From a bacterium (lineage in GTDB: Bacteria > Electryoneota > Electryoneia > Electryoneales > Electryoneaceae): DNA of 64,000 bases. Position numbers and translations under genes: made by a program. Within the stretch, counting starts at the first letter, position 1; the number at the start of each line of letters is the position of its first letter. Under the pieces are notes generated by a model. It saw nothing but the letters and a program-made list of their open reading frames with translations. It was not told the DNA's origin and searched no databases. This document shows, one piece after another, positions 1 to 64,000 of this stretch. The stretch spans positions 4,096,001 to 4,160,000 of the forward strand of contig OY769902.1 in the NCBI GenBank assembly GCA_963669175.1, given 5' to 3'.

Positions 1-2313
1 AAATCAGCTTTCAAGAACATTCTGCTTGGTATCACCCTCACCCCTTTCTTCCTGTCATACCAGATCATTTTTTACCTGATCAGCAACCATTTCGGCGCCT
101 GGAGTCCGGCGGATGTCCCCTACTCCAACCTGTTGAATACAGCCATGCCCTGGCTGGCAGTATTGATGATCGGTTTTCTCCCGGCGACCAGTGAAGAATT
201 CCTGAGCCGCATGTTCTCGATCCCGTTTCTTGAAAAGGTGATGCGCGGACGTGCACGCTGGCTGGCGGTGTTGATTCCGGCGTTCATCTGGGGATTCGGG
301 CACGCCGGTTACGCCGCGCAACCCTGGTACATCCGTGGTGTTGAAGTTGGTATCGGCGGTATAATTATCGGTATAGTGATGCTGCGCTTCGGAATCCTTG
401 CCCCCTTGGTCTGGCATTATACGGTTGATGCGCTGTATACCGCGTTGCTCCTGTTCCGTAGTGAGAACACCTATTTCATCGTTACTGCCTCCGTAGCCAC
501 CGGATTGCTGGTTCTTCCCCTGCTGGCAGCCTTGGTTGCCTATATCAGGAAAGGGGGATTCTTGGCAGAAGAAGGCACTTTGAATCGTGATGAGACAGCA
601 GAAAACACACCTTTTACTCCGCCAATCCAACCGGCTCCGGCGACAGAGCCAACCAGGGAAGTGGACAATTCCCTGCTCAAAACTCTCACACCGCTTTCAG
701 GAGTGAGAAAAGGCATCGCTATTGCCATCTTGATCCTGGCCATCGGATTGATGTTGGTTCCCATGGATCGTATCGGTTCATTCCAGGAATACTCTGTACC
801 GGGACGCCTGGCCATCACCATGACAAAAGCGGAACTGGCAGAACGTGGCTGGGCTGATCCGGACACATTGAAGTTTGCAGTGATTAATGCCCAGCAGATT
901 CGCGGTAATAGCCAGAATGAGTACTTGCTGAAACATACCGGCTCCATTGCGGAGTTCAACGCTCTTGTTGATACAGTCATCCGTGAATCACGCTATGCCG
1001 TTGTCGCATTCAAGCCGGAAAACCGTCTGCGTTTCATCAGCCAGGTTGACAGCCGGACCGGCGAAGTGATGAGCCTGTCCGTTCGTGCGCCAGAAGAGAT
1101 GCCCGGCGACAGCATCTCTATTGATTCTGCCGAAGCGTTGGTCATCGCAAAGCTGGAAGAATATGGCGAAGATTTGAACGAAATGGAGAAACGCGTCCAC
1201 AGTGAAAATGTTCGTCCCAATCGCTTTGACCAGTTTATCGCCTTTGAAACAAAGGAGGATGATCCACGCAATATTGGCGAAGCTCGCTACCGCCGTGGTG
1301 GCGAATTAATCGGAAGCTGGTTGAATGTATCCGATTATTCTTACTTTGAAATCCCGGAAAAATGGGAACGCGAGCGTACCGCGACAACAGCAGCACGTGC
1401 AATCCTGCAAGGCGCTGTTATCATTGCCTGGATCATCATCATCGGGTGGGCTATTGGTGTGCTGGTAACCCGGACAAGAAAAGGATTAGTACACTGGAAA
1501 CAGGCATTCAGGCTGGCCATTATCCCTACCGGGATTGTCCTGCTGAATGGGATCAACACTTATCAACAATACATGTCGCAATACTGGCAACTGCCTGAGA
1601 CACCCTGGATGATCGCCAAAGCTCTTGGCTTCATCACAATCCTGATTCAGACAGGTGGCCTTTATCTTGTCTTGTCCATGAGTTTTGCGTTGATGATCAG
1701 CCTGTATCAGAGTAAGCTGCCGCTTTTGACAAGACCTGCACGACGTTTCCAGGCGGTTGATGCCTGGCTGGCAGTCGGCGCTGGATTTGGTGTGATGATC
1801 CTGTTGCGCGTTTTAGCCGGTTGGCTGGCGGTACTAAACCAGGCCTGGGCGCCTTTCGGTTCCTGGAATCTTCCGACAAGCCTGTTTGTGCCACAACCTT
1901 TCCTCTTCATGATTTCAAAGCTGCTGACCTTTGGTATCCTATCCTCTACCCTTCTGGGTTTTCTTGCCTGGCTCTGGCAGCATCTGGATAAATCCTGGAA
2001 ACGAGGGCTTCTACTGCTCTGTTTACTTTGCGCCATGCTCAACACGGGCGCATGCACAGCCGGGGAATTCCTGTGGTCGTTGCTGATAGCCCTGGCAACT
2101 GTAGGTTCGGGCTGGTTGGTTGTACGGTTCATTGTTGCAGGTAAACCTGCTGTTTTTCTTGCGTTGATCTTGAGTCTGGCAGTATATAGAATCGTTATAC
2201 CTTCACTTGTCATGGGTAATTTCAGTTTGACGATTGTGTCAATTGCTGTTCTCGCAACTGTTGTTGTCAGCCTGTTTGTATGGCTGGGCTGGCCTGCGAA
2301 AACCTCAGCTTGA
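1..2313 (+). CDS. CPBP (CAAX/Abi) family intramembrane metalloprotease with long multi-TM C-terminal extension; 5' end outside window
   Basis: Frame is open from base 1. CPBP motifs SEEFLSR (EExxxR), FIWGFGH and WHYTVD; many hydrophobic helices. Confidence 0.8.
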   Translation, partial: KSAFKNILLGITLTPFFLSYQIIFYLISNHFGAWSPADVPYSNLLNTAMPWLAVLMIGFLPATSEEFLSRMFSIPFLEKVMRGRARWLAVLIPAFIWGFGHAGYAAQPWYIRGVEVGIGGIIIGIVMLRFGILAPLVWHYTVDALYTALLLFRSENTYFIVTASVATGLLVLPLLAALVAYIRKGGFLAEEGTLNRDETAENTPFTPPIQPAPATEPTREVDNSLLKTLTPLSGVRKGIAIAILILAIGLMLVPMDRIGSFQEYSVPGRLAITMTKAELAERGWADPDTLKFAVINAQQIRGNSQNEYLLKHTGSIAEFNALVDTVIRESRYAVVAFKPENRLRFISQVDSRTGEVMSLSVRAPEEMPGDSISIDSAEALVIAKLEEYGEDLNEMEKRVHSENVRPNRFDQFIAFETKEDDPRNIGEARYRRGGELIGSWLNVSDYSYFEIPEKWERERTATTAARAILQGAVIIAWIIIIGWAIGVLVTRTRKGLVHWKQAFRLAIIPTGIVLLNGINTYQQYMSQYWQLPETPWMIAKALGFITILIQTGGLYLVLSMSFALMISLYQSKLPLLTRPARRFQAVDAWLAVGAGFGVMILLRVLAGWLAVLNQAWAPFGSWNLPTSLFVPQPFLFMISKLLTFGILSSTLLGFLAWLWQHLDKSWKRGLLLLCLLCAMLNTGACTAGEFLWSLLIALATVGSGWLVVRFIVAGKPAVFLALILSLAVYRIVIPSLVMGNFSLTIVSIAVLATVVVSLFVWLGWPAKTSA

Positions 2314-2343
2314 GAGAAAAACCCGTACAACTGTGAGTACATT

Positions 2344-3165
2344 TTGAAAAAACAGAAGAAGCAGAAAGAGAATGGGCACATGCCCGCATCCAATGGCGCT
2401 AGTGGAATGTCCGACGCTAATAAGAAATTACTCTGGGGTGTTGTTATATTTCTGGTTGCTTCAATTGTGCTGTTTGTACTTGGATCGAATTCAGGTCCAG
2501 CAATTCCACGGAAAAAACCGGAGAAACGTCAACTATCCCAGACAATGACCGATAACCGGAACCGTTCCCCCAGACAATCCCAATCGTCAGAATCCAAGCA
2601 GGAAGATAAAAAATCGAATAATGCTGCCTCATCAAATTCGCCAGGTCAATCATCCGGTGGGAATAGTGGTCAAGGTGGCTCTTCACAATCGCAAGGCGGT
2701 GGAGTCGCGCAAGGCGGAGGAGGTCCGGGCGGAAAGGCTGACGGTCAAAACGCCGGTGATGTTCCCGGAGCGCAACCGGTCCCGGCAAAACAATGGCGTG
2801 AGAAAGGGCTGCCAAAAGTGAAATCAGCCCAGCTTGCCGTGCAATTGGCCCCTGATGAAGAGCCTATCATGATGGATATCTCCGCAAGTCAGATCACCCC
2901 CATCCCCGGAACAGATTATTCAATCAAGATGACCGGTTTCTACACCCACCATGCCTGGGGACTGGATGGACGGGCCAGGAACCTGTCAAACAATGAGGCT
3001 AACCCTGCCGCTCATGTGGAAATTTACCAGGATGGAAAGATGATTTATGATTCCTGGGGATTCCAGGATCAGCAGTACTACCGTGAAGAAGCAAAAGGGC
3101 CGGATGGAAAACCAAGAGTGGCCTGTTCCCTGATGGGTTACGAAGGATTGACGTTGCCGGAATGA
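2344..3165 (+). CDS. Membrane-anchored protein with Gly/Ser-rich linker and DUF2155-like C-terminal domain
   Basis: One N-terminal TM helix, low-complexity linker, and C-terminal SNNEANPAAHVEIYQDGKMIYDSWGF resembling DUF2155/ResB-like segments. Start codon uncertain. Confidence 0.5.
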   Translation: MKKQKKQKENGHMPASNGASGMSDANKKLLWGVVIFLVASIVLFVLGSNSGPAIPRKKPEKRQLSQTMTDNRNRSPRQSQSSESKQEDKKSNNAASSNSPGQSSGGNSGQGGSSQSQGGGVAQGGGGPGGKADGQNAGDVPGAQPVPAKQWREKGLPKVKSAQLAVQLAPDEEPIMMDISASQITPIPGTDYSIKMTGFYTHHAWGLDGRARNLSNNEANPAAHVEIYQDGKMIYDSWGFQDQQYYREEAKGPDGKPRVACSLMGYEGLTLPE

Positions 3166-3228
3166 TCAAATCGCAGATACTGTTGTATAGTTTTCCTCGA
3201 GTTGGCTCCGTTCTAATGATGATTGTCT

Positions 3229-3354
3229 GGAAAAGGGGACGGGATCCTTTTCCTCGCGCTTATTCGGAATACTCCTGAAGTATTCCTGGAAAAGGAAACT
3301 GTCCCCTTTTCCGTGTACTTCATGCCTGCTCTCAAGAAAAAGGGTACAGCCACC
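3229..3354. repeat. REP-like palindromic cluster, family A (GGAAAAGGGGAC...CCTTTTCC units in alternating orientation)
   Basis: Closely similar to 12068-12193; each ~25-nt unit is an imperfect palindrome. Confidence 0.8.
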
Positions 3355-3469
3355 AGCGAAGGCTGGGATCCAGTCATATTGCGATATTACAAGAGGTTAA
3401 GTATTCTCAAGAGGCGCGGCACATTGAAAGCCGTGTAAGAGTCCAACTTATTATTTTGTCGATACTTGC

Positions 3470-3495
3470 CTGGAGCCCCACCTGCGTGGGGATGA
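3470..3495. repeat. Single REP-like palindrome (CCCCAC-CTGC-GTGGGG)
   Basis: The reverse strand reads TCATCCCCACGCAGGTGGGGCTCCAG, resembling TCATCCCCGCG...GCGGGGATCCAG-type palindromic elements. One copy only. Confidence 0.4.
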
Positions 3496-3652
3496 AAGTG
3501 TAGACTATTCTGATACGGTCTGCGTCGCTGGGATTTCGTCGTTTTTCAACCCCTATTCCTTCCAATAGCTCTCTCTACCGGAGACATCCCCGCAACGTAA
3601 TCGCTGCTTGAACATCATATATATTAGCACAAGCTAACAAAAAGGAGATATC

Positions 3653-4057
3653 ATGGAATACCTGCGTGGATTTGCAATTCGGGGCCGTACCAACCTGAGT
3701 TTTGAAGATACAATTTCACAAGCAACAGAACTGTTGAAAGAACAGGGTTTTGGCGTACTGACCGAGATTGATGTGACAGCAACGTTGAAGAAGAAACTGG
3801 ACCTGGATTATAAACCGTTCAAAATTTTGGGCGCCTGCAATCCCGGTTTTGCCCATAAGGCGCTGGAAGCCGAGCCCATGATCGGCGTAATGCTTCCCTG
3901 CAATGTCATCATCATTGATGAAGGCGACCACCGTGTCGTAGCAGCAATGGACCCCGCCATTATGGCCAGCATTGTCCCCTCAGAAGAAGTGAAAACGATT
4001 GCCGGTGAAGTGGGAGAAAAACTGGGGACAGTCGTGAAGAAGTTGGAAGAGTTATAG
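3653..4057 (+). CDS. DUF302 domain protein
   Basis: GFGVLTEIDV...YKPFKILGACNP...IGVMLPCNV signature; AAGGAG RBS. Confidence 0.9.
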   Translation: MEYLRGFAIRGRTNLSFEDTISQATELLKEQGFGVLTEIDVTATLKKKLDLDYKPFKILGACNPGFAHKALEAEPMIGVMLPCNVIIIDEGDHRVVAAMDPAIMASIVPSEEVKTIAGEVGEKLGTVVKKLEEL

Positions 4058-4100
4058 CGAAAATATCATCATGAATCCAAAGGTTGGCAGTACTATGCTG

Positions 4101-5018
4101 TCAACCTTTTCTTGTTTCACCTCGTCCTTTCGCTCGAAAGACTCCCGCAACCCCGGTTAGAATCAAAACAGCGCCAGCCATTGTCCAGATTGTGATATCC
4201 TCTTTGAGCAGCAACCAGCCGAGGAATACAGCAATTACAGGATTCACATAGGGATAGGTCATCACCAGTGATGTCGGCAGTTGTTTCAGGGCAATCATGT
4301 ACGCTGTCATGGCGACCAGCGATCCGACGATCAGGAGATAAGACCATGCCAACCAGGCGTCCGGTGAAGGGTTCATCATCGGTTCACCAAGGATAAGCGC
4401 AACGCTCCAGAAGAACAGTGAACCAAACGCCTGCTGATAACCGGAAATAGCAAGCGGGTGCATGTCAACCGGACGTCTTGCCAACAGGATTGATCCCGCT
4501 CCCCAACTGATCGGCCCGATGATCAAAGCGATTACTGCCAGTGTATGTGCATGAGTGCCCAGGCGCAGAATCGGCCAGACCAGTGTGCCCAACCCGGCAA
4601 ACCCGATCAGCAGGGATACTGTCATCAGCAGGCCCGGTGGTTTACGATCCAGTATCGCTTCCATCGTAGCCACCATGATGGGAAGCGTTCCAACAAGCAA
4701 AGCGGTCAATCCTGAGTCGATATACTGCTCCGCCCAATTGACCATCCCATTACCACCAAGCCACAGGAGACCGCCGCTTATGGCAAGAGTATAGATTTCC
4801 TGTTTCGTGGGACGGATGCGTTTTCGCATCAGGAAGGCGATAGTTATCAAGACGATACTTGCTACAAGTGTACGGCTGGCGCCGAGTGTGAAAGGTTCGA
4901 TTCCACTGCCATCCCTGACAGCTACACGAATGGCCAGGTAGGTGCTACCCCAGGCAAGGTAGACTGTGAAAAGGCTGATCAGGCCACTCAAGGAAACGCT
5001 TTGCTTATCCGTATTCAC
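4101..5018 (-). CDS. EamA/DMT family transporter
   Basis: VYLAWGSTYLAIR and TYPYVNPVIAVFLG motifs, about 10 TM helices. GTG start at 5018 chosen. Confidence 0.9.
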   Translation of the reverse strand: MNTDKQSVSLSGLISLFTVYLAWGSTYLAIRVAVRDGSGIEPFTLGASRTLVASIVLITIAFLMRKRIRPTKQEIYTLAISGGLLWLGGNGMVNWAEQYIDSGLTALLVGTLPIMVATMEAILDRKPPGLLMTVSLLIGFAGLGTLVWPILRLGTHAHTLAVIALIIGPISWGAGSILLARRPVDMHPLAISGYQQAFGSLFFWSVALILGEPMMNPSPDAWLAWSYLLIVGSLVAMTAYMIALKQLPTSLVMTYPYVNPVIAVFLGWLLLKEDITIWTMAGAVLILTGVAGVFRAKGRGETRKG

Positions 5019-5130
5019 ACAAGGCTCTCGCTTCCGCTCAATATTCAGGTAACGATACATCAACAACTTGCGAACCGACCATCAGGAAACCGTATCTTTG
5101 CGAAACCAGTCGATCAGGGGGAACATATAC

Positions 5131-6558
5131 ATGACAGCAACGAACAACCGTCTGACCAGAATTGTAGCTACCGTAGGACCAGCCTCCAACTCAAGACAGG
5201 CTATTAACGATCTTATTGATGCCGGTGTTGATATTTTCCGCTTGAACTTCAGTCATGGCGACCATGATACGCATGCCGAAGTGATAAATTTCATTCGTTC
5301 TGTTGCAACAGAAAAAGAAATACAAGTTGCTATCTTACAGGATCTTGGCGGACCGAAACTACGTATTGGCACCCTGACAGACAATATGATTCATTTGTCT
5401 TCAGGTGATACCTTTGTTCTTGAAAAAGAGCTGGAACTTGGAGATGAGTCCAAGGTCGGTCTGCCTGATACAGACTCCTGGTATGATGAAGTCCATGAAG
5501 GAGAACGAGTTGTCCTGGGTGACGGCATTATCACACTCCGAATCCATGAAAAGACAGATGATCATTTAACATGCGAGGTACAGTCCGGGGGCACACTTCG
5601 ATCCCGCGCAGGCCTGCATTTCCCTGACAGCGCTATATCGCTTGGCGCCATGACTGCAAAAGACTGGATTGATCTTGCCTTCGGTCTGGACCAGAGAGTT
5701 GACGCTATCGCGCTTTCGTTTGTGCAGGACGCTGACGATGTAATCGCCGTTCGGAGGTATGTGGAAAGCGGCAAACACCGTCCCCTGCTGATATCCAAGA
5801 TGGAACGCCGGACCGCGATTGATCAACGTGACGCGATTCTGAAAGTCTCCGATGGCATCATGGTTGCGCGTGGCGACCTTGGCATCAGTATGCCGATTGA
5901 GCAGGTGCCGACTATCCAGAAAGACCTGATCTATCGTGCCCGCAAGCAGGCGAAGTTTGTCATCACCGCAACTCAGATGCTGGAGAGTATGACAGACGCC
6001 CCTATCCCCACCCGTGCAGAAGTGACCGATGTAGCCAATGCAGTCTATGACGGTACTGACGCGGTTATGCTTTCAGGTGAAACCGCTATTGGAGCTGACC
6101 CGGTACGTGTTGTAAAAACAATGGCACAGATCCTGGTTGAAGCGGAAACGCATGCCAGCTTCAGCCGTCAGGATGCCATGGACGACAGCGTCGAGGAAGC
6201 GATTGCGTTATCGGCGCGCATCCTGGTGGAACAGGTCAACGCCCGGATGATGATCGCGCCACTGACCAGTGGTTCTACAGCCGCACGACTCAGCAGACAC
6301 CTTCCCAAAGTTCCCATTCTTGCAGGGGTCAGTACGGATGAGTACGCGAGGAGCCTCAAATTCAGGCATGCCGTGCTTCCAATACGTGTTCCTCGTTGCG
6401 ATAGCCTGCTGGAGAACCTTACTTTCATTGTTGATCGTGCGACTCGGTTGGGTGGCTTGAGTGAGGGGGAAACGATCGTAGTGGCGGGAGGATTTCCCAT
6501 CAACCAGCCAGGCGTTACGAATTTCCTGCGGGTGGTCACCGTAGGCAAACCCTTGTAA
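5131..6558 (+). CDS. pyk: Pyruvate kinase
   Basis: TRIVATVGPAS, RLNFSHG, DGIMVARGDLG, ATQMLESM, DAVMLSGETA. Confidence 0.97.
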   Translation: MTATNNRLTRIVATVGPASNSRQAINDLIDAGVDIFRLNFSHGDHDTHAEVINFIRSVATEKEIQVAILQDLGGPKLRIGTLTDNMIHLSSGDTFVLEKELELGDESKVGLPDTDSWYDEVHEGERVVLGDGIITLRIHEKTDDHLTCEVQSGGTLRSRAGLHFPDSAISLGAMTAKDWIDLAFGLDQRVDAIALSFVQDADDVIAVRRYVESGKHRPLLISKMERRTAIDQRDAILKVSDGIMVARGDLGISMPIEQVPTIQKDLIYRARKQAKFVITATQMLESMTDAPIPTRAEVTDVANAVYDGTDAVMLSGETAIGADPVRVVKTMAQILVEAETHASFSRQDAMDDSVEEAIALSARILVEQVNARMMIAPLTSGSTAARLSRHLPKVPILAGVSTDEYARSLKFRHAVLPIRVPRCDSLLENLTFIVDRATRLGGLSEGETIVVAGGFPINQPGVTNFLRVVTVGKPL

Positions 6559-6600
6559 CCAAAGTGTAAAATAGCGCTGTTTTCTACAAAGGAGATCCTC

Positions 6601-7206
6601 ATGCGCGCAATCCGTACTCTTTTGGTCCTTGCCATCGCCGTTAGCTGGATAATGACCGGTTGCATTGTTGTCGGTCAGCATGAATGGCGTGTAAATCTGA
6701 ATAAAGACGGGACAGGCTCGGGAACATTGATTTTCCACAACCTCGCCTGCGATGAATCGGAACCGGATTCAGTCAAGTTTGCTTTCACCCAGTTGATCCG
6801 TGATTACCTCAACGGTGACGAACTGAACGAAACCTATCCCAACCTGAATATCAAAAAGAAAGAACTATTCCTGGAAACCTTTGACGGCAGTGAAGTTGTC
6901 AGTGGTCGGATCGAGTTCACCTTTGATGAAATCGGGGATGTGGGCCTGTATGTTTACGAACCGAAAGACATCATGCTCTACGGTATTGAAGGTGAGAATT
7001 CCTTTATCAGCGCCAATGGCGTCTTCGCCGGTGAAGATGGCGGCCCGAATATTGTTATCTGGGAAAAAGGCATGGATAACGTAGAATTCGCGGTTTCTGA
7101 AAACCCAAGTATTGAAGCCGGTTATGTAGAAATCTACAAAGATTGGAAAGCCAACGGCGAATCCGCCCTGTTTACCCAGGAAGAAATGGATAACATAGGC
7201 GAATAA
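6601..7206 (+). CDS. Lipoprotein of unknown function
   Basis: Signal peptide with lipobox MTGC; AAGGAG RBS. Confidence 0.7.
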   Translation: MRAIRTLLVLAIAVSWIMTGCIVVGQHEWRVNLNKDGTGSGTLIFHNLACDESEPDSVKFAFTQLIRDYLNGDELNETYPNLNIKKKELFLETFDGSEVVSGRIEFTFDEIGDVGLYVYEPKDIMLYGIEGENSFISANGVFAGEDGGPNIVIWEKGMDNVEFAVSENPSIEAGYVEIYKDWKANGESALFTQEEMDNIGE

Positions 7207-7281
7207 GTCTTGCTTTTTACCTTGAGAAGTCGCTACGATGCCCGGACAGAACCTGTTCGGGCATCTTTTTGAGGGGAAATC

Positions 7282-9474
7282 ATGCGACGCATTCCTGTAG
7301 CTCTGATCTTGTTTATCCTTCCAACGCTTATCCTGGCCCAACCATCTGAACCGGTAGACGCGCTGGACACGATGTTGTCCGAACTCGGCATCACCCAAGC
7401 CGATTTAGGCTTTCAACCCAAGGGGTACTGGACACGTTATCCCGATCCCGAAACGATTCCCTTCAAACATCCTGCTTTTGATGACCTGTTCGCGGAACCG
7501 CAATATCTTTACGATTTCATCAGGGTGATGGCTGTTGCAGGGGAAGATTACCTGCACCCGGAATACCTTGCTTCCAATTCGAACGGTCTGCTGAAATTGT
7601 CCTACTACCTGGGCATTCGTCACGCCAATCCGCAAACACGCGATTACAGTGCTTCCCTGTGGGCCGAACTGGATGAAAACGCTCCGCTGCTTGCAGCGTT
7701 ACGCTATACCTGGCAAGTCAGCGGACGTGAATTCCGCTACAATGCCATGGGTCAAGCCAGTGATTTCCCCTTGATCGAACGCGATCTGCAAAAAGCCATT
7801 CAACCGATTCATCCTGATGTTCAACGTCTGGTGGCCCGGACTGTTATTCATCTGGCAAACGCCTGGAAATGGCGCCAGACTGCCATGAGAAACGTGGATA
7901 TGGGAAAAGCGCTGGCCTGCTGGCGCATTCGTCAGCTTGGCGAAACCCAGTTTGACGGTCTGGAATACTTCCCGCAATTGGAAGACTGCGCCAACAATAT
8001 CGACATGCCTTCCCTCTACTACGCAGGCATGAAAATTCTCGAAACCTCAGAACAGTTGGCTGATTCCCTGTTGTTCCTGAAAGAGAATCGTGACATCGAC
8101 TGGTCTCATCAACGGCTGGATGTCATGACACCGCTGGGACGTGTGCTAATCGGCGGCAGCGGCAATGACATGCACTGGTACAATGACCTTTTCCTCCTGG
8201 TAGAAACCGGCGGGAATGACATCTACCACGGCGCTGTCGGTTCTACCCCATCGCTGGACATCCCCATCTCCCTCTGTATCGACCTGGCGGGAAATGATGA
8301 ATACATCTGTGAGGATGAGTATCTCCCCAGCCAGGGATCGGCAGTATTTGGTGCGGCCATGCTTCTCGACATGGCAGGAAATGACCATTATCAATCCCGT
8401 CGCCTGGGTCAGGGCGCGGCTATGCTGGGCATCGGTATCCTCGCTGACATGGCGGGAAATGATGAGTATGAACTGGGCTACTCCGGTCAGGGCGCAGGAT
8501 ACTTTGGTGTCGGGCTGGCTATTGATAATACAGGCAATGACAGCTATCGTCTCTACGGAGACGGGCAGGGATACGGAGGCGTTGGCGGTGTGGGAACACT
8601 GCTGAACCGTACAGGGGATGACCATTACTGGTGCGCGCCGGACCTGAAGCAGGCATTCCGTCCGGATTATCATCATTCTGCCGATTCCGCTACGTATAGT
8701 TATGCGCAAGGATGCGGCATCGGGCGTCGCGGCGACATCACCGACGGTCACTCCTGGGCCGGTGGTATGGGCAGCCTGATTGACCTGGATGGTGATGATA
8801 CTTACGAATCCGGAAACTGGGCCGCCGGGTGCGGCTACTGGTACGGTATGGGATTCTTGTATGATCGCGCCGGGGACGATGAGTATCTCAGCAATAACTG
8901 GGCTCAAGCGGCCGGGGCACATTTCGCTATCGGCGTCCATATCGATGATTCCGGCAATGACAGGCATATTATGACCGGTGAATATGCTGACGGCCTCAGT
9001 TTCGGGCATGATTTCACCATTACTCTGCTGATGGATCGTAAGGGCGATGATGAGTATGTAAACAACGGCAATGGCTTGTGTTACGGCATCAACATGTCAC
9101 AGGCCTACTTCTTCGAATTGGCCGGGAATGACACGTACACAACCTCAGGGAAGAAACAGAATTACACCGCCAATAATTTTGATAAATACAACCCGCCCAT
9201 TATCGGCGCTTTCCCTGTACTGTTCAGTAACCAGGTATGCCTGTTCGCGGATGTAGAGGGTGACGATCAGTATATCGCCCTTGACGAGGACGGGAAAAAG
9301 GCCGATCCACGGATGAGCAATGGACACGAGGTTTTCACTCCCACAGCAGAACAACGTGCAGCCTTATCGAACAAGAAGTACTACGGCCTGGCGAAGGACT
9401 TTTCAGGTTGGTCAGGGCCGGAGATAAAGATATTCGGTGAAAAGGTCATAACTCGTTTCCCAGTGTTTAAGTAG
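7282..9474 (+). CDS. Secreted protein with repeated (L/I)D-x-x-G(N/D)D-x-Y / QG-x-G motifs
   Basis: Signal peptide; about a dozen Gly/Asp-rich repeats in the C-terminal half. Confidence 0.7.
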   Translation: MRRIPVALILFILPTLILAQPSEPVDALDTMLSELGITQADLGFQPKGYWTRYPDPETIPFKHPAFDDLFAEPQYLYDFIRVMAVAGEDYLHPEYLASNSNGLLKLSYYLGIRHANPQTRDYSASLWAELDENAPLLAALRYTWQVSGREFRYNAMGQASDFPLIERDLQKAIQPIHPDVQRLVARTVIHLANAWKWRQTAMRNVDMGKALACWRIRQLGETQFDGLEYFPQLEDCANNIDMPSLYYAGMKILETSEQLADSLLFLKENRDIDWSHQRLDVMTPLGRVLIGGSGNDMHWYNDLFLLVETGGNDIYHGAVGSTPSLDIPISLCIDLAGNDEYICEDEYLPSQGSAVFGAAMLLDMAGNDHYQSRRLGQGAAMLGIGILADMAGNDEYELGYSGQGAGYFGVGLAIDNTGNDSYRLYGDGQGYGGVGGVGTLLNRTGDDHYWCAPDLKQAFRPDYHHSADSATYSYAQGCGIGRRGDITDGHSWAGGMGSLIDLDGDDTYESGNWAAGCGYWYGMGFLYDRAGDDEYLSNNWAQAAGAHFAIGVHIDDSGNDRHIMTGEYADGLSFGHDFTITLLMDRKGDDEYVNNGNGLCYGINMSQAYFFELAGNDTYTTSGKKQNYTANNFDKYNPPIIGAFPVLFSNQVCLFADVEGDDQYIALDEDGKKADPRMSNGHEVFTPTAEQRAALSNKKYYGLAKDFSGWSGPEIKIFGEKVITRFPVFK

Positions 9475-9507
9475 GGGATTCACCCTATAATACATACTGA
9501 AGCTGGC

Positions 9508-9642
9508 TTGGCCCGACTGCGTGCAGTCGGGTTTCAACCTTCATCAAATGGAATACAATTTTATATTTAACGGGTGGGTGAATATCCAGTAGTAAAGAAC
9601 GCTATCCCATCTGCATCCCGACAGCAAGCAGTCGGGCCAAAC
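9508..9642. repeat. REP-like inverted doublet, family B (TTGGCCCGACTGC..GC.GTCGGG)
   Basis: Units at 9508-9531 and 9614-9642 in opposite orientation; the same doublet occurs at 61211-61318. Confidence 0.8.
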
Positions 9643-9695
9643 ATACATTTCAGTTCAAGCCAAATTCATCATGTTTTCTTAGCAGGGATTCTCCC

Positions 9696-10994
9696 TTACA
9701 ACCTGTATCCCAAACTGAAGCGTAGAACGGTAAACGCCCGGAACCGTTCGAAGCTGCGGTCCCAGATCGGGTGGACATAATCGGTTTCCGATTCGGATAC
9801 ATCAGGACGGCTTCCCATGACATAGGTATGCAACAGCTCAAACTGACCACCAAAATGACGACTGAAGCCGAATTCGATTCCCAGTTGAATTAACCACGCT
9901 GCGAAGAAATTGGTTTCTCGAGTTTTTTCGCTGCCACTGAGGCTTTTAATCGTTACTTCCCGTTGCACAGCGCCCAGCCCGAGGCCGATATAAGGGCCGA
10001 AATGGTCTCTTGATCCGGAATAGATAAGCGTAGAATGGAATGTCAGCGATTTGGACAACGGATCTCCGGCCGCACCATAGGACTGCAAATCTGCCGGATC
10101 AATATCGCGTACTATCCCGGTGAAAGTGTACAGTCCGAACCGGATACGCCACTGGTTGCCGAAGCTCGCTGCCGCCCCCCAGCTCTGACCGTCTTTCATA
10201 CGGACTTCATTATCGAACGAAGAGCTACTCTGCCCGATAGGCCAACCGCCGCTTACCCAGGTCCGCATGTAAATCGGTGATTTTTCCGTATTGCTGACAC
10301 CTTTCAGCCGCAGTTTCACGTGTACGGAATCGCCCTGCCCGACTTTAACACTTTCCTGCCGTGGATGATGACCGGCCCTTGAAGCGGAAACGGTGTATTT
10401 CACGCCCCCGGGAAGTTCCGCGTGTACCGGCGCCATGCCCCAGGAAACGCCATCGATATTAACAGCGCTGGCTGGAGGATTTGTTGTCACATAGAGAATG
10501 CCATTCTGATTAACAAGCTGTGCAGCAACTGTTTCAGCGAGTTTTTCCAGTGTCTTGCGGGCTTCCTTCGCGTCACCTTCTACCGTCTTGTTTTCCAGCT
10601 TTTCCAGCTTGCCTTCGACCACATTTACAATACGAAGTTCCAGCATCCAGGTCTGGTCAAAGCGCTGAATTTTCCCATCAACGATATAATCGATCCCATT
10701 CTCTGTGCCATACCCCACCAGTTCATCCAATGCAGCATACTCGGCGCCACCCAGACGATCACGTGAATACACCAGCACATCAGTTACCGGCGCAGCAATA
10801 TCGAGACGTGGATTTTTCTTTAACGCAGATAGAATAACGTCTTCAAACCCCTCCACATCTTCTTCAGGAATATTCACAGCGATCAGTTCATACAGGGCAG
10901 CCGTTGACATAGTCTCGTCCGCAAACGAAGCAAACGGCAGCGCGATGATGAGCGAACATGCAGCCAGAAGGATGATGCGAGAAGTAAAAACCAT
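9696..10994 (-). CDS. Exported PEGA-domain protein with CsgG/TolB-N-like N-terminal domain and C-terminal outer-membrane beta-barrel
   Basis: Signal peptide from ATG 10994; GILYVTTNPPASAVNIDG (PEGA); amphipathic strands ending FSLGYRL. Confidence 0.65.
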   Translation of the reverse strand: MVFTSRIILLAACSLIIALPFASFADETMSTAALYELIAVNIPEEDVEGFEDVILSALKKNPRLDIAAPVTDVLVYSRDRLGGAEYAALDELVGYGTENGIDYIVDGKIQRFDQTWMLELRIVNVVEGKLEKLENKTVEGDAKEARKTLEKLAETVAAQLVNQNGILYVTTNPPASAVNIDGVSWGMAPVHAELPGGVKYTVSASRAGHHPRQESVKVGQGDSVHVKLRLKGVSNTEKSPIYMRTWVSGGWPIGQSSSSFDNEVRMKDGQSWGAAASFGNQWRIRFGLYTFTGIVRDIDPADLQSYGAAGDPLSKSLTFHSTLIYSGSRDHFGPYIGLGLGAVQREVTIKSLSGSEKTRETNFFAAWLIQLGIEFGFSRHFGGQFELLHTYVMGSRPDVSESETDYVHPIWDRSFERFRAFTVLRFSLGYRL

Positions 10995-10995
10995 A

Positions 10996-11766
10996 TCAAG
11001 TACCCTTGCCCGGTTTTTCCACCGGGATTTTTCCCTGTTTGGCGCGATCCATGAACAATTCCATCTGGTGGAACAAACCGTGTAGAATCTGGACATCACG
11101 TTGTTCCAGCAAACCACGGTCAAACACACGTCCCAGCACCAGTTCCAGCCCTTCCACATCCGGTTTCGGGATCATGCCTGCCGCGACAGCGGTCTTGGAG
11201 GCGTGTTCCATCAGACGCTTTCTTGCCCCACGTTCGGCCGGTTCCCAGGGATATCTCGGCATTGGACCACGCGCTGCTCGTGACAGTTCCCGGCATACCA
11301 GCATAACCGATTGCGCCAGGTTCAGCGATGGATAAGCTGTACGCATGGGAATTGTAACCCACCAGTCGCCGAGAAGCAGCTCCGATCCGGTCATGCCCCA
11401 CTCTTCACGTCCGAACACAATCGCCACCGGTCCGTGTTCAGCAGCGCCAAGCAGGTGTGGCGCGACCGATTCAACAGGAAAAATGGGACGAGCTCGTCTG
11501 CGACGACGCGCGGTAGTAACGGCAACCGTCCGCATCCCCTCGACCGCTTCCGCCAGGGTAGCGTATTCCTCCACACCCTCCAGTACATCCCCGGCGCCGA
11601 CAGCAACCGCCTTGGCCTTGCCACTGCGCCATATTCCGGTTCCGGTCACCAGCAGACGGCTCAGGCCCATGGTCTTCATGGCACGTGCGGCGGCGCCGAC
11701 ATTCTCCGGACGGGCCGGTTCTACCAGGACAACCGCAATGTTTCGGAGACGGTCATCTCCGGCCAT
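10996..11766 (-). CDS. trmJ: SPOUT tRNA/rRNA methyltransferase, TrmJ/LasT family
   Basis: VVLVEP..PENVGAAARAMKTMG, AIVFGREEWGM, YPSLNLAQSV. The start could extend to 11895. Confidence 0.85.
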   Translation of the reverse strand: MAGDDRLRNIAVVLVEPARPENVGAAARAMKTMGLSRLLVTGTGIWRSGKAKAVAVGAGDVLEGVEEYATLAEAVEGMRTVAVTTARRRRRARPIFPVESVAPHLLGAAEHGPVAIVFGREEWGMTGSELLLGDWWVTIPMRTAYPSLNLAQSVMLVCRELSRAARGPMPRYPWEPAERGARKRLMEHASKTAVAAGMIPKPDVEGLELVLGRVFDRGLLEQRDVQILHGLFHQMELFMDRAKQGKIPVEKPGKGT

Positions 11767-12067
11767 TCGCCACCATCCCTCGGGATTCGGCGGCCCGCCT
11801 TCATCCGGTGGGAATTTGGAGTGACGTTTTAACGCTCTGCTGTTATGTACGTGTTTTTGTGTGGTCTGGTGTAAAGGCCGACGAGGTCTACGCATGATGG
11901 TTTCCGGATCACTTCCTGTAATGTACCTTGCAGAGTATACGATGAGAAATGCTCACCGTTTCCCTGTTTTTTCCGTTGCGACTCTCAAGCACAAGCGTGG
12001 TTTTAGTGGTCCATTGCACCTGATATGAGTTGTTCTCGATTTCTTTCCGTCATATTGGAGATTATCG

Positions 12068-12257
12068 GGAAAAGGGGACGGGATCCTTTTCCTCGCGTCC
12101 ATACGGAGTACTTTTGAAGCGTTCATGGAAAAGGAAACTGTCCCCTTTTCCGAGTGATTCCTGCCTACTCGCAAGAAAAAGGGTACAGCCACCTTTCCCG
12201 AACTATAAACAAAGCGGGACGACTTGATCCCAGGGAAAGGAAACTGTCCCCTTTTTC
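12068..12257. repeat. REP-like palindromic cluster, family A (four alternating units)
   Basis: Matches 3229-3354 and adds a fourth unit, GGGAAAGGAAACTGTCCCCTTTTTC. Confidence 0.8.
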
Positions 12258-12341
12258 TATATGCTTCTTCCCTGTCATCAATGAACCGTTCGCAGAATTA
12301 TGTCATGACGACATATTCTCAAGAGTAGCTACACTTACAGG

Positions 12342-13844
12342 TTATTCGTCCACAGTAATGAAGAATCCTGTGAACTTGTAGACGCGCATAATTTCAGATT
12401 CATTCATGCGCTGATATCCCTTGATGGGATCGCCGAAGATGTACCCGCCACGAATTTCCGCGAGGATCGTAATCCATTGTTTCTGGTAATCATATTCAAG
12501 CATCTGCACTTCCGCCAAGGCCGGGACAGGCAATTCCAGACGGTTGACATGATCAAAATACTTGAAATCTGTCGAGAATCCTTTCGCTTTCAACAGGCGC
12601 GCCATATACCAGGGATCGGTTCCCTTGGCGTTGGTGAACATGATCTGTGAAGCTTTCCGTTCATTGACGTCATGAATCCCGGCATCCCGCAGGAAGGTCG
12701 CCGTGGCGCATGCGCCGGATGTCGAGGGCGCTGTCGCCTGGCAGGCACTGCCACTCCACTCGTTACCAAGCTGCTCAAGATCAAGCGGCTGAATGATGCT
12801 CTGCAGATAAGGTCCAGAAAGAACACCAACGGAAAATATCAAGAGGAACAGGCTGATGAAGACACTGCTGCGGTCCACCCCATAGCGGGTTACCCGCATG
12901 AAGAAACCGGGCAGAAATCCCATTCCAGCGGCAGCCATCTCCGACCAGTGAAGCGCACGATATTCAAAATAGCCCGGGAAGGTATCGAAAATGTTCAGGT
13001 AATAGAGGACGTCCATGATCCCCGGAACAGCCAGAAGTGTCCCGATGATAATTCCGAACAGACGAAAACCTCTGCTGTCATCCAGACGCGAGAAAGAGAT
13101 ACCAAGCAGGTACATCACGATAGCGCCTGCCAGCGCCGGGACAAAGAGCGGATTTACTCCCTTTTCACGCAGGGCATCCATCCCCGGCCAGGTAAGCTGA
13201 TCCAGAGTAGCCCACCGTTGGAACAGGACATACCCGAACGCCACAGTTACCAGAAGCATGACAAAGAAAAGGCCGAACCGTTTCACACCACCCACTACCG
13301 GGGTCATGGCGCTGGGTTCTGTCGGATCCTTGTAATTGTAGGCCTTTATCGGCTCCTGTACCCCTTCCAGATTTCGTTTACCTCCAGCCTTTACTGGAAA
13401 CTCCGGGATCGCCCTGATTTCTTCCCAGACACGTTCCGACAAGCTGATCCCATTCTTCGGTGCAGATTGTGCCAAACCGAAAGCCGTATTCACACCCTCA
13501 CCGATAACTTCGCCGTTATCCAGCAATAACCCACCGACATGCAGCCCGATACGGAAGTCGGCGCCATCGACTTGGAGCATGTCGCGACGCAGGCCGAGCG
13601 CACAGGTCATGGCATCCACACCGTTGTCGAAGTAGGCAACACTCTTCCCGCTCCATTCCTTCACCACGGTGCCGCCACTCCGTGAAACCCGGGAGTGCAG
13701 ATACCGATGCACCTGTCTCACCTGTTTACGGGCAAGATCCTCGTTGGTGCTGCCTAGTTTGGTGAATCCGATAAGCTCGGTCGCGAGAATCGCAGCCAGC
13801 TTACGTTCCATGTCTTCTTTACTGGGAAGGGCTTTGTCCCCCAT
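12342..13844 (-). CDS. Membrane protein: class III nucleotide cyclase-like domain, TM region and C39 peptidase-like domain, both apparently degenerate
   Basis: RKLAAILATELIGFT, FRIGLHVG, GEGVNTA; about 5 TM helices; C-terminal WSGSACQATAPSTSG...WITIL...FGDP. Start uncertain. Confidence 0.7.
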   Translation of the reverse strand: MGDKALPSKEDMERKLAAILATELIGFTKLGSTNEDLARKQVRQVHRYLHSRVSRSGGTVVKEWSGKSVAYFDNGVDAMTCALGLRRDMLQVDGADFRIGLHVGGLLLDNGEVIGEGVNTAFGLAQSAPKNGISLSERVWEEIRAIPEFPVKAGGKRNLEGVQEPIKAYNYKDPTEPSAMTPVVGGVKRFGLFFVMLLVTVAFGYVLFQRWATLDQLTWPGMDALREKGVNPLFVPALAGAIVMYLLGISFSRLDDSRGFRLFGIIIGTLLAVPGIMDVLYYLNIFDTFPGYFEYRALHWSEMAAAGMGFLPGFFMRVTRYGVDRSSVFISLFLLIFSVGVLSGPYLQSIIQPLDLEQLGNEWSGSACQATAPSTSGACATATFLRDAGIHDVNERKASQIMFTNAKGTDPWYMARLLKAKGFSTDFKYFDHVNRLELPVPALAEVQMLEYDYQKQWITILAEIRGGYIFGDPIKGYQRMNESEIMRVYKFTGFFITVDE

Positions 13845-13933
13845 CCCACTGCCTTCCACCGCTACCGGCGCCATGTTCATCCCAAAGTTGGTAGAACCCT
13901 GAAAATTGTAAAAAGATAGATGATATTGCGGAA

Positions 13934-14328
13934 ATGTAGCAAGCGATGGGAGCAATCCTTCGAAAAACCATGGAGCGGATATGCTTCGAAACAGTGCATG
14001 CAATGTTATGGCAGGTCTTGACGCGACAATCCGCCTTCAGCTCTAGATATAATTTTCAAGAAAACACAATGATACTGAAAACCACCTCTCGCCCTGTTTG
14101 GTCGCGTTGTGACCTGCCACCAGTCTCAGCATTCTCGCCGTCAGGTCACAACGTGATGCCTGGTGATAATTTATCGAAAGCGTGAAGTAGAACATTTGTC
14201 TGCAATTATAGCGAGAGAAACAAGAAAACGGCATCACGCCAAGACCTGACGGAACGCGCTCGATGTAGCAAGCGTGGGGAGCAATCCTTCGAAAAACCAT
14301 GGAGCGGATATGATACGAAACAGTCCAT
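13934..14328. repeat. ~66-bp imperfect direct repeat (13934-13999 and 14263-14328) bracketing a palindromic element
   Basis: ATGTAGCAAGCG..GGGAGCAATCCTTCGAAAAACCATGGAGCGGATATG...CGAAACAGT.CAT is present twice. Confidence 0.85.
14005..14255. mobile_element. MITE/REPIN-like element, family C, copy 1
   Basis: Imperfect terminal inverted repeats GTTATGGCAGGTCTTG / CAAGACCTGACGGAAC, plus an internal inverted pair GTTGTGACCTG / CAGGTCACAAC. Homologous to 17060-17318. Confidence 0.65.
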
Positions 14329-14483
14329 TACCTGTCCGATACTGGACAAGAACTGTGCGCATACGTACAGCCCCACAAACAACCAAGCCCACAACCTGCT
14401 ATTTATCAACACATAACACACAGACTCAATTGGAATACACTTTGTATAGGATATTCTGGTGAACCAATACCCGGAGATTCAGC

Positions 14484-16862
14484 ATGTTCAAGAACTACCT
14501 CGCAGTTGCATTCAGGTTTCTCTTTCGGAATAAAACATATACGATTATCAATGTTTTCGGGCTGGCGATCGGAATGGCCGCCTGCCTCCTGATTTACCTT
14601 TATATCGAAGAAGATCTTTCCTGGGATCGTTTCCATTCCAAAGCAGATACGATTTGGCGAGTTCTTACCATTGACAGCAACCTGGGCGTAACCGCGCAAC
14701 GTGTCGGAATAACAATGCCACCGGTTGGGCCAACCCTGGTGGATGAGTTCCCGGAAGTTGAGATGACCACTCGAGTCGGCTATTTCGGCAACCTCAATGT
14801 TGTTATCAATGACCAGCACTATCCCTTAAATGATGTAAAGCTTGTCGATTCAACCTTCTTTGCCATGTTTGATTTTCAACTTGTTACCGGTGATCCTCAT
14901 GAAGCGCTGAACAGTCCCGGCGATATTGTGATAAGTCAGTCGGCTGCCGAACGGTTATATGGCGATGAGAATCCGATCGGGCAGATAATCACACTGTTTG
15001 ACATTGAGCATTCTGTCAGTGGAATCGTAGCCGATCCGCCGGATCAGTCCCATCTCCAGTTTGACGCCCTGATATCGTATACCACCGCTGAGAAGAATTT
15101 TCCGGGGTATGGCACTCAATGGGGCCTCATTTCAACTCCGACCTATATCCTTGCGCACTCGGACATGACGCTGAAAAGCCTGGGGACGCGCTTGACTGAT
15201 ATGCTCCGTAACCACGGTGTTGAGGAGGGATTCGACATCACACTGCAACCTCTTGCGGATGTTCACCTTCGCTCAGCCAATGTAGCGTTTGATCCCCAGT
15301 TCGGGAAAAGTGACATTACATACATCTATGTCTTCGGGGCTGTTGCCATCCTGATCCTGGTCATTGCTGCAGTGAATTTCATGAACCTAGCCACCGCTCG
15401 TTCCACCAACCGTGCGCTTGAGGTCGGGGTTCGGAAGGTCTCTGGGGCGGTTCACTGGCAACTGGTTCAGCAATTCCTGGGCGAGTCCATTCTGCTGGCA
15501 ATCATCTCGCTTATCCTGGCGCTGGTTTTTGTGGAAGCAGGTCTTCCCCTGCTGAATGATGTTTCCGGGAAGGAACTGAACCTGAACCTGTTCAGTTCAC
15601 CGGATACGCTGATGATGATTGTTGTCATGGTGCTTGGAATTGGAGTTATCGCGGGATTGTACCCGGCATTTGTCCTCGCCGGATTCCGTCCGGTTGTCGT
15701 ATTGAAAGGGAAACGATCAGGCGGACGTGCGGGTAACTATTTCCGTCGCGCCCTGGTCGTCTTCCAGTTTGCCCTCTCAACTGCGTTGATCATCGGAACT
15801 GGTGTCGTATATACGCAGCTCAATTACCTGCAGAACAAGAACATGGGCTTCAACGCAGAACAGGTCATTACGATCCGCTATCCCAATGGCCAGATCACCC
15901 CGCAACACGAAGTATTCCGGGATGAATTATTGAAATGTGCTTCGATCCTTGAAGTGGGCAATTCATCCAATATTCCGGGAAACACATTGGGAAGACGTGG
16001 CGCTCGCCCGGAAGGCTACGCTGATGGTGAGGACTGGATCTTATCCCAGATGGTCATCGATGAACACTTCATTCCTGCGATGGACATGCAGATCGCTCTG
16101 GGACGGAATTTTTCGCCGGATTTTGCCGATTCCAACTCGCTCATCCTGAATGAAACTGCGGTGCATGAGCTGGGATGGGATGATCCAATCGGGAAACTCT
16201 TCTACCTGGGCGACAGCGCCAACCAACAGAGTTTTACCATCGTGGGGGTGGTGAAAGACTTCCACTTCCTTTCGGCACGTCATGTCATCGAACCGGTCAT
16301 GTTGTTCTTCACGAATGGCCGTTCACGCACCAACGTGAGCATTCGATTCAAACCGGAAGACACCGCTGCCACTGTCGAAGCTATCGAGAAAACATGGCAG
16401 GATGTGTTTGGTGATGAACCGCTGGCATTCCAGTTTATGGATGAGCGCTTCATGCAGTTGTATGAACGTGAACGCAATTTCTCCCTGATAGTCACATCCT
16501 TCAGCGTCTTGGCCATCCTTATCGCCTGCCTGGGCTTGTTTGGCTTGTCTGCTTACGCGACAGAACAGCGACGCAAGGAAATCGGCATCCGAAAAGTTCT
16601 GGGCGCTTCTTCAAGCCGGGTTACCCTGCTTCTGATCATGGATTTCCTGCGTTGGGTGCTGCTTGCCAACCTGATCGCCTGGCCGGTGGCCTGGTATGCC
16701 ATGAACCGCTGGTTACAGGATTTTGCCTACAGGATCGAACTAAATGCCGGTGTGTTCCTGCTGGCAACATTGATCGCCTTTGTCATAGCAATCGTAACCG
16801 TTACCGGACTAGCAATGAGAGCAGCGACGTCCAATCCTTCGGATGCATTGCGGTATGAATGA
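14484..16862 (+). CDS. ABC transporter permease, MacB/FtsX family (duplicated, ~800 aa)
   Basis: MFKNYL..AFR, NFMNLATARS..RALEVGVRKV.GA, EQRRKEIGIRKVLGAS, terminal ALRYE. Confidence 0.93.
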   Translation: MFKNYLAVAFRFLFRNKTYTIINVFGLAIGMAACLLIYLYIEEDLSWDRFHSKADTIWRVLTIDSNLGVTAQRVGITMPPVGPTLVDEFPEVEMTTRVGYFGNLNVVINDQHYPLNDVKLVDSTFFAMFDFQLVTGDPHEALNSPGDIVISQSAAERLYGDENPIGQIITLFDIEHSVSGIVADPPDQSHLQFDALISYTTAEKNFPGYGTQWGLISTPTYILAHSDMTLKSLGTRLTDMLRNHGVEEGFDITLQPLADVHLRSANVAFDPQFGKSDITYIYVFGAVAILILVIAAVNFMNLATARSTNRALEVGVRKVSGAVHWQLVQQFLGESILLAIISLILALVFVEAGLPLLNDVSGKELNLNLFSSPDTLMMIVVMVLGIGVIAGLYPAFVLAGFRPVVVLKGKRSGGRAGNYFRRALVVFQFALSTALIIGTGVVYTQLNYLQNKNMGFNAEQVITIRYPNGQITPQHEVFRDELLKCASILEVGNSSNIPGNTLGRRGARPEGYADGEDWILSQMVIDEHFIPAMDMQIALGRNFSPDFADSNSLILNETAVHELGWDDPIGKLFYLGDSANQQSFTIVGVVKDFHFLSARHVIEPVMLFFTNGRSRTNVSIRFKPEDTAATVEAIEKTWQDVFGDEPLAFQFMDERFMQLYERERNFSLIVTSFSVLAILIACLGLFGLSAYATEQRRKEIGIRKVLGASSSRVTLLLIMDFLRWVLLANLIAWPVAWYAMNRWLQDFAYRIELNAGVFLLATLIAFVIAIVTVTGLAMRAATSNPSDALRYE

Positions 16863-16889
16863 GCATCATAAAAAACAGTGATCCTGTTT

Positions 16890-16932
16890 CGAAAAACGGG
16901 ACAGACCACCTTGGGTCAGTCCCTGTTTTTCG
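16890..16932 (+). terminator. Hairpin after the permease gene (GGGACAG-type palindrome; may act as terminator)
   Basis: CGAAAAACGGGACAGACC...GGTCAGTCCCTGTTTTTCG, ending in a T-run. Confidence 0.5.
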
Positions 16933-17059
16933 CCAAACATATAATTCTTCTCACCATCCACTGTGAGCGTTGGGCAGCGTTCACTACATGGTGCTCCAGA
17001 AACCGGCTGATGCCGGTTTCTTTTTTAGTTCCTCACAAGAATTTGTGCATCCGGGCAAA

Positions 17060-17318
17060 GTTGTGGCAGGTCTTGACGCGACATTCCGTTTTCGACTTTC
17101 GTAATGTATTTCTGAATGCACGATGATACTGAAACCACCTCTCGTCCTGTTATTGTCGCGTTGTGACCTGCCACCGGTATCAGCACTCACGCTGTCGTCA
17201 GGTCACAACGTGATGCCTGATGACGATCTATCATGTGAAATAGCAGCTGTGAAGTCGGACAGGTGTCTGAAATTGCAGAGAAAACAAGAAAAGGCATCAC
17301 ATCAAGACCTGACGCAAC
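17060..17318. mobile_element. MITE/REPIN-like element, family C, copy 2
   Basis: Same four motif units in the same orientation as 14005-14255, with diverged spacers. Confidence 0.65.
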
Positions 17319-17461
17319 GTGACTGGTGACATACTGGACAAATACTTGTAAGCAGCCTCCTTTTTGTTCAAACCGTTCTGTAATCGTCCCCAGCATGTTG
17401 CAATACTTTTTGAATCAAGTGTAGTTTAAGGACAGTGGGCATTCACTAATGGGAGGATTTT

Positions 17462-18643
17462 GTGAACAGAACAATGAGTTCCCGTATTGTTGTTAAGCTC
17501 CTTTTCACTCTGCTGGTCATTAATACTTTTCTCGTGCTGATCGTTCAGCAATCTCAAGCTACGGGATACAACTTCAAGTACAGTCCAAGCGCTGTTGCGA
17601 ACGGGATGGGTGAGACAGCGTCCCTGATTGCCGATGCAGGTGGTGTTACTGCGAATCCTGCCCTGGCGGCGTTTCTAATGGATTCTACCGGGATTGAACT
17701 GGCGCTGAACAATGCAATCTGGTGGCCAAACTATCGGTACACGAATTACGAGTATGGTTTCCAGGGCATCTTCGGGGTGGTTGATGGTGGTCCAATCGGG
17801 TTTGGTATCCCAGGCAATTATATGATGGGCATTGGTCTGCATCAATACAAACAAAAGACGATTCCGAATACAAACACTTATAATACCAGTGTCCCCTCAA
17901 CAGAACGCTACCGTTCAGCGACCTTCAGCGGCTCGATCAGGTCACTCATTGATATTGGCATCGGGTTTACATATAACCATTACACATACGAATATCCGGG
18001 AATCGAAGATGACGAAAAGAACGGCAGCTCGGCAAATATTGGCGTCTATGCCCGCTGGCGTTCCCCAGAACTCCCTTTAACTGCACGCGGCCCGAATGTA
18101 CCCAAAGAAGAAACCCTGACCGGCCAATTCATCCCGGCTGTATCCTATTCTTCAAATAACATAACACTGAAGAAACCCGGTGAAAGTGTTGACTTCAATC
18201 GTCACATCCGATATGGATTTAGCGCTGAAGTAATCCTTCGCTATAAGTGCTTTCCCATCTTGAGCTTTCTCTATACCAATGAGTTGATGCGTGACAAAGA
18301 AGCACGATACTACGATAACCTGAAAGATGAAACTCACGGCATCGGATACCAGGTTGATGTGCTGAACACCTTCGAATGGCGAACAGGCGCGTACCATGTC
18401 CCGGATTGGAGTTATAACGGCCGTGACAACAACGGATACACGATAAAAACAGATGGTGTGTTCACTTTGCTGAAGAGGCGCTGTTCCCAGCCAGTCCCAA
18501 ACTATATTCTGAACCACTTCAGCTTTGAGTTTACCGAATCGAGATGGGATTTCAAAGAAGAAACAGATGAAGGCTTTACCAATCCCCTGTATGTCGCAGA
18601 TAACACGTACTGGCGAAGCCTGACGTTGCGGTGGTATTACTGA
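17462..18643 (+). CDS. Outer-membrane beta-barrel, PorV/FadL-like (divergent)
   Basis: Signal peptide; SAVANGMGE...ANPAL resembles the N-terminal plug motif; aromatic C-terminus; GGAGG RBS. Confidence 0.55.
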   Translation: MNRTMSSRIVVKLLFTLLVINTFLVLIVQQSQATGYNFKYSPSAVANGMGETASLIADAGGVTANPALAAFLMDSTGIELALNNAIWWPNYRYTNYEYGFQGIFGVVDGGPIGFGIPGNYMMGIGLHQYKQKTIPNTNTYNTSVPSTERYRSATFSGSIRSLIDIGIGFTYNHYTYEYPGIEDDEKNGSSANIGVYARWRSPELPLTARGPNVPKEETLTGQFIPAVSYSSNNITLKKPGESVDFNRHIRYGFSAEVILRYKCFPILSFLYTNELMRDKEARYYDNLKDETHGIGYQVDVLNTFEWRTGAYHVPDWSYNGRDNNGYTIKTDGVFTLLKRRCSQPVPNYILNHFSFEFTESRWDFKEETDEGFTNPLYVADNTYWRSLTLRWYY

Positions 18644-18716
18644 TTCATAGTCACTAACCCGAAGATTTCACCACTGGCAATTTCAATCTGATACTTGATG
18701 GAACGGCCTGTACAAG

Positions 18717-18964
18717 AACCACGGCAGTGGTTCCCTGAATTAGCCCACCGTCCAGCGCCGTCTGTTTGGCGCTCACGGTGGGAATAGGATGTACGCTACT
18801 TGCCAACCCCGGCAGCGGGTTGCCTGAATATTTCCACTGTATACTTTTGATAATTATCAGGTTACTCCTTCCGGAGTAAATATATGGTGCGCATTATCTC
18901 CCCGGGTAGCCGCCAAACTGACGGCGGCTGCCCGGGGCTAATACAGGTTGCCCCTGCCGGGGCG
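18717..18964. repeat. Multi-hairpin REP-like element, family D
   Basis: Ends are imperfect inverted copies (CCACGGCAGTGG..CCTGAATTAGCCC versus reverse-strand CCCCGGCAGGGG..CCTGTATTAGCCC), with internal GC-rich hairpins. Confidence 0.55.
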
Positions 18965-19133
18965 GTTGCCGATACTCAGCCTCATATTGCCAGCGAAACA
19001 GGGAATAGACACGCAAAGGGATACCGGAGCAAACTGTCCCCTGAAAAATGCTGTATGAATCAGTTGTAATGTGTTGATATGAAATGTGTTAAGATGATTA
19101 TCCATGTTTCGTTCATGAAATATTCGGGCTAAA

Positions 19134-19168
19134 AGGGGCTGACTCTGTAGCAAATTGAGTCAGCCCCT
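19134..19168 (-). terminator. Intrinsic terminator of the minus-strand surface locus
   Basis: 12-bp stem AGGGGCTGACTC/GAGTCAGCCCCT, about 30 nt after the stop at 19198, followed by a short T-run on the minus strand. Confidence 0.7.
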
Positions 19169-19197
19169 AAATTGTTTCCGTTAAAACGCTGCTATGA

Positions 19198-20658
19198 TCA
19201 ATTCCCCTCGTCCGGCAGGTAAGAATCCACGTCCGACCGTTTGAAGCGAAGTATCCGATCATTCCCGCTGTCGGCGATATACACCACGCCTTCCAGGGTT
19301 GCCACACCTTTGGGTCCGTTCAGGATGGAAAACTTGACCCGGACCGTAGTATCCGCGAGCGCTGTATAATCCAGAGTCAGATCAGGATTCAGGGCTGAAC
19401 TCCAACCATTGTCCACCAGGAAGCCACCGGCATTCAGCACATCTTCAAGAACATCACCGGCTGTCAGGTCGATCAGTTCTTCATCGAATGCCACTTCACG
19501 GAACAGGAAGCCGTTATCGAAAAAGGCCGGCACACGATTCTGCATTGAATCCGCGACATAAAAAAGCCCCAGTCCCAACTCGTCACGTTCCGCAACGGCA
19601 ACAGCCATCGGTGAGCCGAAGTAGTTCAGATGCAGCACCTCCGGTTCACCCGCTGGAGTCGGCGTAAAATCGAAGAACCACTCTTCTCCGCTGCCTTTCA
19701 CCTTTTGAACCAGGTAATTTCCCGATCTCTGGGTATAGAAAATTGCGGACTGGCTTGATGACAGCCGACTGCTGGCAACCCCGGTCGGGTTGTTGGTCGA
19801 AGCCTGGCCCTGGCCGAAGGATGCGACCATTTGCCCGGCATCATAAACGCCCGTATACGTGTATAGCGCAGTCCCATCCGGTGTCAGGACAATGCGGTCC
19901 GGTACTATCCACACACCAATCACACGATCATTGTATTCATCTGACAGGTAAACTATCTGCCCTTCGTCCACACCGGCATCCACATCGGTAAACACAGTCG
20001 ATGAGCGGCTCGTATCTTGATACAAAACATATTCTTCACGATAGGGATCAACATCTGCCGCCTCATAAGACCAGACAGCCGTTTCTTCGATGGGGTAATA
20101 TCCCTGGCTGTACAGTGTCAACAATTCCCAGGCGGGAGTGGTTGTGTTGTCAACATGAATCGTTTCTGCCGTTGTGGGATTGTGAACATCCACCGATAAC
20201 AGAATGGCATCAATGCCGGTGATATCCAGGTACTGATTCCAGATATAAACTTCGGAATCGCCACGTACCATGAACATATTCAAACGGCTGTCCTGCCCGA
20301 TCCCCATAATGGGATGTTCGGCATTCGCCTGGTCTGCGAAGAGGTCACGATTGAGAACGCTTCCGCTACGGGTCATCTGTACCACACGCCCACCATCACC
20401 ATAATCAGTATTATGGTCAACGAAATACAGATAGCCTTCACGCCCTACCTGGATGTCGGTCGGATAGACAAAATCATACCCATTGGCGCTGTTCCAGTCC
20501 GGACCAAGACGCACGAAAGTAGTATCATTTGCGCCGAAATCATCCGGGTTTACATTTACCGAGGCCGGAAGGTCAGGCTGTTCGCCGCACCCTGTAAACA
20601 TGGTTATCAACAGGATCGCAGTAAACAGGACGAACAGTATGTGTACTTGCCTGGACAT
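19198..20658 (-). CDS. Lipoprotein with NHL-like beta-propeller repeats
   Basis: Lipobox FTGC; repeats such as PKGVA...VYIADSGNDRI and FYVADSMQNRV. Confidence 0.7.
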   Translation of the reverse strand: MSRQVHILFVLFTAILLITMFTGCGEQPDLPASVNVNPDDFGANDTTFVRLGPDWNSANGYDFVYPTDIQVGREGYLYFVDHNTDYGDGGRVVQMTRSGSVLNRDLFADQANAEHPIMGIGQDSRLNMFMVRGDSEVYIWNQYLDITGIDAILLSVDVHNPTTAETIHVDNTTTPAWELLTLYSQGYYPIEETAVWSYEAADVDPYREEYVLYQDTSRSSTVFTDVDAGVDEGQIVYLSDEYNDRVIGVWIVPDRIVLTPDGTALYTYTGVYDAGQMVASFGQGQASTNNPTGVASSRLSSSQSAIFYTQRSGNYLVQKVKGSGEEWFFDFTPTPAGEPEVLHLNYFGSPMAVAVAERDELGLGLFYVADSMQNRVPAFFDNGFLFREVAFDEELIDLTAGDVLEDVLNAGGFLVDNGWSSALNPDLTLDYTALADTTVRVKFSILNGPKGVATLEGVVYIADSGNDRILRFKRSDVDSYLPDEGN

Positions 20659-20696
20659 CTATCTCACCTTCTACAAAGTGAAAAAGGGATTACCCT

Positions 20697-21788
20697 TTAA
20701 AAAGCGATTCCCAATGAAACACGATGCGTGGTGCTGAGAATACCGAAATCCGTGTAGCTGTAATCCGCACTCACCGCAAAGCCACGCCATGGCACCCGAA
20801 CACCACCGCCAAACGCCCAGCGGTCTTCATCGGTATTGATCTTGTAGCCACCACGAACGAACAACATCCCCATGAAGCCATACTCCATGCCCAACTTGAT
20901 ATTTTCTGAATTATCAACGGGATGGTTCAATTGGAGTGATGTCAGCACACGATGCTGCTGCCATGCGAATACGGTCATGGCGCCCCCCAACTGAAATACC
21001 GTCGGCGGTGCATAGCTGGTAAAGCTGCGTTCCGTCAGGCTCCCGTCAGCTTCTGTATATACATATGTGCCGCCGGGTTTGGCCGTAGGTCCAAAGTGCA
21101 TCAGGGACACACCGATACGCAGGTCACGATACCCGGTCCAGTAATACGTGCCAAGGTCAAACATCACGTTGTTCATCGTAACATCAGCCAGTTGTTCACG
21201 TGCATACTTGAACGTGACGCCCCAACTGAAGTTGTCCGTCATCTGCAACGCGTAGCTGACACCCAGCAGCATATCGCTATAGCTGAAATACTGCCCGGTC
21301 CCGTCCGGTTGATACACGGTTGTGATTTCCATGTCCGGTGTACTCAGGCTGGTCAGGTTTACCCCGACAACACCTGCCGGCAACGGATGGACAAAGGTTA
21401 TCGCATCGAGCGTGATATCTGCGAAATAGTTGATCCGTGAGACACCAAGTGTCCGGTCTCCGCTGAATAACGGCGCCATGCCTGTCGCCGGTGCTTTGGT
21501 TCCTTCCGGGGGACGCATGGGATCAACTGTGTACTTGCCTTTCCAACGATTGGCAATCTGGGCAATACCGGCCGGATTCCAGTATACGGCGAACGGATCG
21601 TTCGCAATGGCCACATAAGCTCCGCCCATGGCTTCAGCTCGTGCGCCCACAGGAATCTTCAGGTATGTCATCGAAGATGTTCCAACCCGCTGGCCACCCA
21701 GAATCTTCCAGAAATCACCTGCTGACGCGCTTGCTGCAATCGCAAGCACCAGTACCGGAATCAGTAAGTGTTGTGCTGCCTTACGCAC
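20697..21788 (-). CDS. porV: PorV/PorQ family outer-membrane protein
   Basis: YLKIPVGARAEAMGGAYVAIANDPFAVYWNPAGI; C-terminal DYSYTDFG.L..THRVSLGIAF; GTG start at 21788. Confidence 0.8.
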   Translation of the reverse strand: MRKAAQHLLIPVLVLAIAASASAGDFWKILGGQRVGTSSMTYLKIPVGARAEAMGGAYVAIANDPFAVYWNPAGIAQIANRWKGKYTVDPMRPPEGTKAPATGMAPLFSGDRTLGVSRINYFADITLDAITFVHPLPAGVVGVNLTSLSTPDMEITTVYQPDGTGQYFSYSDMLLGVSYALQMTDNFSWGVTFKYAREQLADVTMNNVMFDLGTYYWTGYRDLRIGVSLMHFGPTAKPGGTYVYTEADGSLTERSFTSYAPPTVFQLGGAMTVFAWQQHRVLTSLQLNHPVDNSENIKLGMEYGFMGMLFVRGGYKINTDEDRWAFGGGVRVPWRGFAVSADYSYTDFGILSTTHRVSLGIAF

Positions 21789-21820
21789 TCTTATCACCTT
21801 TGTAAAGTGAACTACGGTAC

Positions 21821-24580
21821 TTAGAACCTGAATCCAACGCCAAAGAATACCTGGCGCGGTTCCCGCCAATCACTGGGATCGACAAGTACAGATCCCTGTG
21901 GATTCTCCCAGTACAACGGATGCTCATCACCGTAACTATACGGCTCACCGGTCAGGGGGTTGATCGTTCTCGGGATACGGTAATCGAAGATATTCTGTGC
22001 TTCGATGAATACCCGGAACGAAGCCTGATCATACATCGGCCATTCCTTCCAGAACTTCACATCAACCGTATTCCAAACCTCGCTGATCGCGCTGTACTGA
22101 TCGCCCGTATCCTGAATATCCTGCCCGCTGTTGACCAGTTTGCCCGGCGTGTAGCGTTTACCGCTCTGGATGTCAAGACGAACGCTGCCGCCCCATCGGT
22201 CCGGCCATCTCAAGCCAAACCAGTTCGGCGCATCACCCTCGCGGACACGCAACCACAGGGTTATGCCCAACGTGATCGGTTTATCCCAGGCCAGGTAATC
22301 TTCACCAAGCGTTTTTTCCGTAACTCGCGTATCCGCTGCCGCCAGGATTTCCGCGTTTGCGCTGGAACTCTTCCCTGTGGCAATCTGGTAAGCGAATTCG
22401 GCAGAACCGGTCAGGTAACGCCCCTGGCGTGCACGGAACCGCATTTCAACACCACGCACACGAGCGTAGTCAATGTTGAAATACTGGTAATACGAGATAT
22501 TCCCAAGACGCGGGTTCGTGCTCTTGATGTTGAAGCTGGTCGCGTAATCAAACAAGTCTTTATAGAACGCTACCAACTCAATGACCTGATCGCCGCTGAA
22601 ACGGTGCTTCACACCCATTTCGTAAGCGACAGTCGTTTGCGGATCAAGGTTGGGATTGCCGAAAAGCTGGTAGGTTGACGGGCTGTAAGCATGCAGCTTG
22701 GAATACACGTATGCGTATTTCGGCCGCTGGCTGAAATGACCATAGCTGAAGAACAGAACGTCCGAATCCGTAACCGGGTGACTGATACCAAGACGCGGGC
22801 TCAGGTGCGCCTTTACCCGTCGGCCCAGGATTTCATCGGTCTCGTTCAGGAAGGTCTGACGCGCTTCATCGGTCAGGGTGATCACGTTGGGATCGTTAAT
22901 CGCATCTTCCACATACTGCCCCGGCGCCCACCAGTCCATGCGCAAACCGATGTTGGCAATCAATCCCTTGAACTCAACCTTGTCCTGCACGAAGATCGCC
23001 CCGGATTCGGTGAAAGCGCGATACATGTCGTAGTCGCCGCCGTAATCGGTGGAAGCGACCCAGGGATCGTGAATATTGAAAAGCTGCATCAGGGTTTGTT
23101 CGTAATCAAAACCGAACTTCACCTGGTGCCGTGGAAGAATCTGGCTGGTCATTTTGAACTTCAACTGCCAGGTATCATTGAAGTGGTCGTGGAATACGCT
23201 GCCGTTGCCGTTATCCCAATACCCATCACCGTATTCGACAGTCATCTCACCATCAGCGCCGGGATAATAATATATGGGTTCCAGATCGACCGGCTCTTCG
23301 TATTCGGTATAGTCCAGTCGTCCGGCGCCTGAATGCACACGATTGTAGAAATTACCCAGCGTCAATTCATAGTACGTGCTGCTGGAAAGCGTATGAGTCC
23401 AGTTCACACTCTGCTGAATACCCTCACGGGTGATCGTGTTGTAATCGTCCAGGATGTAACGGTACTCCAGCGGGAAGTATGTCTTGTCTTCAACCAGTGC
23501 ATCAAAATAGCCCTGGTTGATCCTGAGACTGCGCCCATAGCTGTAGGAGATCTTGGAAACATCGGTCGGCTTCCAGGTAACCTTCCCCAGGATCGACCAG
23601 TTATTTTCTTCACGAAGAGCGAAGTCGTCGTAGGCTTCCTTGTAAGGCACCGGACCACTAGACGCGGAAGGCAGGTAAGTATTGGAAGCATACCCGTAAC
23701 CGTTCAGGAAGAAAGTCATCTTCCCCGGAATCCGCGCATTGAACATCGGCAGCAGGAAATTCGTAATAGGCTCAGGCCCACCAATCGAGAATTCCAGGTT
23801 GCCTGTGTTCTGGTTATCCGGCGGCCAATCCGAGATATTGTCGGTCTTCATCGACAGCGAGCCATCGAACTTTTCGCCACCTTCCTTGGTCTCAACATTG
23901 ACCAGGCCGCTCATGGCCTCGCCGTATTCCGCGTTGAAACCACCGGTGATGACTTCCAGCTCTTTGATGGCGTCTGCACTCAGGTAAATTCCCAGCCCCT
24001 GACCGGAGATCGGGTCTTTAACCGAGACATTGTCGATGATGTACAGGTTTTCGTCCGCACGTCCACCACGGATGTGGATCTCGTTATTCTCCGAAACCAC
24101 ACCCACCTGCTGCGAAAGGATATCATCTACCCCTTCCACTGCCAGATCAGCAATATCTTCGCTGCTGATCGAGCGGGCGCTTGCGGTTTCATCCACATCC
24201 AGCAGCGGCTTCTTACCGATGATCACCACTTCCTGGCCAATCGCCAGTACAGTGGGTTCCAACGGCAAATCAACCGTCACTGTGGCATCATCACTTTCAA
24301 TGTGGACTTCAGTGCGGATGGCGACCTTGTATCCGACAAAGGATGCCTGGACATCGTAAGAACCGCTGGACAGCCCATAGATGGAATAGCGTCCATCCAG
24401 ATCTGTCGCTGAACCACGGTGTGTACCTTTAACCACCACGTTCACACCGGGAAGCGGTTCGCCCGTATCCTTGTCCGTAACACGGCCCACGATCGATGCT
24501 GCATGTACGCTTGTTACGGTAAATACCAGTAACAGAGCTGCACACCAGCTCGCCAGTCTGTTTCTTGATCGACTATTCAT
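21821..24580 (-). CDS. TonB-dependent receptor
   Basis: N-terminal GRVTDKDTGEPLPGVNV domain; plug motifs IHIRGGR and TGGFNAEYG; SPRLG; terminal Phe. Confidence 0.92.
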   Translation of the reverse strand: MNSRSRNRLASWCAALLLVFTVTSVHAASIVGRVTDKDTGEPLPGVNVVVKGTHRGSATDLDGRYSIYGLSSGSYDVQASFVGYKVAIRTEVHIESDDATVTVDLPLEPTVLAIGQEVVIIGKKPLLDVDETASARSISSEDIADLAVEGVDDILSQQVGVVSENNEIHIRGGRADENLYIIDNVSVKDPISGQGLGIYLSADAIKELEVITGGFNAEYGEAMSGLVNVETKEGGEKFDGSLSMKTDNISDWPPDNQNTGNLEFSIGGPEPITNFLLPMFNARIPGKMTFFLNGYGYASNTYLPSASSGPVPYKEAYDDFALREENNWSILGKVTWKPTDVSKISYSYGRSLRINQGYFDALVEDKTYFPLEYRYILDDYNTITREGIQQSVNWTHTLSSSTYYELTLGNFYNRVHSGAGRLDYTEYEEPVDLEPIYYYPGADGEMTVEYGDGYWDNGNGSVFHDHFNDTWQLKFKMTSQILPRHQVKFGFDYEQTLMQLFNIHDPWVASTDYGGDYDMYRAFTESGAIFVQDKVEFKGLIANIGLRMDWWAPGQYVEDAINDPNVITLTDEARQTFLNETDEILGRRVKAHLSPRLGISHPVTDSDVLFFSYGHFSQRPKYAYVYSKLHAYSPSTYQLFGNPNLDPQTTVAYEMGVKHRFSGDQVIELVAFYKDLFDYATSFNIKSTNPRLGNISYYQYFNIDYARVRGVEMRFRARQGRYLTGSAEFAYQIATGKSSSANAEILAAADTRVTEKTLGEDYLAWDKPITLGITLWLRVREGDAPNWFGLRWPDRWGGSVRLDIQSGKRYTPGKLVNSGQDIQDTGDQYSAISEVWNTVDVKFWKEWPMYDQASFRVFIEAQNIFDYRIPRTINPLTGEPYSYGDEHPLYWENPQGSVLVDPSDWREPRQVFFGVGFRF

Positions 24581-26081
24581 CCAGAACAACCCGGATTACG
24601 TCTTTCACGTTTTCACGGCCATCAAACGATGCCAGCGGCACCGTTATAACCGTGTACGAACTGTTCGTTGCAGAATACTCCCTGCGTAGCCCAACGATTG
24701 GTTCTCCCGTATACTGGGCATTAGCGCCTAGATGGTAAAGCGACTGCACACCAGCAGTGGGATTGAAATGACGAATACCAAACAGGATAGTAGTTGTCAA
24801 TTCTAGTGAATCCAAGCCAGCGCCGTCATCCGGAATCAGGTACACGTCGTTGGGGCGCAGCCGACCCTGTGGGGCATCAACTACCCACATACTGTCGGCA
24901 AGAGGTTCAAAACCGCCCTCAATTTCGCCTTCCGTGCTGTCCTGCAAACCAACCATACCCGGGAATACGATAAGAGTGGTCAGAAGCAACCGCTTGTCCT
25001 CCGATTCGACATAGGAGTAAATCGGGTCAAACGCATCGGCAATCAGCGGCGATCCCTGGTTGGCGAACCAGAGGACACGATCAAAGAAGAACAGGTTCGC
25101 CCTGGTATCAACCGGACTGTATGGCAATTCTTCTCCCAGCTCCCAGACAGTGTAATTCTCTTCACCATAGAGCTCGTCGAAGATGTCCATGTAAAAGTTC
25201 AGGAATTCGTTGTTACGTTGCAGCGCGGCATCGTCAATGATCAGATAACGCCCAACCGGTTCGCGTACATGCCAAACATTCGGATCGGTAGTCACTGTCG
25301 AATCCGGGAAATGGATCGAGGGTGAAGCAAACCCGGCCACATCAACCACTCGCGCCCAGAACACATAATCACCAACCGGAAGCTCTTCCAGGGTAATCGT
25401 GCTGAGTGATCCATCCAGATCAACCCAGTCAGTATCACCATCGGCGGGATTCAAAGCGTATTGAATCTTCTCAATGGTTTCATTACCGTCAGGATCATAA
25501 GCATCCCAGGCAAATGTACGGGTTGTGAATGTATAGAATGTATCCGCGACGGTCAGTGGGTTTGACAGGATACGGAAATCGATAGTGGGACGCGAATTGA
25601 CTACGGGATAGGTGATTTCCGCGACAGAGGAATCAACCGCCCCCATATTGTCAATAGCATACACCTGAAAGGTGAAGGACGCCGAAGCTGTTCGAATCGG
25701 CAGAATAAACATGCCTGAATCCAGCTCGGTTTCTGTCCAGTCGGCCTCTATCCATGCCGTATCCGGTGCAGCAGTAGAATCGAGGGAATCCGGTTCCAGC
25801 AATCCCCAACGATAACGGTATTTCTCGATCCAGCCATCGGGATCCTCCCCCCACCAGTGTACAGTCTTGGAACTGATACTGGTATCGGGAAGCTGTCCCG
25901 GCGACAGCCCGAGTGAAATGTAGGTTTCCGGTGAAAGGTTCCCTACCGGATTACGTTCCGGTCCCTGGATGCCATCAGCGCCAATGGGATCCGGTTCACC
26001 GCAGCCCAGCAGGAATTGCATCATAAGAAACAATCCCAGCCCGAATGCGACGATAATGCCTACCAAGTGGTTCCGCATCAT
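24573..26081 (-). CDS. Lipoprotein with Ig/Fn3-like domains
   Basis: Lipobox LLGC; W.GEDPDG and FQVYAIDNMGAVD motifs; its stop overlaps the receptor start region. Confidence 0.7.
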   Translation of the reverse strand: MMRNHLVGIIVAFGLGLFLMMQFLLGCGEPDPIGADGIQGPERNPVGNLSPETYISLGLSPGQLPDTSISSKTVHWWGEDPDGWIEKYRYRWGLLEPDSLDSTAAPDTAWIEADWTETELDSGMFILPIRTASASFTFQVYAIDNMGAVDSSVAEITYPVVNSRPTIDFRILSNPLTVADTFYTFTTRTFAWDAYDPDGNETIEKIQYALNPADGDTDWVDLDGSLSTITLEELPVGDYVFWARVVDVAGFASPSIHFPDSTVTTDPNVWHVREPVGRYLIIDDAALQRNNEFLNFYMDIFDELYGEENYTVWELGEELPYSPVDTRANLFFFDRVLWFANQGSPLIADAFDPIYSYVESEDKRLLLTTLIVFPGMVGLQDSTEGEIEGGFEPLADSMWVVDAPQGRLRPNDVYLIPDDGAGLDSLELTTTILFGIRHFNPTAGVQSLYHLGANAQYTGEPIVGLRREYSATNSSYTVITVPLASFDGRENVKDVIRVVLDE

Positions 26082-26126
26082 GGGTATCACTGCTGTTTGG
26101 TTGCCCCTATTCCAACGCAAAACCCC

Positions 26127-26157
26127 TTCACCTGCCGCCTTGTCGGCGGCAGGTGAA
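26127..26157 (-). terminator. Intra-operon hairpin (terminator, attenuator or mRNA stabiliser)
   Basis: 13-bp perfect stem TTCACCTGCCGCC/GGCGGCAGGTGAA. Confidence 0.65.
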
Positions 26158-26192
26158 AAGGGAAAATATCGAAGAGTTGAATCTTCAGGATG

Positions 26193-28952
26193 TTACTTCG
26201 TCAGAACCATCTTCTGGATCTGGCGCTGGTTTCCACTGACCAGGCGCAGGAAGTAAACACCACTGGAAACCTGACGACCATTGTCGGACATGCCATCCCA
26301 GTACGCATTGTGGCTACCGGCTTCGACACGGCCATTGATCAGGGTACGAACCTTCTGGCCCAGGCTGTTGAACACTACCAGGCGAATATCATTCGCTTCC
26401 GGCAGGGTAAAGTTGATGTGGGTCGTCGGGTTGAACGGGTTCGGATAAACCGGGTTCAGGGCGAATTCGAACGGCATAACCTGTTCGTCGCCGAGAACGA
26501 CGTTTTCACCGATGTCGTTCATGTCACGAAGCTCGACCTTCCAGGTACCGAAGCTAAAGGTGACAATACCACGCAGGTAGTCAATCTGGGTGCCAACGGT
26601 CAAGGCTGCGAACCACTCATCCAGTTCGGTTCCGTATGCCATGTCATCGTCGATCAGGAAGGTTTCGCCACTGCCATCCTGGACAGTCCAGTCATAGTTG
26701 TTAATGGCGGTTACTTCGAGTCCGGATAATTCGACATTCACGCTTTCCCAGGATTCCAGGTCTGCATTGAGGGCTGCACAGGTGGTTTCGTAGATGTTCA
26801 GGGTGAAGCCACCATAATGACGCACGACTTCTACCACATCCACCATCTTGGTGTTGTTGCCCCACTTGTAGCCGTATTCGACGCCTTCTTCATCAATAGT
26901 ACCGGTTACGGTTACCAGATCGCCCTGGTTCACATAGTCACCGGAACCATCAGTCGGCATGCTGAAGCAGATGCCGCTGTATTCGGGATCGTCGCCGTTG
27001 ACCTGCATGAAGTAACCATCATACGCATCGTAGTTGGCGGAATCGGTGGTTACAATACCGGTCAGGGTAATCATGTTGCCGGCATACGGGCTGTTACCGG
27101 AAGAGAATGGTGTGTACTGTACGTTGTAAATGGACAGATCATCAGTTGCCCAGTAGCCATACAGGTTGGCTTCGATGTCGCCGGGGTTGGTCGCTGTCTG
27201 TTCGATGTCGTCTTCACCTTCGACATAGTACCAGACGTTGCTGCCTTCATCCTGTGCCGGGATTTCAGCTTCCCAGACGATGCCGCCGGTATTGGTCATA
27301 TCGACTGTGTTCCACGCACCGTCAATACCAACCTTGTAATAAACAGTACCGGCTGTAACCTGGCTGTTGTCAGCGATATTCGCAGTAACGGTGACAGCTT
27401 CGCCAGCGCCCGGGGCGGCCGGGTTACGGGTAACGGACAGGACGTTGGGCGGACCTTCGCCGATTACGATGTCAGACGGATACAACGGCTCAATCTTCAG
27501 GTAGTAGTTGTCGCCATCCGGATCTTCGAGATCGCCATAATGTGCGTACAACCAACCGGTCAGGCTGTCAATGCCGGTGCCGACGGCCGGAACCACGAAA
27601 CCTTCCATGTCGTCAGAGTCAGCATCAACAATCATACCGGGGATATCATCGTTCAGATCTGAATCAATGATGAACATCTCATCATAGGGCTGGTCGTTGT
27701 CGGAAATAACGCCATCCAAGACCTTCACGAACTGTGTGCCCCACTGTTCAGCGATTTGCGGGTTACGCATTTCGTCGGTAGTGAGGACTTTCGGCATCGG
27801 AACGGTGCAGGTATCAGCTTGCCATTGAACTTCACTGACAATCCAGATCTCTGTCATGTGAGCAGGCGAAGTGTTGTATTCATCGGAATAACCGGTGAAA
27901 ATAATTTCGTCGCCTTCGAACAATTGCGGGAAAGCCACGGAGTCGGGATCATAGCTCATGACACCGCTCCACGGGCTGTTCTCTACACGGTCTGAGAGGA
28001 AATCGTTGAAGATGAACTTGACGCCATCGCCGGCATAGGACAGGCCGGTCGGCATGGTTACGATACCATGCAGGGTCACGTAGTAGGTGTTGCCGGTCGT
28101 GTCGGCAGCGTCATCACGATCCAGGCCGTAACGCATGAAACCGGCATAACCGTAGTCGTTCATGAACAGATCGCCATTGTCGTCTTCCTGGATGGTCATG
28201 TCCATCGGACGGACCTGCTGGATGAAAGCAATGGGATCAAACCAGTTTACACCATCGGCATCGACGTTAATGTCAAACGCGATTTCCGGGAGAATCTTGT
28301 AGTTGCCGTAGTTGTAAAGGACTGCGCCCTGGATATACTCATAGGGCATGCCTTCGGCTGTTACGTGGTAATAACCGAAATCATCACTGGCCGGATTGTC
28401 GATACGGGCAACATTGCCGTCGCCATCTTCAACAAACCATTCACCGTAGTCGAAATCGGTTGCGTTACGCGTCACATCTTCGATCTTGACCAGGCAGCCT
28501 TCATACTGTTCCATGGTCGCTGCATCGTTGATGCCATCACAGGAGATCACTGTGTAGGCGCAGGCTGCCGGGAGATCGGACCAGTCCGGTGAGTCGTCAA
28601 GGACGGTAACCGATGCTTCATCACCGGTAATGTCCAATTCGGTAAGACCGCTGTACTCAGCGATTGTACCGGTAATTTCGACCTGCCAACCAAAGCCCAG
28701 GTCCATATCCGGAGCGCCGTAGACGTAAATGCCATTCCAGGCGCCAGCGCCGTCTGCGACAAACCACTTGTTACCACCGCCCGAGGCGGGCTCAAATGTC
28801 ACATACGCTGTGACGGTCACTTCCTGCCCTACCAATGGACTGGCATCATCCGTAGCAGGATCATCGACATACTGAATGTCGTGGATGGTTTCTGCCATGG
28901 AGAGCCCCGCCAGCATCAGCAGTGCGATGAACACGGGAAACAACTTCCGCAT
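26193..28952 (-). CDS. T9SS type-A-sorted surface protein with repeated OB-fold-like modules
   Basis: Signal peptide; three I..IQ...V(T)..G.VT / E..E...V modules resembling the ExeM/YhcR N-terminal OB folds; CTD YPNPFNPTT...SSGVYFLRL...KMVLTK; GGAGG upstream. Confidence 0.8.
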   Translation of the reverse strand: MRKLFPVFIALLMLAGLSMAETIHDIQYVDDPATDDASPLVGQEVTVTAYVTFEPASGGGNKWFVADGAGAWNGIYVYGAPDMDLGFGWQVEITGTIAEYSGLTELDITGDEASVTVLDDSPDWSDLPAACAYTVISCDGINDAATMEQYEGCLVKIEDVTRNATDFDYGEWFVEDGDGNVARIDNPASDDFGYYHVTAEGMPYEYIQGAVLYNYGNYKILPEIAFDINVDADGVNWFDPIAFIQQVRPMDMTIQEDDNGDLFMNDYGYAGFMRYGLDRDDAADTTGNTYYVTLHGIVTMPTGLSYAGDGVKFIFNDFLSDRVENSPWSGVMSYDPDSVAFPQLFEGDEIIFTGYSDEYNTSPAHMTEIWIVSEVQWQADTCTVPMPKVLTTDEMRNPQIAEQWGTQFVKVLDGVISDNDQPYDEMFIIDSDLNDDIPGMIVDADSDDMEGFVVPAVGTGIDSLTGWLYAHYGDLEDPDGDNYYLKIEPLYPSDIVIGEGPPNVLSVTRNPAAPGAGEAVTVTANIADNSQVTAGTVYYKVGIDGAWNTVDMTNTGGIVWEAEIPAQDEGSNVWYYVEGEDDIEQTATNPGDIEANLYGYWATDDLSIYNVQYTPFSSGNSPYAGNMITLTGIVTTDSANYDAYDGYFMQVNGDDPEYSGICFSMPTDGSGDYVNQGDLVTVTGTIDEEGVEYGYKWGNNTKMVDVVEVVRHYGGFTLNIYETTCAALNADLESWESVNVELSGLEVTAINNYDWTVQDGSGETFLIDDDMAYGTELDEWFAALTVGTQIDYLRGIVTFSFGTWKVELRDMNDIGENVVLGDEQVMPFEFALNPVYPNPFNPTTHINFTLPEANDIRLVVFNSLGQKVRTLINGRVEAGSHNAYWDGMSDNGRQVSSGVYFLRLVSGNQRQIQKMVLTK

Positions 28953-29119
28953 TTTTTCCTTCCTCCGTCTTTGTTGAATGAGTATCCTATGAAACTCTGA
29001 AGACCGGCTCGTGCAAAGGAACCGTGCCATGTTGTCTGTATGGGGATATCAATTGCCCTGAGCGCCCCACTTCGCTCAGAACGGTAAAATGCTTCCTGTT
29101 TTGTTAACAAAAGATTGAA

Positions 29120-30346
29120 TTACGGTTGCGGCAATCCTTCAAGAGACAGTAGCGCCGCAATTCTCCTGGCAATATCCGTATTATCAAAGACTCCCGTAAA
29201 CATCAAGCTGCCGGGACCGTAAGCGTAAACCGGCACTCCCTGTGCAGTATGACTTCCGCTGGCCCAGTTCGGATTCAAGTTGCTACCGTCCCGCTCACCT
29301 TCCTTAATTTCCAGGCCGCCGGTTTCATGATCAGCGGTCACAATGACCAGTGTTCCCGGATGCGATTGGGCGAATTCAGTCGCCACCCTCACTGCATCGT
29401 CAAACAGCAATGTCTGCCGAAGCATGTAATCAAAATTGTTATCATGGCCAGCCCAGTCAATCTGGCTGCCCTCAACCATCAGGAAAAAGCCATCGGGATC
29501 TTCTTCCAGGACATCCAGCGCCTTTGCTGTCATTTCAGCCAGGGTCGGTTCAGGTCGAACAGTCATCAAGTATCCCGCCTGAAACATCCCGATCATTTTC
29601 TTTTTATCGTTCGCCTGGTCCAGTTCATCCTTGCTAAACAGAATCTGGTACCCTGCCTCTTTCATTTCTTCCAGAAGGTTCCGGCCATCGATACGCTTGC
29701 CGTCTTCATCTTCCGGGACAAAGAATTTCCAGCCACCGCCCAGCATCACATCAGCGCCACAACCAGCCATCTGTTCGGCAATATCAACCATCTGGCTGCG
29801 TTGAGGTACATGTGAAGCAAACCCGGCCGGGGTAGCGTGGGTAATCGCTGAAGTTGCCACGACTCCGGTTGCCATCCCTTTTTCCTGAGCTGCCTCACGG
29901 ATATTTTTCACAATGGTCCCATCAGGCAACATGCCGATACGGCCATTTGTGGTTTTCACTCCACAAGCAAGGGCGGTTACACTTCCTGCTGAATCAGTGA
30001 TTAACTTGTCAGCCGAATACACATCCATCAAGCCAGTAACCGGCAGACGTTCAAAGTGCAATCTACCTTCCGGACCGAACTTGAAAAAACGTGTCGATTG
30101 TGCGTGAACCAGCCCCATTCCATCGCCAATGAGCAAAATGACATTCTTTACATCATTGTCATAATTCATCGGTAAGGGTTTGGTCGATTCGGCAACAGTA
30201 TATGGTGTTTCAACATCTTCAACACCACGCGTATCGCCACGCCCCCCCGCCCAGACAGACAGGGTTACCAACGGGAAAAACAGGGCTACAGCCAAAAGGC
30301 TGTGAAACCTTCCTCTGAACCAATGCTTTGCGATCATCCCGTTCAC
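29120..30346 (-). CDS. phoA: Alkaline phosphatase (PhoA family)
   Basis: KNVILLIGDGMG, TDSA (catalytic Ser), THATPA, FFLMVEG..IDWAGH, TADHETGG. Confidence 0.95.
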   Translation of the reverse strand: MNGMIAKHWFRGRFHSLLAVALFFPLVTLSVWAGGRGDTRGVEDVETPYTVAESTKPLPMNYDNDVKNVILLIGDGMGLVHAQSTRFFKFGPEGRLHFERLPVTGLMDVYSADKLITDSAGSVTALACGVKTTNGRIGMLPDGTIVKNIREAAQEKGMATGVVATSAITHATPAGFASHVPQRSQMVDIAEQMAGCGADVMLGGGWKFFVPEDEDGKRIDGRNLLEEMKEAGYQILFSKDELDQANDKKKMIGMFQAGYLMTVRPEPTLAEMTAKALDVLEEDPDGFFLMVEGSQIDWAGHDNNFDYMLRQTLLFDDAVRVATEFAQSHPGTLVIVTADHETGGLEIKEGERDGSNLNPNWASGSHTAQGVPVYAYGPGSLMFTGVFDNTDIARRIAALLSLEGLPQP

Positions 30347-30356
30347 ACCTGATAGA

Positions 30357-32765
30357 CTATTTAATCACCAGGAACTTACCAACTTTCACATCACCGTTCG
30401 AAAGATCTTCCACGGTGAAAACATATAGCCCGGTAGCAATTTCCTGGTCATCCTTGCTGAGAAGATCCCAGGCATGTTCACCACCGGCAAAAGCACGCCG
30501 CTCACTGCTGTCTGAACCACGTGTCACACGTTCAACATCACTGCCATCATAGGTTGCGGAATTGTGGGTAAAACTATCGACCAGTTCCCCTGCAAGGGTG
30601 AAAATCTTGACCTCACAACGTGCCGGCAGATACCGGAACCAGATCAGGCGGTCGCGTGCGGATGTGCCATCCCACTTCGCGCTGCCACGATACGGGTTCG
30701 GATAGACACTGACTCGTTCATCACCGGCTTCGGCTGCCGGTGTGCCCGGGTAAGCATACGTACGATTGGCCAAAACCGGCGATTGCAGACTGGGAAGATT
30801 GTTCTCTTCATCACCACGGTCGAATGAGACAACGGAATAGTAGAGATCACGCGGCCAACCGTTCAGGACACCCGTGTTTTCCCATTTATACTGGTAGTCA
30901 ACACCGTTTATCTCGACAGGACCATCTTCAATCGTAATCAGGTCAAATCCTGTGTTATATCCTACAAGGGTTGAATCACCGGGATCAATGGTATAATCGA
31001 CATCAAACTCGGCCAGCAATGACCATTCGGATGAGCTGCCTTCTGTTTTCGGCGATCCGTAAATCCGGTACCCTTCGAAGTCCATCTTGTTCGAGATCGG
31101 ATCGATGGTGCTTTCCGGGGTGTTGTTCCAATAAACTGTCACCTTCTGGTTTTCCGGAACAAGTGTCATCTGGGGCGATGGCGGCGCCTCAGGAAGGATA
31201 TACCGTGTAATCTTGCCGTCGCCATCGGTGTCCTCGCCGGGGTCCAGTTCGCCGTTACCGTTACGGTCTTCACCGTTATAAGCAACCTGGGCCCAGTCCG
31301 CATTACGATAGATATTTGTACGACGCTCGTCGTTATCTACCCCGGAACCGTTCCACAGTCCGCCAATGATACCAAGCGCCACCTTGAAACGTGTGCCCGG
31401 CGCCATGTCCGGCATGGGACCACAGGTGAGCAGCATCATCCAGGACTGTTCATAGGAATCATCAAGCGGAAGGCTGGCGTAGCCGGTCCCACCCTTGAAT
31501 TCACCCATGTATTCATAGCGTTCTTCTTCGTCCGCCGGAATGGGCCAGTTCGAACTGTAGGAAGAGCCGCGCCATGTCCACTGGTTGAAGAACGTACTCC
31601 AGTCCGTGCCACGTGGCTCGGCGCCCAGCACCTGTACGCCCAGGTAGCTCTGCGCCCAACCGGCATCACCATCCACATCCCACTGCATGGCGAGCCTGCG
31701 GTCTGGCTCATAGTCGTTCAAATTATCATACCAGTTAAAACGACCACCGGGACCACCGCTGTTGTCGTAAACTGAGGTGTAGTTCATGTTGCCGACAGAC
31801 GCATCCACCCAGATTCCGAAATAGGGCGCTTCAATGACATCGCCGTACCAGATGGTATCGCCTGTAGCATATTCCACACTCACAGAATCAGAATACTGGA
31901 CTGTGGTATCTGATTCGGCAATCTCCCAACCGGTCGGAATGTTTGTAATCGTGTAGTCAAGGATGGAAAAGGAATTGGCGAAACTGTGATACCAGGCGTA
32001 TGCTTCCTGGTAGATATGAACGCCCAGGGGCTCGTGATCGGGAATAGAAATCCCGGTTCCCGGTACGACCGTGTTGGTGTCGGTATAAGCACAGATCAAA
32101 TCCTGGTGACTGATCGCATTGGGATCGAAGAACCGGGCATAGTTGGCGTAAGGATTGGATTCTGCATCACCGGAGGCATCATAGATGGAACTGCGCGTTA
32201 CCAGTGTATCCCAGGTTGTCGATGGAAACTCAATATATCCATTGGACACCTGGGCGTTGATAGCGCCACCGATGGTAATAACGCTGTCCGCCGACAGTCG
32301 TGAGAAATCGTACCTTCTGTCAATCTTGTTTACATGCTCAAAAATCGGGCTGAATTTGATCCGATCAGTAGCCGATGAGGTAAACTCCCAACCGCCATCT
32401 TCGTAATCGAACACACCGTCATAAATGGCTGTGCTGACATAGGCACGGTTATTTTTAACACCTCCCACCCATATCCCCGAGTATGAGAAGTGCTCAATCT
32501 GTTCCTGCAACATGCTGCTCTTCAGGCGGTACCAGCAGGAAGGCTGATCCTCATTATTGTAGCCCTGCCCGAGAACACCAAAGTTGGTGATCGTCAGTCC
32601 AATATCCCCGACATTGTGATAATGCCAGTAATCGTCGGACAACGTGTTTCGGGTCTGGTGATCACGTCCACCAGCCGCCCAAACGCTGGTAACCAGCAGA
32701 CAAATAAGAAGTATACCGACAAACTTCACCCTTCCGGTGAGTCGCCGGTCATCCAATCTGTACAT
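30357..32765 (-). CDS. Large secreted protein with EF-hand-like motif, Fn3-like domain and T9SS-like CTD
   Basis: Signal peptide; GEDRNGNGELDPGEDTDGDG; DFEGYRIY; VYPNPY...IFTLAGELV...WDL...ATGLY...GKFLVIK. Start uncertain. Confidence 0.7.
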   Translation of the reverse strand: MYRLDDRRLTGRVKFVGILLICLLVTSVWAAGGRDHQTRNTLSDDYWHYHNVGDIGLTITNFGVLGQGYNNEDQPSCWYRLKSSMLQEQIEHFSYSGIWVGGVKNNRAYVSTAIYDGVFDYEDGGWEFTSSATDRIKFSPIFEHVNKIDRRYDFSRLSADSVITIGGAINAQVSNGYIEFPSTTWDTLVTRSSIYDASGDAESNPYANYARFFDPNAISHQDLICAYTDTNTVVPGTGISIPDHEPLGVHIYQEAYAWYHSFANSFSILDYTITNIPTGWEIAESDTTVQYSDSVSVEYATGDTIWYGDVIEAPYFGIWVDASVGNMNYTSVYDNSGGPGGRFNWYDNLNDYEPDRRLAMQWDVDGDAGWAQSYLGVQVLGAEPRGTDWSTFFNQWTWRGSSYSSNWPIPADEEERYEYMGEFKGGTGYASLPLDDSYEQSWMMLLTCGPMPDMAPGTRFKVALGIIGGLWNGSGVDNDERRTNIYRNADWAQVAYNGEDRNGNGELDPGEDTDGDGKITRYILPEAPPSPQMTLVPENQKVTVYWNNTPESTIDPISNKMDFEGYRIYGSPKTEGSSSEWSLLAEFDVDYTIDPGDSTLVGYNTGFDLITIEDGPVEINGVDYQYKWENTGVLNGWPRDLYYSVVSFDRGDEENNLPSLQSPVLANRTYAYPGTPAAEAGDERVSVYPNPYRGSAKWDGTSARDRLIWFRYLPARCEVKIFTLAGELVDSFTHNSATYDGSDVERVTRGSDSSERRAFAGGEHAWDLLSKDDQEIATGLYVFTVEDLSNGDVKVGKFLVIK

Positions 32766-32900
32766 GGCTTTTTCCATGAATTGAGCAATTCCTTGAGGTC
32801 GCCTGTATCCACTTCTCGTACGGCTCGAACGGTGAATGTACAAAGACATACTCGTTTAAGCACCCCTCTCCTAACATTTTTTTCAACTCCTTATACATGG

Positions 32901-32960
32901 TGATTACTACTTATTTTTGTTGTGATTACTACCTAAACCAATGAGAAGTAAGGTAGTATT
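32901..32960. promoter_or_regulatory. Candidate operator in divergent promoter region
   Basis: TGATTACTAC at 32901 and 32923 (22-bp period), plus an inverted copy AGGTAGTATT at 32951. Confidence 0.4.
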
Positions 32961-33258
32961 CCAATTGTTAGCATTCTTTTAAGAAAATGCCAGCCTTCAA
33001 CTCTCGGAGCGTCAAAAAAATAAGAATACCCTCCACTTACAGGCAGGGGCGTCAATTTCTTATCGCAATGTTTGCACTGTGTTAAATATTAAGCTCTTGA
33101 GAGAACAGCCTGTTCAAGAAAGAAACTGCAACGAAACGCTGATGGGGCTTTGATGTATCTCCTATCTTCTTTACCTTTACGAGTTAACATGGAACCCTGA
33201 TTTACTGAAGATTGTGTAGACTCACAGCCGAGCCGGCCCAAAAACGAGAAGAAACATC

Positions 33259-34569
33259 ATGAGGCTTTCATCAAGTCGTGTATACTTCACCAAACTTCCT
33301 GTCTTCCTGCTATTGTCGCTGATAGCACTGGGATGCGGTGGTCCTGAACTTCCTACTTTTACGGTACAACGTGGATCCTTCACTGTCAGCATAACAGAAA
33401 CCGGTGAATTGGGTGCGACAAAATCTGTGAGTGTATCTGCTCCTCGCATTCGAACAAGGAGCCTCCAGATTGTGCAGCTTGCTGAAAAGGGATCACTTGT
33501 CGAGAAAGGCGATACTCTGATTGTATTTGATGGCACAGAAATGAGGAAAGCCATCGAAGAAGCCCAGAACAAGCTTGATATCGCCATTGCCAACCGTGAG
33601 AAAAGCCTGGCCTCCATGGCATCGAGCATGGCGGCGCTTGAAGCCTCGCTGAAAAGCGCCCAGGCAGGATACAAGCTTGCCGAACTGCAACTCAAACAGA
33701 TGCAGTTTGAGGCCGAAATAAAACGGCAGGAAGTTCAACTTCAATTGGAACAAGCCCAGATCAGCCTGAAACAGGCTGAGGAGAAGATTGAACAGCAGAA
33801 GAAGATTGATGAAGCGGATCGTCGCACCCTTGATTTGCAGGTGGAACAGGCGGAAGCGGATCTTGACCTGACTCGAAACGACTTGAAGAAGTTGACCGTC
33901 CTCGCCCCCCAACCCGGATTGGTCGTCTACAAAAAGATCTGGAAAGGTGGCGATTTTTCTGAGGTCCAGATAGGTGATGAACCCTGGCCGGGGCAAGCGC
34001 TTATTGAATTGCCTGACCTGAACAATATGCAGGCGAACAGCGCCGTAAGTGAAGTGGATGTTTCCCGGGTTAAAACCGGGCAAAGAGCCAGTATCGTACT
34101 GGATGCCTTCCCGGACCAATCCTTCGCAGGCGAAGTCACTGATGTTGCGACTCTGGCGCGATTGGATGAAAACGCTTCCGGTGAAGTGAAAGTCTTTGAC
34201 GTTGAAATCGCAGTTCTCGAAACTGATCCGATTTTAAAACCAGGCATGACAGTTTCTGTCACGATCATCGTAGACGAAGCTGATTCAGTCCTGTCCGTTC
34301 CACTTGACGCAGTATTTGTTGAAGATGGCGGTCAAGTTGTCTACAGAACGCGTGGCGGTGCGACGGAGATTGTTACCGGGCTGCGCAATGAAAACTTTGT
34401 CGTGGTCGAGGAAGGGTTGAAAGAACGCGATAAGGTCTACCTGGTTGATCCCAACAAACCATTTGACGCAGAATCCTATACCGGTTCAGGACAGCAGGAG
34501 ATGAAATCCGATAACGGACCGAGTACCACAACGAAGACGACAAGAACCGTAACCGTCATCGGCGGGTAA
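33259..34569 (+). CDS. Efflux periplasmic adaptor subunit (HlyD/MacA-like), lipoprotein
   Basis: Lipobox ALGC; GSLVEKGD lipoyl half-motif; coiled coil; APQPGLV; LKPGMT. Confidence 0.9.
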   Translation: MRLSSSRVYFTKLPVFLLLSLIALGCGGPELPTFTVQRGSFTVSITETGELGATKSVSVSAPRIRTRSLQIVQLAEKGSLVEKGDTLIVFDGTEMRKAIEEAQNKLDIAIANREKSLASMASSMAALEASLKSAQAGYKLAELQLKQMQFEAEIKRQEVQLQLEQAQISLKQAEEKIEQQKKIDEADRRTLDLQVEQAEADLDLTRNDLKKLTVLAPQPGLVVYKKIWKGGDFSEVQIGDEPWPGQALIELPDLNNMQANSAVSEVDVSRVKTGQRASIVLDAFPDQSFAGEVTDVATLARLDENASGEVKVFDVEIAVLETDPILKPGMTVSVTIIVDEADSVLSVPLDAVFVEDGGQVVYRTRGGATEIVTGLRNENFVVVEEGLKERDKVYLVDPNKPFDAESYTGSGQQEMKSDNGPSTTTKTTRTVTVIGG

Positions 34570-34631
34570 CTCACAGACGAGAATTCCGTTACAGGATTGG
34601 GTTATTTAACCGAAAGGGAACTTCCCGCTCC

Positions 34632-35861
34632 ATGACTATCCAGGAAAACGCACGAATCGGGTTGCAGGCACTCATGGCACAGAAAGTCCGTAGCTTTCTG
34701 ACCATGCTGGGGATCATTTTCGGAGTTGCGGCTGTTGTTGCGATGACATCCATCGGCGCAGGAGCACGTCAGGAATTGCTCGACGCCATTAAAGTGATGG
34801 GTGTAAACAACTTCATTGTACGTACTTCAGACTTGGATGGAGATGAATTAAACACTGCCATCGAACGCAATCCCAAGAAAATGAGTTTCGCCGATGTTGA
34901 GGCGCTTCGCACGATTGTAACTGAAGCACAGTTCATTGTCCCTGTCAGGGTGTATGAGAGTAAAACTCAGTTGCCTGCAGTTCAATCAGTCAATCTCGTT
35001 GGCACAACTCCTGAATACCAGAACCTGCAAGCGCTTACGCTGGTTGCCGGCAGGTTCCTGAAAGAGTCCGACATGACCAGCCGAGCTCCAGTGATTATTA
35101 TTTCGGAGAAGATGAAACGTGAGCTCTTCCCCCTGTCATCGGGACTGGGCGAGCAAGTCAAACTGCTGGACCAATGGTATACCATTGTTGGTGTCGTCCG
35201 CCCTCCTGTCAGCGGGAAGAGTATTCCCGGCATGGACATGCGTGATCTTCACGATGATATATACACTCCTATAAAAACGATGCAGGCGCGTGTCGCAGTG
35301 TCTCCGGAATCATCCCCTATCAGCGAGATCGTTATCCAGGCGCCGGACGAGAACCAGGTACGCATCACCGCTGCTGTTGTTTCTAGAGTGATAAAGCGAC
35401 GTCACCGTGATGCGAACGATTTCGAAGTCATTGTGCCGGTGGAATTGCTGAAACAGAGCCAGAAGACACAACGCATTTTCAACATTGTGATGGGAGCAAT
35501 CGCGTCCATTTCTCTGCTGGTCGGCGGCATCGGGATCATGAATATCATGCTCTCCAGTGTTCTCGAACGCACCCGTGAGATCGGGGTACGACGCGCCGTT
35601 GGCGCCACCCGAACCAATGTTGTCACGCAATTCCTGATTGAAGCGGTCATGCTGAGTGTGCTGGGTGGTTTTATCGGCATTGTCATCGGGGCTTTGATGG
35701 CGTGGCTGATCACCCTGTTCGCAGGTTGGACAACAGTACTGGGCATAAAAGCGGTAATTCTGGCTTTTGGCGTTTCTGCGGGAGTTGGCATCCTGTTCGG
35801 CTGGTGGCCAGCGAAAAAAGCCGCTGAAATGGATGTCATCAATGCGCTGCGATATGAGTAG
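34632..35861 (+). CDS. ABC transporter permease, MacB family
   Basis: RSFLTMLGIIFGV; ISLLVGGIGIMNIML..V.ERTREIGVRRAVGA; terminal ALRYE. Confidence 0.95.
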   Translation: MTIQENARIGLQALMAQKVRSFLTMLGIIFGVAAVVAMTSIGAGARQELLDAIKVMGVNNFIVRTSDLDGDELNTAIERNPKKMSFADVEALRTIVTEAQFIVPVRVYESKTQLPAVQSVNLVGTTPEYQNLQALTLVAGRFLKESDMTSRAPVIIISEKMKRELFPLSSGLGEQVKLLDQWYTIVGVVRPPVSGKSIPGMDMRDLHDDIYTPIKTMQARVAVSPESSPISEIVIQAPDENQVRITAAVVSRVIKRRHRDANDFEVIVPVELLKQSQKTQRIFNIVMGAIASISLLVGGIGIMNIMLSSVLERTREIGVRRAVGATRTNVVTQFLIEAVMLSVLGGFIGIVIGALMAWLITLFAGWTTVLGIKAVILAFGVSAGVGILFGWWPAKKAAEMDVINALRYE

Positions 35862-35883
35862 TAACTTGAACACACGAGCTACC

Positions 35884-37419
35884 ATGTACAACTTTAAAAG
35901 ACATACAGCCGTATTTGTCCTGTTATTGCCGATACTGCTTGGTATGAGCAGCACGGGCATATCCCAGGGACAGGACACGCTGTTTATTGATCTGCGAATG
36001 GCGCTGGAACTTGCCTGGGAAGGCGCCCCGGATATGATATACAGTCAGCTCAACGACGAGTCTGCCCTGCTGAACATGAAGCTGGCCAAGGCCAATTATT
36101 ACTTCCCGCGGCTGGACATGAACCTTCAGACGCCTTCGCTGGAAGAAACCCAGACAGAAGCATCCGTCTATGATGCCACTGTGGGCGAGAATGTTTATAA
36201 ATGGTCCAGCACAAAATCACGCATGTGGTATGGTAACCTGGCGTTGTCACAACCTCTTCCGACTGGCGGTGACCTCAGCCTGGTGTCAACTTTTTATGAG
36301 AACTTCCGTAAAGACCAGTACGCAGATGATGAAACCCTTCGGAGCATGGCCTACAGGCTGGAGGTATCGCAGGATTTCCTGAACGGGAACCAGAGAAAAC
36401 GTGTCTACGACCGTGCCAAGCTCAGCTACGATCGAACCCGCTGGGGGTCCAGCCGTTCACGTCGCCAACTGGCCTACCAGATATTGCAGGCGTATTATTC
36501 TTTGCTGACCAGCCAGCGTTCACTCGAGATTTCCAGCGATGACCTGGAAGCCTCGAGTGAAATGGCGCAACTGGCAAGAAACAAGTATGAAGCCGGGCTG
36601 ATCCCTGAATCGGAAGCGCTGCAACTGGAAGTGGAAGTCCTTGAAAAAGAAGCCACTCTTGCTACAGAGGTCTCTACTCTGGCAACCAGCCTGGAAGCAT
36701 TCCGTATCACACTCGGGCTTGATCTGGACCGTCCTCTCAAGGTTATCGGCGCCCCCCAGTTCAATTCAATCTCAATTGACCTGGATAACTCTGTGGCGCT
36801 GGCGTTGGCAGAACGAGAGGATCTTCGTCAGCATGAGATCAATGTCGATCTGGCTGAATTTGATCTGAAAGACGCCAAACGTGACTATGGTCCCAGCGGC
36901 TCTATCAGCGCTTTTTACTACCTGGACAGACGTGAAGATCAGGAATGGAACGCCTTACTTAATACACCCCTGGGAGATTACCAGGTAAATCGAGGGGTTA
37001 CAGTAAGTTTTGCGGTTCCGATCTGGACTGCGGGCAGACGTAGCGCTGCCGTGCAAATGGCGAAAGTCGAATTGCGCCGAAGCCAGTTTGAAGAGGAAGA
37101 ATACAAACGCTCGATCATACTGGATGTCAGAAAATCCGTCCGTGAGATCGAAGAAGCCGAACGAAGGTATCAGACAAGCCTGCGCGCGCTGGAGCTGGCC
37201 GAGGTGTCCTATGGCCAGATGAAAGACCGGTTTGAGAACGGACAGGTGAGCGCCCGCGAATGGAGTGAATCCCAACTTGCCTTGAAACGTAGCAGAATCA
37301 ATGCTTTGAATGCTTTGATTGACCACTTGATGGCTGTTGCCGGGTTCCGTCTGGCGACCGGTCAGGATGTTGTTCCGTGGCAATCCGAAATGTCTGTTTC
37401 CCCACTTTCAGGGGATTGA
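35884..37419 (+). CDS. TolC family outer-membrane efflux protein
   Basis: Signal peptide; AYYSLL, KYEAGLI, VPIWTAG, RFENGQVS; third gene of the adaptor-permease operon. Confidence 0.88.
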   Translation: MYNFKRHTAVFVLLLPILLGMSSTGISQGQDTLFIDLRMALELAWEGAPDMIYSQLNDESALLNMKLAKANYYFPRLDMNLQTPSLEETQTEASVYDATVGENVYKWSSTKSRMWYGNLALSQPLPTGGDLSLVSTFYENFRKDQYADDETLRSMAYRLEVSQDFLNGNQRKRVYDRAKLSYDRTRWGSSRSRRQLAYQILQAYYSLLTSQRSLEISSDDLEASSEMAQLARNKYEAGLIPESEALQLEVEVLEKEATLATEVSTLATSLEAFRITLGLDLDRPLKVIGAPQFNSISIDLDNSVALALAEREDLRQHEINVDLAEFDLKDAKRDYGPSGSISAFYYLDRREDQEWNALLNTPLGDYQVNRGVTVSFAVPIWTAGRRSAAVQMAKVELRRSQFEEEEYKRSIILDVRKSVREIEEAERRYQTSLRALELAEVSYGQMKDRFENGQVSAREWSESQLALKRSRINALNALIDHLMAVAGFRLATGQDVVPWQSEMSVSPLSGD

Positions 37420-37540
37420 TAACTGTTCTAAAAATATTATATTTACACAAGATACCTTTGTTCTTGATGGTTTCAATTAACCTGGCTACAATTCCTGTGT
37501 ACTTGCTAGAACTTCACACCGGGATACCCGGAGGTATTTC

Positions 37541-40500
37541 ATGTCGCAACGAAGTGCGTTAAAGAACGATTTAAGCAGGTATAAAAAGCTCGTAAAAAAA
37601 AATCCGCTGCTGTTTTCACGGGTTGCGGATATCGAGCTGAAGCTTGGACAGTACAAATCTGCTCGCAAACGCTTGGAAGATGGCCTGCGTTATCATCCCG
37701 ACCATTCGACGGGACGATTGCTGCTGGCCAAGGCGATGGAAAAAACCGGTTCACGTGAAGAGGCTATTGACGAACTGCGTACCCTGGTTAAACAGGAGCC
37801 AATGAATACCCGGGCAAGGCGTGAGTTTATCGCGGCCCTGACCGATTCCGGGCATACCGATGAATTACGACGCCAGATGTTCCAGCTTTACCAGATTGAT
37901 CCGGAAGACAAACAGAGTCGTAAAGGGCTTCGAACCCTGATCCTGGCAAAAGTCCGGGAAAAACACCCCAATATTCACGATTGGCCGGAAGAGTGGCTGC
38001 TTGCGGATTTTACCCGTGAAGGCGCGTTGGCCAAACGTGTAGCTCGTGACATGAACCTCGCAGAGGAACGCCCCTGCCCCCCGGACGATGTGGTTCCCGC
38101 GCTGGAAGACACCGATATCATCGATACCAAGGATGAATTGCGCAGACTGGGCGAACCGCTTGATCAACCATCTGTGGCAGCCCCGAAAAAACAACCTGAC
38201 ACTCCTGAAACTGCTGTTGAGGTCAGCCAGGAAGACCTCGATGAAACCATGCATGGCGAACTTAATACTCCAGAAGAATGGCAGCTCGATAAACAGGAAG
38301 CTACCGGTACGGTAACAACCGAACCGGTTGAAGAAATTGGTGACGAGGCGACGGAAGCAGATGAGGATGATTCCGCCCTTGCTGCATTGCAGGCGGATAT
38401 GGCGGCAATGCAGTTCGATCAGGAAAAACATGCTGCACCAACAGAAATGAAAGATGAAACACTAGTGGGAGATGAAGCTTCAACTGTTGCCACCTTTGAT
38501 GTGGAGCCGTTGCCGGATGACACCGAAGCGGAAGCGGGAATGATGGCTGAACCTGCGGATGAAACGGTTCTGGAAGCTGAAACAAGTGTTGATGAAGAAG
38601 TAACAACCATTGAAGAACCTGGCATTCCGACAGAAGAGGCTGACGACACATCGCTGGAAGATGAAGAAACGGATGAAACTGAAGACGAGGAACAAGAGGA
38701 AGAGGAAGAGGAAGAGGAAGAAGAGGAATATAACCCGGTCAAGGAAGCGCTAAGAGCTGCCGGACTTGAACCGAAAAATTATGTAGACGTTAAGAAGTTG
38801 CTTGCTTTGACTGAGCAGGAAGAACCGTCATTAATCCAGAAACCTTCCATAAAGAAGGCTGCCAAACGCCAGAAACCAGCCCCGACAGAAGAAAAACCGG
38901 TAGATGACGCTGAGGCCGCAACTGCCCCGGTTCAGTTGCCCGCAGATCAAGAGCAGAAATCGGCCGCAGAAGATAAAGCTGGCGATGAGTCAGGAAAAAC
39001 TGCACCGGCTGAAACGGATGCCGCAACGCAGCCGGAAGAACAGACACCTCAGGTAGAAATTGATGACCTGGACACCTCATTCTCGAAATCGGATATTGAC
39101 TCGATGTTTAAGGAAGCTGGCATTACAAGCAAAGAAGAACTTCAACAGATGCAAAAAGAAGAACACGAAGAATTGAAACAAGAGGATTCAAGCGAAACCA
39201 TCGAGCCGGGTGATATAGAAGAAGAGAAACCGGAAGAGCCTGCTCCTGCCGATGTCCCGGAAGCAACAGATACTGAATCCGCTGATTTCAACCAGGCGGA
39301 TCTGAATGCACTGTTTGATCAAAAACAGGATGATGAGGATAGCAGCTCCTTCAGCCAGGACGATATCAACGCGCTTCTGAAAGGTGGCGCATCGAAACCC
39401 GAACCCGCGCCCGAACCGGAAGAGGAACCCGCCCCATCCGCAGGCGGAGGATCGTTCAGCCAGGACGATATTGACGCACTCCTGAAAGGCGGCGCATCGA
39501 AACCCGAACCCGAGCCGGAACCTGAGCCCGAACCGGAAGAAGAACCTGAACCGTCAGCAGGTGGCGGCTCCTTCAGCCAGGATGATATCGACGCGCTTCT
39601 GAAAGGCGGCGCTTCCAAACCGGCCCCCGAACCCGAACCGGAAGAAGAACCTGAACCGTCAGCAGGTGGCGGCTCCTTCAGCCAGGACGATATTGACGCA
39701 CTCCTGAAAGGTGGCGCATCGAAACCCGCGCCCGAACCGGAAGAAGAACCAGAACCGTCAGCAGGTGGCGGCTCCTTCAGCCAGGATGATATCGACGCGC
39801 TTCTGAAAGGCGGCGCTTCCAAACCGGCCCCCGAACCCGAACCGGAAGAAGAACCAGAACCGTCAGCAGGTGGCGGCTCCTTCAGCCAGGATGATATCGA
39901 CGCGCTTCTGAAAGGCGGCGCATCGAAACCGGAACCCGAGCCAGAACCCGAGCCTGAACCGGAAGAGGAACCCGCCCCGTCAGCAGGTGGCGGTTCCTTC
40001 AGCCAGGACGATATCGACGCGCTTCTGAAAGGCGGCGCATCGAGACCGGAACCGGAGCCAGAACCTGAAGAGGAACCCGCCCCATCAACAGGTGGCGGTT
40101 CCTTCAGCCAGGATGATATTGATGCACTCCTGAAAGGTGGCGCATCGAAACCCGAACCCGAACCGGAAGAGGAACCCGCCCCATCCGCAGGCGGAGGATC
40201 GTTCAGCCAGGATGATATTGACGCACTCCTGAAAGGCGGCGCATCGAAACCGGAATCCGAGCCCGAACCGGAAGAGGAACCGGCCCCGTCAGGAGGTGGT
40301 GGTTCGTTCAGCCAGGATGATATTGACGCACTCCTGAAAGGTGGCGCATCGAAACCGGAACCCGAGCCCGAACCGGAAGAGGAACCGGCCCCATCCGCAG
40401 GCGGAGGATCGTTCAGCCAGGATGATATTGACGCACTCCTGAAAGGCGGCGCATCGAAGCCAGAGCCAGAAGAAAATGAAATGTCCCAAGCCGCTGCACG

Positions 40501-41593
40501 TACGCTTCAGGAATTGGACGCGAACGATGACTTTGATTTCGAAATCGGGTTCAGCCAGGATGACCTTGATGAATTGATTCAGGCCAAGAAAGAAATGGAT
40601 CGAAAGCCGGCAGCGCCTCCTTCACTTGGTCAGAAGGGGCCGCTAGGTCAGGATGACATCTCGGCCCTGTTTGCCAACCGAAGCCAGGTAAAAACTGAAG
40701 AGCCTCTGGCTGAACAGAAAGCAGAAAAACCTGTCGAAGATATCCCCGTTGAAGCAGTCGGTAACACAGGCAAGCCATTCAACCAGGACGATATTTCTGC
40801 ACTCTTCAGCCAGGTGAAGGAAAAAGGACAGGAAGCACACGAAGAGTTGGTGGAAGAATCGCTGGAAGACGAGCAACCGACTTCAGTTGCAGATATCATG
40901 AACGCCGCGCCGGATGAATCCCCAGTGGAAATGGCGGCCAGTGAGGCTGAAGCAATCGAAACTGAGACTGATAAAGTTGTACCAGTTGAAGAAGAAGAAG
41001 AAGTAGCAGCCGAAACGCCTGAAGCAGATGAAGCTCAGGAAATTGCAGCTTCGGAAGACATGCCTGTATCGCCATCAAAAACAACCCTGTTCAACCAGGA
41101 TGATATCAACTCCCTGCTTCGTGACATGGGCAGTATTCGTAGATCCGGTCCCAAACCGACTATTTCGCAAACCTTGTCCCAACCTCCCGCTGAACCGGAA
41201 ATACCGGAAGAAGCTGCGGAAGAAGTTGAATTGGCCGCAGAGCCGGTTATTGAGAAAGCTGCCGCCCAGAAAGATCCAGATGGCAGGTTTGACCTTGATC
41301 AATGGTTCCATTCCAAGCAGGATGATCAGGAAGCCGGCCCGACGCCCGAGAAGCCTTTGCCCAAACCGGCAAAGCCCCAGCCCCCTGTTGGGCAAGCGGG
41401 GACAAGCGCGCGCAAGGCCGTATTGCGTGGACCGGTCACAAAGACATTTGCGCGCCTGTTGTTGAAACAGGGCCACTCAGACCTTGCCTCTATCATTGCA
41501 CACCGGTTGTATTTGTTGAACCCGGAAGACCCGGAAGTGATTGATCTCCTGGCCGAGTCCATCTCCGGTATGGAAGAACCGGACGTCGAGTAG
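37541..41593 (+). CDS. TPR protein with long acidic disordered region carrying arrayed FliM-N-like peptides
   Basis: N-terminal TPRs; Glu/Pro-rich centre with 11 tandem FSQDDI(D/N)ALLKGG units; C-terminal TPR-like TKTFARLLLKQGH; GGAGG RBS; no signal peptide or TM helix. Confidence 0.85.
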   Translation: MSQRSALKNDLSRYKKLVKKNPLLFSRVADIELKLGQYKSARKRLEDGLRYHPDHSTGRLLLAKAMEKTGSREEAIDELRTLVKQEPMNTRARREFIAALTDSGHTDELRRQMFQLYQIDPEDKQSRKGLRTLILAKVREKHPNIHDWPEEWLLADFTREGALAKRVARDMNLAEERPCPPDDVVPALEDTDIIDTKDELRRLGEPLDQPSVAAPKKQPDTPETAVEVSQEDLDETMHGELNTPEEWQLDKQEATGTVTTEPVEEIGDEATEADEDDSALAALQADMAAMQFDQEKHAAPTEMKDETLVGDEASTVATFDVEPLPDDTEAEAGMMAEPADETVLEAETSVDEEVTTIEEPGIPTEEADDTSLEDEETDETEDEEQEEEEEEEEEEEYNPVKEALRAAGLEPKNYVDVKKLLALTEQEEPSLIQKPSIKKAAKRQKPAPTEEKPVDDAEAATAPVQLPADQEQKSAAEDKAGDESGKTAPAETDAATQPEEQTPQVEIDDLDTSFSKSDIDSMFKEAGITSKEELQQMQKEEHEELKQEDSSETIEPGDIEEEKPEEPAPADVPEATDTESADFNQADLNALFDQKQDDEDSSSFSQDDINALLKGGASKPEPAPEPEEEPAPSAGGGSFSQDDIDALLKGGASKPEPEPEPEPEPEEEPEPSAGGGSFSQDDIDALLKGGASKPAPEPEPEEEPEPSAGGGSFSQDDIDALLKGGASKPAPEPEEEPEPSAGGGSFSQDDIDALLKGGASKPAPEPEPEEEPEPSAGGGSFSQDDIDALLKGGASKPEPEPEPEPEPEEEPAPSAGGGSFSQDDIDALLKGGASRPEPEPEPEEEPAPSTGGGSFSQDDIDALLKGGASKPEPEPEEEPAPSAGGGSFSQDDIDALLKGGASKPESEPEPEEEPAPSGGGGSFSQDDIDALLKGGASKPEPEPEPEEEPAPSAGGGSFSQDDIDALLKGGASKPEPEENEMSQAAARTLQELDANDDFDFEIGFSQDDLDELIQAKKEMDRKPAAPPSLGQKGPLGQDDISALFANRSQVKTEEPLAEQKAEKPVEDIPVEAVGNTGKPFNQDDISALFSQVKEKGQEAHEELVEESLEDEQPTSVADIMNAAPDESPVEMAASEAEAIETETDKVVPVEEEEEVAAETPEADEAQEIAASEDMPVSPSKTTLFNQDDINSLLRDMGSIRRSGPKPTISQTLSQPPAEPEIPEEAAEEVELAAEPVIEKAAAQKDPDGRFDLDQWFHSKQDDQEAGPTPEKPLPKPAKPQPPVGQAGTSARKAVLRGPVTKTFARLLLKQGHSDLASIIAHRLYLLNPEDPEVIDLLAESISGMEEPDVE
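39347..40470 (+). repeat. Coding tandem repeat, 11 units of about 99-117 bp
   Basis: TTCAGCCAGGA(C/T)GATAT recurs 11 times; units differ by the number of PE dipeptides. Confidence 0.95.
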
Positions 41594-41612
41594 AACGGGG
41601 AGAAATTCCGTT

Positions 41613-42218
41613 GTGAAGACACTTCCTGCGATTGGTCTGACAGGTAATATCGGATGTGGAAAATCAACCGTAGCTGCTGTCTGGCAGGAGCTGGGCGCAA
41701 CGATCATCGACGCTGACCAGGTTGGACGTGATGTTGTTGCTTTCGAGACTGAATACCTGGACTGGCTGAAAGATCGGTTTGGGACGAGTATATTCTCCGG
41801 TGACGCACTGAATCGTGCCGTACTGGGCCGAATTGTCTTTTCTGATAAGCAAGCGCGAGATGATATGAATCATCACATCTGGCCTTTTATCAGCCAACGC
41901 CTATCCGACGCTATAACATCAGCCCGATCCGGTGAACAAATTCCTGTAGTCGATGCTGCCTTGATTTTTGAATGGCAGGACGCATCGCGTTATGACGAAA
42001 TTGTCGTTGTAACTTGCGATGTTGATCAGGCCATTGCGCGTGCAGCCATACGAATGAATCTTACCGTCGATGAGATGCGGGACCGTTCCAGGAGCCAGAT
42101 TTCACAGGAGGAAAAAGCGGCTCGTGCGCACTACGTTTTGCAGAATACCGGAACGCTAAGAGAATTGAAAGAAAAAGCGGCACATTATTGGCATGATTGT
42201 GTCGCGCGTTTTTCTTGA
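41613..42218 (+). CDS. coaE: Dephospho-CoA kinase
   Basis: IGLTGNIGCGKSTV, IIDAD, LNRAVLGRIVF, DAALIFE; GTG start with GGGGAG RBS. Confidence 0.95.
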   Translation: MKTLPAIGLTGNIGCGKSTVAAVWQELGATIIDADQVGRDVVAFETEYLDWLKDRFGTSIFSGDALNRAVLGRIVFSDKQARDDMNHHIWPFISQRLSDAITSARSGEQIPVVDAALIFEWQDASRYDEIVVVTCDVDQAIARAAIRMNLTVDEMRDRSRSQISQEEKAARAHYVLQNTGTLRELKEKAAHYWHDCVARFS

Positions 42219-42284
42219 GAAATTCTGACAAACCTGGTTTTGGTCTCTCAGGTTGCCATGCCAGGTTATTTGGAGGGGAAACAG

Positions 42285-43871
42285 GTGCGGGGTTTACAAC
42301 GTCTTGCAATTATCCTGATGCTATGTGCTGTATTTGTTTCAGTGCAGGCTCAGACCGACGGTGATCCTCAGGATCAACGGGAAGATGCTACCGCCCCACC
42401 GCCGCAAATTGCCGGGGAGCTGGAGCTGGAGAAGGCCCTGTCGGAGCGGCTTGAAGAGATGCTTCAGCCACTGGTCGGACCAACGGTGGTCATGGTGGAC
42501 ATCACCCTCGGTGAGGTGCCCGTTGAATTGCAGGGGTACATTTACAGCCAGTCTCGCAGTCTGCCGGGATTACCGGTTTCAGTGAGTGAAGATGTTCGCA
42601 GAATGCAGGAATCCGGCTGGTATTTCAGTGAGATATCCAAAACCATTATTCATGTATTTGTTTCGGGATCCATGTCGGAACGTGAGATTGAACGTATACA
42701 CGAACTGATCCCGATCTGGATTTCTATCAATTCCAGTCGCGGTGACCAGATTATTATTGAACGATCACCATTCATCAATCCCCCGTTGACCCTTATTCAG
42801 TATCTATACTCGAAGCGAGGGTTGTGGACCGCAATCCTTATCCTTGCAGGCCTGATTGTGCTTGCCGGAGTTGTCTACTCCGCGATTTCCAGGTTTTCGC
42901 GCTACCGTATGGTGGAATCACCTGTCGGCCATGAGCAGGAAGGCGGCGGCGCTAGCATGTCCACCACAGACCTCGCCAAATTGTTGGGAATGGCAATGGG
43001 CGGTGGCAGCGGTGCTGGTGGTGTTGGCGGAACCGCGCCCGGCGGTGGCGTTGGCGGCGGGTCCGGCGGCGTTGGCGGCGGCGGTATTGGCGGCGGCGCT
43101 GGCGGTGCTGGTGGCGTTGGCGGAGGCGCTGGTAGCGATGCTGCGATATTGAGTCTGCCTGATGGTGAGATTCCCATCCGAATTGTGCGCGACAAGGAAT
43201 CAGAGGGGAAAAACCGTGGTGTTCTGGCAAAAGTAGCCAACATGAACGCACTTAGCCTCCTCAAATTGATCGAAGGAGAGAGCCCTGACTTTGCAGCGCT
43301 GGCGTTAACCTCGGCCAAGCCTGACATTGCCGGTAAAATTATTGGTGAACTACCGGAACAACAGAGAAAAGAGATCCTGGCTTATTGGGATATCCTGGAG
43401 AAAAACGATGCGGACAAGATCAACCAGATGGTTGAGCGTATCCGCAAGAAGCATACAACAGTCAGCTCTGTAGCCATTTCTCTTGGCGATGGGACCGCGA
43501 AGCTTTCGAACATCATCAACGCTCTGCCTGATCGTGAAGCGCAGGAACTTTACGCCAGCCTGACCAATGCTGATCCCGCCCTGGCAAAGCGTGTGCGCAA
43601 GAGTGTATTCTTCCTCAGCGACTTGATGAACCTGGAAGAGGCCACACTGAAACGTGTTGTTCTGCGTCTCCCGAACCCGACGCTCGCAGCTCTGATATCT
43701 ACTGCTTCAGATGATGTAAAGAATGTCGTATTCGCTTGTCTGTCACGACGGGCGATCAACATGGTGTCTGAGGAAATGGCCATGCGTCGTTCCAAGTCAC
43801 GTGACCGCATAGCCGAAGCAAAACGCACCTTCCTGGATACGTTGCAGCAGGTGCAGGAAACCAGTTTGTGA
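42285..43871 (+). CDS. FliF(RBM3)-like periplasmic domain, TM helix, Gly-rich linker and FliG middle/C-terminal domains in one fusion protein
   Basis: Signal peptide (VQA|Q). FliF-like LEEMLQPLVGP and INSSRGDQIIIERSPF. FliG-like ESPD, DPALAKRVRKSVFFLSDL and LSRRAINMVSEEM. GGAGG 8 nt before GTG 42285. Confidence 0.8.
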   Translation: MRGLQRLAIILMLCAVFVSVQAQTDGDPQDQREDATAPPPQIAGELELEKALSERLEEMLQPLVGPTVVMVDITLGEVPVELQGYIYSQSRSLPGLPVSVSEDVRRMQESGWYFSEISKTIIHVFVSGSMSEREIERIHELIPIWISINSSRGDQIIIERSPFINPPLTLIQYLYSKRGLWTAILILAGLIVLAGVVYSAISRFSRYRMVESPVGHEQEGGGASMSTTDLAKLLGMAMGGGSGAGGVGGTAPGGGVGGGSGGVGGGGIGGGAGGAGGVGGGAGSDAAILSLPDGEIPIRIVRDKESEGKNRGVLAKVANMNALSLLKLIEGESPDFAALALTSAKPDIAGKIIGELPEQQRKEILAYWDILEKNDADKINQMVERIRKKHTTVSSVAISLGDGTAKLSNIINALPDREAQELYASLTNADPALAKRVRKSVFFLSDLMNLEEATLKRVVLRLPNPTLAALISTASDDVKNVVFACLSRRAINMVSEEMAMRRSKSRDRIAEAKRTFLDTLQQVQETSL

Positions 43872-43881
43872 GGAAACGAGC

Positions 43882-44637
43882 ATGAAGCTTACATCTTTGT
43901 TTGGTCTGCTCATGGGCCTCGGACTGGTATTCGTTGCAATCATTTCCCGTGGCAGTCTGCTGCAGTTTATCAGTATTGAGTCCATCTTTATTGTGCTGGG
44001 TGGCACTGTCGGCGCCACTCTGCTGTCCTTCAACCGGGATCAGCTTGAAATTGCAATCCGCGCAATTCGTGTCGTCTTCTTCGATACCACTCCCCCACCG
44101 GATAACCTGATCCCGATTATGGTGGACCTGGTAAAACAGGCGCGTGTGAATGGTGTTGGTTCATTGGAAGTTCCTGAAGGCGAGGGCGAACGAAATGAGT
44201 TCCTCCACAAAGCAGTGGACATGCTGATTGACGGTATTGAACCGAGTGTCGCCGCTCAGATTTTGCAGGGCGAATCGGACGCTATCGCATCACGCTATCG
44301 TATGAGCGAGCGACTGTTCACAGTCATGGGCACATATACCCCTCTGTTCGGATTGTTGGGCACAGTCATCGGTCTGATCATCATGCTTTCCAGCGTAAAT
44401 GATCCCATGGCTATCCCGGGCGCGATGGCGGTTGCCATGTTGACCACATTTTACGGCGTTCTGTTCAGCGCCATGATTTTCCGTCCCATGGCGACCAAGA
44501 TTCGCGCATGGAACTATGATGAAATCCAACTGCGTGACCTGATTATCGAAACCATGATGCACATTTCTGAAGGTGTCAACTCGCAGATTTCGCAGGAACG
44601 TCTGCAATCGCAGTACCGTACCCGGAGGCGTGGCTAA
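43882..44637 (+). CDS. motA: Stator A subunit (MotA/PomA/MotP family)
   Basis: IVLGGTVGA; ARVNGVGSLE (conserved Arg/Glu); PLFGLLGTVIGLI; AMAVAMLTTFYG. Confidence 0.93.
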   Translation: MKLTSLFGLLMGLGLVFVAIISRGSLLQFISIESIFIVLGGTVGATLLSFNRDQLEIAIRAIRVVFFDTTPPPDNLIPIMVDLVKQARVNGVGSLEVPEGEGERNEFLHKAVDMLIDGIEPSVAAQILQGESDAIASRYRMSERLFTVMGTYTPLFGLLGTVIGLIIMLSSVNDPMAIPGAMAVAMLTTFYGVLFSAMIFRPMATKIRAWNYDEIQLRDLIIETMMHISEGVNSQISQERLQSQYRTRRRG

Positions 44638-45338
44638 TGGCAGGCCCTCGTCGCTGGAATCCCAAGAGAAGACGGGTCATCGAACCGGAACATGAAGGTG
44701 AACCCTGGCTGACCACGTATGGCGACCTGATGACGTTGCTGCTGGTGTTCTTTGTCCTGTTCTACATCTTTTCCGTAACGGGGCAAATGCCTTTCCTGAA
44801 AGAAGCGTTTGAACGCTTCCAGATGAAATCGGAAGCGCCCGCCGCACTTGACGCACAGGAATTTGAACAGATCGAGGAAGCCGGTGGTGAAATCGTCATT
44901 TCAATCCCTTCCAACGTCCTGTTTGACCTGGGACAAGCTGATATCAAACGGGAAGCGATGTATGTTTTGCAGGATGCGGTAAAACAGATCAAAGATCATT
45001 TGATAGATGCGCCACATGCGCAGATACGTGTGGAAGGCTACACCGACAACCTGCCGATCCATAATTACCAGTTCCGTTCCAATTGGGAACTCTCGGCTGC
45101 TCGTGCTATTGCTGTGGTTAAATACCTGATTGAAATTGAAGGATTTAAGCCCGAGCGTTTGCAGGCTATGGGGTATGGTGAGTACAACCCTGTCGTTCCG
45201 AATGATACCGCGGAAAACCGTCAGAAGAACCGTCGTGTTGAAATCAAGATTGTCAAATCTCCCGTTGACCAGAGCTTTGACGAGCTTTCCACGGGCGCAC
45301 CTTCTGGATTCCCATCGCAACAGGCGAGGAACGAATGA
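44637..45338 (+). CDS. motB: Stator B subunit (MotB/PomB/MotS family) with OmpA-like peptidoglycan-binding domain
   Basis: WLTTYGDLMTLLLVFF; VEGYTDN.PI; SNWELSAARA; NRRVEI; TAATG overlap with motA. Confidence 0.95.
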   Translation: MAGPRRWNPKRRRVIEPEHEGEPWLTTYGDLMTLLLVFFVLFYIFSVTGQMPFLKEAFERFQMKSEAPAALDAQEFEQIEEAGGEIVISIPSNVLFDLGQADIKREAMYVLQDAVKQIKDHLIDAPHAQIRVEGYTDNLPIHNYQFRSNWELSAARAIAVVKYLIEIEGFKPERLQAMGYGEYNPVVPNDTAENRQKNRRVEIKIVKSPVDQSFDELSTGAPSGFPSQQARNE

Positions 45339-48300
45339 AGCGGGTACGCTGGCATCTTTTCCTGTTGCTTTTTCTTCCGCTCTGCACGTTTGCTCAGAGC
45401 CGGATTGATCTCTCCCCCTGGCCGGGAAACATGGCCTGGTTTGGTGAAGGCACCCAGCGTGTCGGTGTCGCCATCGCCTCCGGTGATATGAATGGCGACG
45501 GTCTCTGGGATGTGGCCATTTCAGCGCCGGGCACAAGAAACAACTCCGGTGATGTATATGTATTCCTGGGCGATGGAGTCACGTTCGATTCAGTTCGTTT
45601 TGATAATCCCGCTGCAGAAGCCAACCTTGTCATAGAGGGTACTGCCGGGTTACAGATCGGTGTCAAGCTGGTGATGGGTGATCTGAACGGTGACGGACGT
45701 GACGATCTGGTCATCGGCGCGCCCCATGCCGACGACAGTCGCGGACGAGTCTGGGTTATCTTCGGCAGCGCATCTCCTTCCGGGACGGTTACTGAACCGG
45801 ATGTTGAAATCTTCGGCAGTGCGGACGGCGATCACTGTGGACGCGCCATTGGTATTACCAACATCGGTGACGATGCCTACAACGACATTGTCATCGGCTC
45901 CCCCAATGCAGACCCTCGCCAGCGAGACAGCGCGGGACGTGTTGATGTTATCGCCGGACGGGCTTCCTGGCCGGAAAACATATCCCTTTCTACACAGGCA
46001 TCGACTGTAACCGTATTTGGCGGCCAGACCGGTGAACAACTGGGTGAAGCCATCAGCGTCTGCCCCATTTTCCAGGGGACATTACTGGGCAACAACCTTA
46101 ACGGCGACGGGTATGGCGACCTGATTATCGGCGCTCCGGGACGAACCTACGCAGGGCGTACTGGCGCTGGCGCTGTCCATATTTTCGTCACCCCGGAAAG
46201 CCTGGCAGATACGGTAGACCTTACCACTGACAACGTCCCACTTCTGCAAGACTACCGTCAGCTCGGCGGCGCACAGACCCTGGATCTGACCGGCCGCGCT
46301 ATCGCTTCGTTTAACACAACGGGAATTCGTGGTGTCCTGATCGGCGCTCCGGCAGCGTTGCAGGACGGAGTGCGTGGCGGCGCTTTTTATTATATCACCT
46401 GGGATGAGATCAACACGGCCGCTCCTTGGGCAGATCTTCGGCAGGCAACCTACTTCCGGGTGAAATTTACCGGCGCGGCGGAGGATGATTCACTCGGCGC
46501 AGCGGTTGCAGGTATTGATGAGCTGATGATGGCGGCAGCGCCCGGGGCGAATTACCGGGCACGGGAAGAAGCCGGGCAGGTGGTTGCGATAACCGACAAC
46601 CCGATTCTGACAGGCATAATCCGTGTCGATACCCTTGACGCCAATGTCCGTCACTTTTTCGGTGCCGGTGCGGGCCATGACCTCGGTCGCTCACTGACCA
46701 TTGCTGATCTCGATGACGATGGCATCTTTGATCCCATCATGGGATCACACTCCCATACAGACTATGCCGGGGCTGTTCACGCCGTACGTGGCGGGCTGCC
46801 CTATTTCTTCAACATTTACCCGGCGCCGGGACAGGGAAATATTCCCAGCGAAGATACCCTGTCTTTCCGCATCAGTGATGATGAAACAGGAATTGCGACA
46901 GCCAGTTTTATCATGATCCTGGATGGCATCACGTACAACATTAACCATCCTGGTGTCAGCTACGAGATGAACGACGGGATCTATTCCTTTGAGCTGGTCC
47001 CGGAAGAACCCTTTGATATCAATGTTCCGATCAACGTGATCACCCATATCACAGACACACAGGGTAACCGTTCACCGCTCTGGTATTACCAGTTCATCAC
47101 CGGTCAGGATGTCACTGCGCCGTATCCCACTCAATTCTCCCCCGCACCGGGCGAAGTAAATGTCGCGACCACACGTGACATCGCCTTCAGTCTGCGTGAT
47201 GCCGGAGATGGTGTTGACAGCACGACAATCATGGTCGTGATTGATACGGATACGGTCCGCCAGGGCGATCCAGAGATGAGAATCAGCGGTTCCATTTCCA
47301 ATTACCGTGTCGTGATCAATCCCGAGTCTTCCTTGCCGCCAGACGCACAGATTGACGTACGAATTGAAGCGGCTGACCTTACGGAGCCATCCCCCAATTG
47401 GATGACACCGTACGATTATTTCTTCTTTACCTCACTAGATACAATTCCGCCGGAACTGGTTTTCATTTACCCGGAACCGGGCGTAACGATTGATGTCGGA
47501 ACCAAAATCAATTTCAGAATCATTGATACCGGATCAGGGGTAAATGCAGATTCTACCAAAATCCTTCGCACTCAGCAAAGTGGTGAAGAATACGGCGATC
47601 TGTTATTCGAAGCCATCTCACAGGGATACGCGTTCGTTCATAATCCTGAGAATAATCCCTATGATTCCGGGCTGTTGCAACTGACGGCACAATCACGTGA
47701 CCTGGCTGATGATCCCAATATCATGGAGGATTCAACCTGGTCCTATAATGTCATTGTGGATAACCGTGCGCCTGAACTGACTGAAGCGATACCGCACCCG
47801 GATAGTGTGGGATCAGCACGAAACACGCCGATTACCCTGACCATCATGGATAACGCGGCGGGGATCGACTCCACCACCTTGCAACTCGAAATTGATAATG
47901 TCTTTATCGCCCATCGCAATATCATCTGGGAACGCATCGAGCATCTTGGTTACCGGATTACCTACCAGCGTTCAGAAGGCATATACGGCGACAGTGTGAT
48001 CGTCCACCTGAACGTGTTTGACAAAACAATCCCGGACGGTATCGAACTGGATACCACATATATTTTCTATCCCGAGAACGATGATGAGCCGCCTTATTTC
48101 CTACTGGTTGATCCGCCGCAGGGATCGGAAGGTGTATCTGTGGAAGATTCCCTGATATGGGAAGCCGCGGACGACATGACCGGAATCGACCCATCCAGCG
48201 CCTACATCTCGATCAACAATGCGGACCATTCCGTACTGTTGCGATACAATACCCACCCTGTCACCCAGGGCGCACAATACAGGTTCGTCTATACTCCGCC

Positions 48301-50005
48301 GTTATCGCTGCCTTATGAGGATACGGTCAGTGTCCGCTTCGGCATCAGTGATAACGAGGAACCGTCCAATGACGCGATCCTCGTGTATGAGCTGTTTACC
48401 GAGCCGGATGAATACCCGCCCTACCTGACCAATTTGAGCCCGTATCCGGGACAGATCGGCGTATCTCGTGGCGCGGATATCGTGTTCCATGTTCTGGACG
48501 CCGGGGTTGGTGTGGCGCGTGATTCGCTGCATCTCGCCATTGATGGAATCGCCGTAGCCAATGAGAACATCTACTGGGAAGAGGTTGAACAGGGATATGC
48601 TTTCCGTTACAATCCGCCTGGTCTGTTCGGTCATACGGATACAGTGCATGTATCCGTGACCTGCTATGACCTGGCAACCTCACACAACCGTATGGATGAA
48701 TCTTACTGGTTTGTCACGCTCCGAGATGACCGTGAACCTCCCTACATGGAAGAGGAACAACCGGCTGATTCTTCCGGAGGTGTATCACCAGATATTATCC
48801 TCAGTTTCGACCTGAAGGATGACGGCGAAGGTGTCGATACCAGCTATACTACAATCCAGAACATGGACGATCCCCTCTGGATAGCGACACGTGAAGTAAC
48901 ACCTATCATCAACGGTTTCCACTATGTGCTGGCCCCGGCAACCGATTTCCTGTACAGCGATACGGTGACGATCGGCGTGAACGCTCGTGATCTTGCAGAA
49001 CCGGCGAATGTGACACCGAATCCGTTGACATTCTCTTTCTACACCCAGTTGGATGACGCTTCCCCCTTCTTTACCGAGCTGCAACCTGCGCCGGACTCTA
49101 GTATTACCTATAACCGTCCAGTCAGCTTTGAAGTTATCGATATGCTCGCCGGGGTTGACACATCCGATGTCCACATCTTCATTGATTCGGAAGAAATCAC
49201 GAATAACAGTGACGATTACGAAATCCTTATCGAGGAAACAGCCGACGGCTGGCGGTATACCTATACGCCGTACGATGGTTGGAATGTGAGCACAACCTAT
49301 TCTGTGACGCTTTCCGCTGCCGACTATTCCAATATTCGCAACGAGATCGATTCAACCTACCAGTTTGAGGTCATTCCTGACCTGGTCGCGCCGTATGTAA
49401 ATAGTTTTGCGATTGTCCGACTGGTTAACGATACTCTTGCTGTGGTTGACAGCACCAGCATCACCCTTGACGATTACCTCTATTTCGAAGTGCTGGATGA
49501 CGGCATCGGGGTAGATGCGAATTCGATCCGTCTCGAACTGGGCGGACGTAACGCCCCGGAACCAGTTCTTACCCAGGAGCTGGAAACCGGTTACTATCGT
49601 GTGTACCGATTGAGCGACTGGAATTCTGTCGGTCCACAGTACCTATTCCCCGGCCAGCAGGTGCAGGCATATATCAGCGCTCGCGACCTGTCGGTTCCGG
49701 AAAACACGCTGACTCGTGACAAGCATACGTTCTATATTCCACCTCCCGATGTGGAGCTGCTGGTCATTCCAACGACCATTACTCCGAACGGTGACGGTGT
49801 CTGGGATGAAGCGCTGATCTATCATAAGGGATCTTCATCGGCTTCCGTGGATTTCTTCGACATGCGCGGGCGTAAAGTTGCTACAGTCCAGGGCAACCCG
49901 GCAAGCTGGAACGGCAACGATGACAGCGGCGAACCCGTACCGGGTGGATTATACATCTTCCAGGTCAGCGGCGGTGGCCAGGGCACAATTGCGGTGGCAC
50001 GATGA
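45335..50005 (+). CDS. Giant secreted FG-GAP (integrin-alpha-like propeller) and Ig-repeat protein with type-B-like T9SS CTD
   Basis: Signal peptide; GD.NGDG..D..IGAP repeats; nine D..PP...P.PG...D.G.GVD Ig-like modules; CTD IPTTITPNGDGVWD...FDMRGRKV...WNG...GLYIFQV; ATGA overlap with motB. Confidence 0.85.
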   Translation: MKRVRWHLFLLLFLPLCTFAQSRIDLSPWPGNMAWFGEGTQRVGVAIASGDMNGDGLWDVAISAPGTRNNSGDVYVFLGDGVTFDSVRFDNPAAEANLVIEGTAGLQIGVKLVMGDLNGDGRDDLVIGAPHADDSRGRVWVIFGSASPSGTVTEPDVEIFGSADGDHCGRAIGITNIGDDAYNDIVIGSPNADPRQRDSAGRVDVIAGRASWPENISLSTQASTVTVFGGQTGEQLGEAISVCPIFQGTLLGNNLNGDGYGDLIIGAPGRTYAGRTGAGAVHIFVTPESLADTVDLTTDNVPLLQDYRQLGGAQTLDLTGRAIASFNTTGIRGVLIGAPAALQDGVRGGAFYYITWDEINTAAPWADLRQATYFRVKFTGAAEDDSLGAAVAGIDELMMAAAPGANYRAREEAGQVVAITDNPILTGIIRVDTLDANVRHFFGAGAGHDLGRSLTIADLDDDGIFDPIMGSHSHTDYAGAVHAVRGGLPYFFNIYPAPGQGNIPSEDTLSFRISDDETGIATASFIMILDGITYNINHPGVSYEMNDGIYSFELVPEEPFDINVPINVITHITDTQGNRSPLWYYQFITGQDVTAPYPTQFSPAPGEVNVATTRDIAFSLRDAGDGVDSTTIMVVIDTDTVRQGDPEMRISGSISNYRVVINPESSLPPDAQIDVRIEAADLTEPSPNWMTPYDYFFFTSLDTIPPELVFIYPEPGVTIDVGTKINFRIIDTGSGVNADSTKILRTQQSGEEYGDLLFEAISQGYAFVHNPENNPYDSGLLQLTAQSRDLADDPNIMEDSTWSYNVIVDNRAPELTEAIPHPDSVGSARNTPITLTIMDNAAGIDSTTLQLEIDNVFIAHRNIIWERIEHLGYRITYQRSEGIYGDSVIVHLNVFDKTIPDGIELDTTYIFYPENDDEPPYFLLVDPPQGSEGVSVEDSLIWEAADDMTGIDPSSAYISINNADHSVLLRYNTHPVTQGAQYRFVYTPPLSLPYEDTVSVRFGISDNEEPSNDAILVYELFTEPDEYPPYLTNLSPYPGQIGVSRGADIVFHVLDAGVGVARDSLHLAIDGIAVANENIYWEEVEQGYAFRYNPPGLFGHTDTVHVSVTCYDLATSHNRMDESYWFVTLRDDREPPYMEEEQPADSSGGVSPDIILSFDLKDDGEGVDTSYTTIQNMDDPLWIATREVTPIINGFHYVLAPATDFLYSDTVTIGVNARDLAEPANVTPNPLTFSFYTQLDDASPFFTELQPAPDSSITYNRPVSFEVIDMLAGVDTSDVHIFIDSEEITNNSDDYEILIEETADGWRYTYTPYDGWNVSTTYSVTLSAADYSNIRNEIDSTYQFEVIPDLVAPYVNSFAIVRLVNDTLAVVDSTSITLDDYLYFEVLDDGIGVDANSIRLELGGRNAPEPVLTQELETGYYRVYRLSDWNSVGPQYLFPGQQVQAYISARDLSVPENTLTRDKHTFYIPPPDVELLVIPTTITPNGDGVWDEALIYHKGSSSASVDFFDMRGRKVATVQGNPASWNGNDDSGEPVPGGLYIFQVSGGGQGTIAVAR

Positions 50006-51453
50006 GAAGGCGTGGATTATCAAGAGGCCTGCAAGTCCTGATCAGCGTTTCACTGCTGGTTCTGCTGTTCTCCGCCCTGCCGACTCATGCGGCGTTTGAA
50101 GTGCTTCCGGGTAAACGTGCAACCGCGCTAGGCGGCGCTGTAGTGGCATCCGGCGGCGATCCGATGGGCTTCTACATCAATCCAGCCTCGATTGCCTGGG
50201 GCACAGTCACCTCGGTTGAAACCTTCTACATGAAGCCATTCTGGGGACTCGACGGCGATGCGCTGTCACGTTCGGCGATAAGCGGTTACGGCAGCCTCGG
50301 CGACTGGGGCGCTATCGCGCTTGGTTATGACCAGTTCGGCAGCGATCTATATAGTGAAAACCGTACGCTGTTGAGCTATGCCCGTAAACTCACGATGTAC
50401 GAACGCATGTTCACCGTGGGCGTTTCGCTTGAATTCCTGGGCCGCAAATATGCCGAGACAGAATATACCGCCATCGACCCGCTGTTCATTGAATATGGCT
50501 ATTCCAAGCGTTCTGTAGGTATCGACATCGGCATGCAGATGCGCCTGACCTCACGTATGACTGCGGGGCTGGCAATCCGTCGTATCAACAAACCGAACCA
50601 GGCGCTGGAAGACGGTGTGGATGATCCGCTGCCCCGTGAAATCCAGGCGGGTGTATCCATGCGCTTCACCCGTTTCATGCTGTATACGGATATTGAGTAC
50701 CGCGACCGTTCGCTCAACGGTGCAGACGTTTCGCCTCGACTGGGCGTAGAATTTCCGCTGTTCAACAATGCGCTGCACTTGCGTGGCGGCGGCAACCGAG
50801 ACGAAGTTGCGCTTGGCTTCGGGCTGAATATCTGGAAACACGACAGCGAAAAGAGCTACATGAGCAGTGCGGATGAGTCCGGCGCTCGTGAACGCAGGCG
50901 CGATATCAAAAACGCCACTTTGCGTGTCGGGTATACGTTCCGCTTCCCTATCGGAGGTGTGAGCGGCACTATCGGCCACCATATGCTGGGTATCGATTTT
51001 TACTTCGAACGGAAGCGTACGGTAATGGAACGGGTGCGTCAACCGCGTCCGGTCCAGGTGCCCCAGATTATCGTGGAAACGGATACGGTGCTGGTCGAGA
51101 AACCGGTGCTGGTGCATGAATTCGTTGAAGACACCAGCAAGGTGGAACTGCTCGAGGCCCGGATCACCGACCTTGAATCACAGCTTTCCCAACTGGTAAA
51201 CATGAACACGGCCATCCGTGAAGTGGAAATCGCTCAACGCCTGTTCTTGCAGAAAAACTACCAGGAAGCCCTGAATGCCTGCGACCGTGCCACCCGCCTC
51301 GTCCCCACACTGGCCCTCGCCTGGGTACAGAAAGGCTCGATCTACTACGCTATGGGACGCTACGGCGATGCCCGGACCGCGTGGAACCGAAGCCTGCGCC
51401 TCGATCCGAAACGGGATGATGTGAGGCAGTATTTGAAGCAGTTGCCGGAGTAA
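50002..51453 (+). CDS. PorP/SprF- or PorV-like outer-membrane barrel with C-terminal coiled coil and TPRs
   Basis: RATALGGAVVA...YINPA; GLAIRRINKPN; amphipathic strands; C-terminal TPRs (AWVQKGSIYYAMG); ATGA overlap with the upstream gene. Confidence 0.75.
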   Translation: MRRRGLSRGLQVLISVSLLVLLFSALPTHAAFEVLPGKRATALGGAVVASGGDPMGFYINPASIAWGTVTSVETFYMKPFWGLDGDALSRSAISGYGSLGDWGAIALGYDQFGSDLYSENRTLLSYARKLTMYERMFTVGVSLEFLGRKYAETEYTAIDPLFIEYGYSKRSVGIDIGMQMRLTSRMTAGLAIRRINKPNQALEDGVDDPLPREIQAGVSMRFTRFMLYTDIEYRDRSLNGADVSPRLGVEFPLFNNALHLRGGGNRDEVALGFGLNIWKHDSEKSYMSSADESGARERRRDIKNATLRVGYTFRFPIGGVSGTIGHHMLGIDFYFERKRTVMERVRQPRPVQVPQIIVETDTVLVEKPVLVHEFVEDTSKVELLEARITDLESQLSQLVNMNTAIREVEIAQRLFLQKNYQEALNACDRATRLVPTLALAWVQKGSIYYAMGRYGDARTAWNRSLRLDPKRDDVRQYLKQLPE

Positions 51454-51545
51454 ACCCGAATATACTGTATATTAAAATTTCTTCCTCGATTATCCTTGCG
51501 ACAGTTTCCTATCGTATTTATCTTTAGTTAGAGGAGGGTGAATTC

Positions 51546-52256
51546 ATGTGTCCAGTAGTCCACAGAAACCTTGGGATGTATACTGTAAGCGAAATACAAC
51601 GGCTTACAGGAGTACATTATAATGCCCTATATTACTGGATTCGTGGATATACTCGTAATGATATTAAAGTCGCTCAACCAGTTATTTTGCCTCAATATGA
51701 TATCCTTGAAGATAAATATCTACTTGGATTTTACAACCTTATTGAAATTCGAATAGTCAAGAAATTGCGAGAATTGGGAGTATCGCTAGATGCGATAAGA
51801 ACAGCAAATAAAAAAGCACAAGATTATTTTAAAATTCCTCATCCTTTTGCAAGTGAGAAAATTAAGATTAAAACGGACATGAGATCAATTTTTGTTGATG
51901 CCGGAGAAGAAGAAGAAGATAACATTTTGCTAAATTTAGTTAGCGATGAATATAATATGGGAACAATAATTAAAACTTATCTACGCGACATTGATGTTAA
52001 TGCAGAGAAAATGGCAAGCAAATGGTGGCCTTTATCAAAAGAAAAGACAATTGTTTTAGACCCAAATTTCAATAATGGGAAACCAATAGTAGCTAAGCAT
52101 CTTGTTCCTACAGAGGTTCTTTACAATGTTTACCAAGCCGAGGGCGCTAATGAAGACGCAGCTGAATTTGTAGCTGATTTATATCGTGTATCGCTGAAAA
52201 ATATGCTACATACTATTGAATTTGAGGAATCTTTCACCAGGAGAAAGGCTTCGTGA
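51546..52256 (+). CDS. Putative antitoxin, HTH plus DUF433 (VapB45-like)
   Basis: N-terminal HTH (YTVSEIQRLTGV...YYWIRG); F.NLIEIR; IVLDP.FNNGKPIV; AT-rich; GGAGG RBS. Confidence 0.75.
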   Translation: MCPVVHRNLGMYTVSEIQRLTGVHYNALYYWIRGYTRNDIKVAQPVILPQYDILEDKYLLGFYNLIEIRIVKKLRELGVSLDAIRTANKKAQDYFKIPHPFASEKIKIKTDMRSIFVDAGEEEEDNILLNLVSDEYNMGTIIKTYLRDIDVNAEKMASKWWPLSKEKTIVLDPNFNNGKPIVAKHLVPTEVLYNVYQAEGANEDAAEFVADLYRVSLKNMLHTIEFEESFTRRKAS

Positions 52257-52678
52257 AAATATTTCTTGATAAACACATTCCTATATCCTATTGCGAGTGT
52301 ATTAAAAAGTCATTTCAAATGAAGGGGTATTTCGTTTATCATTATACGGAGATGTTTGTATCAAGCGAGCGTGATGATGATGATTGGCTGCTACATCTTT
52401 CGCAGGAAGGTGATTGGATTGCAATTACAGCCGATTTAAATATTTATCGGACACCTCATAGAAAGCGATACTGGAAAGAAGCAAATGTTCAGACTTTCTT
52501 TTTACCGAAGGGCTATACTGGTTTAGGATCGATGTTCATGCTTACTAATTTAATGTGTTGGATCAATAAAATTATCAAAATTGCTGAAAATAAAAATTCT
52601 GAGAGAGGCTACTACATAACGAAGCATGGCGTTTTTTACAATATTAATACTGTCACAAAACGGAATGCTCCCAGATAA
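52253..52678 (+). CDS. PIN-like toxin (VapC45-like)
   Basis: MKIFLD..I, DDDWL, WIAITAD.NI; GTGA overlap with the upstream gene. Confidence 0.75.
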   Translation: MKIFLDKHIPISYCECIKKSFQMKGYFVYHYTEMFVSSERDDDDWLLHLSQEGDWIAITADLNIYRTPHRKRYWKEANVQTFFLPKGYTGLGSMFMLTNLMCWINKIIKIAENKNSERGYYITKHGVFYNINTVTKRNAPR

Positions 52679-52745
52679 CTTTTACAATTTCCTCTCCTCT
52701 TTACCATCCAGTTTTTCGTCTTAATGCTTCTTACCTGAGGACTCC

Positions 52746-53255
52746 ATGGACACCCTGACCGCCATACATACACGCCGCAGCATTCGTTCGTTTACTGGGG
52801 AAATCGTCCCGGACGAAACGATGGAAATCCTGTTGGCTGCCGCGATGACCGCTCCTTCCGCCGGGAACGCGCAGCCGTGGGAATTTGTCGTGATACGCGA
52901 TACGGAAAAGCTGAAAGCAGTCGGTGAGTTTCATCATCATGCGAAATTCGCGTTGGCTGCCGGGCAGGCGGTGCTGGTGTGTGCGGACACGTCACGCGAG
53001 AAATATCCCGGACGGTGGATGCTGGACTGTTCCGCCGCGATTCAGAACCTTCTATTGGCAGCACGGACGAACGGTTTGGGCGCATGCTGGTGCGGATTGT
53101 ATCCCGTGGAAAGCCGGATGGAAGGTGCGCGTAAGCTGGTCGGCGCTCCCGATCACATCATGCCGGTCGCGATTGTTCCGGTTGGATTCACCGATAAGAA
53201 ACAGGAAGTGAAACAGCGCTTCAATCCTGCGTTCGTTCATCATGATAAGTGGTAG
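52746..53255 (+). CDS. Nitroreductase family protein
   Basis: RRSIRSF, APSAGNAQPWEF, QNLLLAA...GLGACW. Confidence 0.95.
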   Translation: MDTLTAIHTRRSIRSFTGEIVPDETMEILLAAAMTAPSAGNAQPWEFVVIRDTEKLKAVGEFHHHAKFALAAGQAVLVCADTSREKYPGRWMLDCSAAIQNLLLAARTNGLGACWCGLYPVESRMEGARKLVGAPDHIMPVAIVPVGFTDKKQEVKQRFNPAFVHHDKW

Positions 53256-53337
53256 CGTCTTTATTACACCCATAGGGCTAATTGCCCAATGACTTAGCCT
53301 GGTCGAGTAGCTAGGATTAAAACTGGGCATAACACGA

Positions 53338-53362
53338 GAATCCGGCCATTATAGCCGGATTC
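53338..53362. terminator. Hairpin between convergent genes
   Basis: GAATCCGGC-cattata-GCCGGATTC. Confidence 0.55.
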
Positions 53363-53394
53363 CCTTTATTCGAAAAACAGTCTTCTTTTCCAGT

Positions 53395-54546
53395 CTATTG
53401 CTTCGAAAGCTGATCTACCAGTTGCGGGATACGAGTTTCCGCATCCTGCATACTGCTTTTCGCCTCTTCCAAAAGCCGGGTAACTTCAGGAATCATGTAC
53501 GCATCACGTTTGATAAAGTGTACGCTGAGTTCCGCTTTCAAATCTTCAGCTTGCCCCTGCAACATGCGGGCAGAAGTTTCAGAGCGCAGCATCAACGACA
53601 TCAGCTCGCCACGGTCATTGAAATCCAGCTCGCCGCCGGTTTCCATCAAACGCAGCACTTCTTCGAGCACCTTTACAGCGCCCTGTACCACAGCCACATC
53701 AAGAAAGAACTGGTCATACTGTTCTTTGCCCGAGCGAGCGTAATAAATAGGTTCGCTGCCTATGATGGTAGTGGCGTCTGCGCTGCCCACCTTAATCGAA
53801 CCAATCTCAAGATAACGTGATTTCAGTTTCTTTTCCCTGACGCTCTTTCCTCCGCCACCACTCCCCTTCTTGCTATACCAGATGCTGGCCCCGGCAAGGC
53901 CATCAGGGTAGCCACAGTCGGTGAGGCAATAGGAAAGACCTGCGTTCAGGGCCATCCCGCTCCAGTTGAAATAATCATCACTGGACGTAGCATAACGATA
54001 ACTGGCATCAAACGTCATATTAAAACGCGAAGAAATAATGAACTGCACTTCAAGGGTCGGCAGAAAACCATAACCATTAGCGGTGCTGGAAGTGGTTACA
54101 GATACGCCGCTAGTGACCAATGTCGTTTCAACATTGTTCATGTACAGGTCAAGCCCGGTACCGGCATAAAACCTGAACATATCTGTCCTGTAAAAATTGT
54201 AAAGCAGTAATGATTCAACATTGTTTGCAGCCAGCTTTCTTTCTATTGAATTGTTACCCGTGAATTCGCCTTTATAGTCTACGGCAAGGCTACGGAAATA
54301 CAGCCCATAAATGAAATGATCTGAGAGGAAGAACCGAAGACCGCCGCCAAATGACATGCCCCCGTCCAGATCATCTATTGTCCACCCCATCGTTTTCTTG
54401 TGTTCAATATCATCTTTTATATCCGGAAAGGCATACGTATTGGTCCCTGCATGTGCATTCAGTTCTACGCGGATTCTTGCTTCACTCGAAGATGATAATC
54501 CAAGTAATACCATCACCAATAGTGCTACCACAGTCCTTTTCATCAT
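53395..54546 (-). CDS. Outer-membrane beta-barrel protein with C-terminal helical domain
   Basis: Signal peptide; about 200 aa of amphipathic strands ending LNAGLSY; Gly/Lys linker; helical tail. Confidence 0.6.
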   Translation of the reverse strand: MMKRTVVALLVMVLLGLSSSSEARIRVELNAHAGTNTYAFPDIKDDIEHKKTMGWTIDDLDGGMSFGGGLRFFLSDHFIYGLYFRSLAVDYKGEFTGNNSIERKLAANNVESLLLYNFYRTDMFRFYAGTGLDLYMNNVETTLVTSGVSVTTSSTANGYGFLPTLEVQFIISSRFNMTFDASYRYATSSDDYFNWSGMALNAGLSYCLTDCGYPDGLAGASIWYSKKGSGGGGKSVREKKLKSRYLEIGSIKVGSADATTIIGSEPIYYARSGKEQYDQFFLDVAVVQGAVKVLEEVLRLMETGGELDFNDRGELMSLMLRSETSARMLQGQAEDLKAELSVHFIKRDAYMIPEVTRLLEEAKSSMQDAETRIPQLVDQLSKQ

Positions 54547-54659
54547 CGCCCCAACTCCCCTTTTGGGTTTTTCCTGCAGGCGTGTACATTCCCTCCCCAA
54601 TCATCAATTACCCGTCGCTGTACACGATCCAGTAATGAATACGAAAAGTACAAAAAAAT

Positions 54660-54685
54660 GGGCTGTTCAACAGGTTGAACAGCCC
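54660..54685 (-). terminator. Intrinsic terminator downstream of nifJ
   Basis: GGGCTGTTCAA-cagg-TTGAACAGCCC followed by a T7 run on the minus strand. Confidence 0.85.
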
Positions 54686-54726
54686 AAAGAATTGACAATA
54701 TGTGAGCCTTCCGCTCGAGGAGTCTT

Positions 54727-58302
<3,576 letters not shown>

Positions 58303-59075
58303 TTCTGTCTTTCTCCCGTATCGTTTCCGGGGCACGGCGGCCCCACTATTCGTGTCCGTACCGCTAGGACGCACCTCTCCTCTTGTGAAAGGAAACACAA
58401 TATCGCAAAGTTCAAGCCTAAGTTCAAGGAAGTATTATGTTAGGAGTGTATAATCTGTTAGAATAAATGTGGTTAGAACAGTAGGTTGGAGTGTTGCTAT
58501 CCTCCTCTCGAGGAGGGATTAGCCACCTCAAAACAAACCTGTGAAGTGAGACATCCAATTTATAGTGTTTTCCTGGATTTCGTTTATAACAGGATATGGC
58601 TTCATATAGGTGTTCTGATTCAGAAATCGTCCTTCAGATGGATCTCTTTATCCAACTCCTTCGGAGTAGAAAAAGGTTGGAATTCTTAACACGGACTGCC
58701 CACCAAACAGACAGCGCGTACCCTGGGCTCACTTATTGTACTCCTGCGAAGTATTCAATGGATCAGTAAAACCGCGTTGTACCAAAAGGCTCAATAATCC
58801 TGTGGAGTACCCAATGGATCAGTGCAACCTGCGAAGTACACCAAACACCTGCGAAACACTTATAAGACAGATATTCAAGAACGATAAAGCGTAGGAAAAC
58901 TGGCACATATCTTGGGTACTTAAAACACCAGCGTCCCCATTGCGGGAACCTTTGAGACTTGATTTGCAATACACATCCTCTTTTCATCTACATTGGTCAT
59001 ATCGTTTGTCCTATTCTTCGCCTTACCTTATGCATCCATTCAATCTTCGGTTTCATCATGGTTCTGGGGGGATTC

Positions 59076-60563
59076 ATGCATCGTTGGGCTATTGGGTTTC
59101 TGCTGATCATAGGTATTTCCTGCTTTCTGGTCGGATGTAAGGATGAGGATGGCGGCTGTGTCTATCCAAACGAATCAGGGCCGGTAGACATCACCATCAT
59201 TTACACCACCGACGAACACGGTTGGATGGAACCAGCGGGCGACTATGCCGGTGCGGCGGGCATGATGGCGATGTGGGACCAGTCGATCACGAATCCGGCA
59301 CACACCCTGATCCTCAGCGGCGGAGACAACTGGACCGGCCCGGCGATATCGACATGGTTCAACGGACGCTCCATGATACAGGTCATGAACGCCATGAACT
59401 ATAATGCCACCACGTTCGGCAACCACGAGTTCGACTGCACTCCAGACACCATGATCGCACGTGTCCAGCAGGCCGATTTCACCTTCCTCGCGGCCAATCT
59501 GAAGAGCGTGACGACGGATACCATCCCCAGCTTCGCTCAAGCATACAAAATCTGGGATATCGAAGGTGTGAAGGTTGGGGTCATGGGGTTGGCCAATGCT
59601 GAGACGGCGTCCATGGAAAACGTCACCGAGTTCACCTTCGGACCCTATAACGAAGCCCTGAATACGTACACTCCCCTGATGATGGCGGAAGGCGTGGATA
59701 TTCCACTCTTGATCACACACGTCCCCTTCGAGGAGATTCAGGCCGATTCCGCGCTGATCAGTGAATTGGGCTATCACTTCGTCGGCTGCGGGCACAGCCA
59801 CGAACATCATGACGCCGTATTCGGCAACACCATTTACGCCCAACCACTGAAATTCATGGAAGAATACGCGGAAGTGTCCATCATTTGGGATATGGGCACA
59901 AGCGATGTGACTCTCAAGAATATAACCTTCTTCACCAACACTACTTCGGACAGTGATTCGACCATTTGTGCAATCGTGGACTACTGGCAGGCGCAGACTG
60001 ATTCAGCGCTTGGAAAGGAGATCGGCTACCTGCAGGACAGCTTATCCTGGAACAGTCCCGCCCTGGCGAATATGTTCTTTGATTCCTGGCTGATCGTGGA
60101 GGAAGATGCCGATATCGCGTTGAGTAATGTCGGCAGCATACGTACCGGGATAAATGCAGGCCCGATCACACTGGAAGAAATCGTAGCCATGGCGCCCTAT
60201 GACAACACCCTGACCATGCTGACTGTTACCGGCGATTCTTTGATCGCCTTTATCGAGCGTAATGACATGTACCTTGGCGGCATGAGCGCGGTGGGCGGCT
60301 ATCACCTGCTGAATGGGAACGCCATCGTGGACAGCCTCGAGTACAAGGTCGTCACCACCGACTACCTGTATACGTCCGATATGTCACAGATGGACCCGAA
60401 TGGTTACAACACAGGCATGGCATGGCGTGAACCGCTGATTTCCTGGATACAGTCCTTGAACACTACGGAGGATTCGCCCCTGGACCAGCATCTGGACTAT
60501 ACCGCGCGGACTGATACAACGTATCTGGTTCTGCCAAAACTGTTCGAGCATCATCAGCGTTGA
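59076..60563 (+). CDS. 5'-nucleotidase / bifunctional metallophosphatase lipoprotein
   Basis: Lipobox LVGC; TDEHG, GGDNWTG, GNHEFD, GHSH; C-terminal N.GSIR...PYDN domain. Confidence 0.9.
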   Translation: MHRWAIGFLLIIGISCFLVGCKDEDGGCVYPNESGPVDITIIYTTDEHGWMEPAGDYAGAAGMMAMWDQSITNPAHTLILSGGDNWTGPAISTWFNGRSMIQVMNAMNYNATTFGNHEFDCTPDTMIARVQQADFTFLAANLKSVTTDTIPSFAQAYKIWDIEGVKVGVMGLANAETASMENVTEFTFGPYNEALNTYTPLMMAEGVDIPLLITHVPFEEIQADSALISELGYHFVGCGHSHEHHDAVFGNTIYAQPLKFMEEYAEVSIIWDMGTSDVTLKNITFFTNTTSDSDSTICAIVDYWQAQTDSALGKEIGYLQDSLSWNSPALANMFFDSWLIVEEDADIALSNVGSIRTGINAGPITLEEIVAMAPYDNTLTMLTVTGDSLIAFIERNDMYLGGMSAVGGYHLLNGNAIVDSLEYKVVTTDYLYTSDMSQMDPNGYNTGMAWREPLISWIQSLNTTEDSPLDQHLDYTARTDTTYLVLPKLFEHHQR

Positions 60564-60600
60564 AGGACAGACCAGGCGTTAAGATTGAGCGTGTTATCAG

Positions 60601-60640
60601 AAGCAGGGACAAGCCATTGCCGGTTTATTCCTGCTTTTTG
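60601..60640 (+). terminator. Probable intrinsic terminator
   Basis: AAGCAGG...CCTGCTT stem followed by a T-run. Confidence 0.5.
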
Positions 60641-60666
60641 TTATAAAGGCAGAAATTGTGGCCGTG

Positions 60667-61146
60667 CTAGACTGTGTTGTTTTGTAACCATTTTGAGAAT
60701 TCTCTGGTACATTTTTCTGGATAGGCCTGGATCAGATCCGCTGCAAGGATATGGATATCGGTATGGGTGCGATAGATCTGCATAGCGCGCCCACGCTTGC
60801 CTCCGAAAGTCATAACCAGCATCATTTCCGAGCTATCTTTCCGTTCAGGCTGGACATCGATCTTTTCCAGATATTCCTCCTTGAAATCAGGATAGTCGAA
60901 GCGTCGCAATTTGAAGGACCAGGTGCCCTTGTGGTAGGTTACGGGAGCGGTGTTGATCACACTGAGCAGCACGAAGACAAACACGGCTATACTAGCATAC
61001 GCCAGGAAGTTGTCATCCTTGATCAGTCCCTGGTTGTCAATAAAGGCACGTTTACAGAGAATCGCGGACAGCAGCAAAGCCAGGACAACAAACACGTAGG
61101 CCAATACCTTACCAAAACCGACACTCTTGTATTTGGTATTTTCCAT
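60667..61146 (-). CDS. Hypothetical membrane protein (2 TM)
   Basis: Two hydrophobic helices; GAGG upstream. Confidence 0.6.
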   Translation of the reverse strand: MENTKYKSVGFGKVLAYVFVVLALLLSAILCKRAFIDNQGLIKDDNFLAYASIAVFVFVLLSVINTAPVTYHKGTWSFKLRRFDYPDFKEEYLEKIDVQPERKDSSEMMLVMTFGGKRGRAMQIYRTHTDIHILAADLIQAYPEKCTREFSKWLQNNTV

Positions 61147-61210
61147 CCTCGCCCCCGGTATGTTGTATGCTTCACGAAGTGATTGTCTGGTAATATGGGA
61201 TATAAAAATG

Positions 61211-61318
61211 GTTTGGCCCGACTGCTTGCTGTCGGGAATCAGGTCAGATCAGATTTATCATCAGCGAGCGTGTACTTGAGCAAAACATGTTACATCCCGA
61301 CAGCAAGCAATCGGGCCA
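61211..61318. repeat. REP-like inverted doublet, family B
   Basis: GTTTGGCCCGACTGCTTGCTGTCGGG, with an inverted copy at 61293-61318. Confidence 0.8.
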
Positions 61319-61355
61319 CGCGCTTGTCGTAGAACAATACGTGATAATATTTGAC

Positions 61356-61601
61356 GGAAAATCGGGACTGCTACACGTTTCTGCAAGAGCCATTGCCTGA
61401 ACACAAGGTTAATGATGGATTTACAGGCAAATATTGGTCTTCATAGCGTATTCAAAAAGCAGAAAAGGTAGCTATCCCAGGATTTTCGACTGATCTCGAG
61501 CAACAAGCTGGCGAAAAATCTGGTACAGTTACCTTTTCATCAACATTGCCATCCGTGTCCTGCATTAAGAAACCAGAAAAGGTAACAGTCCCGTTTTTCG
61601 C
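61356..61601. repeat. Degenerate four-unit REP-like cluster related to family A
   Basis: Inverted pairs 61356-61384/61459-61487 and 61511-61538/61574-61601 with GAAAA..GG(G/T)AC.G cores. Confidence 0.55.
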
Positions 61602-61614
61602 CCGTCCCATGATA

Positions 61615-62769
61615 TCATTCCGCGATATGCTGCGGCACGATTATATCAAATCGTGTTCCCGAGTCCAGGGTTGAAGAAAATGAAATGGAACCGTGCAGGT
61701 ACTCTTCGGTGAGCAGTTTCATGCTGTAGGTGCCAAGGCCACGGTTGTCGCCCTTGGTTGAGAAGGAACGCTTGAACATCTCCGCTTGAAGTTCCTCGGG
61801 GATATAAGCATCGTTGACCACCCAGAATCGTGCGGACTCATCCTCACGGCACACCCCGATCCGAACCGCATCCCCTTCATAGCTGGCCTCAAGCGCGTTT
61901 TTCAGCATATTGCCAAGCACTCTGCCCAGTAGCACCGGGTCCGTATGCAGGGCAACATCTTCCGATTCAGAGACTACGGACAGGCTTTTACCCTTGGCAA
62001 CATTGTGTGTGATATAGGTGCCTACCAATCCGGAGATAACATCCAGCGCCTGCACAGTTTTCGGTTGGATCTCAAGATCACCACGTTCTGCTGCGACCAG
62101 ATCACGTTGCGCCTGAATCTCCTCCACTAGACGCTCGGATATTTGTAATAGCATCCTTGGACGGTGATCGTCTTCATCCGCACGGACTTCGATCACTTCC
62201 GCCATCCCCAGCACCGCACCCGCCAGGTTCAGAACATCATGGAAGAAAATCTTTTCCAGCACAGCACGCCGTTTCTGATCACTCACATCCATCAGGTAGA
62301 GAATGGTGAAGGTTTCGCCACCGTGGGTGAAGACAGTACTCCAGACCCGCAAATCCAGGGAACGCAGGTCAACTTCTTCTTTCGTAAGGATTCTACACTC
62401 ATGCACGGTGCTGAATCCTTCGAGCAAATCTCCCTTGGTACGTTCAATCGCATGCTTGATGCCGCATAGCGTACAGAGCTTGGACGAACCACATTCCAAA
62501 CCATCCCGGCCTGCATTAACACATTGCAGTACAGCGCCAATCTTCCGGCCGAAATGATCAGTTACCCCCAGTTGTTCGGTAAAATCCAGGAAAGCCATGT
62601 TGCTGAAGATGATGTCCCGATCAGCATTCAGGACTACCACGGAAATGGGTACGGCATTTAATAAAACTTCCAACATGGGGACTTCGTGCATCAGATTCTG
62701 TTGACGACGAAGTTCGCTCACAGGTGGAGGATAAGCTGCCGATTTTTTCTCAGGTTGCGTTTGTATCAT
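61615..62769 (-). CDS. Cytoplasmic sensor histidine kinase with Cys-rich PAS-like domain
   Basis: H-box FFHDVLN; N-box GNMLKNALEA; FSTKG..RGLG; ATG 62769 with GGAG RBS. Confidence 0.88.
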   Translation of the reverse strand: MIQTQPEKKSAAYPPPVSELRRQQNLMHEVPMLEVLLNAVPISVVVLNADRDIIFSNMAFLDFTEQLGVTDHFGRKIGAVLQCVNAGRDGLECGSSKLCTLCGIKHAIERTKGDLLEGFSTVHECRILTKEEVDLRSLDLRVWSTVFTHGGETFTILYLMDVSDQKRRAVLEKIFFHDVLNLAGAVLGMAEVIEVRADEDDHRPRMLLQISERLVEEIQAQRDLVAAERGDLEIQPKTVQALDVISGLVGTYITHNVAKGKSLSVVSESEDVALHTDPVLLGRVLGNMLKNALEASYEGDAVRIGVCREDESARFWVVNDAYIPEELQAEMFKRSFSTKGDNRGLGTYSMKLLTEEYLHGSISFSSTLDSGTRFDIIVPQHIAE

Positions 62770-62897
62770 ATCTCCATTCCCCAGAACATGGTAGCCATTA
62801 AAAATAATTGTGGATGTATTAAGGAACAAACCATGATTATTATGAATTCTGTCTCCCGGGATATATTCATGTCCCAATAACACTCATTTCTATTGAT

Positions 62898-64000
62898 CTA
62901 TCGTGGATAATAAGGCAATCGAACCTCAAACCGTGTGCCTTCTTTTTCAGAAGAAGAAAAGCTGGTCTGGCCGGCGAGGTATTGCTCAGCAATCAACTTC
63001 ATGCTGTAGGTTCCCAGCCCACGGTTGATCCCCTTGGTTGAGAAGGAACGTTTAAAAATCTCATGATGATAACGGCTGGGAATGTGCGCTTCATTATGCA
63101 CCCAGAACAGAATCCGGTCATTTTCCTGGGATGAACCGATTGTAACTGTTTCCTCTTTCTTACTGGCTTCCAGGGCATTTTTCAGCATATTTCCCAGTAC
63201 TCGTCCTAAAAGAACCGGGTCTGTTCTGAAGGTGATATTGTCCGTTCCCGCGGCAACATTAATTTTTTTGCCGCGTGCGCTGCCATGGGTAAGGTAAAAT
63301 CCAACCAGGCTGGAAATGATGGAAAGGGTATTGGTGTCCTTCATTTCGGGTTGCAGATGCCCACGTTCCGCGGCCAACAAGTCACGTTGCGCTTTGATCT
63401 CCTCGACCACCCGTTCGTTGATCTCGAGAAGCAGCTTTGGTTTGTTATCCTGACTGCCCCTGCTTTCCAGCGCAAGTACTTCCGCCAATCCCAGCGCCGC
63501 GCCTGACAAATTTAAAATATCATGGAAGAAGATCTGTTCCAGTGCGCCAAGCCGTTTTTCACCGCTGATATCCATGACGGTCAGGATCGTGAAACCCTGT
63601 CCATGATGGTGAAACGGTGTAGTCCAGATACGGAGGTCCAGTTGATTGATGTCCGCATCTACAGAGGTCATGATGCGGCACTCTTCCATATGGCTGAATT
63701 TTTCATCCGTCCTGGGTTTAAAAAGGCTGGTCATGGCTCCACAAGTCCAGCAGAATTCAGAAGTTCCGCAACCACCCGGACCTTCAGAAGCGTTTATGCA
63801 ATGAAACACTTCGCCGAACTTCTTCCCCAAAGCATCTTGTGAGCCGATACGTTCCAGCATTTCCAGAAAGGCGACATTTCCGAAAATGATCTGACGGTTT
63901 CCATTCAGCACAAGGACAGCAACCGGGATAGCATTCAGCAGGATTTCCAGCATGGGCACATCATGGAGAATGTGCTGTTGCTCTTTAATCTGGTCATCGT
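62898..64000 (-). CDS. Paralogous Cys-rich PAS sensor histidine kinase; 5' end outside window
   Basis: Same motifs as its neighbour (FFHDILN, GNMLKNALEA); frame stays open to the window edge. Confidence 0.88.
   Translation of the reverse strand, partial: DDQIKEQQHILHDVPMLEILLNAIPVAVLVLNGNRQIIFGNVAFLEMLERIGSQDALGKKFGEVFHCINASEGPGGCGTSEFCWTCGAMTSLFKPRTDEKFSHMEECRIMTSVDADINQLDLRIWTTPFHHHGQGFTILTVMDISGEKRLGALEQIFFHDILNLSGAALGLAEVLALESRGSQDNKPKLLLEINERVVEEIKAQRDLLAAERGHLQPEMKDTNTLSIISSLVGFYLTHGSARGKKINVAAGTDNITFRTDPVLLGRVLGNMLKNALEASKKEETVTIGSSQENDRILFWVHNEAHIPSRYHHEIFKRSFSTKGINRGLGTYSMKLIAEQYLAGQTSFSSSEKEGTRFEVRLPYYPR

Follow-up and report, generated by a model that had tools for sequence, protein, structure and literature searches.

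A conserved five-gene cassette of a FliF/FliG-like rotor protein, flagellar-type stators, an adhesin and an outer-membrane barrel looks like an undescribed envelope motor

What purpose do flagellar rotor and stator genes serve when they are packed against an adhesin of the T9SS type and an outer-membrane barrel? Such genes occur in a 64,000-nucleotide stretch of bacterial DNA (GCA_963669175.1, OY769902.1:4096001-4160000), here called the window, from whose first letter all positions are counted. An initial annotation had marked seven co-directional ORFs there, and ORF coordinates and Pfam matches confirm all seven at the positions first noted. Five of them, tightly packed on the plus strand at 42240-51453, encode a rotor protein, MotA, MotB, an adhesin and an outer-membrane barrel, and together look more like a hitherto undescribed motor of the envelope than a spare piece of a flagellum.

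37541..41593, +, TPR/FliM-N-motif protein, 1350 aa (Pfam TPRs); a neighbour, not part of the core
41541..42218, +, CoaE (Pfam CoaE, 1.2e-45); a neighbour, not part of the core
42240..43871, +, rotor protein, 543 aa from a TTG start (Pfam FliG_C, FliG_M)
43882..44637, +, MotA/PomA-type stator A subunit, 251 aa (Pfam MotA_ExbB)
44637..45338, +, MotB-type stator B subunit, 233 aa (Pfam MotB_plug, OmpA)
45335..50005, +, adhesin with FG-GAP and Ig-like repeats and a type-B CTD, 1556 aa (FG-GAP, Big_5, CHU_C)
50002..51453, +, barrel of the PorP/SprF-PorV-FadL kind with a TPR tail, 483 aa (Pfam PorP_SprF, TPRs)

The last four genes overlap at their stop and start codons, as first described, sharing 1 nt (motA/motB), 4 nt (motB/adhesin) and 4 nt (adhesin/barrel). 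The absence of other flagellar genes from the 64 kb was also borne out: Pfam detected no further flagellar domain in 37 large, non-overlapping ORFs of the window (out of 38, 3653-4057 being left out), 11 of which had no match at the thresholds used. A literature search for such a motor-adhesin-barrel system found no paper describing one, in agreement with the original statement that no characterised system of this composition was known.

Neither the distance between phyla nor a rearrangement has separated the five genes. The series rotor-MotA-MotB-adhesin-barrel is kept in all eight loci of the window's family with enough flanking sequence (the window itself, L019-L023, L047 and L048), and in L048 it sits in an unrelated upstream context. 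Low-GC metagenome contigs, with protein relatives labelled Cloacimonadota and KSB1, also carry the cassette. In the low-GC set of 16 loci, motA comes after the rotor gene wherever flank is available (12/12). The barrel gene immediately precedes the rotor gene in 12 loci and follows the adhesin gene in one; in three its position is undeterminable. The cassette thereby occurs in two gene orders, with distant versions at 20-30% protein identity. Cassette-less relatives keep the flanking genes and lack exactly these five. The proposed linkage of the motor genes to the adhesin and barrel thus holds in the related loci and the low-GC lineages alike, in either order. That the motor half has no functional link to the adhesin and barrel, and that chance or inherited synteny accounts for their proximity, is very improbable. 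A wider block including efflux genes and coaE is also syntenic in the window's family, as such an origin would have it, but the five genes persist where the flanks have changed (L048), are lost as a block and recur in another order at this low identity, and stop/start overlaps join the last four.

The two upstream genes fare differently. The initial annotation had grouped the TPR/FliM-N-repeat protein and coaE with the rotor, motA, motB, adhesin and barrel genes; the latter five stand as members, and the former two fall outside the module because cassette-less relatives keep both. Of the relatives without the cassette, G028, G029 and G039 have the TPR/FliM-N-motif gene; conversely, neither it nor coaE accompanies the cassette in L048 or the low-GC loci. 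Its FliM-N-like repeats are nonetheless real, as first claimed. The protein, presumably cytoplasmic, has N-terminal TPRs, acidic stretches and 15 motifs resembling the FliM N terminus (SQDDIDALL-type), for part of which a 105-nt tandem array at 39345-40458 codes. Genome-wide, the strict motif is confined to this protein (11 copies) and residue 6 of the canonical FliM; homologues of the upstream protein have one to eight motif-like sites each.

The rotor protein consists of a FliF RBM3/collar-like periplasmic domain joined via one transmembrane (TM) segment to the middle and C-terminal domains of FliG. An N-terminal signal peptide/TM1 (~22-38) is followed by the periplasmic domain (~55-180), the TM segment (192-223), a Gly-rich linker and the two FliG domains (~329-541); in the database copy, which begins at M7, the length is 537 aa. 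Pfam detects FliG_C at residues 440-540 (1.9e-20, 73.6 bits) and FliG_M (1.5e-6, 28.8 bits). TIGR00207 (fliG) matches at 2.1e-22 and 80 bits, short of its cut-off of 226.7, over model positions 112-323 only. The rotor family profile matches T. maritima FliG-MC (1lkv) at 3e-34, and the protein is 24% identical to the same genome's own FliG. R504, E511 and E512, the torque-helix Arg and acidic pair, are invariant in 6/6 close relatives, as are their equivalents in 10/10 sequences spanning both subfamilies.

The periplasmic part is a single domain of ~150 residues whose sequence contains no cysteine. In the structure predictions, which are monomer models, this N-domain (pLDDT 85.2) adopts an alpha-beta-beta-alpha-beta fold with an inserted hairpin region. 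The top 17 Foldseek matches in the PDB are all FliF RBM3/collar (S-ring) structures, with E from 6e-8 (7bk0_B, the best) to 1e-5; next in rank come an integrative FliF model, PrgK and SpoIIIAG. The N-domain profile also matches true FliF proteins, and the 59 relatives scanned include 46 with FliG_C, 15 with YscJ_FliF_C and four with YscJ_FliF. The fusion of FliF and FliG first reported is therefore correct as to FliG M/C and RBM3/collar plus TM, and incorrect if taken to include RBM1, RBM2 or FliG_N. The rotor protein departs from the two-TM architecture of full-length FliF (~530-560 aa), with no RBM1/RBM2 and no Pfam YscJ_FliF (PF01514) match, the only one in the whole genome being the canonical FliF, and in Pfam searches FliG_N is absent at its proper position, with only a weak match within the C domain. 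Nor is EHPQR, the FliM-binding motif of FliG, conserved. In pairwise alignment, ESPD pairs with EHPQ of the genome's own FliG and a Trp occupies the later Arg position; this residue, W383, is invariant in four aligned sequences, and relatives vary at the motif positions.

Engineered or mutant FliF-FliG fusions (PDB 8z4d, chain title 'Flagellar M-ring protein, Flagellar motor switch protein FliG') likewise combine an MS-ring protein and FliG in one chain, 1:1. The FliG part of 8z4d_1 is recovered by the rotor family profile (1.1e-21) and its S-ring region by the N-domain model. Those fusions, however, comprise full-length FliF (a 945-aa chain) within a complete flagellum, whereas the module's protein is natural, ~540 aa long and made of RBM3/collar, one TM segment and FliG-MC only.

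MotA and MotB are of flagellar type, with plug, channel Asp and peptidoglycan anchor. The cassette MotA matches Pfam MotA_ExbB (1.4e-21); its best NCBIfam models, PomA (1.1e-53, 182 bits against a cut-off of 341) and MotP (1.3e-52), both score below their equivalog cut-offs, and its best PDB matches are C. sporogenes MotA (8ucs/6ysf, 4e-38) and PomA (1e-37). It shares 36% identity over its full length with the same genome's flagellar MotA. With the three ExbB/TolQ-like proteins of the genome as root, a tree unites 15 cassette MotAs in a single clade (support 99/99.9) apart from the genome's flagellar MotA, placed within the MotA radiation and not with the ExbB/TolQ-like paralogues. Full-length similarity and tree placement thus assign stator A to the flagellar class, called 'FIT' in PMC12505986, which also gives R90 and E98 as the E. 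coli MotA residues facing FliG. An Arg and a Glu 8 residues apart, mapped to the E. coli pair by spacing and alignment to 8ucs, are kept in 4/4 cassette MotAs of the window's own family. Among low-GC cassette MotAs the Arg is found in 3/6 and the Glu in 0/6, so the classical FliG-facing interface is not universal in the family. The cassette MotB matches MotB_plug (9.1e-14, 51.2 bits) and the peptidoglycan-binding OmpA domain (3.8e-21, 75.7 bits) and is 35% identical to the genome's flagellar MotB. All ten aligned cassette MotBs keep the channel (TM) Asp; eight have the OmpA-like domain, the end of the L061 protein being LysM-like by eye and the L050 protein short. ExbBD, TolQR, AglRQS and ZorAB are also ion-driven, stator-like units serving non-flagellar ends, but PMC12505986 assigns them to a 'generic' class lacking a FliG partner, whereas the module pairs a stator of the flagellar class with a FliG-type rotor of its own.

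Parts so similar to those of a flagellum might simply serve one. The cassette does not hold the genome's only fliF/fliG/motAB set: a second, canonical cluster with FliF, FliG, MotA/MotB and FlhA lies at ~2.78-2.85 Mb of the contig, and there are eight Flagellin_N matches genome-wide. This separate flagellar set and the conserved linkage support the initial claim that rotor, stator, adhesin and barrel make up one unit. FlhA is present in 9/9 cassette-bearing genomes of the phylum, so no cassette has been found apart from flagella in this phylum. The cassette could then supply a second stator set and a FliG-like modulator (an extra rotor subunit, a brake or a clutch) to the flagellum, the adhesin and barrel being mere neighbours; the flagellar-type stators, the constant company of FlhA and the CheY-binding-type, FliM-N-like motifs of the upstream protein would all agree with this. 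We regard such an accessory as unlikely, since (i) the adhesin and barrel stay linked despite the change of gene order in distant lineages, (ii) the cassette is missing from six flagellated members of the family, (iii) the rotor lacks RBM1/RBM2 and FliG_N and has ESPD at EHPQ and Trp at the Arg position, (iv) the cassette MotAs form a separate clade, and (v) the upstream motif protein also occurs without the cassette. Compared with the flagellar motor core, the module shares the RBM3/collar-like fold, FliG M and C with the torque-helix Arg/acidic pair, a flagellar-type MotA, and a MotB with plug, channel Asp and OmpA-like anchor. It differs in uniting rotor and switch protein in one polypeptide, in lacking RBM1/RBM2, FliG_N, a conserved FliM-binding motif and genes for FliM/FliN, export gate, rod, hook and filament, in having an outer-membrane barrel and a T9SS cargo as its linked partners, and in having stators that branch apart from the genome's flagellar MotA.

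The remaining two proteins point to the cell surface. The adhesin has a signal peptide, FG-GAP (integrin-like) repeats (Pfam 5.2e-26), a long Ig-like run of the Big_5 type (7.5e-13) and a T9SS type-B C-terminal sorting domain. For this last domain, CHU_C scores above its cut-off of 27 (1.1e-7, 32.3-36 bits) and TIGR04131 below its cut-off of 35 (7.8e-5, 22.7 bits), and the motif TPNGDG can be read in the sequence. CHU_C is found in 8/10 cassette adhesin C-termini tested, in six above the Pfam cut-off. In the barrel protein, the barrel (~30-335) precedes a tail, presumably periplasmic, consisting of a linker with DTV repeats, a coiled-coil-like stretch and TPRs (~400-483). Pfam PorP_SprF matches above its cut-off of 22.3 (3.2e-7, 30.6 bits), in addition to the C-terminal TPRs; the NCBIfam models PorV_fam (6.9e-11, 42.3) and PorP_fam (2.2e-10, 40.5) remain under cut-offs of ~90, and a whole-genome search with PF11751 did not recover the barrel. 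PorP_SprF is detected in eight of 17 barrel homologues, PorV in eight, Toluene_X (FadL-like) in five and TPRs in all 17, as is an invariant cysteine in the TPR tail, Cys427.

The genome encodes a T9SS translocon, with an SprA_N match of 149.3 bits in a 2272-aa frame and at least 150 matches to Por_Secre_tail (type-A CTD), 150 of 340 candidates having been scored. The cassette occurs in 9/79 genomes of the phylum against 75/79 for SprA, which marks it as an accessory module and not a general T9SS motor. Of the GldL/GldM models, TIGR03517 and PF12081 have no match in the genome and TIGR03513 reaches at best an E of 0.02 (0/79 in the phylum); no model exceeded its curated cut-off in any control genome either, where matches at E <= 1 were all sub-cut-off (PF12081 in six, TIGR03513 in nine). 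The models may thus simply be too insensitive here, and the initial exclusion of a GldLM drive is accordingly tentative. Inspection by eye near the 11 FGE-sulfatase matches in the genome revealed no gldKLMN-like gene row.

The initial annotation had supposed that the module moves, rotates or secretes the adhesin, and a mechanical role of this kind may apply. In the reading that we favour, at a probability of about 0.5, the module would work as a rotary motor that lacks a rod and uses the tail of the barrel to act on a surface adhesin. The rotor protein would form a ring, like FliF RBM3 in its rings of ~33-34 subunits, with one FliG unit per subunit, and peptidoglycan-anchored MotA5B2 units would turn it by ion flow. 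The adhesin would leave through the genome's ordinary T9SS and then be held on the barrel, whose periplasmic tail would contact the periplasmic ring of the rotor. Rotation would be passed to the barrel-adhesin pair, which would spin or be dragged in the outer membrane. It counts against this proposal that torque would have to cross the peptidoglycan without a rod.

The same parts could instead transduce energy in the manner of Ton or Tol, powering export, folding, anchoring, release or turnover of the adhesin by ion flow with no sustained movement, which we consider possible, if doubtful. The strict tie of the module to one cargo-barrel pair, a long barrel tail that could take up force and the general T9SS already in the genome speak for it, as does the role of the stator relatives ExbBD and TolQR in energising outer-membrane processes (PMC12505986). 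The module has, however, retained the parts specific to exerting torque on a ring, namely the FliG torque helix, RBM3/collar, MotB plug and peptidoglycan anchor, and these are unlike an extended arm of the TonB or TolA type. Moreover, we know of no other type-B cargo that requires such a device.

Some neighbours would also suit a surface or load sensor, in which load on the adhesin, barrel and tail alters stator occupancy or ion flux and feeds a CheY-like pathway without movement. In L058 the rotor gene is immediately preceded by genes for a CheY-like receiver and a hybrid histidine kinase, both with close homologues in L057 (77% and 61% identity, respectively, a relation based on sequence identity and not on Pfam); in L051 an MscS-like channel gene follows motB, with ~81%-identical ORFs in L052 and L054; and the window has its upstream FliM-N-like motif protein. 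Because these regulatory neighbours are lineage-specific and outside the conserved five, and sensing needs no full torque-generating interface, we find a sensor distinctly unlikely.

The rod-less motor finds its closest parallel in Bacteroidota gliding (SprB/SprF, GldK-GldN, GldLM), which shares a repetitive type-B-CTD adhesin beside a PorP/SprF-like barrel, a periplasmic C-terminal extension of that barrel and an ion-driven 5:2-type motor encoded alongside. According to PMC12635249, the C-tail of SprF is covalently attached to the moving track. The module differs in that its motor is MotAB with a FliF/FliG-like ring and not GldLM with GldKN, in its rarity, and in its tail, a long linker and TPRs with one invariant Cys in place of the twin-Cys SprF tail. 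The rotor's periplasmic domain offers no Cys partner, so Cys427 of the barrel could not form an SprF-GldK-style disulfide with it. The proposed motor would thus resemble GldLM driving SprB/SprF via the GldK track, built here from flagellar parts without rod, export gate or C-ring, and its outcome would be surface movement or the active handling of attached particles.

The seven co-directional open reading frames (ORFs) that the initial annotation had placed at 37541-51453 were all recovered at exactly those positions, on the single 5.45-Mb contig (GC 0.50) of the source genome.

37541-41593 (+): 1350-aa TPR protein (Pfam)
41541-42218 (+): CoaE (Pfam)
42240-43871 (+): 543-aa rotor protein with FliG_M and FliG_C (Pfam)
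43882-44637 (+): MotA; best NCBIfam matches PomA and MotP, under the equivalog cut-offs
44637-45338 (+): MotB with plug and OmpA domain
45335-50005 (+): 1556-aa adhesin with FG-GAP, Big_5 and CHU_C domains
50002-51453 (+): 483-aa barrel; PorP_SprF above the Pfam cut-off, PorV_fam and PorP_fam below the NCBIfam cut-offs; C-terminal TPRs

Stop/start overlaps of 1, 4 and 4 nt join the final four genes. Of the window's 38 large ORFs that do not overlap, 37 (all but 3653-4057) were scanned against Pfam, with no other flagellar domain among them. A search of the whole genome with PF11751 did not recover the window's own barrel; that search mode is therefore less sensitive than hmmscan on the protein. 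On the opposite strand, 5' of these genes, the stretch 20700-29030 (-) includes genes for a PorV-like barrel at 20700-21869, for a TonB-dependent receptor that carries a CarboxypepD_reg domain at 21824-24589, and for a protein of 945 aa bearing a T9SS sorting domain of type A at 26196-29030.

The last five genes, from rotor protein to barrel, form a cassette. A pattern scan of species genomes gave five loci, and a phylum-wide profile search with the rotor protein's periplasmic domain (N-domain) found 9 carriers of the cassette among 79 genomes, every one from the window's own family. The order rotor-MotA-MotB-adhesin-barrel is kept in all eight loci with enough flank (the window, L019-L023, L047 and L048); L045, a 3-kb contig with the rotor gene only, falls outside this count. 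In L048 the genes 5' of the cassette are unrelated and divergent, and three cassette-less relatives (G028, G029 and G039) retain the TPR protein while missing all five cassette genes. A genome search matched CoaE in all three of these relatives, and it is called as an ORF in G029 and G039. From the linkage in all eight loci, the changed flank of L048 and the cassette-less relatives, we conclude that the module is a discrete five-gene unit, to which the TPR protein and coaE are merely neighbours. The earlier view of these two as parts of the machine is thus rejected for its core, since relatives without the cassette keep them. Ahead of the TPR protein lie HlyD-like, MacB-like and TolC-like efflux genes (33259-37419, +), whose synteny extends to four cassette loci of the family (L020-L022, and TolC in L047) and to G028 and G029, the only two of the three cassette-less relatives that retain MacB and TolC. 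Just 3' of the cassette, at 51546-52678 (+), the gene for a 236-aa protein with a weak MerR-like match shares 4 nt with that for a PIN_10-domain protein; this pair is kept only in the closest relative, L019.

The linkage extends well beyond the family. A word-indexed search for rotor-protein homologues returned only 4 clusters. An exhaustive N-domain profile search gave 69 representatives, 9 of them at E <= 1e-30, and scans of 59 more distant relatives found FliG_C in 46, FliG_M in 31, YscJ_FliF_C in 15 and YscJ_FliF in 4. Among 20 clusters looked up, the named ones were metagenome-assembled genome (MAG) proteins labelled Cloacimonadota (three), KSB1 (one) and Omnitrophota (one). A metagenome scan added 16 low-GC loci (GC 0.31-0.38). 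Of these, all 12 with flank have MotA after the rotor gene; in 12 loci the gene immediately 5' of the rotor gene is that for the barrel with TPRs, and 8 contain an adhesin homologue. In L058 the barrel follows the adhesin, as in the window; its position in L057, L063 and L064 is cut or undeterminable. Given these distinct barrel positions, the same five genes occur in two orders, so that the proposed linkage of rotor, stator, adhesin and barrel is kept in distant loci whose proteins are only 20-30% identical to those of the window. All-against-all BLAST of flanking ORFs identified no further conserved gene common to the divergent groups. We are highly confident that the module is real and conserved, and an association of these genes by chance is scarcely credible.

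Some low-GC loci carry additional genes. At L058:3077-5802 the rotor gene is immediately preceded by genes for a hybrid histidine kinase (PAS-HisKA-HATPase-REC-Hpt) and for a CheY-like receiver of a single domain, with counterparts assigned by homology at L057:6807-7999; this hints at phosphorelay control. In one subgroup motB is followed, with overlapping stop and start codons, by a gene for an MscS-like mechanosensitive channel (L051:12734-13636, also L052 and L054).

Read from its sequence, the rotor protein begins with a hydrophobic stretch resembling a signal peptide; some 150 residues in the periplasm follow, then a transmembrane helix, a Gly-rich linker and a FliG-like part. Because a whole-protein model (pLDDT 60.5) was poor in the N-terminal half, we used a separate model of the N-domain built on 39 homologues (pLDDT 85.2), which shows an alpha-beta-beta-alpha-beta fold with an inserted beta region. 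The N-domain had no match in the PDB by sequence alone. With its model as the Foldseek query against the PDB, the top 17 matches are all FliF RBM3/collar (S-ring) chains (E 6e-8 to 1e-5, probability 1.0), followed by an integrative FliF model, PrgK and SpoIIIAG. The C-terminal half matches T. maritima FliG-MC by sequence (3e-34). By these two sets of matches, the protein is a minimal FliF(RBM3)-FliG(M,C) fusion that occurs naturally. The FliF-FliG fusion of the initial annotation thus stands as regards RBM3/collar and FliG M and C, but the protein is not a full-length fusion: RBM1/RBM2 (no PF01514 match) and FliG_N are missing. The position of EHPQR, which we take to be the FliM-binding motif of FliG, reads ESPD, with Trp where Arg is expected. 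Torque-helix residues R504, E511 and E512 are invariant in six of six close relatives, and the equivalent positions are conserved in 10 of 10 proteins across both subfamilies.

The stator genes are distinct from the flagellar ones of the same genome, to which the cassette MotA and MotB are 36% and 35% identical, respectively. The closest solved relatives of the cassette MotA are C. sporogenes MotA and Vibrio PomA. The channel Asp of MotB is retained in 10 of 10 cassette MotBs, and the Arg/Glu pair of MotA in all four cassette MotAs of the window's family; in the low-GC branch the pair is incomplete, with Arg retained in 3 of 6 and Glu in none of the 6. A 39-row tree with a hand-picked comparison set, rooted on three ExbB/TolQ-like paralogues from the source genome, unites the 15 cassette MotAs in a single clade (UFBoot 99, SH-aLRT 99.9). 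The quick tree places the genome's flagellar MotA in another clade (SH-aLRT 96), together with proteins whose sources call them motility protein A. Two low-GC cassette MotBs are without the OmpA-like domain: that at L061:9579-10001 has an end that looks LysM-like by eye, and that at L050:9490-10029 is a short protein with an unrelated end. An ESM Atlas search with rotor residues 40-230 returned clusters of about 500 aa with FliG_C and YscJ_FliF_C, mostly from Elusimicrobiota, at scores of 0.78-0.79, which are below 0.9 and make this a lead only; MotAs labelled Elusimicrobiota lie close to the base of the MotA tree. The rotor-stator pair may thus occur outside the FCB group, with other outputs.

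The question of whether these are the only fliF, fliG and motAB genes of the genome is answered in the negative by a separate canonical flagellar set.

2786133: FliF
2787752: FliG
2798952-2800476: MotA and MotB
2810881: FlhA

The canonical FliM has the N-terminal SQDEIDALL, and there are eight Flagellin_N matches. FlhA is present in 15 of the 16 genomes of the family, including all nine cassette carriers, and six flagellated genomes of the family are without the cassette; that the module is an accessory of the flagellum is improbable. The available portion of PMC8542988 says nothing of flagella in the Cloacimonadota MAGs it covers, a silence that is not evidence of absence. The upstream TPR protein (37541-41593, +) contains 15 motifs resembling the FliM N-terminus (SQDDIDALL and variants), most of which stem from a 105-nt unit repeated in tandem 10.5 times (39345-40458). 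A count over all six-frame ORFs of the genome places the strict motif 11 times in this protein and otherwise only at residue 6 of canonical FliM. The homologues that relatives carry have 1-8 motifs and those in cassette-less relatives 0-2, and motif number does not track cleanly with cassette presence. In view of FliM biology, the protein may act as a binder or sink of CheY-P with many binding sites.

A type IX secretion system (T9SS) is general in the phylum while the cassette is rare: SprA_N occurs in 75 of 79 genomes versus 9 of 79 for the cassette, and the source genome has at least 150 Por_Secre_tail (type-A sorting domain) matches alongside a 2272-aa SprA frame. For this reason we reject the cassette as the general T9SS motor and regard it as an accessory that presumably exports via the T9SS. 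Models for GldL and GldM (TIGR03513, TIGR03517 and PF12081) gave nothing convincing in the source genome, and TIGR03513 matched 0 of 79 genomes of the phylum; these models had no positive control, and absence is therefore not claimed. No gldKLMN-like row was seen by eye near FGE-sulfatase genes. The missing matches mean either that the motor has diverged strongly or that the models are drawn too narrowly.

CHU_C was detected in 8 of 10 cassette adhesin C-termini tested. All 17 barrel homologues end in TPRs and share an invariant Cys and a linker of DTV repeats. In the barrel at L050:5380-7311 extra DTV-containing repeats much enlarge the periplasmic linker (644 aa vs about 480), as though tether length could be adjusted. 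A disulfide from barrel tail to rotor, in the style of SprF-GldK, was ruled out, there being no Cys in the periplasmic domain of the rotor. A complex prediction with three RBM3 copies and the barrel TPR tail scored 0.13, against a mark of 0.32, and speaks neither for nor against binding.

Domain identities, torque-helix charge conservation, stator features and gene linkage are direct observations. The reading that we prefer, with a probability of about 0.5, is that the cassette encodes a rotary device acting on the adhesin. In such a device, the RBM3 domains of FliF-RBM3/FliG fusion subunits would form a ring, dedicated MotAB stators anchored to peptidoglycan would turn it, and the adhesin, delivered by the T9SS, would be anchored on the barrel, whose periplasmic tail would provide the coupling, so that the adhesin is rotated or driven laterally. 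The closest mechanistic precedent for such tail coupling is found in the accessible part of PMC12635249, where the SprF C-tail is attached to a GldK track driven by GldLM. We propose more tentatively that this is a previously unrecognised ion-driven, envelope-spanning rotary machine, in which a MotAB-turned FliF-RBM3/FliG ring drives a T9SS adhesin via the barrel tail without type III export gate, rod, hook or C-ring. An alternative in which the same parts serve as an energy transducer for adhesin cargo is rather unlikely, and a role as a sensor is more doubtful than that of a flagellar accessory.

In agreement with the initial annotation, which knew of no characterised system of this composition, the module is undescribed in the literature searched, including the accessible portions of PMC12505986, PMC12199754, PMC9324843, PMC8542988 and PMC11285876; the supplements of PMC12505986 and PMC12199754 could list homologues. 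In that literature the FliG-MotA torque interface is described only inside flagella. The part of PMC12199754 available reports rotor proteins in genomes without filaments, which may serve other functions.

If the rotary reading is true, the module would represent a new use of the flagellar motor core, with the torque interface and MS-ring collar kept, every axial and export part dropped, and the remainder genetically welded to a T9SS adhesin and its barrel. It would amount to a second, independent way of powering a surface adhesin, beside GldLM, and to a new form of surface motility or of handling particles among uncultured lineages of the FCB group, namely the window's phylum (nearest named record Ca. 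Electryonea clarkiae) and those relatives that bear the labels Cloacimonadota and KSB1; Elusimicrobiota may have related fusions, for which the Atlas matches are a lead only. As a five-gene module it would offer a small, tractable system for stator-rotor coupling and force transmission across the envelope. Because the torque-generating core (MS-ring RBM3, FliG and MotAB) is isolated here from the export apparatus, the finding would also bear on whether flagellar rotation and secretion had separable origins.

Follow-up and report, generated by a model that had tools for sequence, protein, structure and literature searches.

A soluble, TPR-capped protein with seventeen FliM-type docking peptides, a possible multivalent scaffold for CheY-P, in an Electryoneaceae genome

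Introduction

In the usual picture, each molecule of FliM, FliY or CheZ offers CheY-P a single docking peptide. The EIDAL motif of this peptide is described, in the parts of the sources available, as a high-affinity site for CheY-P and also as necessary and sufficient for binding of FlhG (10.1101/2022.04.21.489128; PMC6946799). The polar hub proteins HubP and FimV have, according to the available part of a further report, a long acidic stretch in the cytoplasm that is mostly unstructured, contains imperfect repeats and closes with a TPR-type unit (PMC12918733). FlhG, FlhF and chemotaxis arrays are among the reported clients of HubP. CheA, in turn, carries acidic helix repeats with the core EFExLLD, which the available part of their description proposes to bind ParP, not CheY (10.1101/2025.10.27.684771).

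Here we describe a gene in a window of 64,000 nucleotides (the whole stretch of DNA analysed: positions 4,096,001 to 4,160,000 of contig OY769902.1, assembly GCA_963669175.1). Its product shares with the EIDAL peptides of FliM and FliY and the C-terminal peptide of CheZ the same 10-residue acidic pattern, predicted as a short helix in a disordered chain. It differs from them in having 17 copies rather than one, internal rather than terminal, on a soluble TPR-capped protein without a FliM middle, SPOA, CheC or CheZ domain.

Results

The scaffold gene (37541..41593, + strand) is open under table 11 and encodes 1350 aa: an N-terminal TPR domain, about 1100 residues of acidic disordered chain, and a single C-terminal TPR-like unit. 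D and E together make up 25-34% of the residues over aa 196-1200. No membrane segment was seen (the top 19-residue hydropathy mean is 0.58), and no signal peptide was evident at the N-terminus on reading the sequence. A Pfam scan at E<=0.01 returned TPR families, BTAD and a low-complexity match to Trypan_PARP, with no match to the FliM middle domain (PF02154), to SPOA (PF01052) or to the CheZ domain (PF04344), the last of which had no match genome-wide at the same threshold. The predicted product is a large, disordered, very acidic, cytoplasmic, non-membrane protein.

The N-terminal folded domain (37541..38125, + strand, aa 1-195) consists of about three and a half TPR repeats and a conserved Trp-rich extension (W..W..DF..G). 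It matches Pfam TPR_19 at aa 33-93 (E 3e-11) and TPR_14 (E 6e-9), gives PDB profile matches to OGT and a consensus TPR (E 4e-16), aligns with generic TPR superhelices at Z ~16, and has a mean column identity of 41% across 11 orthologues (alignment A1). The corresponding residues 1-200 of the orthologue from genome G008 are modelled by AF2 at pLDDT 85-97. At the other end, the C-terminal TPR-like unit (41426..41563, + strand, aa 1296-1341, RGPVTKTFA.L..QG...A) has 9 invariant columns (alignment A3), and is modelled in the G008 orthologue (residues 720-769) at pLDDT 91-94; the PDB profile matches of the last 50 aa or so of the protein are to TPR proteins only (2pl2, E 3e-5; PA4667, E 1e-3). An earlier note on this DNA had placed the repeats between N- and C-terminal TPR regions; this arrangement holds, the C-terminal one being a single unit. 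Within the first acidic disordered stretch (aa 196-500) lies a poly-Glu run (38696..38725, + strand, aa 386-395). A second conserved short element (38732..38845, + strand, aa 398-435, NPVKEALRAAGLEPKNYVDVKKLL...) keeps its consensus across orthologues (alignment A6), and its G008 counterpart is predicted to form helices 307-314 and 325-335 at pLDDT 61-69. A third, RFDLDQWFHS (41285..41314, + strand, aa 1249-1258), recurs in orthologues as FNLKKWF and FDIDRWF, and its counterpart falls within helix 593-610 of the G008 model (pLDDT ~70).

By regular expression, the protein holds 17 motif matches, comprising 11 tandem units and six dispersed variants that are exactly those listed in the earlier note. 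The tandem array of FSQDDI(D/N)ALL (39350..40441, + strand, aa 604-967) starts with FSQDDINALL at aa 604 and continues with FSQDDIDALL at aa 639, 678, 713, 746, 781, 820, 855, 888, 923 and 958. Its units are spaced 33-39 aa apart by Gly/Pro/Glu spacers of the form GGGS...KGGASKP(E/P)n, and Tandem Repeats Finder reports it at 39345-40458 with period 105, 10.5 copies and 82% matches. The dispersed copies, all on the + strand, are FSKSDIDSMF (39080..39109, aa 514-523) and FNQADLNALF (39287..39316, aa 583-592) before the array, and FSQDDLDELI (40550..40579, aa 1004-1013), LGQDDISALF (40643..40672, aa 1035-1044), FNQDDISALF (40778..40807, aa 1080-1089) and FNQDDINSLL (41090..41119, aa 1184-1193) after it. 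An orthologue modelled by AF2 shows short helices at its motif sites (381-389, 405-412 and 442-451, pLDDT 57-70) in an otherwise disordered chain.

The units follow the docking-peptide pattern hydrophobic-S-Q-x-(D/E)-I-D-A-L-L, and FSQDDIDALL is identical in 8 of 10 residues to LSQDEIDALL, the N-terminal motif of FliM from the same genome, which bears out their earlier description as FliM-N/CheZ-C-type peptides. When all six frames of the complete 5.45-Mb sequence were scanned, the strict motif turned up once in FliM, at its N-terminus, and 16 times in the scaffold ORF; its sole other carrier was an unrelated repeated ORF of 310 aa, present in 7 copies, with the sequence LTQEDLSRLL. The canonical FliM and a FliY-like gene lie at other places in the genome.

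Tandem repeats grow by slippage, and orthologues of the protein hold anywhere from 0 to 17 copies. Furthermore, while public short-read contigs from one sample matched the flanks 38500-39406 and 40429-41200 without difference, none bridges the array, so that the exact number of tandem units is that of the present assembly alone. The array could thus be a neutral expansion in a disordered linker, the motif having no specific function, but we consider this extremely unlikely. The six dispersed copies have unrelated flanks, and in the disordered region without the tandem array 6 motifs were observed against 0.0012 expected from 5000 composition-preserving shuffles; for the whole protein, the figures are 17 against a mean of 0.002, and none of the 5000 shuffles reached the observed count. 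Changes within the motif are mostly synonymous, with synonymous variants at 5 of 10 motif codons across the 11 tandem units and one non-synonymous change (D to N). The motif is moreover retained in 10 of 12 complete orthologues, despite an overall identity of 29-35%.

Orthologues of the scaffold occur in 15 of the 16 genomes of the class. Where CheY (as an orthologue) or a CheW domain was found in the genome, all ten of the complete scaffold orthologues carry at least two motifs, and the two from genomes where neither was found (G005 and G007) carry none, a split drawn from 12 complete orthologues in which the motif-less side consists of two incomplete metagenome assemblies (87% and 91% complete) and related genomes are not independent observations. 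Both the retention of the motif and its co-occurrence with che genes, which the earlier note had named as points to check, are thus seen in the class. Genome G003 has lost its CheA-CheW cluster between conserved flanks, and keeps CheY and the motifs. In G011 and G015, motifs are present and CheW domains were found; no CheY orthologue was found in either at E<=1e-30, which counts against a reading based on CheY-P. The units expanded also differ between genera: the period here is 33-39 aa, versus 43 aa for FSQDDISKLF in G009. To go by these units, two genera have expanded different motif units independently.

The CheY-like proteins that the earlier note called for are present: the genome has complete flagellar and che gene sets, 118 receiver domains and a canonical CheY of 117 aa, clustered with CheW, CheD and CheA. 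The best NCBIfam match of this CheY is NF007901, at 111.7 bits, below the 189-bit cut-off of that family. K112 is invariant and Y99 is found in at least 90% of alignment rows; we take these to be residues that contact FliM.

Arrays of the peptide are also found on other proteins. A full-library phmmer search with aa 500-1350 returned 166 proteins at E<=1e-3, and 105 of the best 150 of these have at least 3 motifs. A Pfam scan of 78 array proteins gave 9 TPR_19, 3 FliMN_C, 3 FliL, 2 CheC, 2 CheZ, 2 CheX and 2 zinc ribbon matches. Among these proteins are a true FliM with 5 motifs (P0089), FliN proteins with 9 (P0027) and 3 (P0073), CheC/CheX proteins with 4-5 (P0059, P0064) and a CheZ with 3 (P0105). 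The Pfam names of CheZ and CheC/CheX mark them as chemotaxis phosphatases, and their substrate is CheY-P. We read the fusions of arrays to FliM, FliN/FliY, CheC/CheX, CheZ and FliL-like domains as a pointer to the CheY/motor axis. In 59 of 156 proteins the array is followed by a membrane segment and then a C-terminal domain, and the largest cluster of these (26 proteins) includes P0012, which has a FliL domain. The membrane-anchored arrays, on FliL-like, TPR and zinc-ribbon proteins, share with the present protein the layout of motif and Pro/Glu-rich spacer. They differ in being single-pass with an N-terminal array, whereas the scaffold is soluble, TPR-capped at both ends and restricted to one class of 16 genomes. 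In the literature searched, we found no paper describing recurrent arrays of the peptide on such proteins, or the present layout.

The same survey bears on whether the acidic helices serve a partner other than CheY, such as a domain resembling CheW or ParP or one linked to an efflux operon, or drive condensate formation together with the TPR ends. In favour of this reading, some arrays accompany ComFB, HTH_3 and zinc-ribbon domains, and the seemingly ancestral gene, which lacks the motif, shows translational coupling to an efflux operon. HOP TPR1 and Sti1, which are acidic-peptide-binding TPRs, are among the fold matches of the N-terminal domain (Z 13.5-14.7), though they are no better than other TPRs. 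A precedent would be the LID repeats of CheA, which the available part of the report models on ParP (10.1101/2025.10.27.684771); like the units described here, they are short, acidic and amphipathic and sit on a flexible linker, but they have a different core, number three, and have as proposed partner a CheW-like domain rather than a receiver. However, the present motif is much nearer to FliM-N than to EFExLLD, and the FliM, FliN, CheZ and CheC contexts favour CheY. The TPR is not the general partner of the peptides, since in a cluster of 10 proteins a membrane segment stands between array and TPR. We consider a different client, or self-assembly, rather unlikely.

Another reading is that the peptides dock the MinD-like ATPase FlhG and not CheY, in which case the protein would be a soluble counterpart to the cytoplasmic region of HubP/FimV and would control flagellar number and place. 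The reported sufficiency of EIDAL for FlhG binding and the reported partnership of HubP with FlhG, as given in the available parts of those sources, speak for it. The genome encodes FlhF, an adjoining MinD-like ATPase and FliA; no FimV C-terminal domain was found above cut-off in the genome, and the acidic region of P0005, which comes from Thalassotalea and bears the name FimV, contains repeats that include DPDDIDALLAS and so share the DDIDALL core of the present units. Like HubP/FimV, the scaffold has a long acidic region with imperfect repeats and a TPR-type end. The counterparts in gammaproteobacteria nevertheless differ from it: the scaffold has no signal peptide, LysM domain (no match in Pfam), membrane segment or TIGR03504 domain (no match in NCBIfam at E<=0.01; one sub-threshold match in the genome, at another locus), its N-terminus is a TPR, and outside the motif there is no sequence homology. 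The FimV/HubP-like polar hub suggested in the earlier note consequently stands as a working analogy and falls as a statement of membership. With neither membrane anchor nor LysM domain to mark a pole, with array fusions to CheZ and CheC/CheX pointing to CheY-P, and with G007 retaining FliM, FliG and FlhF though its orthologue is motif-less, we judge FlhG unlikely to be the client in place of CheY.

Downstream, coaE (dephospho-CoA kinase; 41613..42218, + strand; Pfam CoaE, E 1e-45) has a likely GTG start 20 nt past the scaffold stop, so that the two genes are probably co-transcribed. It follows the scaffold orthologue in 11 of 11 fetched loci and also in G007, and in the class the scaffold gene lies between an HlyD/MacB/OEP operon and coaE. 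These upstream genes raised the option of a type I secretion substrate, which we rejected: the protein has no RTX family match in Pfam, and the upstream permease is of the MacB/FtsX type (MacB_PCD and FtsX), a type whose substrates come from the periplasm. The homologue found in other families of the phylum is a TPR-linker-TPR protein of 371-454 aa without motifs, whose gene overlaps the stop of an outer-membrane efflux gene by 8 nt. The scaffold thus seems, from these comparisons, to be older than its motifs and not flagellar in origin. These motif-less, non-flagellar-seeming homologues, and the lack of a conserved flagellar or che neighbour in the 11 fetched orthologous loci, count against a reading based on CheY-P.

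After coaE, here and in 4 of the 11 fetched loci, follow a FliG-like fusion, MotA, MotB, a 1556-aa FG-GAP/CHU_C protein and a PorP/PorV-like protein. The earlier note had suggested that the array may replace the missing FliM input of the FliG fusion, and had named co-occurrence of the orthologues with this FliF-FliG fusion as a point to check. The FliG-like cluster is indeed present in the genomes that hold the two largest arrays, of 17 and 7 copies. The wider class does not support the suggestion, however: the FliG-like paralogue was found in just 9 of the 16 genomes, 2-5 motifs persist in genera g2 and g11 in its absence, G008 holds no more than 2-3 motifs in spite of having the cluster, G007 has the paralogue and zero motifs, and coaE always intervenes. 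It is accordingly very unlikely that the array takes the place of FliM as CheY input to the rotor two genes downstream, with its FliG-like membrane fusion and MotA/MotB pair. The same low standing attaches to a fuller version, in which a soluble 17-valent CheY-P hub would carry the chemotaxis signal to a neighbouring non-flagellar, gliding-like rotor and supply its missing switch input. In that version, the rotor would be made up of a membrane FliF-like/FliG-like fusion with MotA/MotB, a PorP/SprF-like protein and the 1556-aa protein as an FG-GAP adhesin secreted by the type IX route, with no FliM of its own.

Discussion

The reading that we favour, at about even confidence, makes the protein a soluble scaffold or sponge that offers CheY-P many docking sites. 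From the sequence comparisons we infer the following course of events: in this class, a disordered chain would have acquired docking peptides of the type found at the FliM N-terminus, one of which was probably amplified in the present genome by tandem duplication to give 17 in total. Each peptide would form a short amphipathic helix when it lies on the CheY-P surface, as the single FliM peptide does. One scaffold molecule could then hold many CheY-P at once, in competition with FliM at the motor, and would tune the supply of CheY-P to the switch in the manner of a buffer, sink or local reservoir, with the TPR ends and the two further conserved short elements presumably placing or clustering it. 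Because the same peptide is the reported docking site of FlhG, FlhG may be a second client, and this report counts against CheY as the sole one.

Arrays of the peptide recur on FliM, FliN, CheC, CheZ, FliL-like and polar-hub-like proteins across many lineages, and the soluble form described here is the easiest of them to purify, making the question of valency directly testable. A C-ring holds about 34 FliM. If the favoured reading is true, one or two scaffold molecules would hold the docking sites of one whole motor, and a free cytoplasmic protein with 17 sites would constitute a new regulatory layer in chemotaxis, as a buffer, a decoy or a local store of signal.

A multivalent array of FliM-type docking peptides

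The open reading frame at 37541-41593 (+) encodes a protein of 1350 residues, in which a pattern search found 17 matches to the docking motif of the FliM N-terminus. Eleven of these form a tandem part, made up of FSQDDINALL at residue 604 and ten copies of FSQDDIDALL, the last at 958, set 33-39 residues apart by GGGS, KGGASKP and (Pro-Glu)n spacers; six dispersed variants lie at residues 514, 583, 1004, 1035, 1080 and 1184. Pfam places TPR repeats at residues 25-120, and the last 50 residues behave like one further TPR-like unit. The tandem units, dispersed variants and terminal TPR regions that an earlier note had read from the sequence are thus all present. Over 5000 shuffles of the protein's own composition, the mean was 0.002 matches per whole protein, and the part of the disordered region that lies beyond the tandem array had 0.0012 expected motifs under such shuffling versus 6 observed. 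At the DNA level, the tandem array occupies 39345-40458 as a 105-nt repeat (10.5 copies, 82% matches), and the codons of its 11 units vary synonymously at 5 of the 10 motif positions, with one residue-altering change only. The array is a real and strongly non-random feature, and we regard neutral expansion of a repeat as an extremely improbable account of it. Public short-read contigs from one sample matched both flanks without difference and broke at the array, leaving the tandem-unit count dependent on this assembly.

The middle of the protein is acidic (25-34% acidic residues); hydropathy analysis gave no hydrophobic segment, and no signal peptide was seen in the sequence. In an AF2 model of the 769-residue orthologue from genome G008, based on 12 aligned rows, pLDDT was 85-97 for residues 1-200 and 91-94 for 720-769, and the middle was disordered with short helices exactly on the motif sites (pLDDT 57-70). 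A fold search with the N-domain matched generic TPR superhelices at a Z of about 16 and returned no useful match covering both TPR ends. A word-indexed homologue search with residues 1-200 found only 2 proteins, both generic TPR, and a single-protein scan of genome contigs for related loci gave one short irrelevant match only. Two further short elements, residues 398-435 and 1249-1258, are conserved, which suggests additional partners. A reading as a type I secretion substrate was rejected, as there was no RTX match and the upstream permease is of the MacB/FtsX type.

Specificity of the motif within the genome

The source genome (5.45 Mb, single contig) encodes a canonical FliM with the N-terminus LSQDEIDALL, followed by a FliY-like gene, as well as FlhF, a MinD-like ATPase whose position, after flhF, marks it as FlhG, and FliA. 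It has three CheA loci, a 117-residue CheY in the che cluster at C1: 4727527-4727877, adjoining CheW, CheD and CheA, and 118 receiver-domain matches; the CheY-like proteins on which the proposed docking depends are therefore at hand. A CheZ domain was not found in the genome search, nor any FimV C-terminal domain above the cut-off. Scanned in all six frames, the genome has the strict motif once in FliM, 16 times in the scaffold frame and otherwise only in an unrelated 310-residue frame present in seven copies. Outside the scaffold, with its many copies, the cell thus displays this peptide a single time, on FliM. The repeated frame carries LTQEDLSRLL, a chance match to the motif; its seven copies of identical length (contig C1: 1196374, 1205234, 2322986, 3406427, 3693306, 3997119 and 4366454) are probably an insertion-sequence gene. 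When CheY (alignment A4, of 19 rows) was co-folded with a single repeat unit (alignment A5) in a run without controls, ipSAE values of 0.18 and 0.17 fell below the mark of 0.32; this outcome speaks neither for nor against binding. Elsewhere in this genome, a 160-residue protein with a weak CheX match (E 0.002) is encoded between CheY and a second receiver (locus L061, 2394-2876, -), and is a possible CheY-P phosphatase in this genome without CheZ.

Conservation and co-occurrence with chemotaxis genes

For comparison, we used 16 family genomes; the collection has no others of the same order or class (order- and class-level searches gave the same set). Fifteen of the 16 conserve both the N-terminal domain of about 195 residues and the unit at the C-terminus, the sole exception being G001, a 390-contig assembly in which no orthologue was found. 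Counted with a relaxed pattern, complete orthologues held 3, 7, 2, 2, 3, 3, 4, 2 and 5 motifs, that of G007 held none, and that of G005 held one match in the folded N-domain (residue 198) and none in its disordered region; the counts leave out three copies, the masked one of G004 and those of G006 and G010, which are truncated at contig ends. At least two copies are kept in 10 of 12 complete orthologues. In the G005 orthologue (L053, 13220-15445, -), about 13 copies of another acidic repeat, of EEEPALKQA type, replace the motifs.

CheW domains were found in 12 of the 16 genomes (not in G003, G004, G005 or G007), and a CheY orthologue at E<=1e-30 in 10 of the 15 other genomes of the class (not in G004, G005, G007, G011 or G015). 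All ten complete orthologues from genomes with a CheY or CheW marker carry at least two motifs and the two from genomes with neither marker (G005 and G007) carry none, a comparison in which the motif-less cases number only two, come from incomplete assemblies (87% and 91%) and belong to related genomes that are not independent. Within these bounds, both the retention of the motif in orthologues and its co-occurrence with che genes, proposed earlier as checks, turned out as predicted. In G005, FliM, FlhA, FliG and FlhF were not found as far as searched, and the organism is apparently non-flagellate.

FlhG is reported to bind the same motif in an excerpt of 10.1101/2022.04.21.489128, and the protein could be a landmark that docks FlhG rather than CheY; we consider this quite unlikely, since G007 keeps FliM, FliG and FlhF, yet its orthologue is without the motif. 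Loss of the motif where the flagellum and FlhF system remain speaks more for CheY than for FlhG as the client that would keep it under selection. In G003, the CheA-CheW cluster is missing between conserved flanking genes, and CheY and the motifs are kept. At this locus (L108, contig C173, about 9136-11384), the immediate neighbours of CheY on either side are homologues of the genes that border the che cluster of the source genome; it appears that CheA, CheW, CheR, CheB and CheD were deleted and CheY retained. A flanking-gene search for such a deletion in G007, G005, G004 and G011 gave distant matches in other contexts.

Gene neighbourhood and the FliG-like cluster

The gene coaE follows the scaffold gene in all 11 fetched loci, and HlyD/MacB-type/OEP efflux genes precede it in 9. 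Other families of the phylum have a TPR-linker-TPR homologue of 371-454 residues without motifs (L105, 3881-5245, -, in G021; L107, 3409-4524, -, in G026), and the start codon of this motif-less homologue falls within the OEP efflux gene, 8 nt before its end. The scaffold therefore seems older than its docking motifs, and this overlap suggests that it was originally part of a HlyD/MacB/OEP operon.

Downstream of coaE, a cluster of five genes spans 42240-51453 (+). In the first product (543 residues), two membrane segments enclose a periplasmic part; a Gly-rich linker and the middle and C-terminal domains of FliG are also present, as is a weak YscJ_FliF_C match below threshold (E 0.016). MotA/PomA-like and MotB-like proteins come next, then a 1556-residue FG-GAP/Big_5 protein bearing a CHU_C signal for type IX secretion, and a PorP/PorV-like protein with TPR. 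The cluster resembles a non-flagellar FliG/stator machine coupled to T9SS cargo and its PorP/SprF-like partner; it was found in 9 of the 16 genomes, and Candidatus Electryonea clarkiae has a named homologue. The earlier note had proposed the scaffold as a possible substitute for the missing FliM input of this FliG-like fusion. That tie is not supported: the cluster follows coaE in only 4 of 11 loci, and a second FliG_C match of the paralogue type was present in 9 of 16 genomes and not found in genera g2, g5 and g11, so a role as input of the neighbouring rotor is very improbable.

Motif arrays on other proteins

A search of the full library with scaffold residues 500-1350 gave 166 proteins at E<=1e-3; among the best 150, 105 carry at least 3 motifs. 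Pfam scanning covered 78 of these 105, with matches to TPR_19 (9), FliMN_C (3), FliL (3), CheC (2), CheZ (2), CheX (2) and zinc ribbon (2). P0089, named FliM/FliN of a Vulcanimicrobiota MAG, is a true FliM with 5 motifs; FliN arrays have 9 and 3 motifs (P0027, P0073), and EIDAL motifs in FliN/FliY are treated in part of PMC6946799. Thirty proteins were scanned singly, of which 15 had no family match at all, and a ComFB and an HTH_3 protein had 3 motifs each. Two proteins, P0018 and P0021, share the TPR-array-TPR layout, and 59 of 156 proteins run from array through one membrane segment to a C-terminal domain; the largest cluster of this kind (26) includes P0012, which bears a FliL domain.

Pfam also names chemotaxis phosphatases among the array proteins: CheC/CheX with 4-5 motifs (P0059 and P0064, the cluster of P0059 also holding a FliN-named Oscillospiraceae protein) and CheZ with 3 (P0105). 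CheZ and CheC/CheX act on CheY-P, and these fusions connect the motif with CheY more strongly than with any alternative client; that the scaffold serves another client, or self-assembly, we consider unlikely.

The Thalassotalea protein P0005, named FimV, has a DDIDALL core within acidic repeats. Both P0005 and P0003, the latter from a relative, are of FimV/HubP type and have at least 7 repeats around the core DPDDIDALLAS in their acidic cytoplasmic part. In some polar hubs, what are called "imperfect acidic repeats" may thus be arrays of this docking motif.

A candidate scaffold for CheY-P

From the anatomy, specificity, conservation and co-occurrence described here, we infer binding and its effect, and give an even chance to the scaffold being a soluble multivalent docking protein for CheY-P. 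Its peptides would mimic the N-terminus of FliM, so that many CheY-P could dock on the protein, in competition with the motor. The protein might act as a CheY-P buffer, sink or local reservoir, positioned by its TPR ends, and FlhG may be a second client.

The motif is like the docking peptide of FliM, FliY and CheZ, multiplied; family searches found no FliM, SPOA, CheZ or LysM domain and no FimV C-terminal domain, so the protein is not a member of the FliM, FliY or CheZ families. As for the proposed FimV/HubP-like polar hub, the likeness stands for the overall build, since the cytoplasmic part of HubP/FimV, in an excerpt of PMC12918733, has acidic repeats ending in a TPR unit. Family membership and FimV C-terminal homology are rejected, as the LysM domain, membrane segment and FimV C-terminal domain are lacking. 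In the literature searched, supplements lying outside its scope, we found no description of arrays of the FliM-N-type docking motif. The scaffold is best read, on present sequence comparisons, as a new soluble variant within an apparently undescribed class of multivalent candidate CheY-docking arrays.

Follow-up and report, generated by a model that had tools for sequence, protein, structure and literature searches.

A natural fusion of a FliF RBM3-like domain to FliG, encoded with its own MotA/MotB stator and outer-membrane genes, as a candidate rotor of a stand-alone motor

The window, which is the whole 64,000-nucleotide stretch of DNA analyzed here, carries a gene that joins a periplasmic domain with the fold of FliF RBM3 to the middle and C-terminal domains of FliG. 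This gene is the first of a conserved operon that also encodes a stator and outer-membrane parts of its own; of these genes, the initial annotation had seen the rotor gene only. The fusion, its own MotA and MotB, and the outer-membrane genes, found in a bacterium that has a complete ordinary flagellum as well, together look like an undescribed rotary envelope machine made of flagellar motor parts. We consider it slightly better than even that the protein belongs to a stand-alone motor as its rotor, with MotAB as the drive and a barrel-adhesin pair as the target. The gene and its possible starts are as follows.

42285..43871, + strand: fused rotor gene, GTG start, 528 aa (open reading frame, Shine-Dalgarno-like site, Pfam, and structure model)
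ATG 42258 and TTG 42240, + strand: alternative starts of the rotor gene, in the same frame

The reading frame of the rotor gene contains no stop from 42240 to 43871, and a GGAGGGG sequence lies upstream of the GTG at 42285 with a spacing of 7–13 nt. Rotor residue numbers (e.g., R498) count from the ATG at 42258, which corresponds to the 537-aa version. Read from the GTG, the protein begins with MRGLQRLAIILMLCAVFVSVQA followed by QT, and its signal peptide is predicted from the sequence to be cleaved after VQA; the AQ pair (A31 and Q32) that ends the first hydrophobic stretch is at least 90% conserved among 11 aligned homologues. Two hydrophobic segments were detected (residues 9–34 and 185–214, Kyte-Doolittle). 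The protein is arranged as a signal peptide, an RBM3-like periplasmic domain, one transmembrane helix, a Gly-rich linker, FliG-M, and FliG-C; this confirmed the order given in the initial annotation, including the signal peptide look of the N-terminus and the insert in the RBM3 segment. The length and composition of the linker differ between orthologues, and its residues 217–315 were mostly modeled by AF2 at low confidence (pLDDT <50 at 217–235 and 248–315).

42285..42350, + strand: putative Sec-type signal peptide, or uncleaved first membrane helix (hydrophobic segment 9–34)
42387..42785, + strand: FliF-RBM3-like periplasmic domain of the ring-building type, carrying a short inserted hairpin at the FliF beta-collar position (fold comparison)
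42558..42578, + strand: SLPGLPV loop within the insert, family signature motif (homologue alignments)
42813..42905, + strand: single transmembrane helix (Kyte-Doolittle peak 185–214; model helix 186–216)
42906..43193, + strand: cytoplasmic Gly-rich linker, mostly disordered, replacing the joint between the FliF C-tail and FliG_N (model pLDDT)
43194..43487, + strand: FliG middle domain, with ESPD replacing EHPQ (Pfam FliG_M, alignments, and VIA Z)
43488..43868, + strand: FliG C-terminal domain (Pfam FliG_C and VIA Z)
43737..43781, + strand: torque helix LSRRAINMVSEEM with R498, E505, and E506 (alignment with the genome's own FliG)

The AF2 model of residues 50–169 showed an alpha-beta-beta-alpha-beta fold with an inserted hairpin (core pLDDT 80–96). 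Foldseek matched the periplasmic domain to FliF RBM3/collar at 9e-6 to 1e-4 with a probability of 1.00, and VIA-align placed rotor residues 44–175 onto Salmonella FliF 228–438 at Z 12.0–12.6 (rmsd 1.8–3.1 A, 96–105 residues, 21–22% identity); approximately 96–105 of the 130 periplasmic residues superposed on RBM3/collar chains. Lower Z values were obtained against other RBMs, including SpoIIIAG (9.4), PrgK domain 2 (8.7), EscJ (8.5), SpoIIIAH (8.1), and FliF RBM2 (7.8). SpoIIIAG, the SctJ proteins (PrgK and EscJ), and SpoIIIAH share the alpha-beta-beta-alpha-beta RBM with the rotor, and SpoIIIAG also has a beta insert in its RBM; unlike the rotor, they have neither a FliG fusion nor a MotAB partner. 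The match of the rotor to Pfam YscJ_FliF_C was faint (E 0.091), and hhalign of the rotor family against the genome's own FliF covered 33 columns at E 0.028, with the RGDQ..E..PF motif of the rotor aligned to residues 378–410 of that FliF. FliF was absent among the matches of the rotor-family profile search of PDB sequences. Distant fused relatives exceeded the YscJ_FliF_C cut-off (P0046, 39.6 bits; P0136, 31.9; P0044, 26.8; P0047, 24.8). As the sequence matches are faint, the RBM3 assignment rests on the fold comparison and on the relatives that pass Pfam. The models confirmed that the domain has the FliF RBM3 fold, above other RBM proteins; the RBM3 match that had been read from the sequence, and that would fall if the region had no RBM fold, was thus borne out by Foldseek and by VIA-align Z values of approximately 12.

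The insert comprises approximately 25–45 residues at the collar position, including strands 108–115 and loops (pLDDT 55–65). S101, L102, P103, L105, P106, and V107 were invariant in 11 of 11 homologues, and SLPGLPV was also the consensus in the 48-sequence and 15-sequence distant alignments. No part of the rotor was better conserved than the periplasmic domain, where pairwise identity in the close family averaged 64% vs. 29–37% for the FliG domains, which fits many protein contacts; the periplasmic domain contains no cysteine. RBM1 and RBM2 surround the flagellar export gate. Pfam YscJ_FliF (PF01514) did not match the rotor, and its sole match in the genome was the canonical FliF. VIA-align found no structural match to Salmonella FliF before residue 228, and only about 15 residues separate the signal peptide from the RBM3-like domain. 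The absence of these FliF and PF01514 matches agreed with the proposed loss of the part that houses the export gate.

The cytoplasmic part of the rotor exceeded the Pfam cut-offs for FliG_C (1.9e-20, 73.6 bits, cut-off 23.3) and FliG_M (1.5e-6, 28.8 bits, cut-off 25), and the family profile matched T. maritima FliG-MC (1lkv) at 1.3e-36, spanning both domains. Rotor residues 313–537 superposed on Salmonella FliG 97–320 at Z 16.1 (VIA-align). The FliG-M domain alone gave a VIA Z of 9.7 against an H. pylori FliG-M entry, and FliG-C gave 12.7 against 1qc7 (rmsd 1.4 A) and 12.3 against the MotAB-bound form of FliG-C (8ucs_H, superposed at 1.5 A). When aligned with the genome's own FliG, ESPD corresponded to EHPQ, VFFL to MFVF, and SRRAINMVSEEM to the torque helix. 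R498, E505, and E506 of this helix were invariant in all 11 close homologues, and the same positions in 68 fused relatives held R in 74%, E in 81%, and E/D in 91%, similar to 61 canonical-length FliGs. FliG-M and FliG-C with their ESPD and VFFL substitutions, and a torque helix that keeps the Arg and the acidic pair, had all been claimed beforehand, and these claims stood.

EHPQ binds FliM and is retained in the genome's own canonical FliG. The ESPD site varied among rotor orthologues, and the H and Q of EHPQ were unconserved in the 68 fused relatives, whereas the 61 canonical-length FliGs held H in 67% and Q in 92%. To judge from these alignments, the canonical FliM interface has probably been lost in the rotor, as the initial annotation supposed. 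FliG_N is also absent, as TIGR00207 aligned over model positions 112–323 of 338 only (80 bits vs. a cut-off of 226.7); the structural match begins at Salmonella FliG residue 97, and residues 217–312 are mostly disordered. The N-terminal domain of MgtE, a non-motor protein part that shares a helical repeat with the rotor, was considered as a closer relative that would lack the torque helix. This identity was rejected: MgtE_N scored 25.0 bits (2.8e-5), below its cut-off of 25.9 and far below FliG_C, and the rotor does have a conserved torque helix.

Four further genes follow the rotor gene on the same strand.

43882..44637, + strand: dedicated MotA/PomA-type stator A subunit (structure matches, NCBIfam, and invariant residues)
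44637..45338, + strand: dedicated MotB with plug, transmembrane Asp, and OmpA-type peptidoglycan-binding domain (Pfam)
45335..50005, + strand: secreted FG-GAP/Ig-like protein of 1556 aa, its C-terminal domain similar to T9SS type B (Pfam)
50002..51453, + strand: FadL/PorV/PorP-family outer-membrane barrel with a flexible linker, a long helix, and C-terminal TPR (Pfam, model, and Foldseek)

The gap between the rotor gene and motA is 10 nt, the start of motB overlaps the stop of motA, and overlaps of 4 nt join motB to the adhesin gene and the adhesin gene to the barrel gene. MotA of the operon matched structures of PomA and MotA from end to end (4e-38) and NCBIfam PomA at 1.1e-53, and was 35% identical to the flagellar MotA of the genome. 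Eight MotA paralogues and the canonical MotA of the genome all kept R88 and E96; the E. coli pair R90/E98 is described as pairing with FliG R281 and D288-289 (PMC12505986). With R, E, and E invariant in the torque helix and R88 and E96 kept in the adjacent MotA, the stator contacts are preserved, as initially proposed. MotB contained the MotB_plug (9.1e-14) and OmpA (3.8e-21) domains of Pfam and the Asp of YGDLMTLL in its transmembrane segment. The operon stator is a divergent MotAB member, as it falls below the NCBIfam equivalog cut-offs.

The 1556-aa protein contained Pfam FG-GAP, Big_5, and CHU_C (32.3 bits, cut-off 27), and scored 22.7 bits against TIGR04131 (cut-off 35). Over approximately 1550 aa, its identity was 42–49% in six of seven loci and 71% in the remaining one (L020). 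The barrel matched Pfam PorP_SprF (30.6 bits, cut-off 22.3) and TPR, and scored 42.3 bits against PorV_fam and 40.5 bits against PorP_fam, for which the NCBIfam cut-offs are approximately 90. Its model consists of approximately 14 strands and TPR, with the linker, helix, and TPR together accounting for about 135 residues, and Foldseek matched it to FadL at 1e-7 and to PorV in T9SS translocon entries (8gl6_F and 6h3i_F).

The rotor and its stator therefore have in common with the flagellar rotor-stator core the RBM3 fold, FliG-M/C, the torque-helix charges, the MotA R/E residues, the MotB plug, and OmpA anchoring. On the other hand, the rotor is one polypeptide, whereas the flagellum uses two (FliF and FliG), and it lacks RBM1/RBM2, FliG_N, EHPQ, and apparently the long beta-collar; its cleavable-looking signal peptide stands in the place of the first transmembrane helix of FliF. 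The operon contains no genes for FliM/FliN, the export gate, the rod, the hook, or the filament, and the neighbors of the rotor are outer-membrane adhesin parts. Laboratory fusions of FliF and FliG in Salmonella and Vibrio alginolyticus are described as still forming rings (PMC11481574, 10.1101/2023.02.06.527414, PMC6079021). The covalent 1:1 FliF-FliG link of these fusions (Vibrio PDB 8z4d/8z4g) is shared with the rotor: the rotor-family profile matched the 945-residue Vibrio fusion chain at 1.7e-23, and its S-ring gave Z 11.3–11.7 against the rotor model. However, the laboratory constructs join full-length FliF to full-length FliG and were engineered within the flagellar system, whereas the rotor is natural, about half their size, devoid of the gate-housing domains and FliG_N, and provided with its own stator.

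Gene order was conserved across all five genes in every related locus with sufficient flanking sequence (7 of 7), with rotor identity down to 35%. A locus search from a family alignment gave only the close loci already found. The same nine of the 41 relatives contained orthologues of both the rotor and the barrel; the other 32 contained neither, save one weak partial barrel match. Canonical FliG was present in all nine rotor-positive genomes, and 26 searched relatives had a FliG-type match without the fusion. The genome itself has a complete-looking flagellar cluster approximately 1.3 Mb from the rotor, with its own FliF, FliG (EHPQ), MotAB, and FliM; the genome has both the module and a full flagellum, and the module is thus not a decaying remnant. 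In a tree of FliG-MC parts (FastTree, midpoint-rooted, best matches only), 67 of 68 fused proteins fell outside the well-supported canonical FliG clade. The rotor is a member of a large, old family; fused rotors are widespread in metagenomes, and natural fusions were not found described in the literature searched. A distant metagenome contig (L033) carries the rotor, MotA, and MotB side by side with no adjoining barrel or adhesin gene, and with Wza-like and LytR genes instead, which suggests that the output may differ between lineages or involve no adhesin.

From the observed domain identities, contact residues, operon coupling, synteny, and co-occurrence, we infer ring assembly, rotation, TPR-ring contact, and output in the following scheme. 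Once the protein is exported, and its signal peptide probably cleaved, neighboring RBM3-like domains would pack laterally into a ring in the periplasm, like FliF RBM3. Each subunit would be tied by its transmembrane helix and flexible linker to one FliG-MC unit, and a FliG ring of matching stoichiometry would form under the membrane without FliG_N, FliM, or FliN. A MotA5B2-type stator, driven by ions and anchored to peptidoglycan by the OmpA domain of MotB, would push on the Arg/Glu-Glu torque helix and turn the ring. In the absence of an export gate, rod, and hook, the output would come from the periplasmic face of the ring, the insert of which bears the invariant SLPGLPV loop. This face may engage the periplasmic TPR tail of the PorP/PorV-like barrel, which would hold the giant protein with the type-B C-terminal domain at the cell surface, and rotation would either move the adhesin complex, as a gliding-like drive, or power adhesin deployment. 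Several observations count against this scheme. A low ring in the inner membrane must reach an outer-membrane protein across the peptidoglycan, and the barrel extension measures about 135 residues. The insert was modeled at middling confidence, the C-terminal domain of the adhesin and the barrel exceed Pfam cut-offs but fall below the stricter NCBIfam ones, and the triad on L033 has neither a barrel nor an adhesin beside it. Furthermore, as every rotor-positive genome holds canonical FliG, the module possibly depends on flagellar or chemotaxis parts.

The outer-membrane half of the proposed machine resembles the gliding and T9SS apparatus of Bacteroidota (GldLM, GldKN, SprF, and SprB), which also has an ion-driven inner-membrane motor and a FadL/PorP barrel that bears a giant type-B surface protein by way of a periplasmic C-terminal extension. 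Proteins with type-B C-terminal domains are reported to be held by an adjacent cognate PorP-like barrel (PMC9143113), and such barrels in Bacteroidota to be dragged by a motor-driven periplasmic track (PMC12635249). In contrast, the motor of the present operon would be a FliG ring with MotAB rather than GldLM, and the barrel tail is a TPR domain, whereas that of Bacteroidota is a twin-cysteine tail; a disulfide link to the rotor is excluded, as its periplasmic domain has no cysteine. SprA and PorV, with type-A C-terminal-domain cargo, are present in the genome, and SprA was found in 40 of 41 relatives. Models for GldL, GldM (PF12081 and TIGR03517), and GldN had no match in the genome, a result of little weight, as no control genome matched either, and GldK models gave only sub-threshold matches to sulfatase domains. 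None of the 41 relatives matched GldL, with a model that likewise had no positive control.

This inventory bears on the alternative that the motor only provides the energy for the giant protein to be secreted, inserted, or matured, as a stand-in for GldLM/PorLM without surface movement, which we regard as unlikely. The translational coupling of a cargo-like gene and a PorP/PorV-like barrel gene to motB would suit it, as would the presence of SprA in a genome where searches without a positive control found no GldL, GldM, or GldN and GldK stayed below threshold. However, SprA occurs in 40 of 41 relatives and the rotor in 9 of 41, which indicates that general T9SS export in the phylum needs no rotor, and conservation of 42–49% over the length of the giant protein is unusually high for mere cargo.

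The locus also includes a possible accessory gene upstream of the rotor.

37541..41593, + strand: acidic cytoplasmic protein of 1350 aa with TPR at its ends and 17 FliM-N-like motifs, possible accessory (motif count)

The motif (F/L)SQDDIDALL occurs in 17 copies in this protein, and a stricter form of it has 11 copies here, one in FliM, and none elsewhere in the genome. The gene lies upstream in five of seven related loci. The same motif is described as the means by which FliM binds CheY-P (PMC9126983), and the 17 FliM-like EIDALL motifs hint at a control of the motor by CheY. A Rosetta-stone link was rejected, as BLASTP detected no resemblance between the C-terminal TPR of some rotors (P0130) and the TPR protein of 1350 aa.

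These motifs also fit a reading in which the fusion serves the ordinary flagellum or chemotaxis, either as an auxiliary or alternative rotor ring or as a competitor for stators or CheY-P that tunes swimming. Canonical FliG in every rotor-positive genome and the true homology to FliF, FliG, and MotAB point the same way, but we consider this reading quite improbable. The stator is the operon's own and only 35% identical to the flagellar MotA, the locus is 1.3 Mb from the flagellar cluster, and a rotor without RBM1/2, FliG_N, and EHPQ has no evident means of joining the export gate, FliF, or FliM. Moreover, the rotor tracks the barrel and adhesin genes and not flagella, as 26 relatives with a FliG-type match lack it. 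Least probable of all, and very doubtful in our view, is a static scaffold or mechanosensor whose MotAB-like units act as ion-gated anchors or transducers, as ExbBD/TolQR relatives: RBM domains do form static rings (SpoIIIAG and PrgK, at the Z values given above), but the torque-transmitting residues are conserved on both MotA and FliG, the stator matches PomA/MotA structures over its full length, and FliG-C superposes on the stator-bound form.

The preferred reading, a stand-alone MotAB-driven motor acting on the barrel-adhesin pair, would have several consequences. To our knowledge, the MotAB-FliG torque interface is known from flagella only; if the reading is true, the rotor-stator core would be a portable module, and one rotor gene and two stator genes would provide a minimal torque system for structural and single-molecule study. 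The exact match in occurrence between the rotor, a PorP/PorV-like barrel, and a giant C-terminal-domain protein would be the first link of flagellar-type motors to T9SS-type surface machinery, and the EIDALL array might be a testable route by which chemotaxis signals reach a non-flagellar motor. The origin of the flagellar motor, a long-standing question, would become directly testable against a living relative. A bolder version, which we hold to be improbable, is that of a third machine built on the flagellar torque generator, next to the flagellum and distinct from GldLM-driven gliding, in which the minimal FliF(RBM3)-FliG(MC) ring, turned by its own MotAB, drags the barrel and adhesin over the cell surface while chemotaxis steers it through a scaffold with up to 17 CheY-P-binding EIDALL motifs in place of FliM. 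In this version, as the fused rotors branch deeply, and several times, outside the clade of canonical FliG, the minimal ring could also resemble a pre-flagellar rotor from which the MS-ring/C-ring pair arose.

Several minor observations were made on the locus. A Zorya anti-phage system was rejected with PADLOC, in which only MotB matched, to ZorB models, because of generic MotB homology; PADLOC gave no match to ZorA or any other Zor protein for the rotor, MotA, the adhesin, the barrel, or the TPR protein, and NCBIfam ZorA2 gave E 0.034. A genome-wide search with PorP_SprF missed even the window's own barrel. The nearest ESM Atlas clusters of the periplasmic part were FliF C-terminal-domain families (0.86–0.88), which serves as no more than a lead and is consistent with the fold comparison. 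In a scan of the locus for promoters and terminators, terminator-like sites were no commoner than in shuffled sequences, and the two best promoter-like sites, which are suggestive only, precede the gene of the 1350-aa protein.

The rotor gene, a natural fusion of FliF RBM3 with FliG-MC, lies in a frame that is uninterrupted across 42240-43871 on the forward strand. Among its three candidate starts, the GTG at 42285 is the best sited, with GGAGGGG 7-13 nt ahead, and yields a 528-aa protein that begins with MRGLQRLAIILMLCAVFVSVQA followed by QT; residue numbers refer to the 537-aa form that starts at ATG 42258 and that served for the searches. MRGLQRLAIILMLCAVFVSVQA shows the n-, h-, and c-regions typical for a Sec signal peptide, and the 'AQ' at the putative cleavage point is nearly invariant among 11 aligned homologues. 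Judging from these sequence features, the signal peptide is probably cleaved; if uncleaved, it would mimic the first TM helix of FliF. The initial annotation had considered a non-motor fold such as MgtE-N lacking the torque helix as an alternative, which can be dismissed, as the MgtE_N score fell below the Pfam cut-off, whereas FliG_C (1.9e-20) and FliG_M (1.5e-6) scored above theirs, and the torque helix is present. The Pfam match to YscJ_FliF_C was faint (E 0.091, residues 131-178). Against structure sequences, a profile of the 11 homologues matched T. maritima FliG-MC (1lkv, 1.3e-36) and an engineered Vibrio FliF-FliG chain, and no FliF was matched by sequence. An AlphaFold2 model of the rotor, built from 48 input sequences (mean pLDDT 75), contained the following parts:

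Residues 8-30: helix
Residues 50-169: alpha-beta-beta-alpha-beta domain with an extra hairpin
Residues 186-216: TM helix
Residues 217-315: low-confidence stretch (pLDDT <50 at 217-235 and 248-315)
Residues 236-247: short helix interrupting the low-confidence stretch
Residues 314-536: all-helical FliG part

Foldseek ranked FliG first for this model (2e-9), followed by about 17 FliF RBM3/collar entries (9e-6 to 1e-4), with PrgK (4e-3) and SpoIIIAG (1e-2) both behind these. VIA-align placed the FliG part (313-537) on Salmonella FliG 97-320 with a Z of 16.1, and FliG-C on 1qc7 (Z 12.7, 1.4 Å) and on the stator-bound FliG-C of 8ucs (Z 12.3). Residues 44-175 superposed on Salmonella FliF 228-438 with a Z of 12.0-12.6 (rmsd 1.8-3.1 Å, 96-105 residues, 21-22% identity), whereas other RBMs gave lower values (SpoIIIAG 9.4, PrgK 8.7, EscJ 8.5, and FliF RBM2 7.8). 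The rotor aligned weakly with the genome's own FliF, at the RGD..VE motif of the latter, and ESM Atlas, taken as a lead, pointed the same way as the FliF-like fold call. Several distant fused relatives exceeded the Pfam YscJ_FliF_C threshold (P0046, 39.6 bits; P0136, 31.9; P0044, 26.8; P0047, 24.8). Because of these Pfam, model, Foldseek, and VIA-align results, the anatomy first proposed from the sequence is right: the rotor contains an RBM3 whose collar position is taken by a short insert, lacks RBM1/2 and FliG_N, and is closest in fold to FliG and FliF RBM3, with SpoIIIAG lower.

The rotor shares 24% identity with the canonical FliG of the genome, in which EHPQ is aligned with ESPD, MFVF with VFFL, and SSRAAEMIEEEL with the torque helix SRRAINMVSEEM; the substitutions at EHPQ and MFxF had thus been read correctly. 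The Arg and the acidic pair that the torque helix was said to keep (R498, E505, and E506) are invariant in all 11 homologues. When 68 fused proteins were compared with 61 canonical-length FliGs, both drawn from the best database matches, the torque-helix charges were retained about equally (R, 74% vs. 95%; E, 81% vs. 77%; E/D, 91% vs. 97%), and the H and Q of EHPQ were lost in the fused class only. Within the close family, the periplasmic domain was by far the most conserved part (mean pairwise identity 64%, vs. 37% for FliG_C, 29% for FliG_M, and 23% for the TM helix), and its insert carries an invariant SLPGLPV loop that is also the consensus in distant alignments. The linker (window 42906-43193, residues 217-312) is otherwise variable and contains two short conserved patches, GPIS..SLAQ, modelled as helix 236-247, and TL.LP.G.L.VR.VR, directly before FliG_M. 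A cytoplasmic partner might dock at these patches.

The rotor is probably separate from the flagellum. In the genome, a single contig of 5.45 Mb, a flagellar cluster that looks complete lies at 2.784-2.824 Mb, at a distance of 1.3 Mb from the window, and holds FliF (535 aa), FliG (348 aa, with EHPQ), MotA, MotB, FliM, and many further genes, and the flagellar MotA is 35% identical to that of the rotor operon. A FliG-type match without the rotor fusion was found in 26 searched relatives. All nine rotor-positive genomes are flagellated, and the rotor may thus have a functional tie to flagella or chemotaxis.

The gene encoding the operon's MotA (251 aa) starts 10 bases past the rotor gene, and its product aligned over its whole length with structures of PomA and MotA (4e-38) and scored 1.1e-53 against NCBIfam PomA, under the equivalog cut-off. 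R88 and E96 of this MotA are invariant among eight paralogues and the genome's flagellar MotA, and their spacing of 8 residues is that of E. coli R90/E98, whose FliG partners are named in PMC12505986. The motA stop overlaps the start of motB, which encodes a plug and an OmpA domain, and the motB stop overlaps the gene for a 1556-aa protein with FG-GAP repeats, Ig-like domains, and a CHU_C/type-B-like C-terminal domain (above the Pfam cut-off, below that of NCBIfam). The stop of the latter overlaps a gene for a 483-aa protein (Pfam PorP_SprF and TPR). In its model, a signal peptide precedes a barrel of ~14 strands, and a flexible linker and a helix of 39 residues connect this barrel to a confidently predicted TPR; in Foldseek, the model matched FadL and also PorV from T9SS translocon entries. 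C427 in the TPR tail of this barrel protein (window 50002-51453) is invariant in 9/9 aligned homologues, one of them a Cloacimonetes protein of 25% identity, and is reminiscent of the cysteines that function in the SprF tail, whereas the periplasmic domain of the rotor is cysteine-free.

Using the window's proteins in tblastn, the order rotor-MotA-MotB-giant protein-barrel was found to be kept in all seven related loci whose flanks were long enough (L014-L020); the 3-kb contig L008, an eighth locus, holds the rotor alone. The rotor occurred in 9 of 41 genomes of the phylum (source genome counted), all of one family, and barrel orthologues occurred in exactly these nine, with one weak partial match elsewhere among the 41. 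Since the relatives are not independent, this co-occurrence shows that the genes were gained or lost together; it is no statistic. One match is named Candidatus Electryonea clarkiae.

In Bacteroidota, type-B CTD proteins are described as held by an adjacent cognate PorP-like barrel (PMC9143113), and the SprF barrel as being pulled along by a periplasmic track that a motor drives (PMC12635249). In the operon, the outer-membrane half resembles a pair of cargo and cognate barrel, whereas the inner-membrane half is flagellar. SprA was present in the genome (2272-aa frame, G000:C1:465303-466517) and in 40/41 relatives, and the window contained two further T9SS genes:

20697-21866, reverse strand: PorV-family barrel
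26193-29027, reverse strand: 944-aa protein with a T9SS type-A C-terminal sorting domain (Por_Secre_tail and FlgD_ig)

This barrel and this type-A CTD cargo show a working T9SS cargo system. The GldL, GldM, and GldN models matched nothing in the genome and no positive control genome either, and GldK gave sub-threshold matches only; the T9SS motor of the phylum is either too divergent for the Gld models or different.

For the rotor module, the observations comprise what each part is, how well the contact residues are conserved, the translational coupling of the genes, and their synteny and co-occurrence. We infer that the RBM3-like domains would assemble as a ring, each subunit carrying one FliG-MC via the linker, so that no FliG_N-FliF joint would be needed. 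MotAB would turn this ring, whose periplasmic face with the SLPGLPV loops may engage the TPR tail of the barrel and thereby move or deploy the giant protein. Extended peptides are common ligands of TPR domains; by this analogy, the proline-rich SLPGLPV loop is a plausible candidate for such a ligand.

A candidate control element is encoded two genes upstream of the rotor:

37541-41593, forward strand: 1350-aa acidic (E 16%, D 9%) cytoplasmic protein with TPR ends

This protein contains 17 copies of a FliM-N-like (F/L)SQDDIDALL-like motif, the N-terminus of the genome's FliM being MNRILSQDEIDALL. A stricter form of this motif, searched genome-wide in six frames, occurred in two open frames only, those of FliM (once, N-terminus) and the 1350-aa protein (11 times). 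EIDALL is reported as the CheY-P binding site of FliM and FliY (PMC9126983). As the rotor lacks the FliM site, the 1350-aa protein may, judging from its motifs, deliver CheY-P to the motor or sequester it as a sink, which we regard as a lead. The gene was present in 5/7 related loci, and with a looser pattern the orthologues upstream of the rotor held 7, 2, 1 (partial gene), or 0 copies. Genes at 33259-37419 (forward strand), upstream of the 1350-aa gene, encode a MacA-like adaptor, a MacB-like permease, and a TolC-like outer-membrane protein; size-matched, unannotated ORFs lie upstream in L014, L015, and L018 and are absent in L016. The MacA-, MacB-, and TolC-like genes are probably just a neighbouring export system.

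A literature search found FliF-FliG fusions made in the laboratory; a minimal fusion that occurs naturally and has a stator of its own was absent from the results. The text of PMC12505986, on MotAB evolution, mentions FliF and 'fusion' nowhere and FliG once, in the introduction, and that of PMC9324843, on the Electryoneota phylum, mentions flagella and not the rotor gene. Distinctive of the window are the coexistence of the rotor module with a full flagellum, its exact co-occurrence with a PorP/PorV-like TPR barrel and a type-B-like CTD protein, and the EIDALL array beside the operon.

Proteins with the fused architecture are widespread. Among 1.84 billion representatives searched exhaustively, 2293 matched at E <=1e-3, 232 at <=1e-10, and 9 at <=1e-30, and both the N-domain (custom HMM, E <1e-3) and FliG-MC were present in 68 of 152 rows analysed; named members belong to KSB1 and Cloacimonadota and are labelled hypothetical. 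In a FastTree phylogeny of the FliG-MC part, with an arbitrary root and sampling biased to matches of the query, 58/61 canonical-length FliGs formed one clade (support 98), and 67/68 fused forms fell outside it in several deep clades, including that of the query (n=11, support 100). The three canonical-length rows within fused clades may be fragments. The rotor-MotA-MotB triad recurs on a distant metagenome contig, L033 (rotor 23% identical), flanked by Wza-like and LytR genes in place of barrel or adhesin; these polysaccharide-export neighbours hint that the partner of the motor differs between lineages. On L033, the LytR_cpsA_psr/SLBB and Wza-like genes (480-2249) precede the triad, and an opposite-strand 1064-aa protein without a Pfam match (5638-8835) follows it. 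In six FliG-MC relatives of 625-746 aa (P0029, P0046, P0047, P0058, P0130, and P0136), FliG-C is followed by a cytoplasmic TPR extension at the C-terminus; three of them (P0046, P0047, and P0136) passed the N-domain HMM test, and the strongest FliF C-domain Pfam scores belonged to P0046 and P0136. A different natural fusion of switch-complex parts is P0080 (996 aa), which combines a FliM domain, six DUF4116 repeats, FliG_M, and two FliG_C in a single chain.
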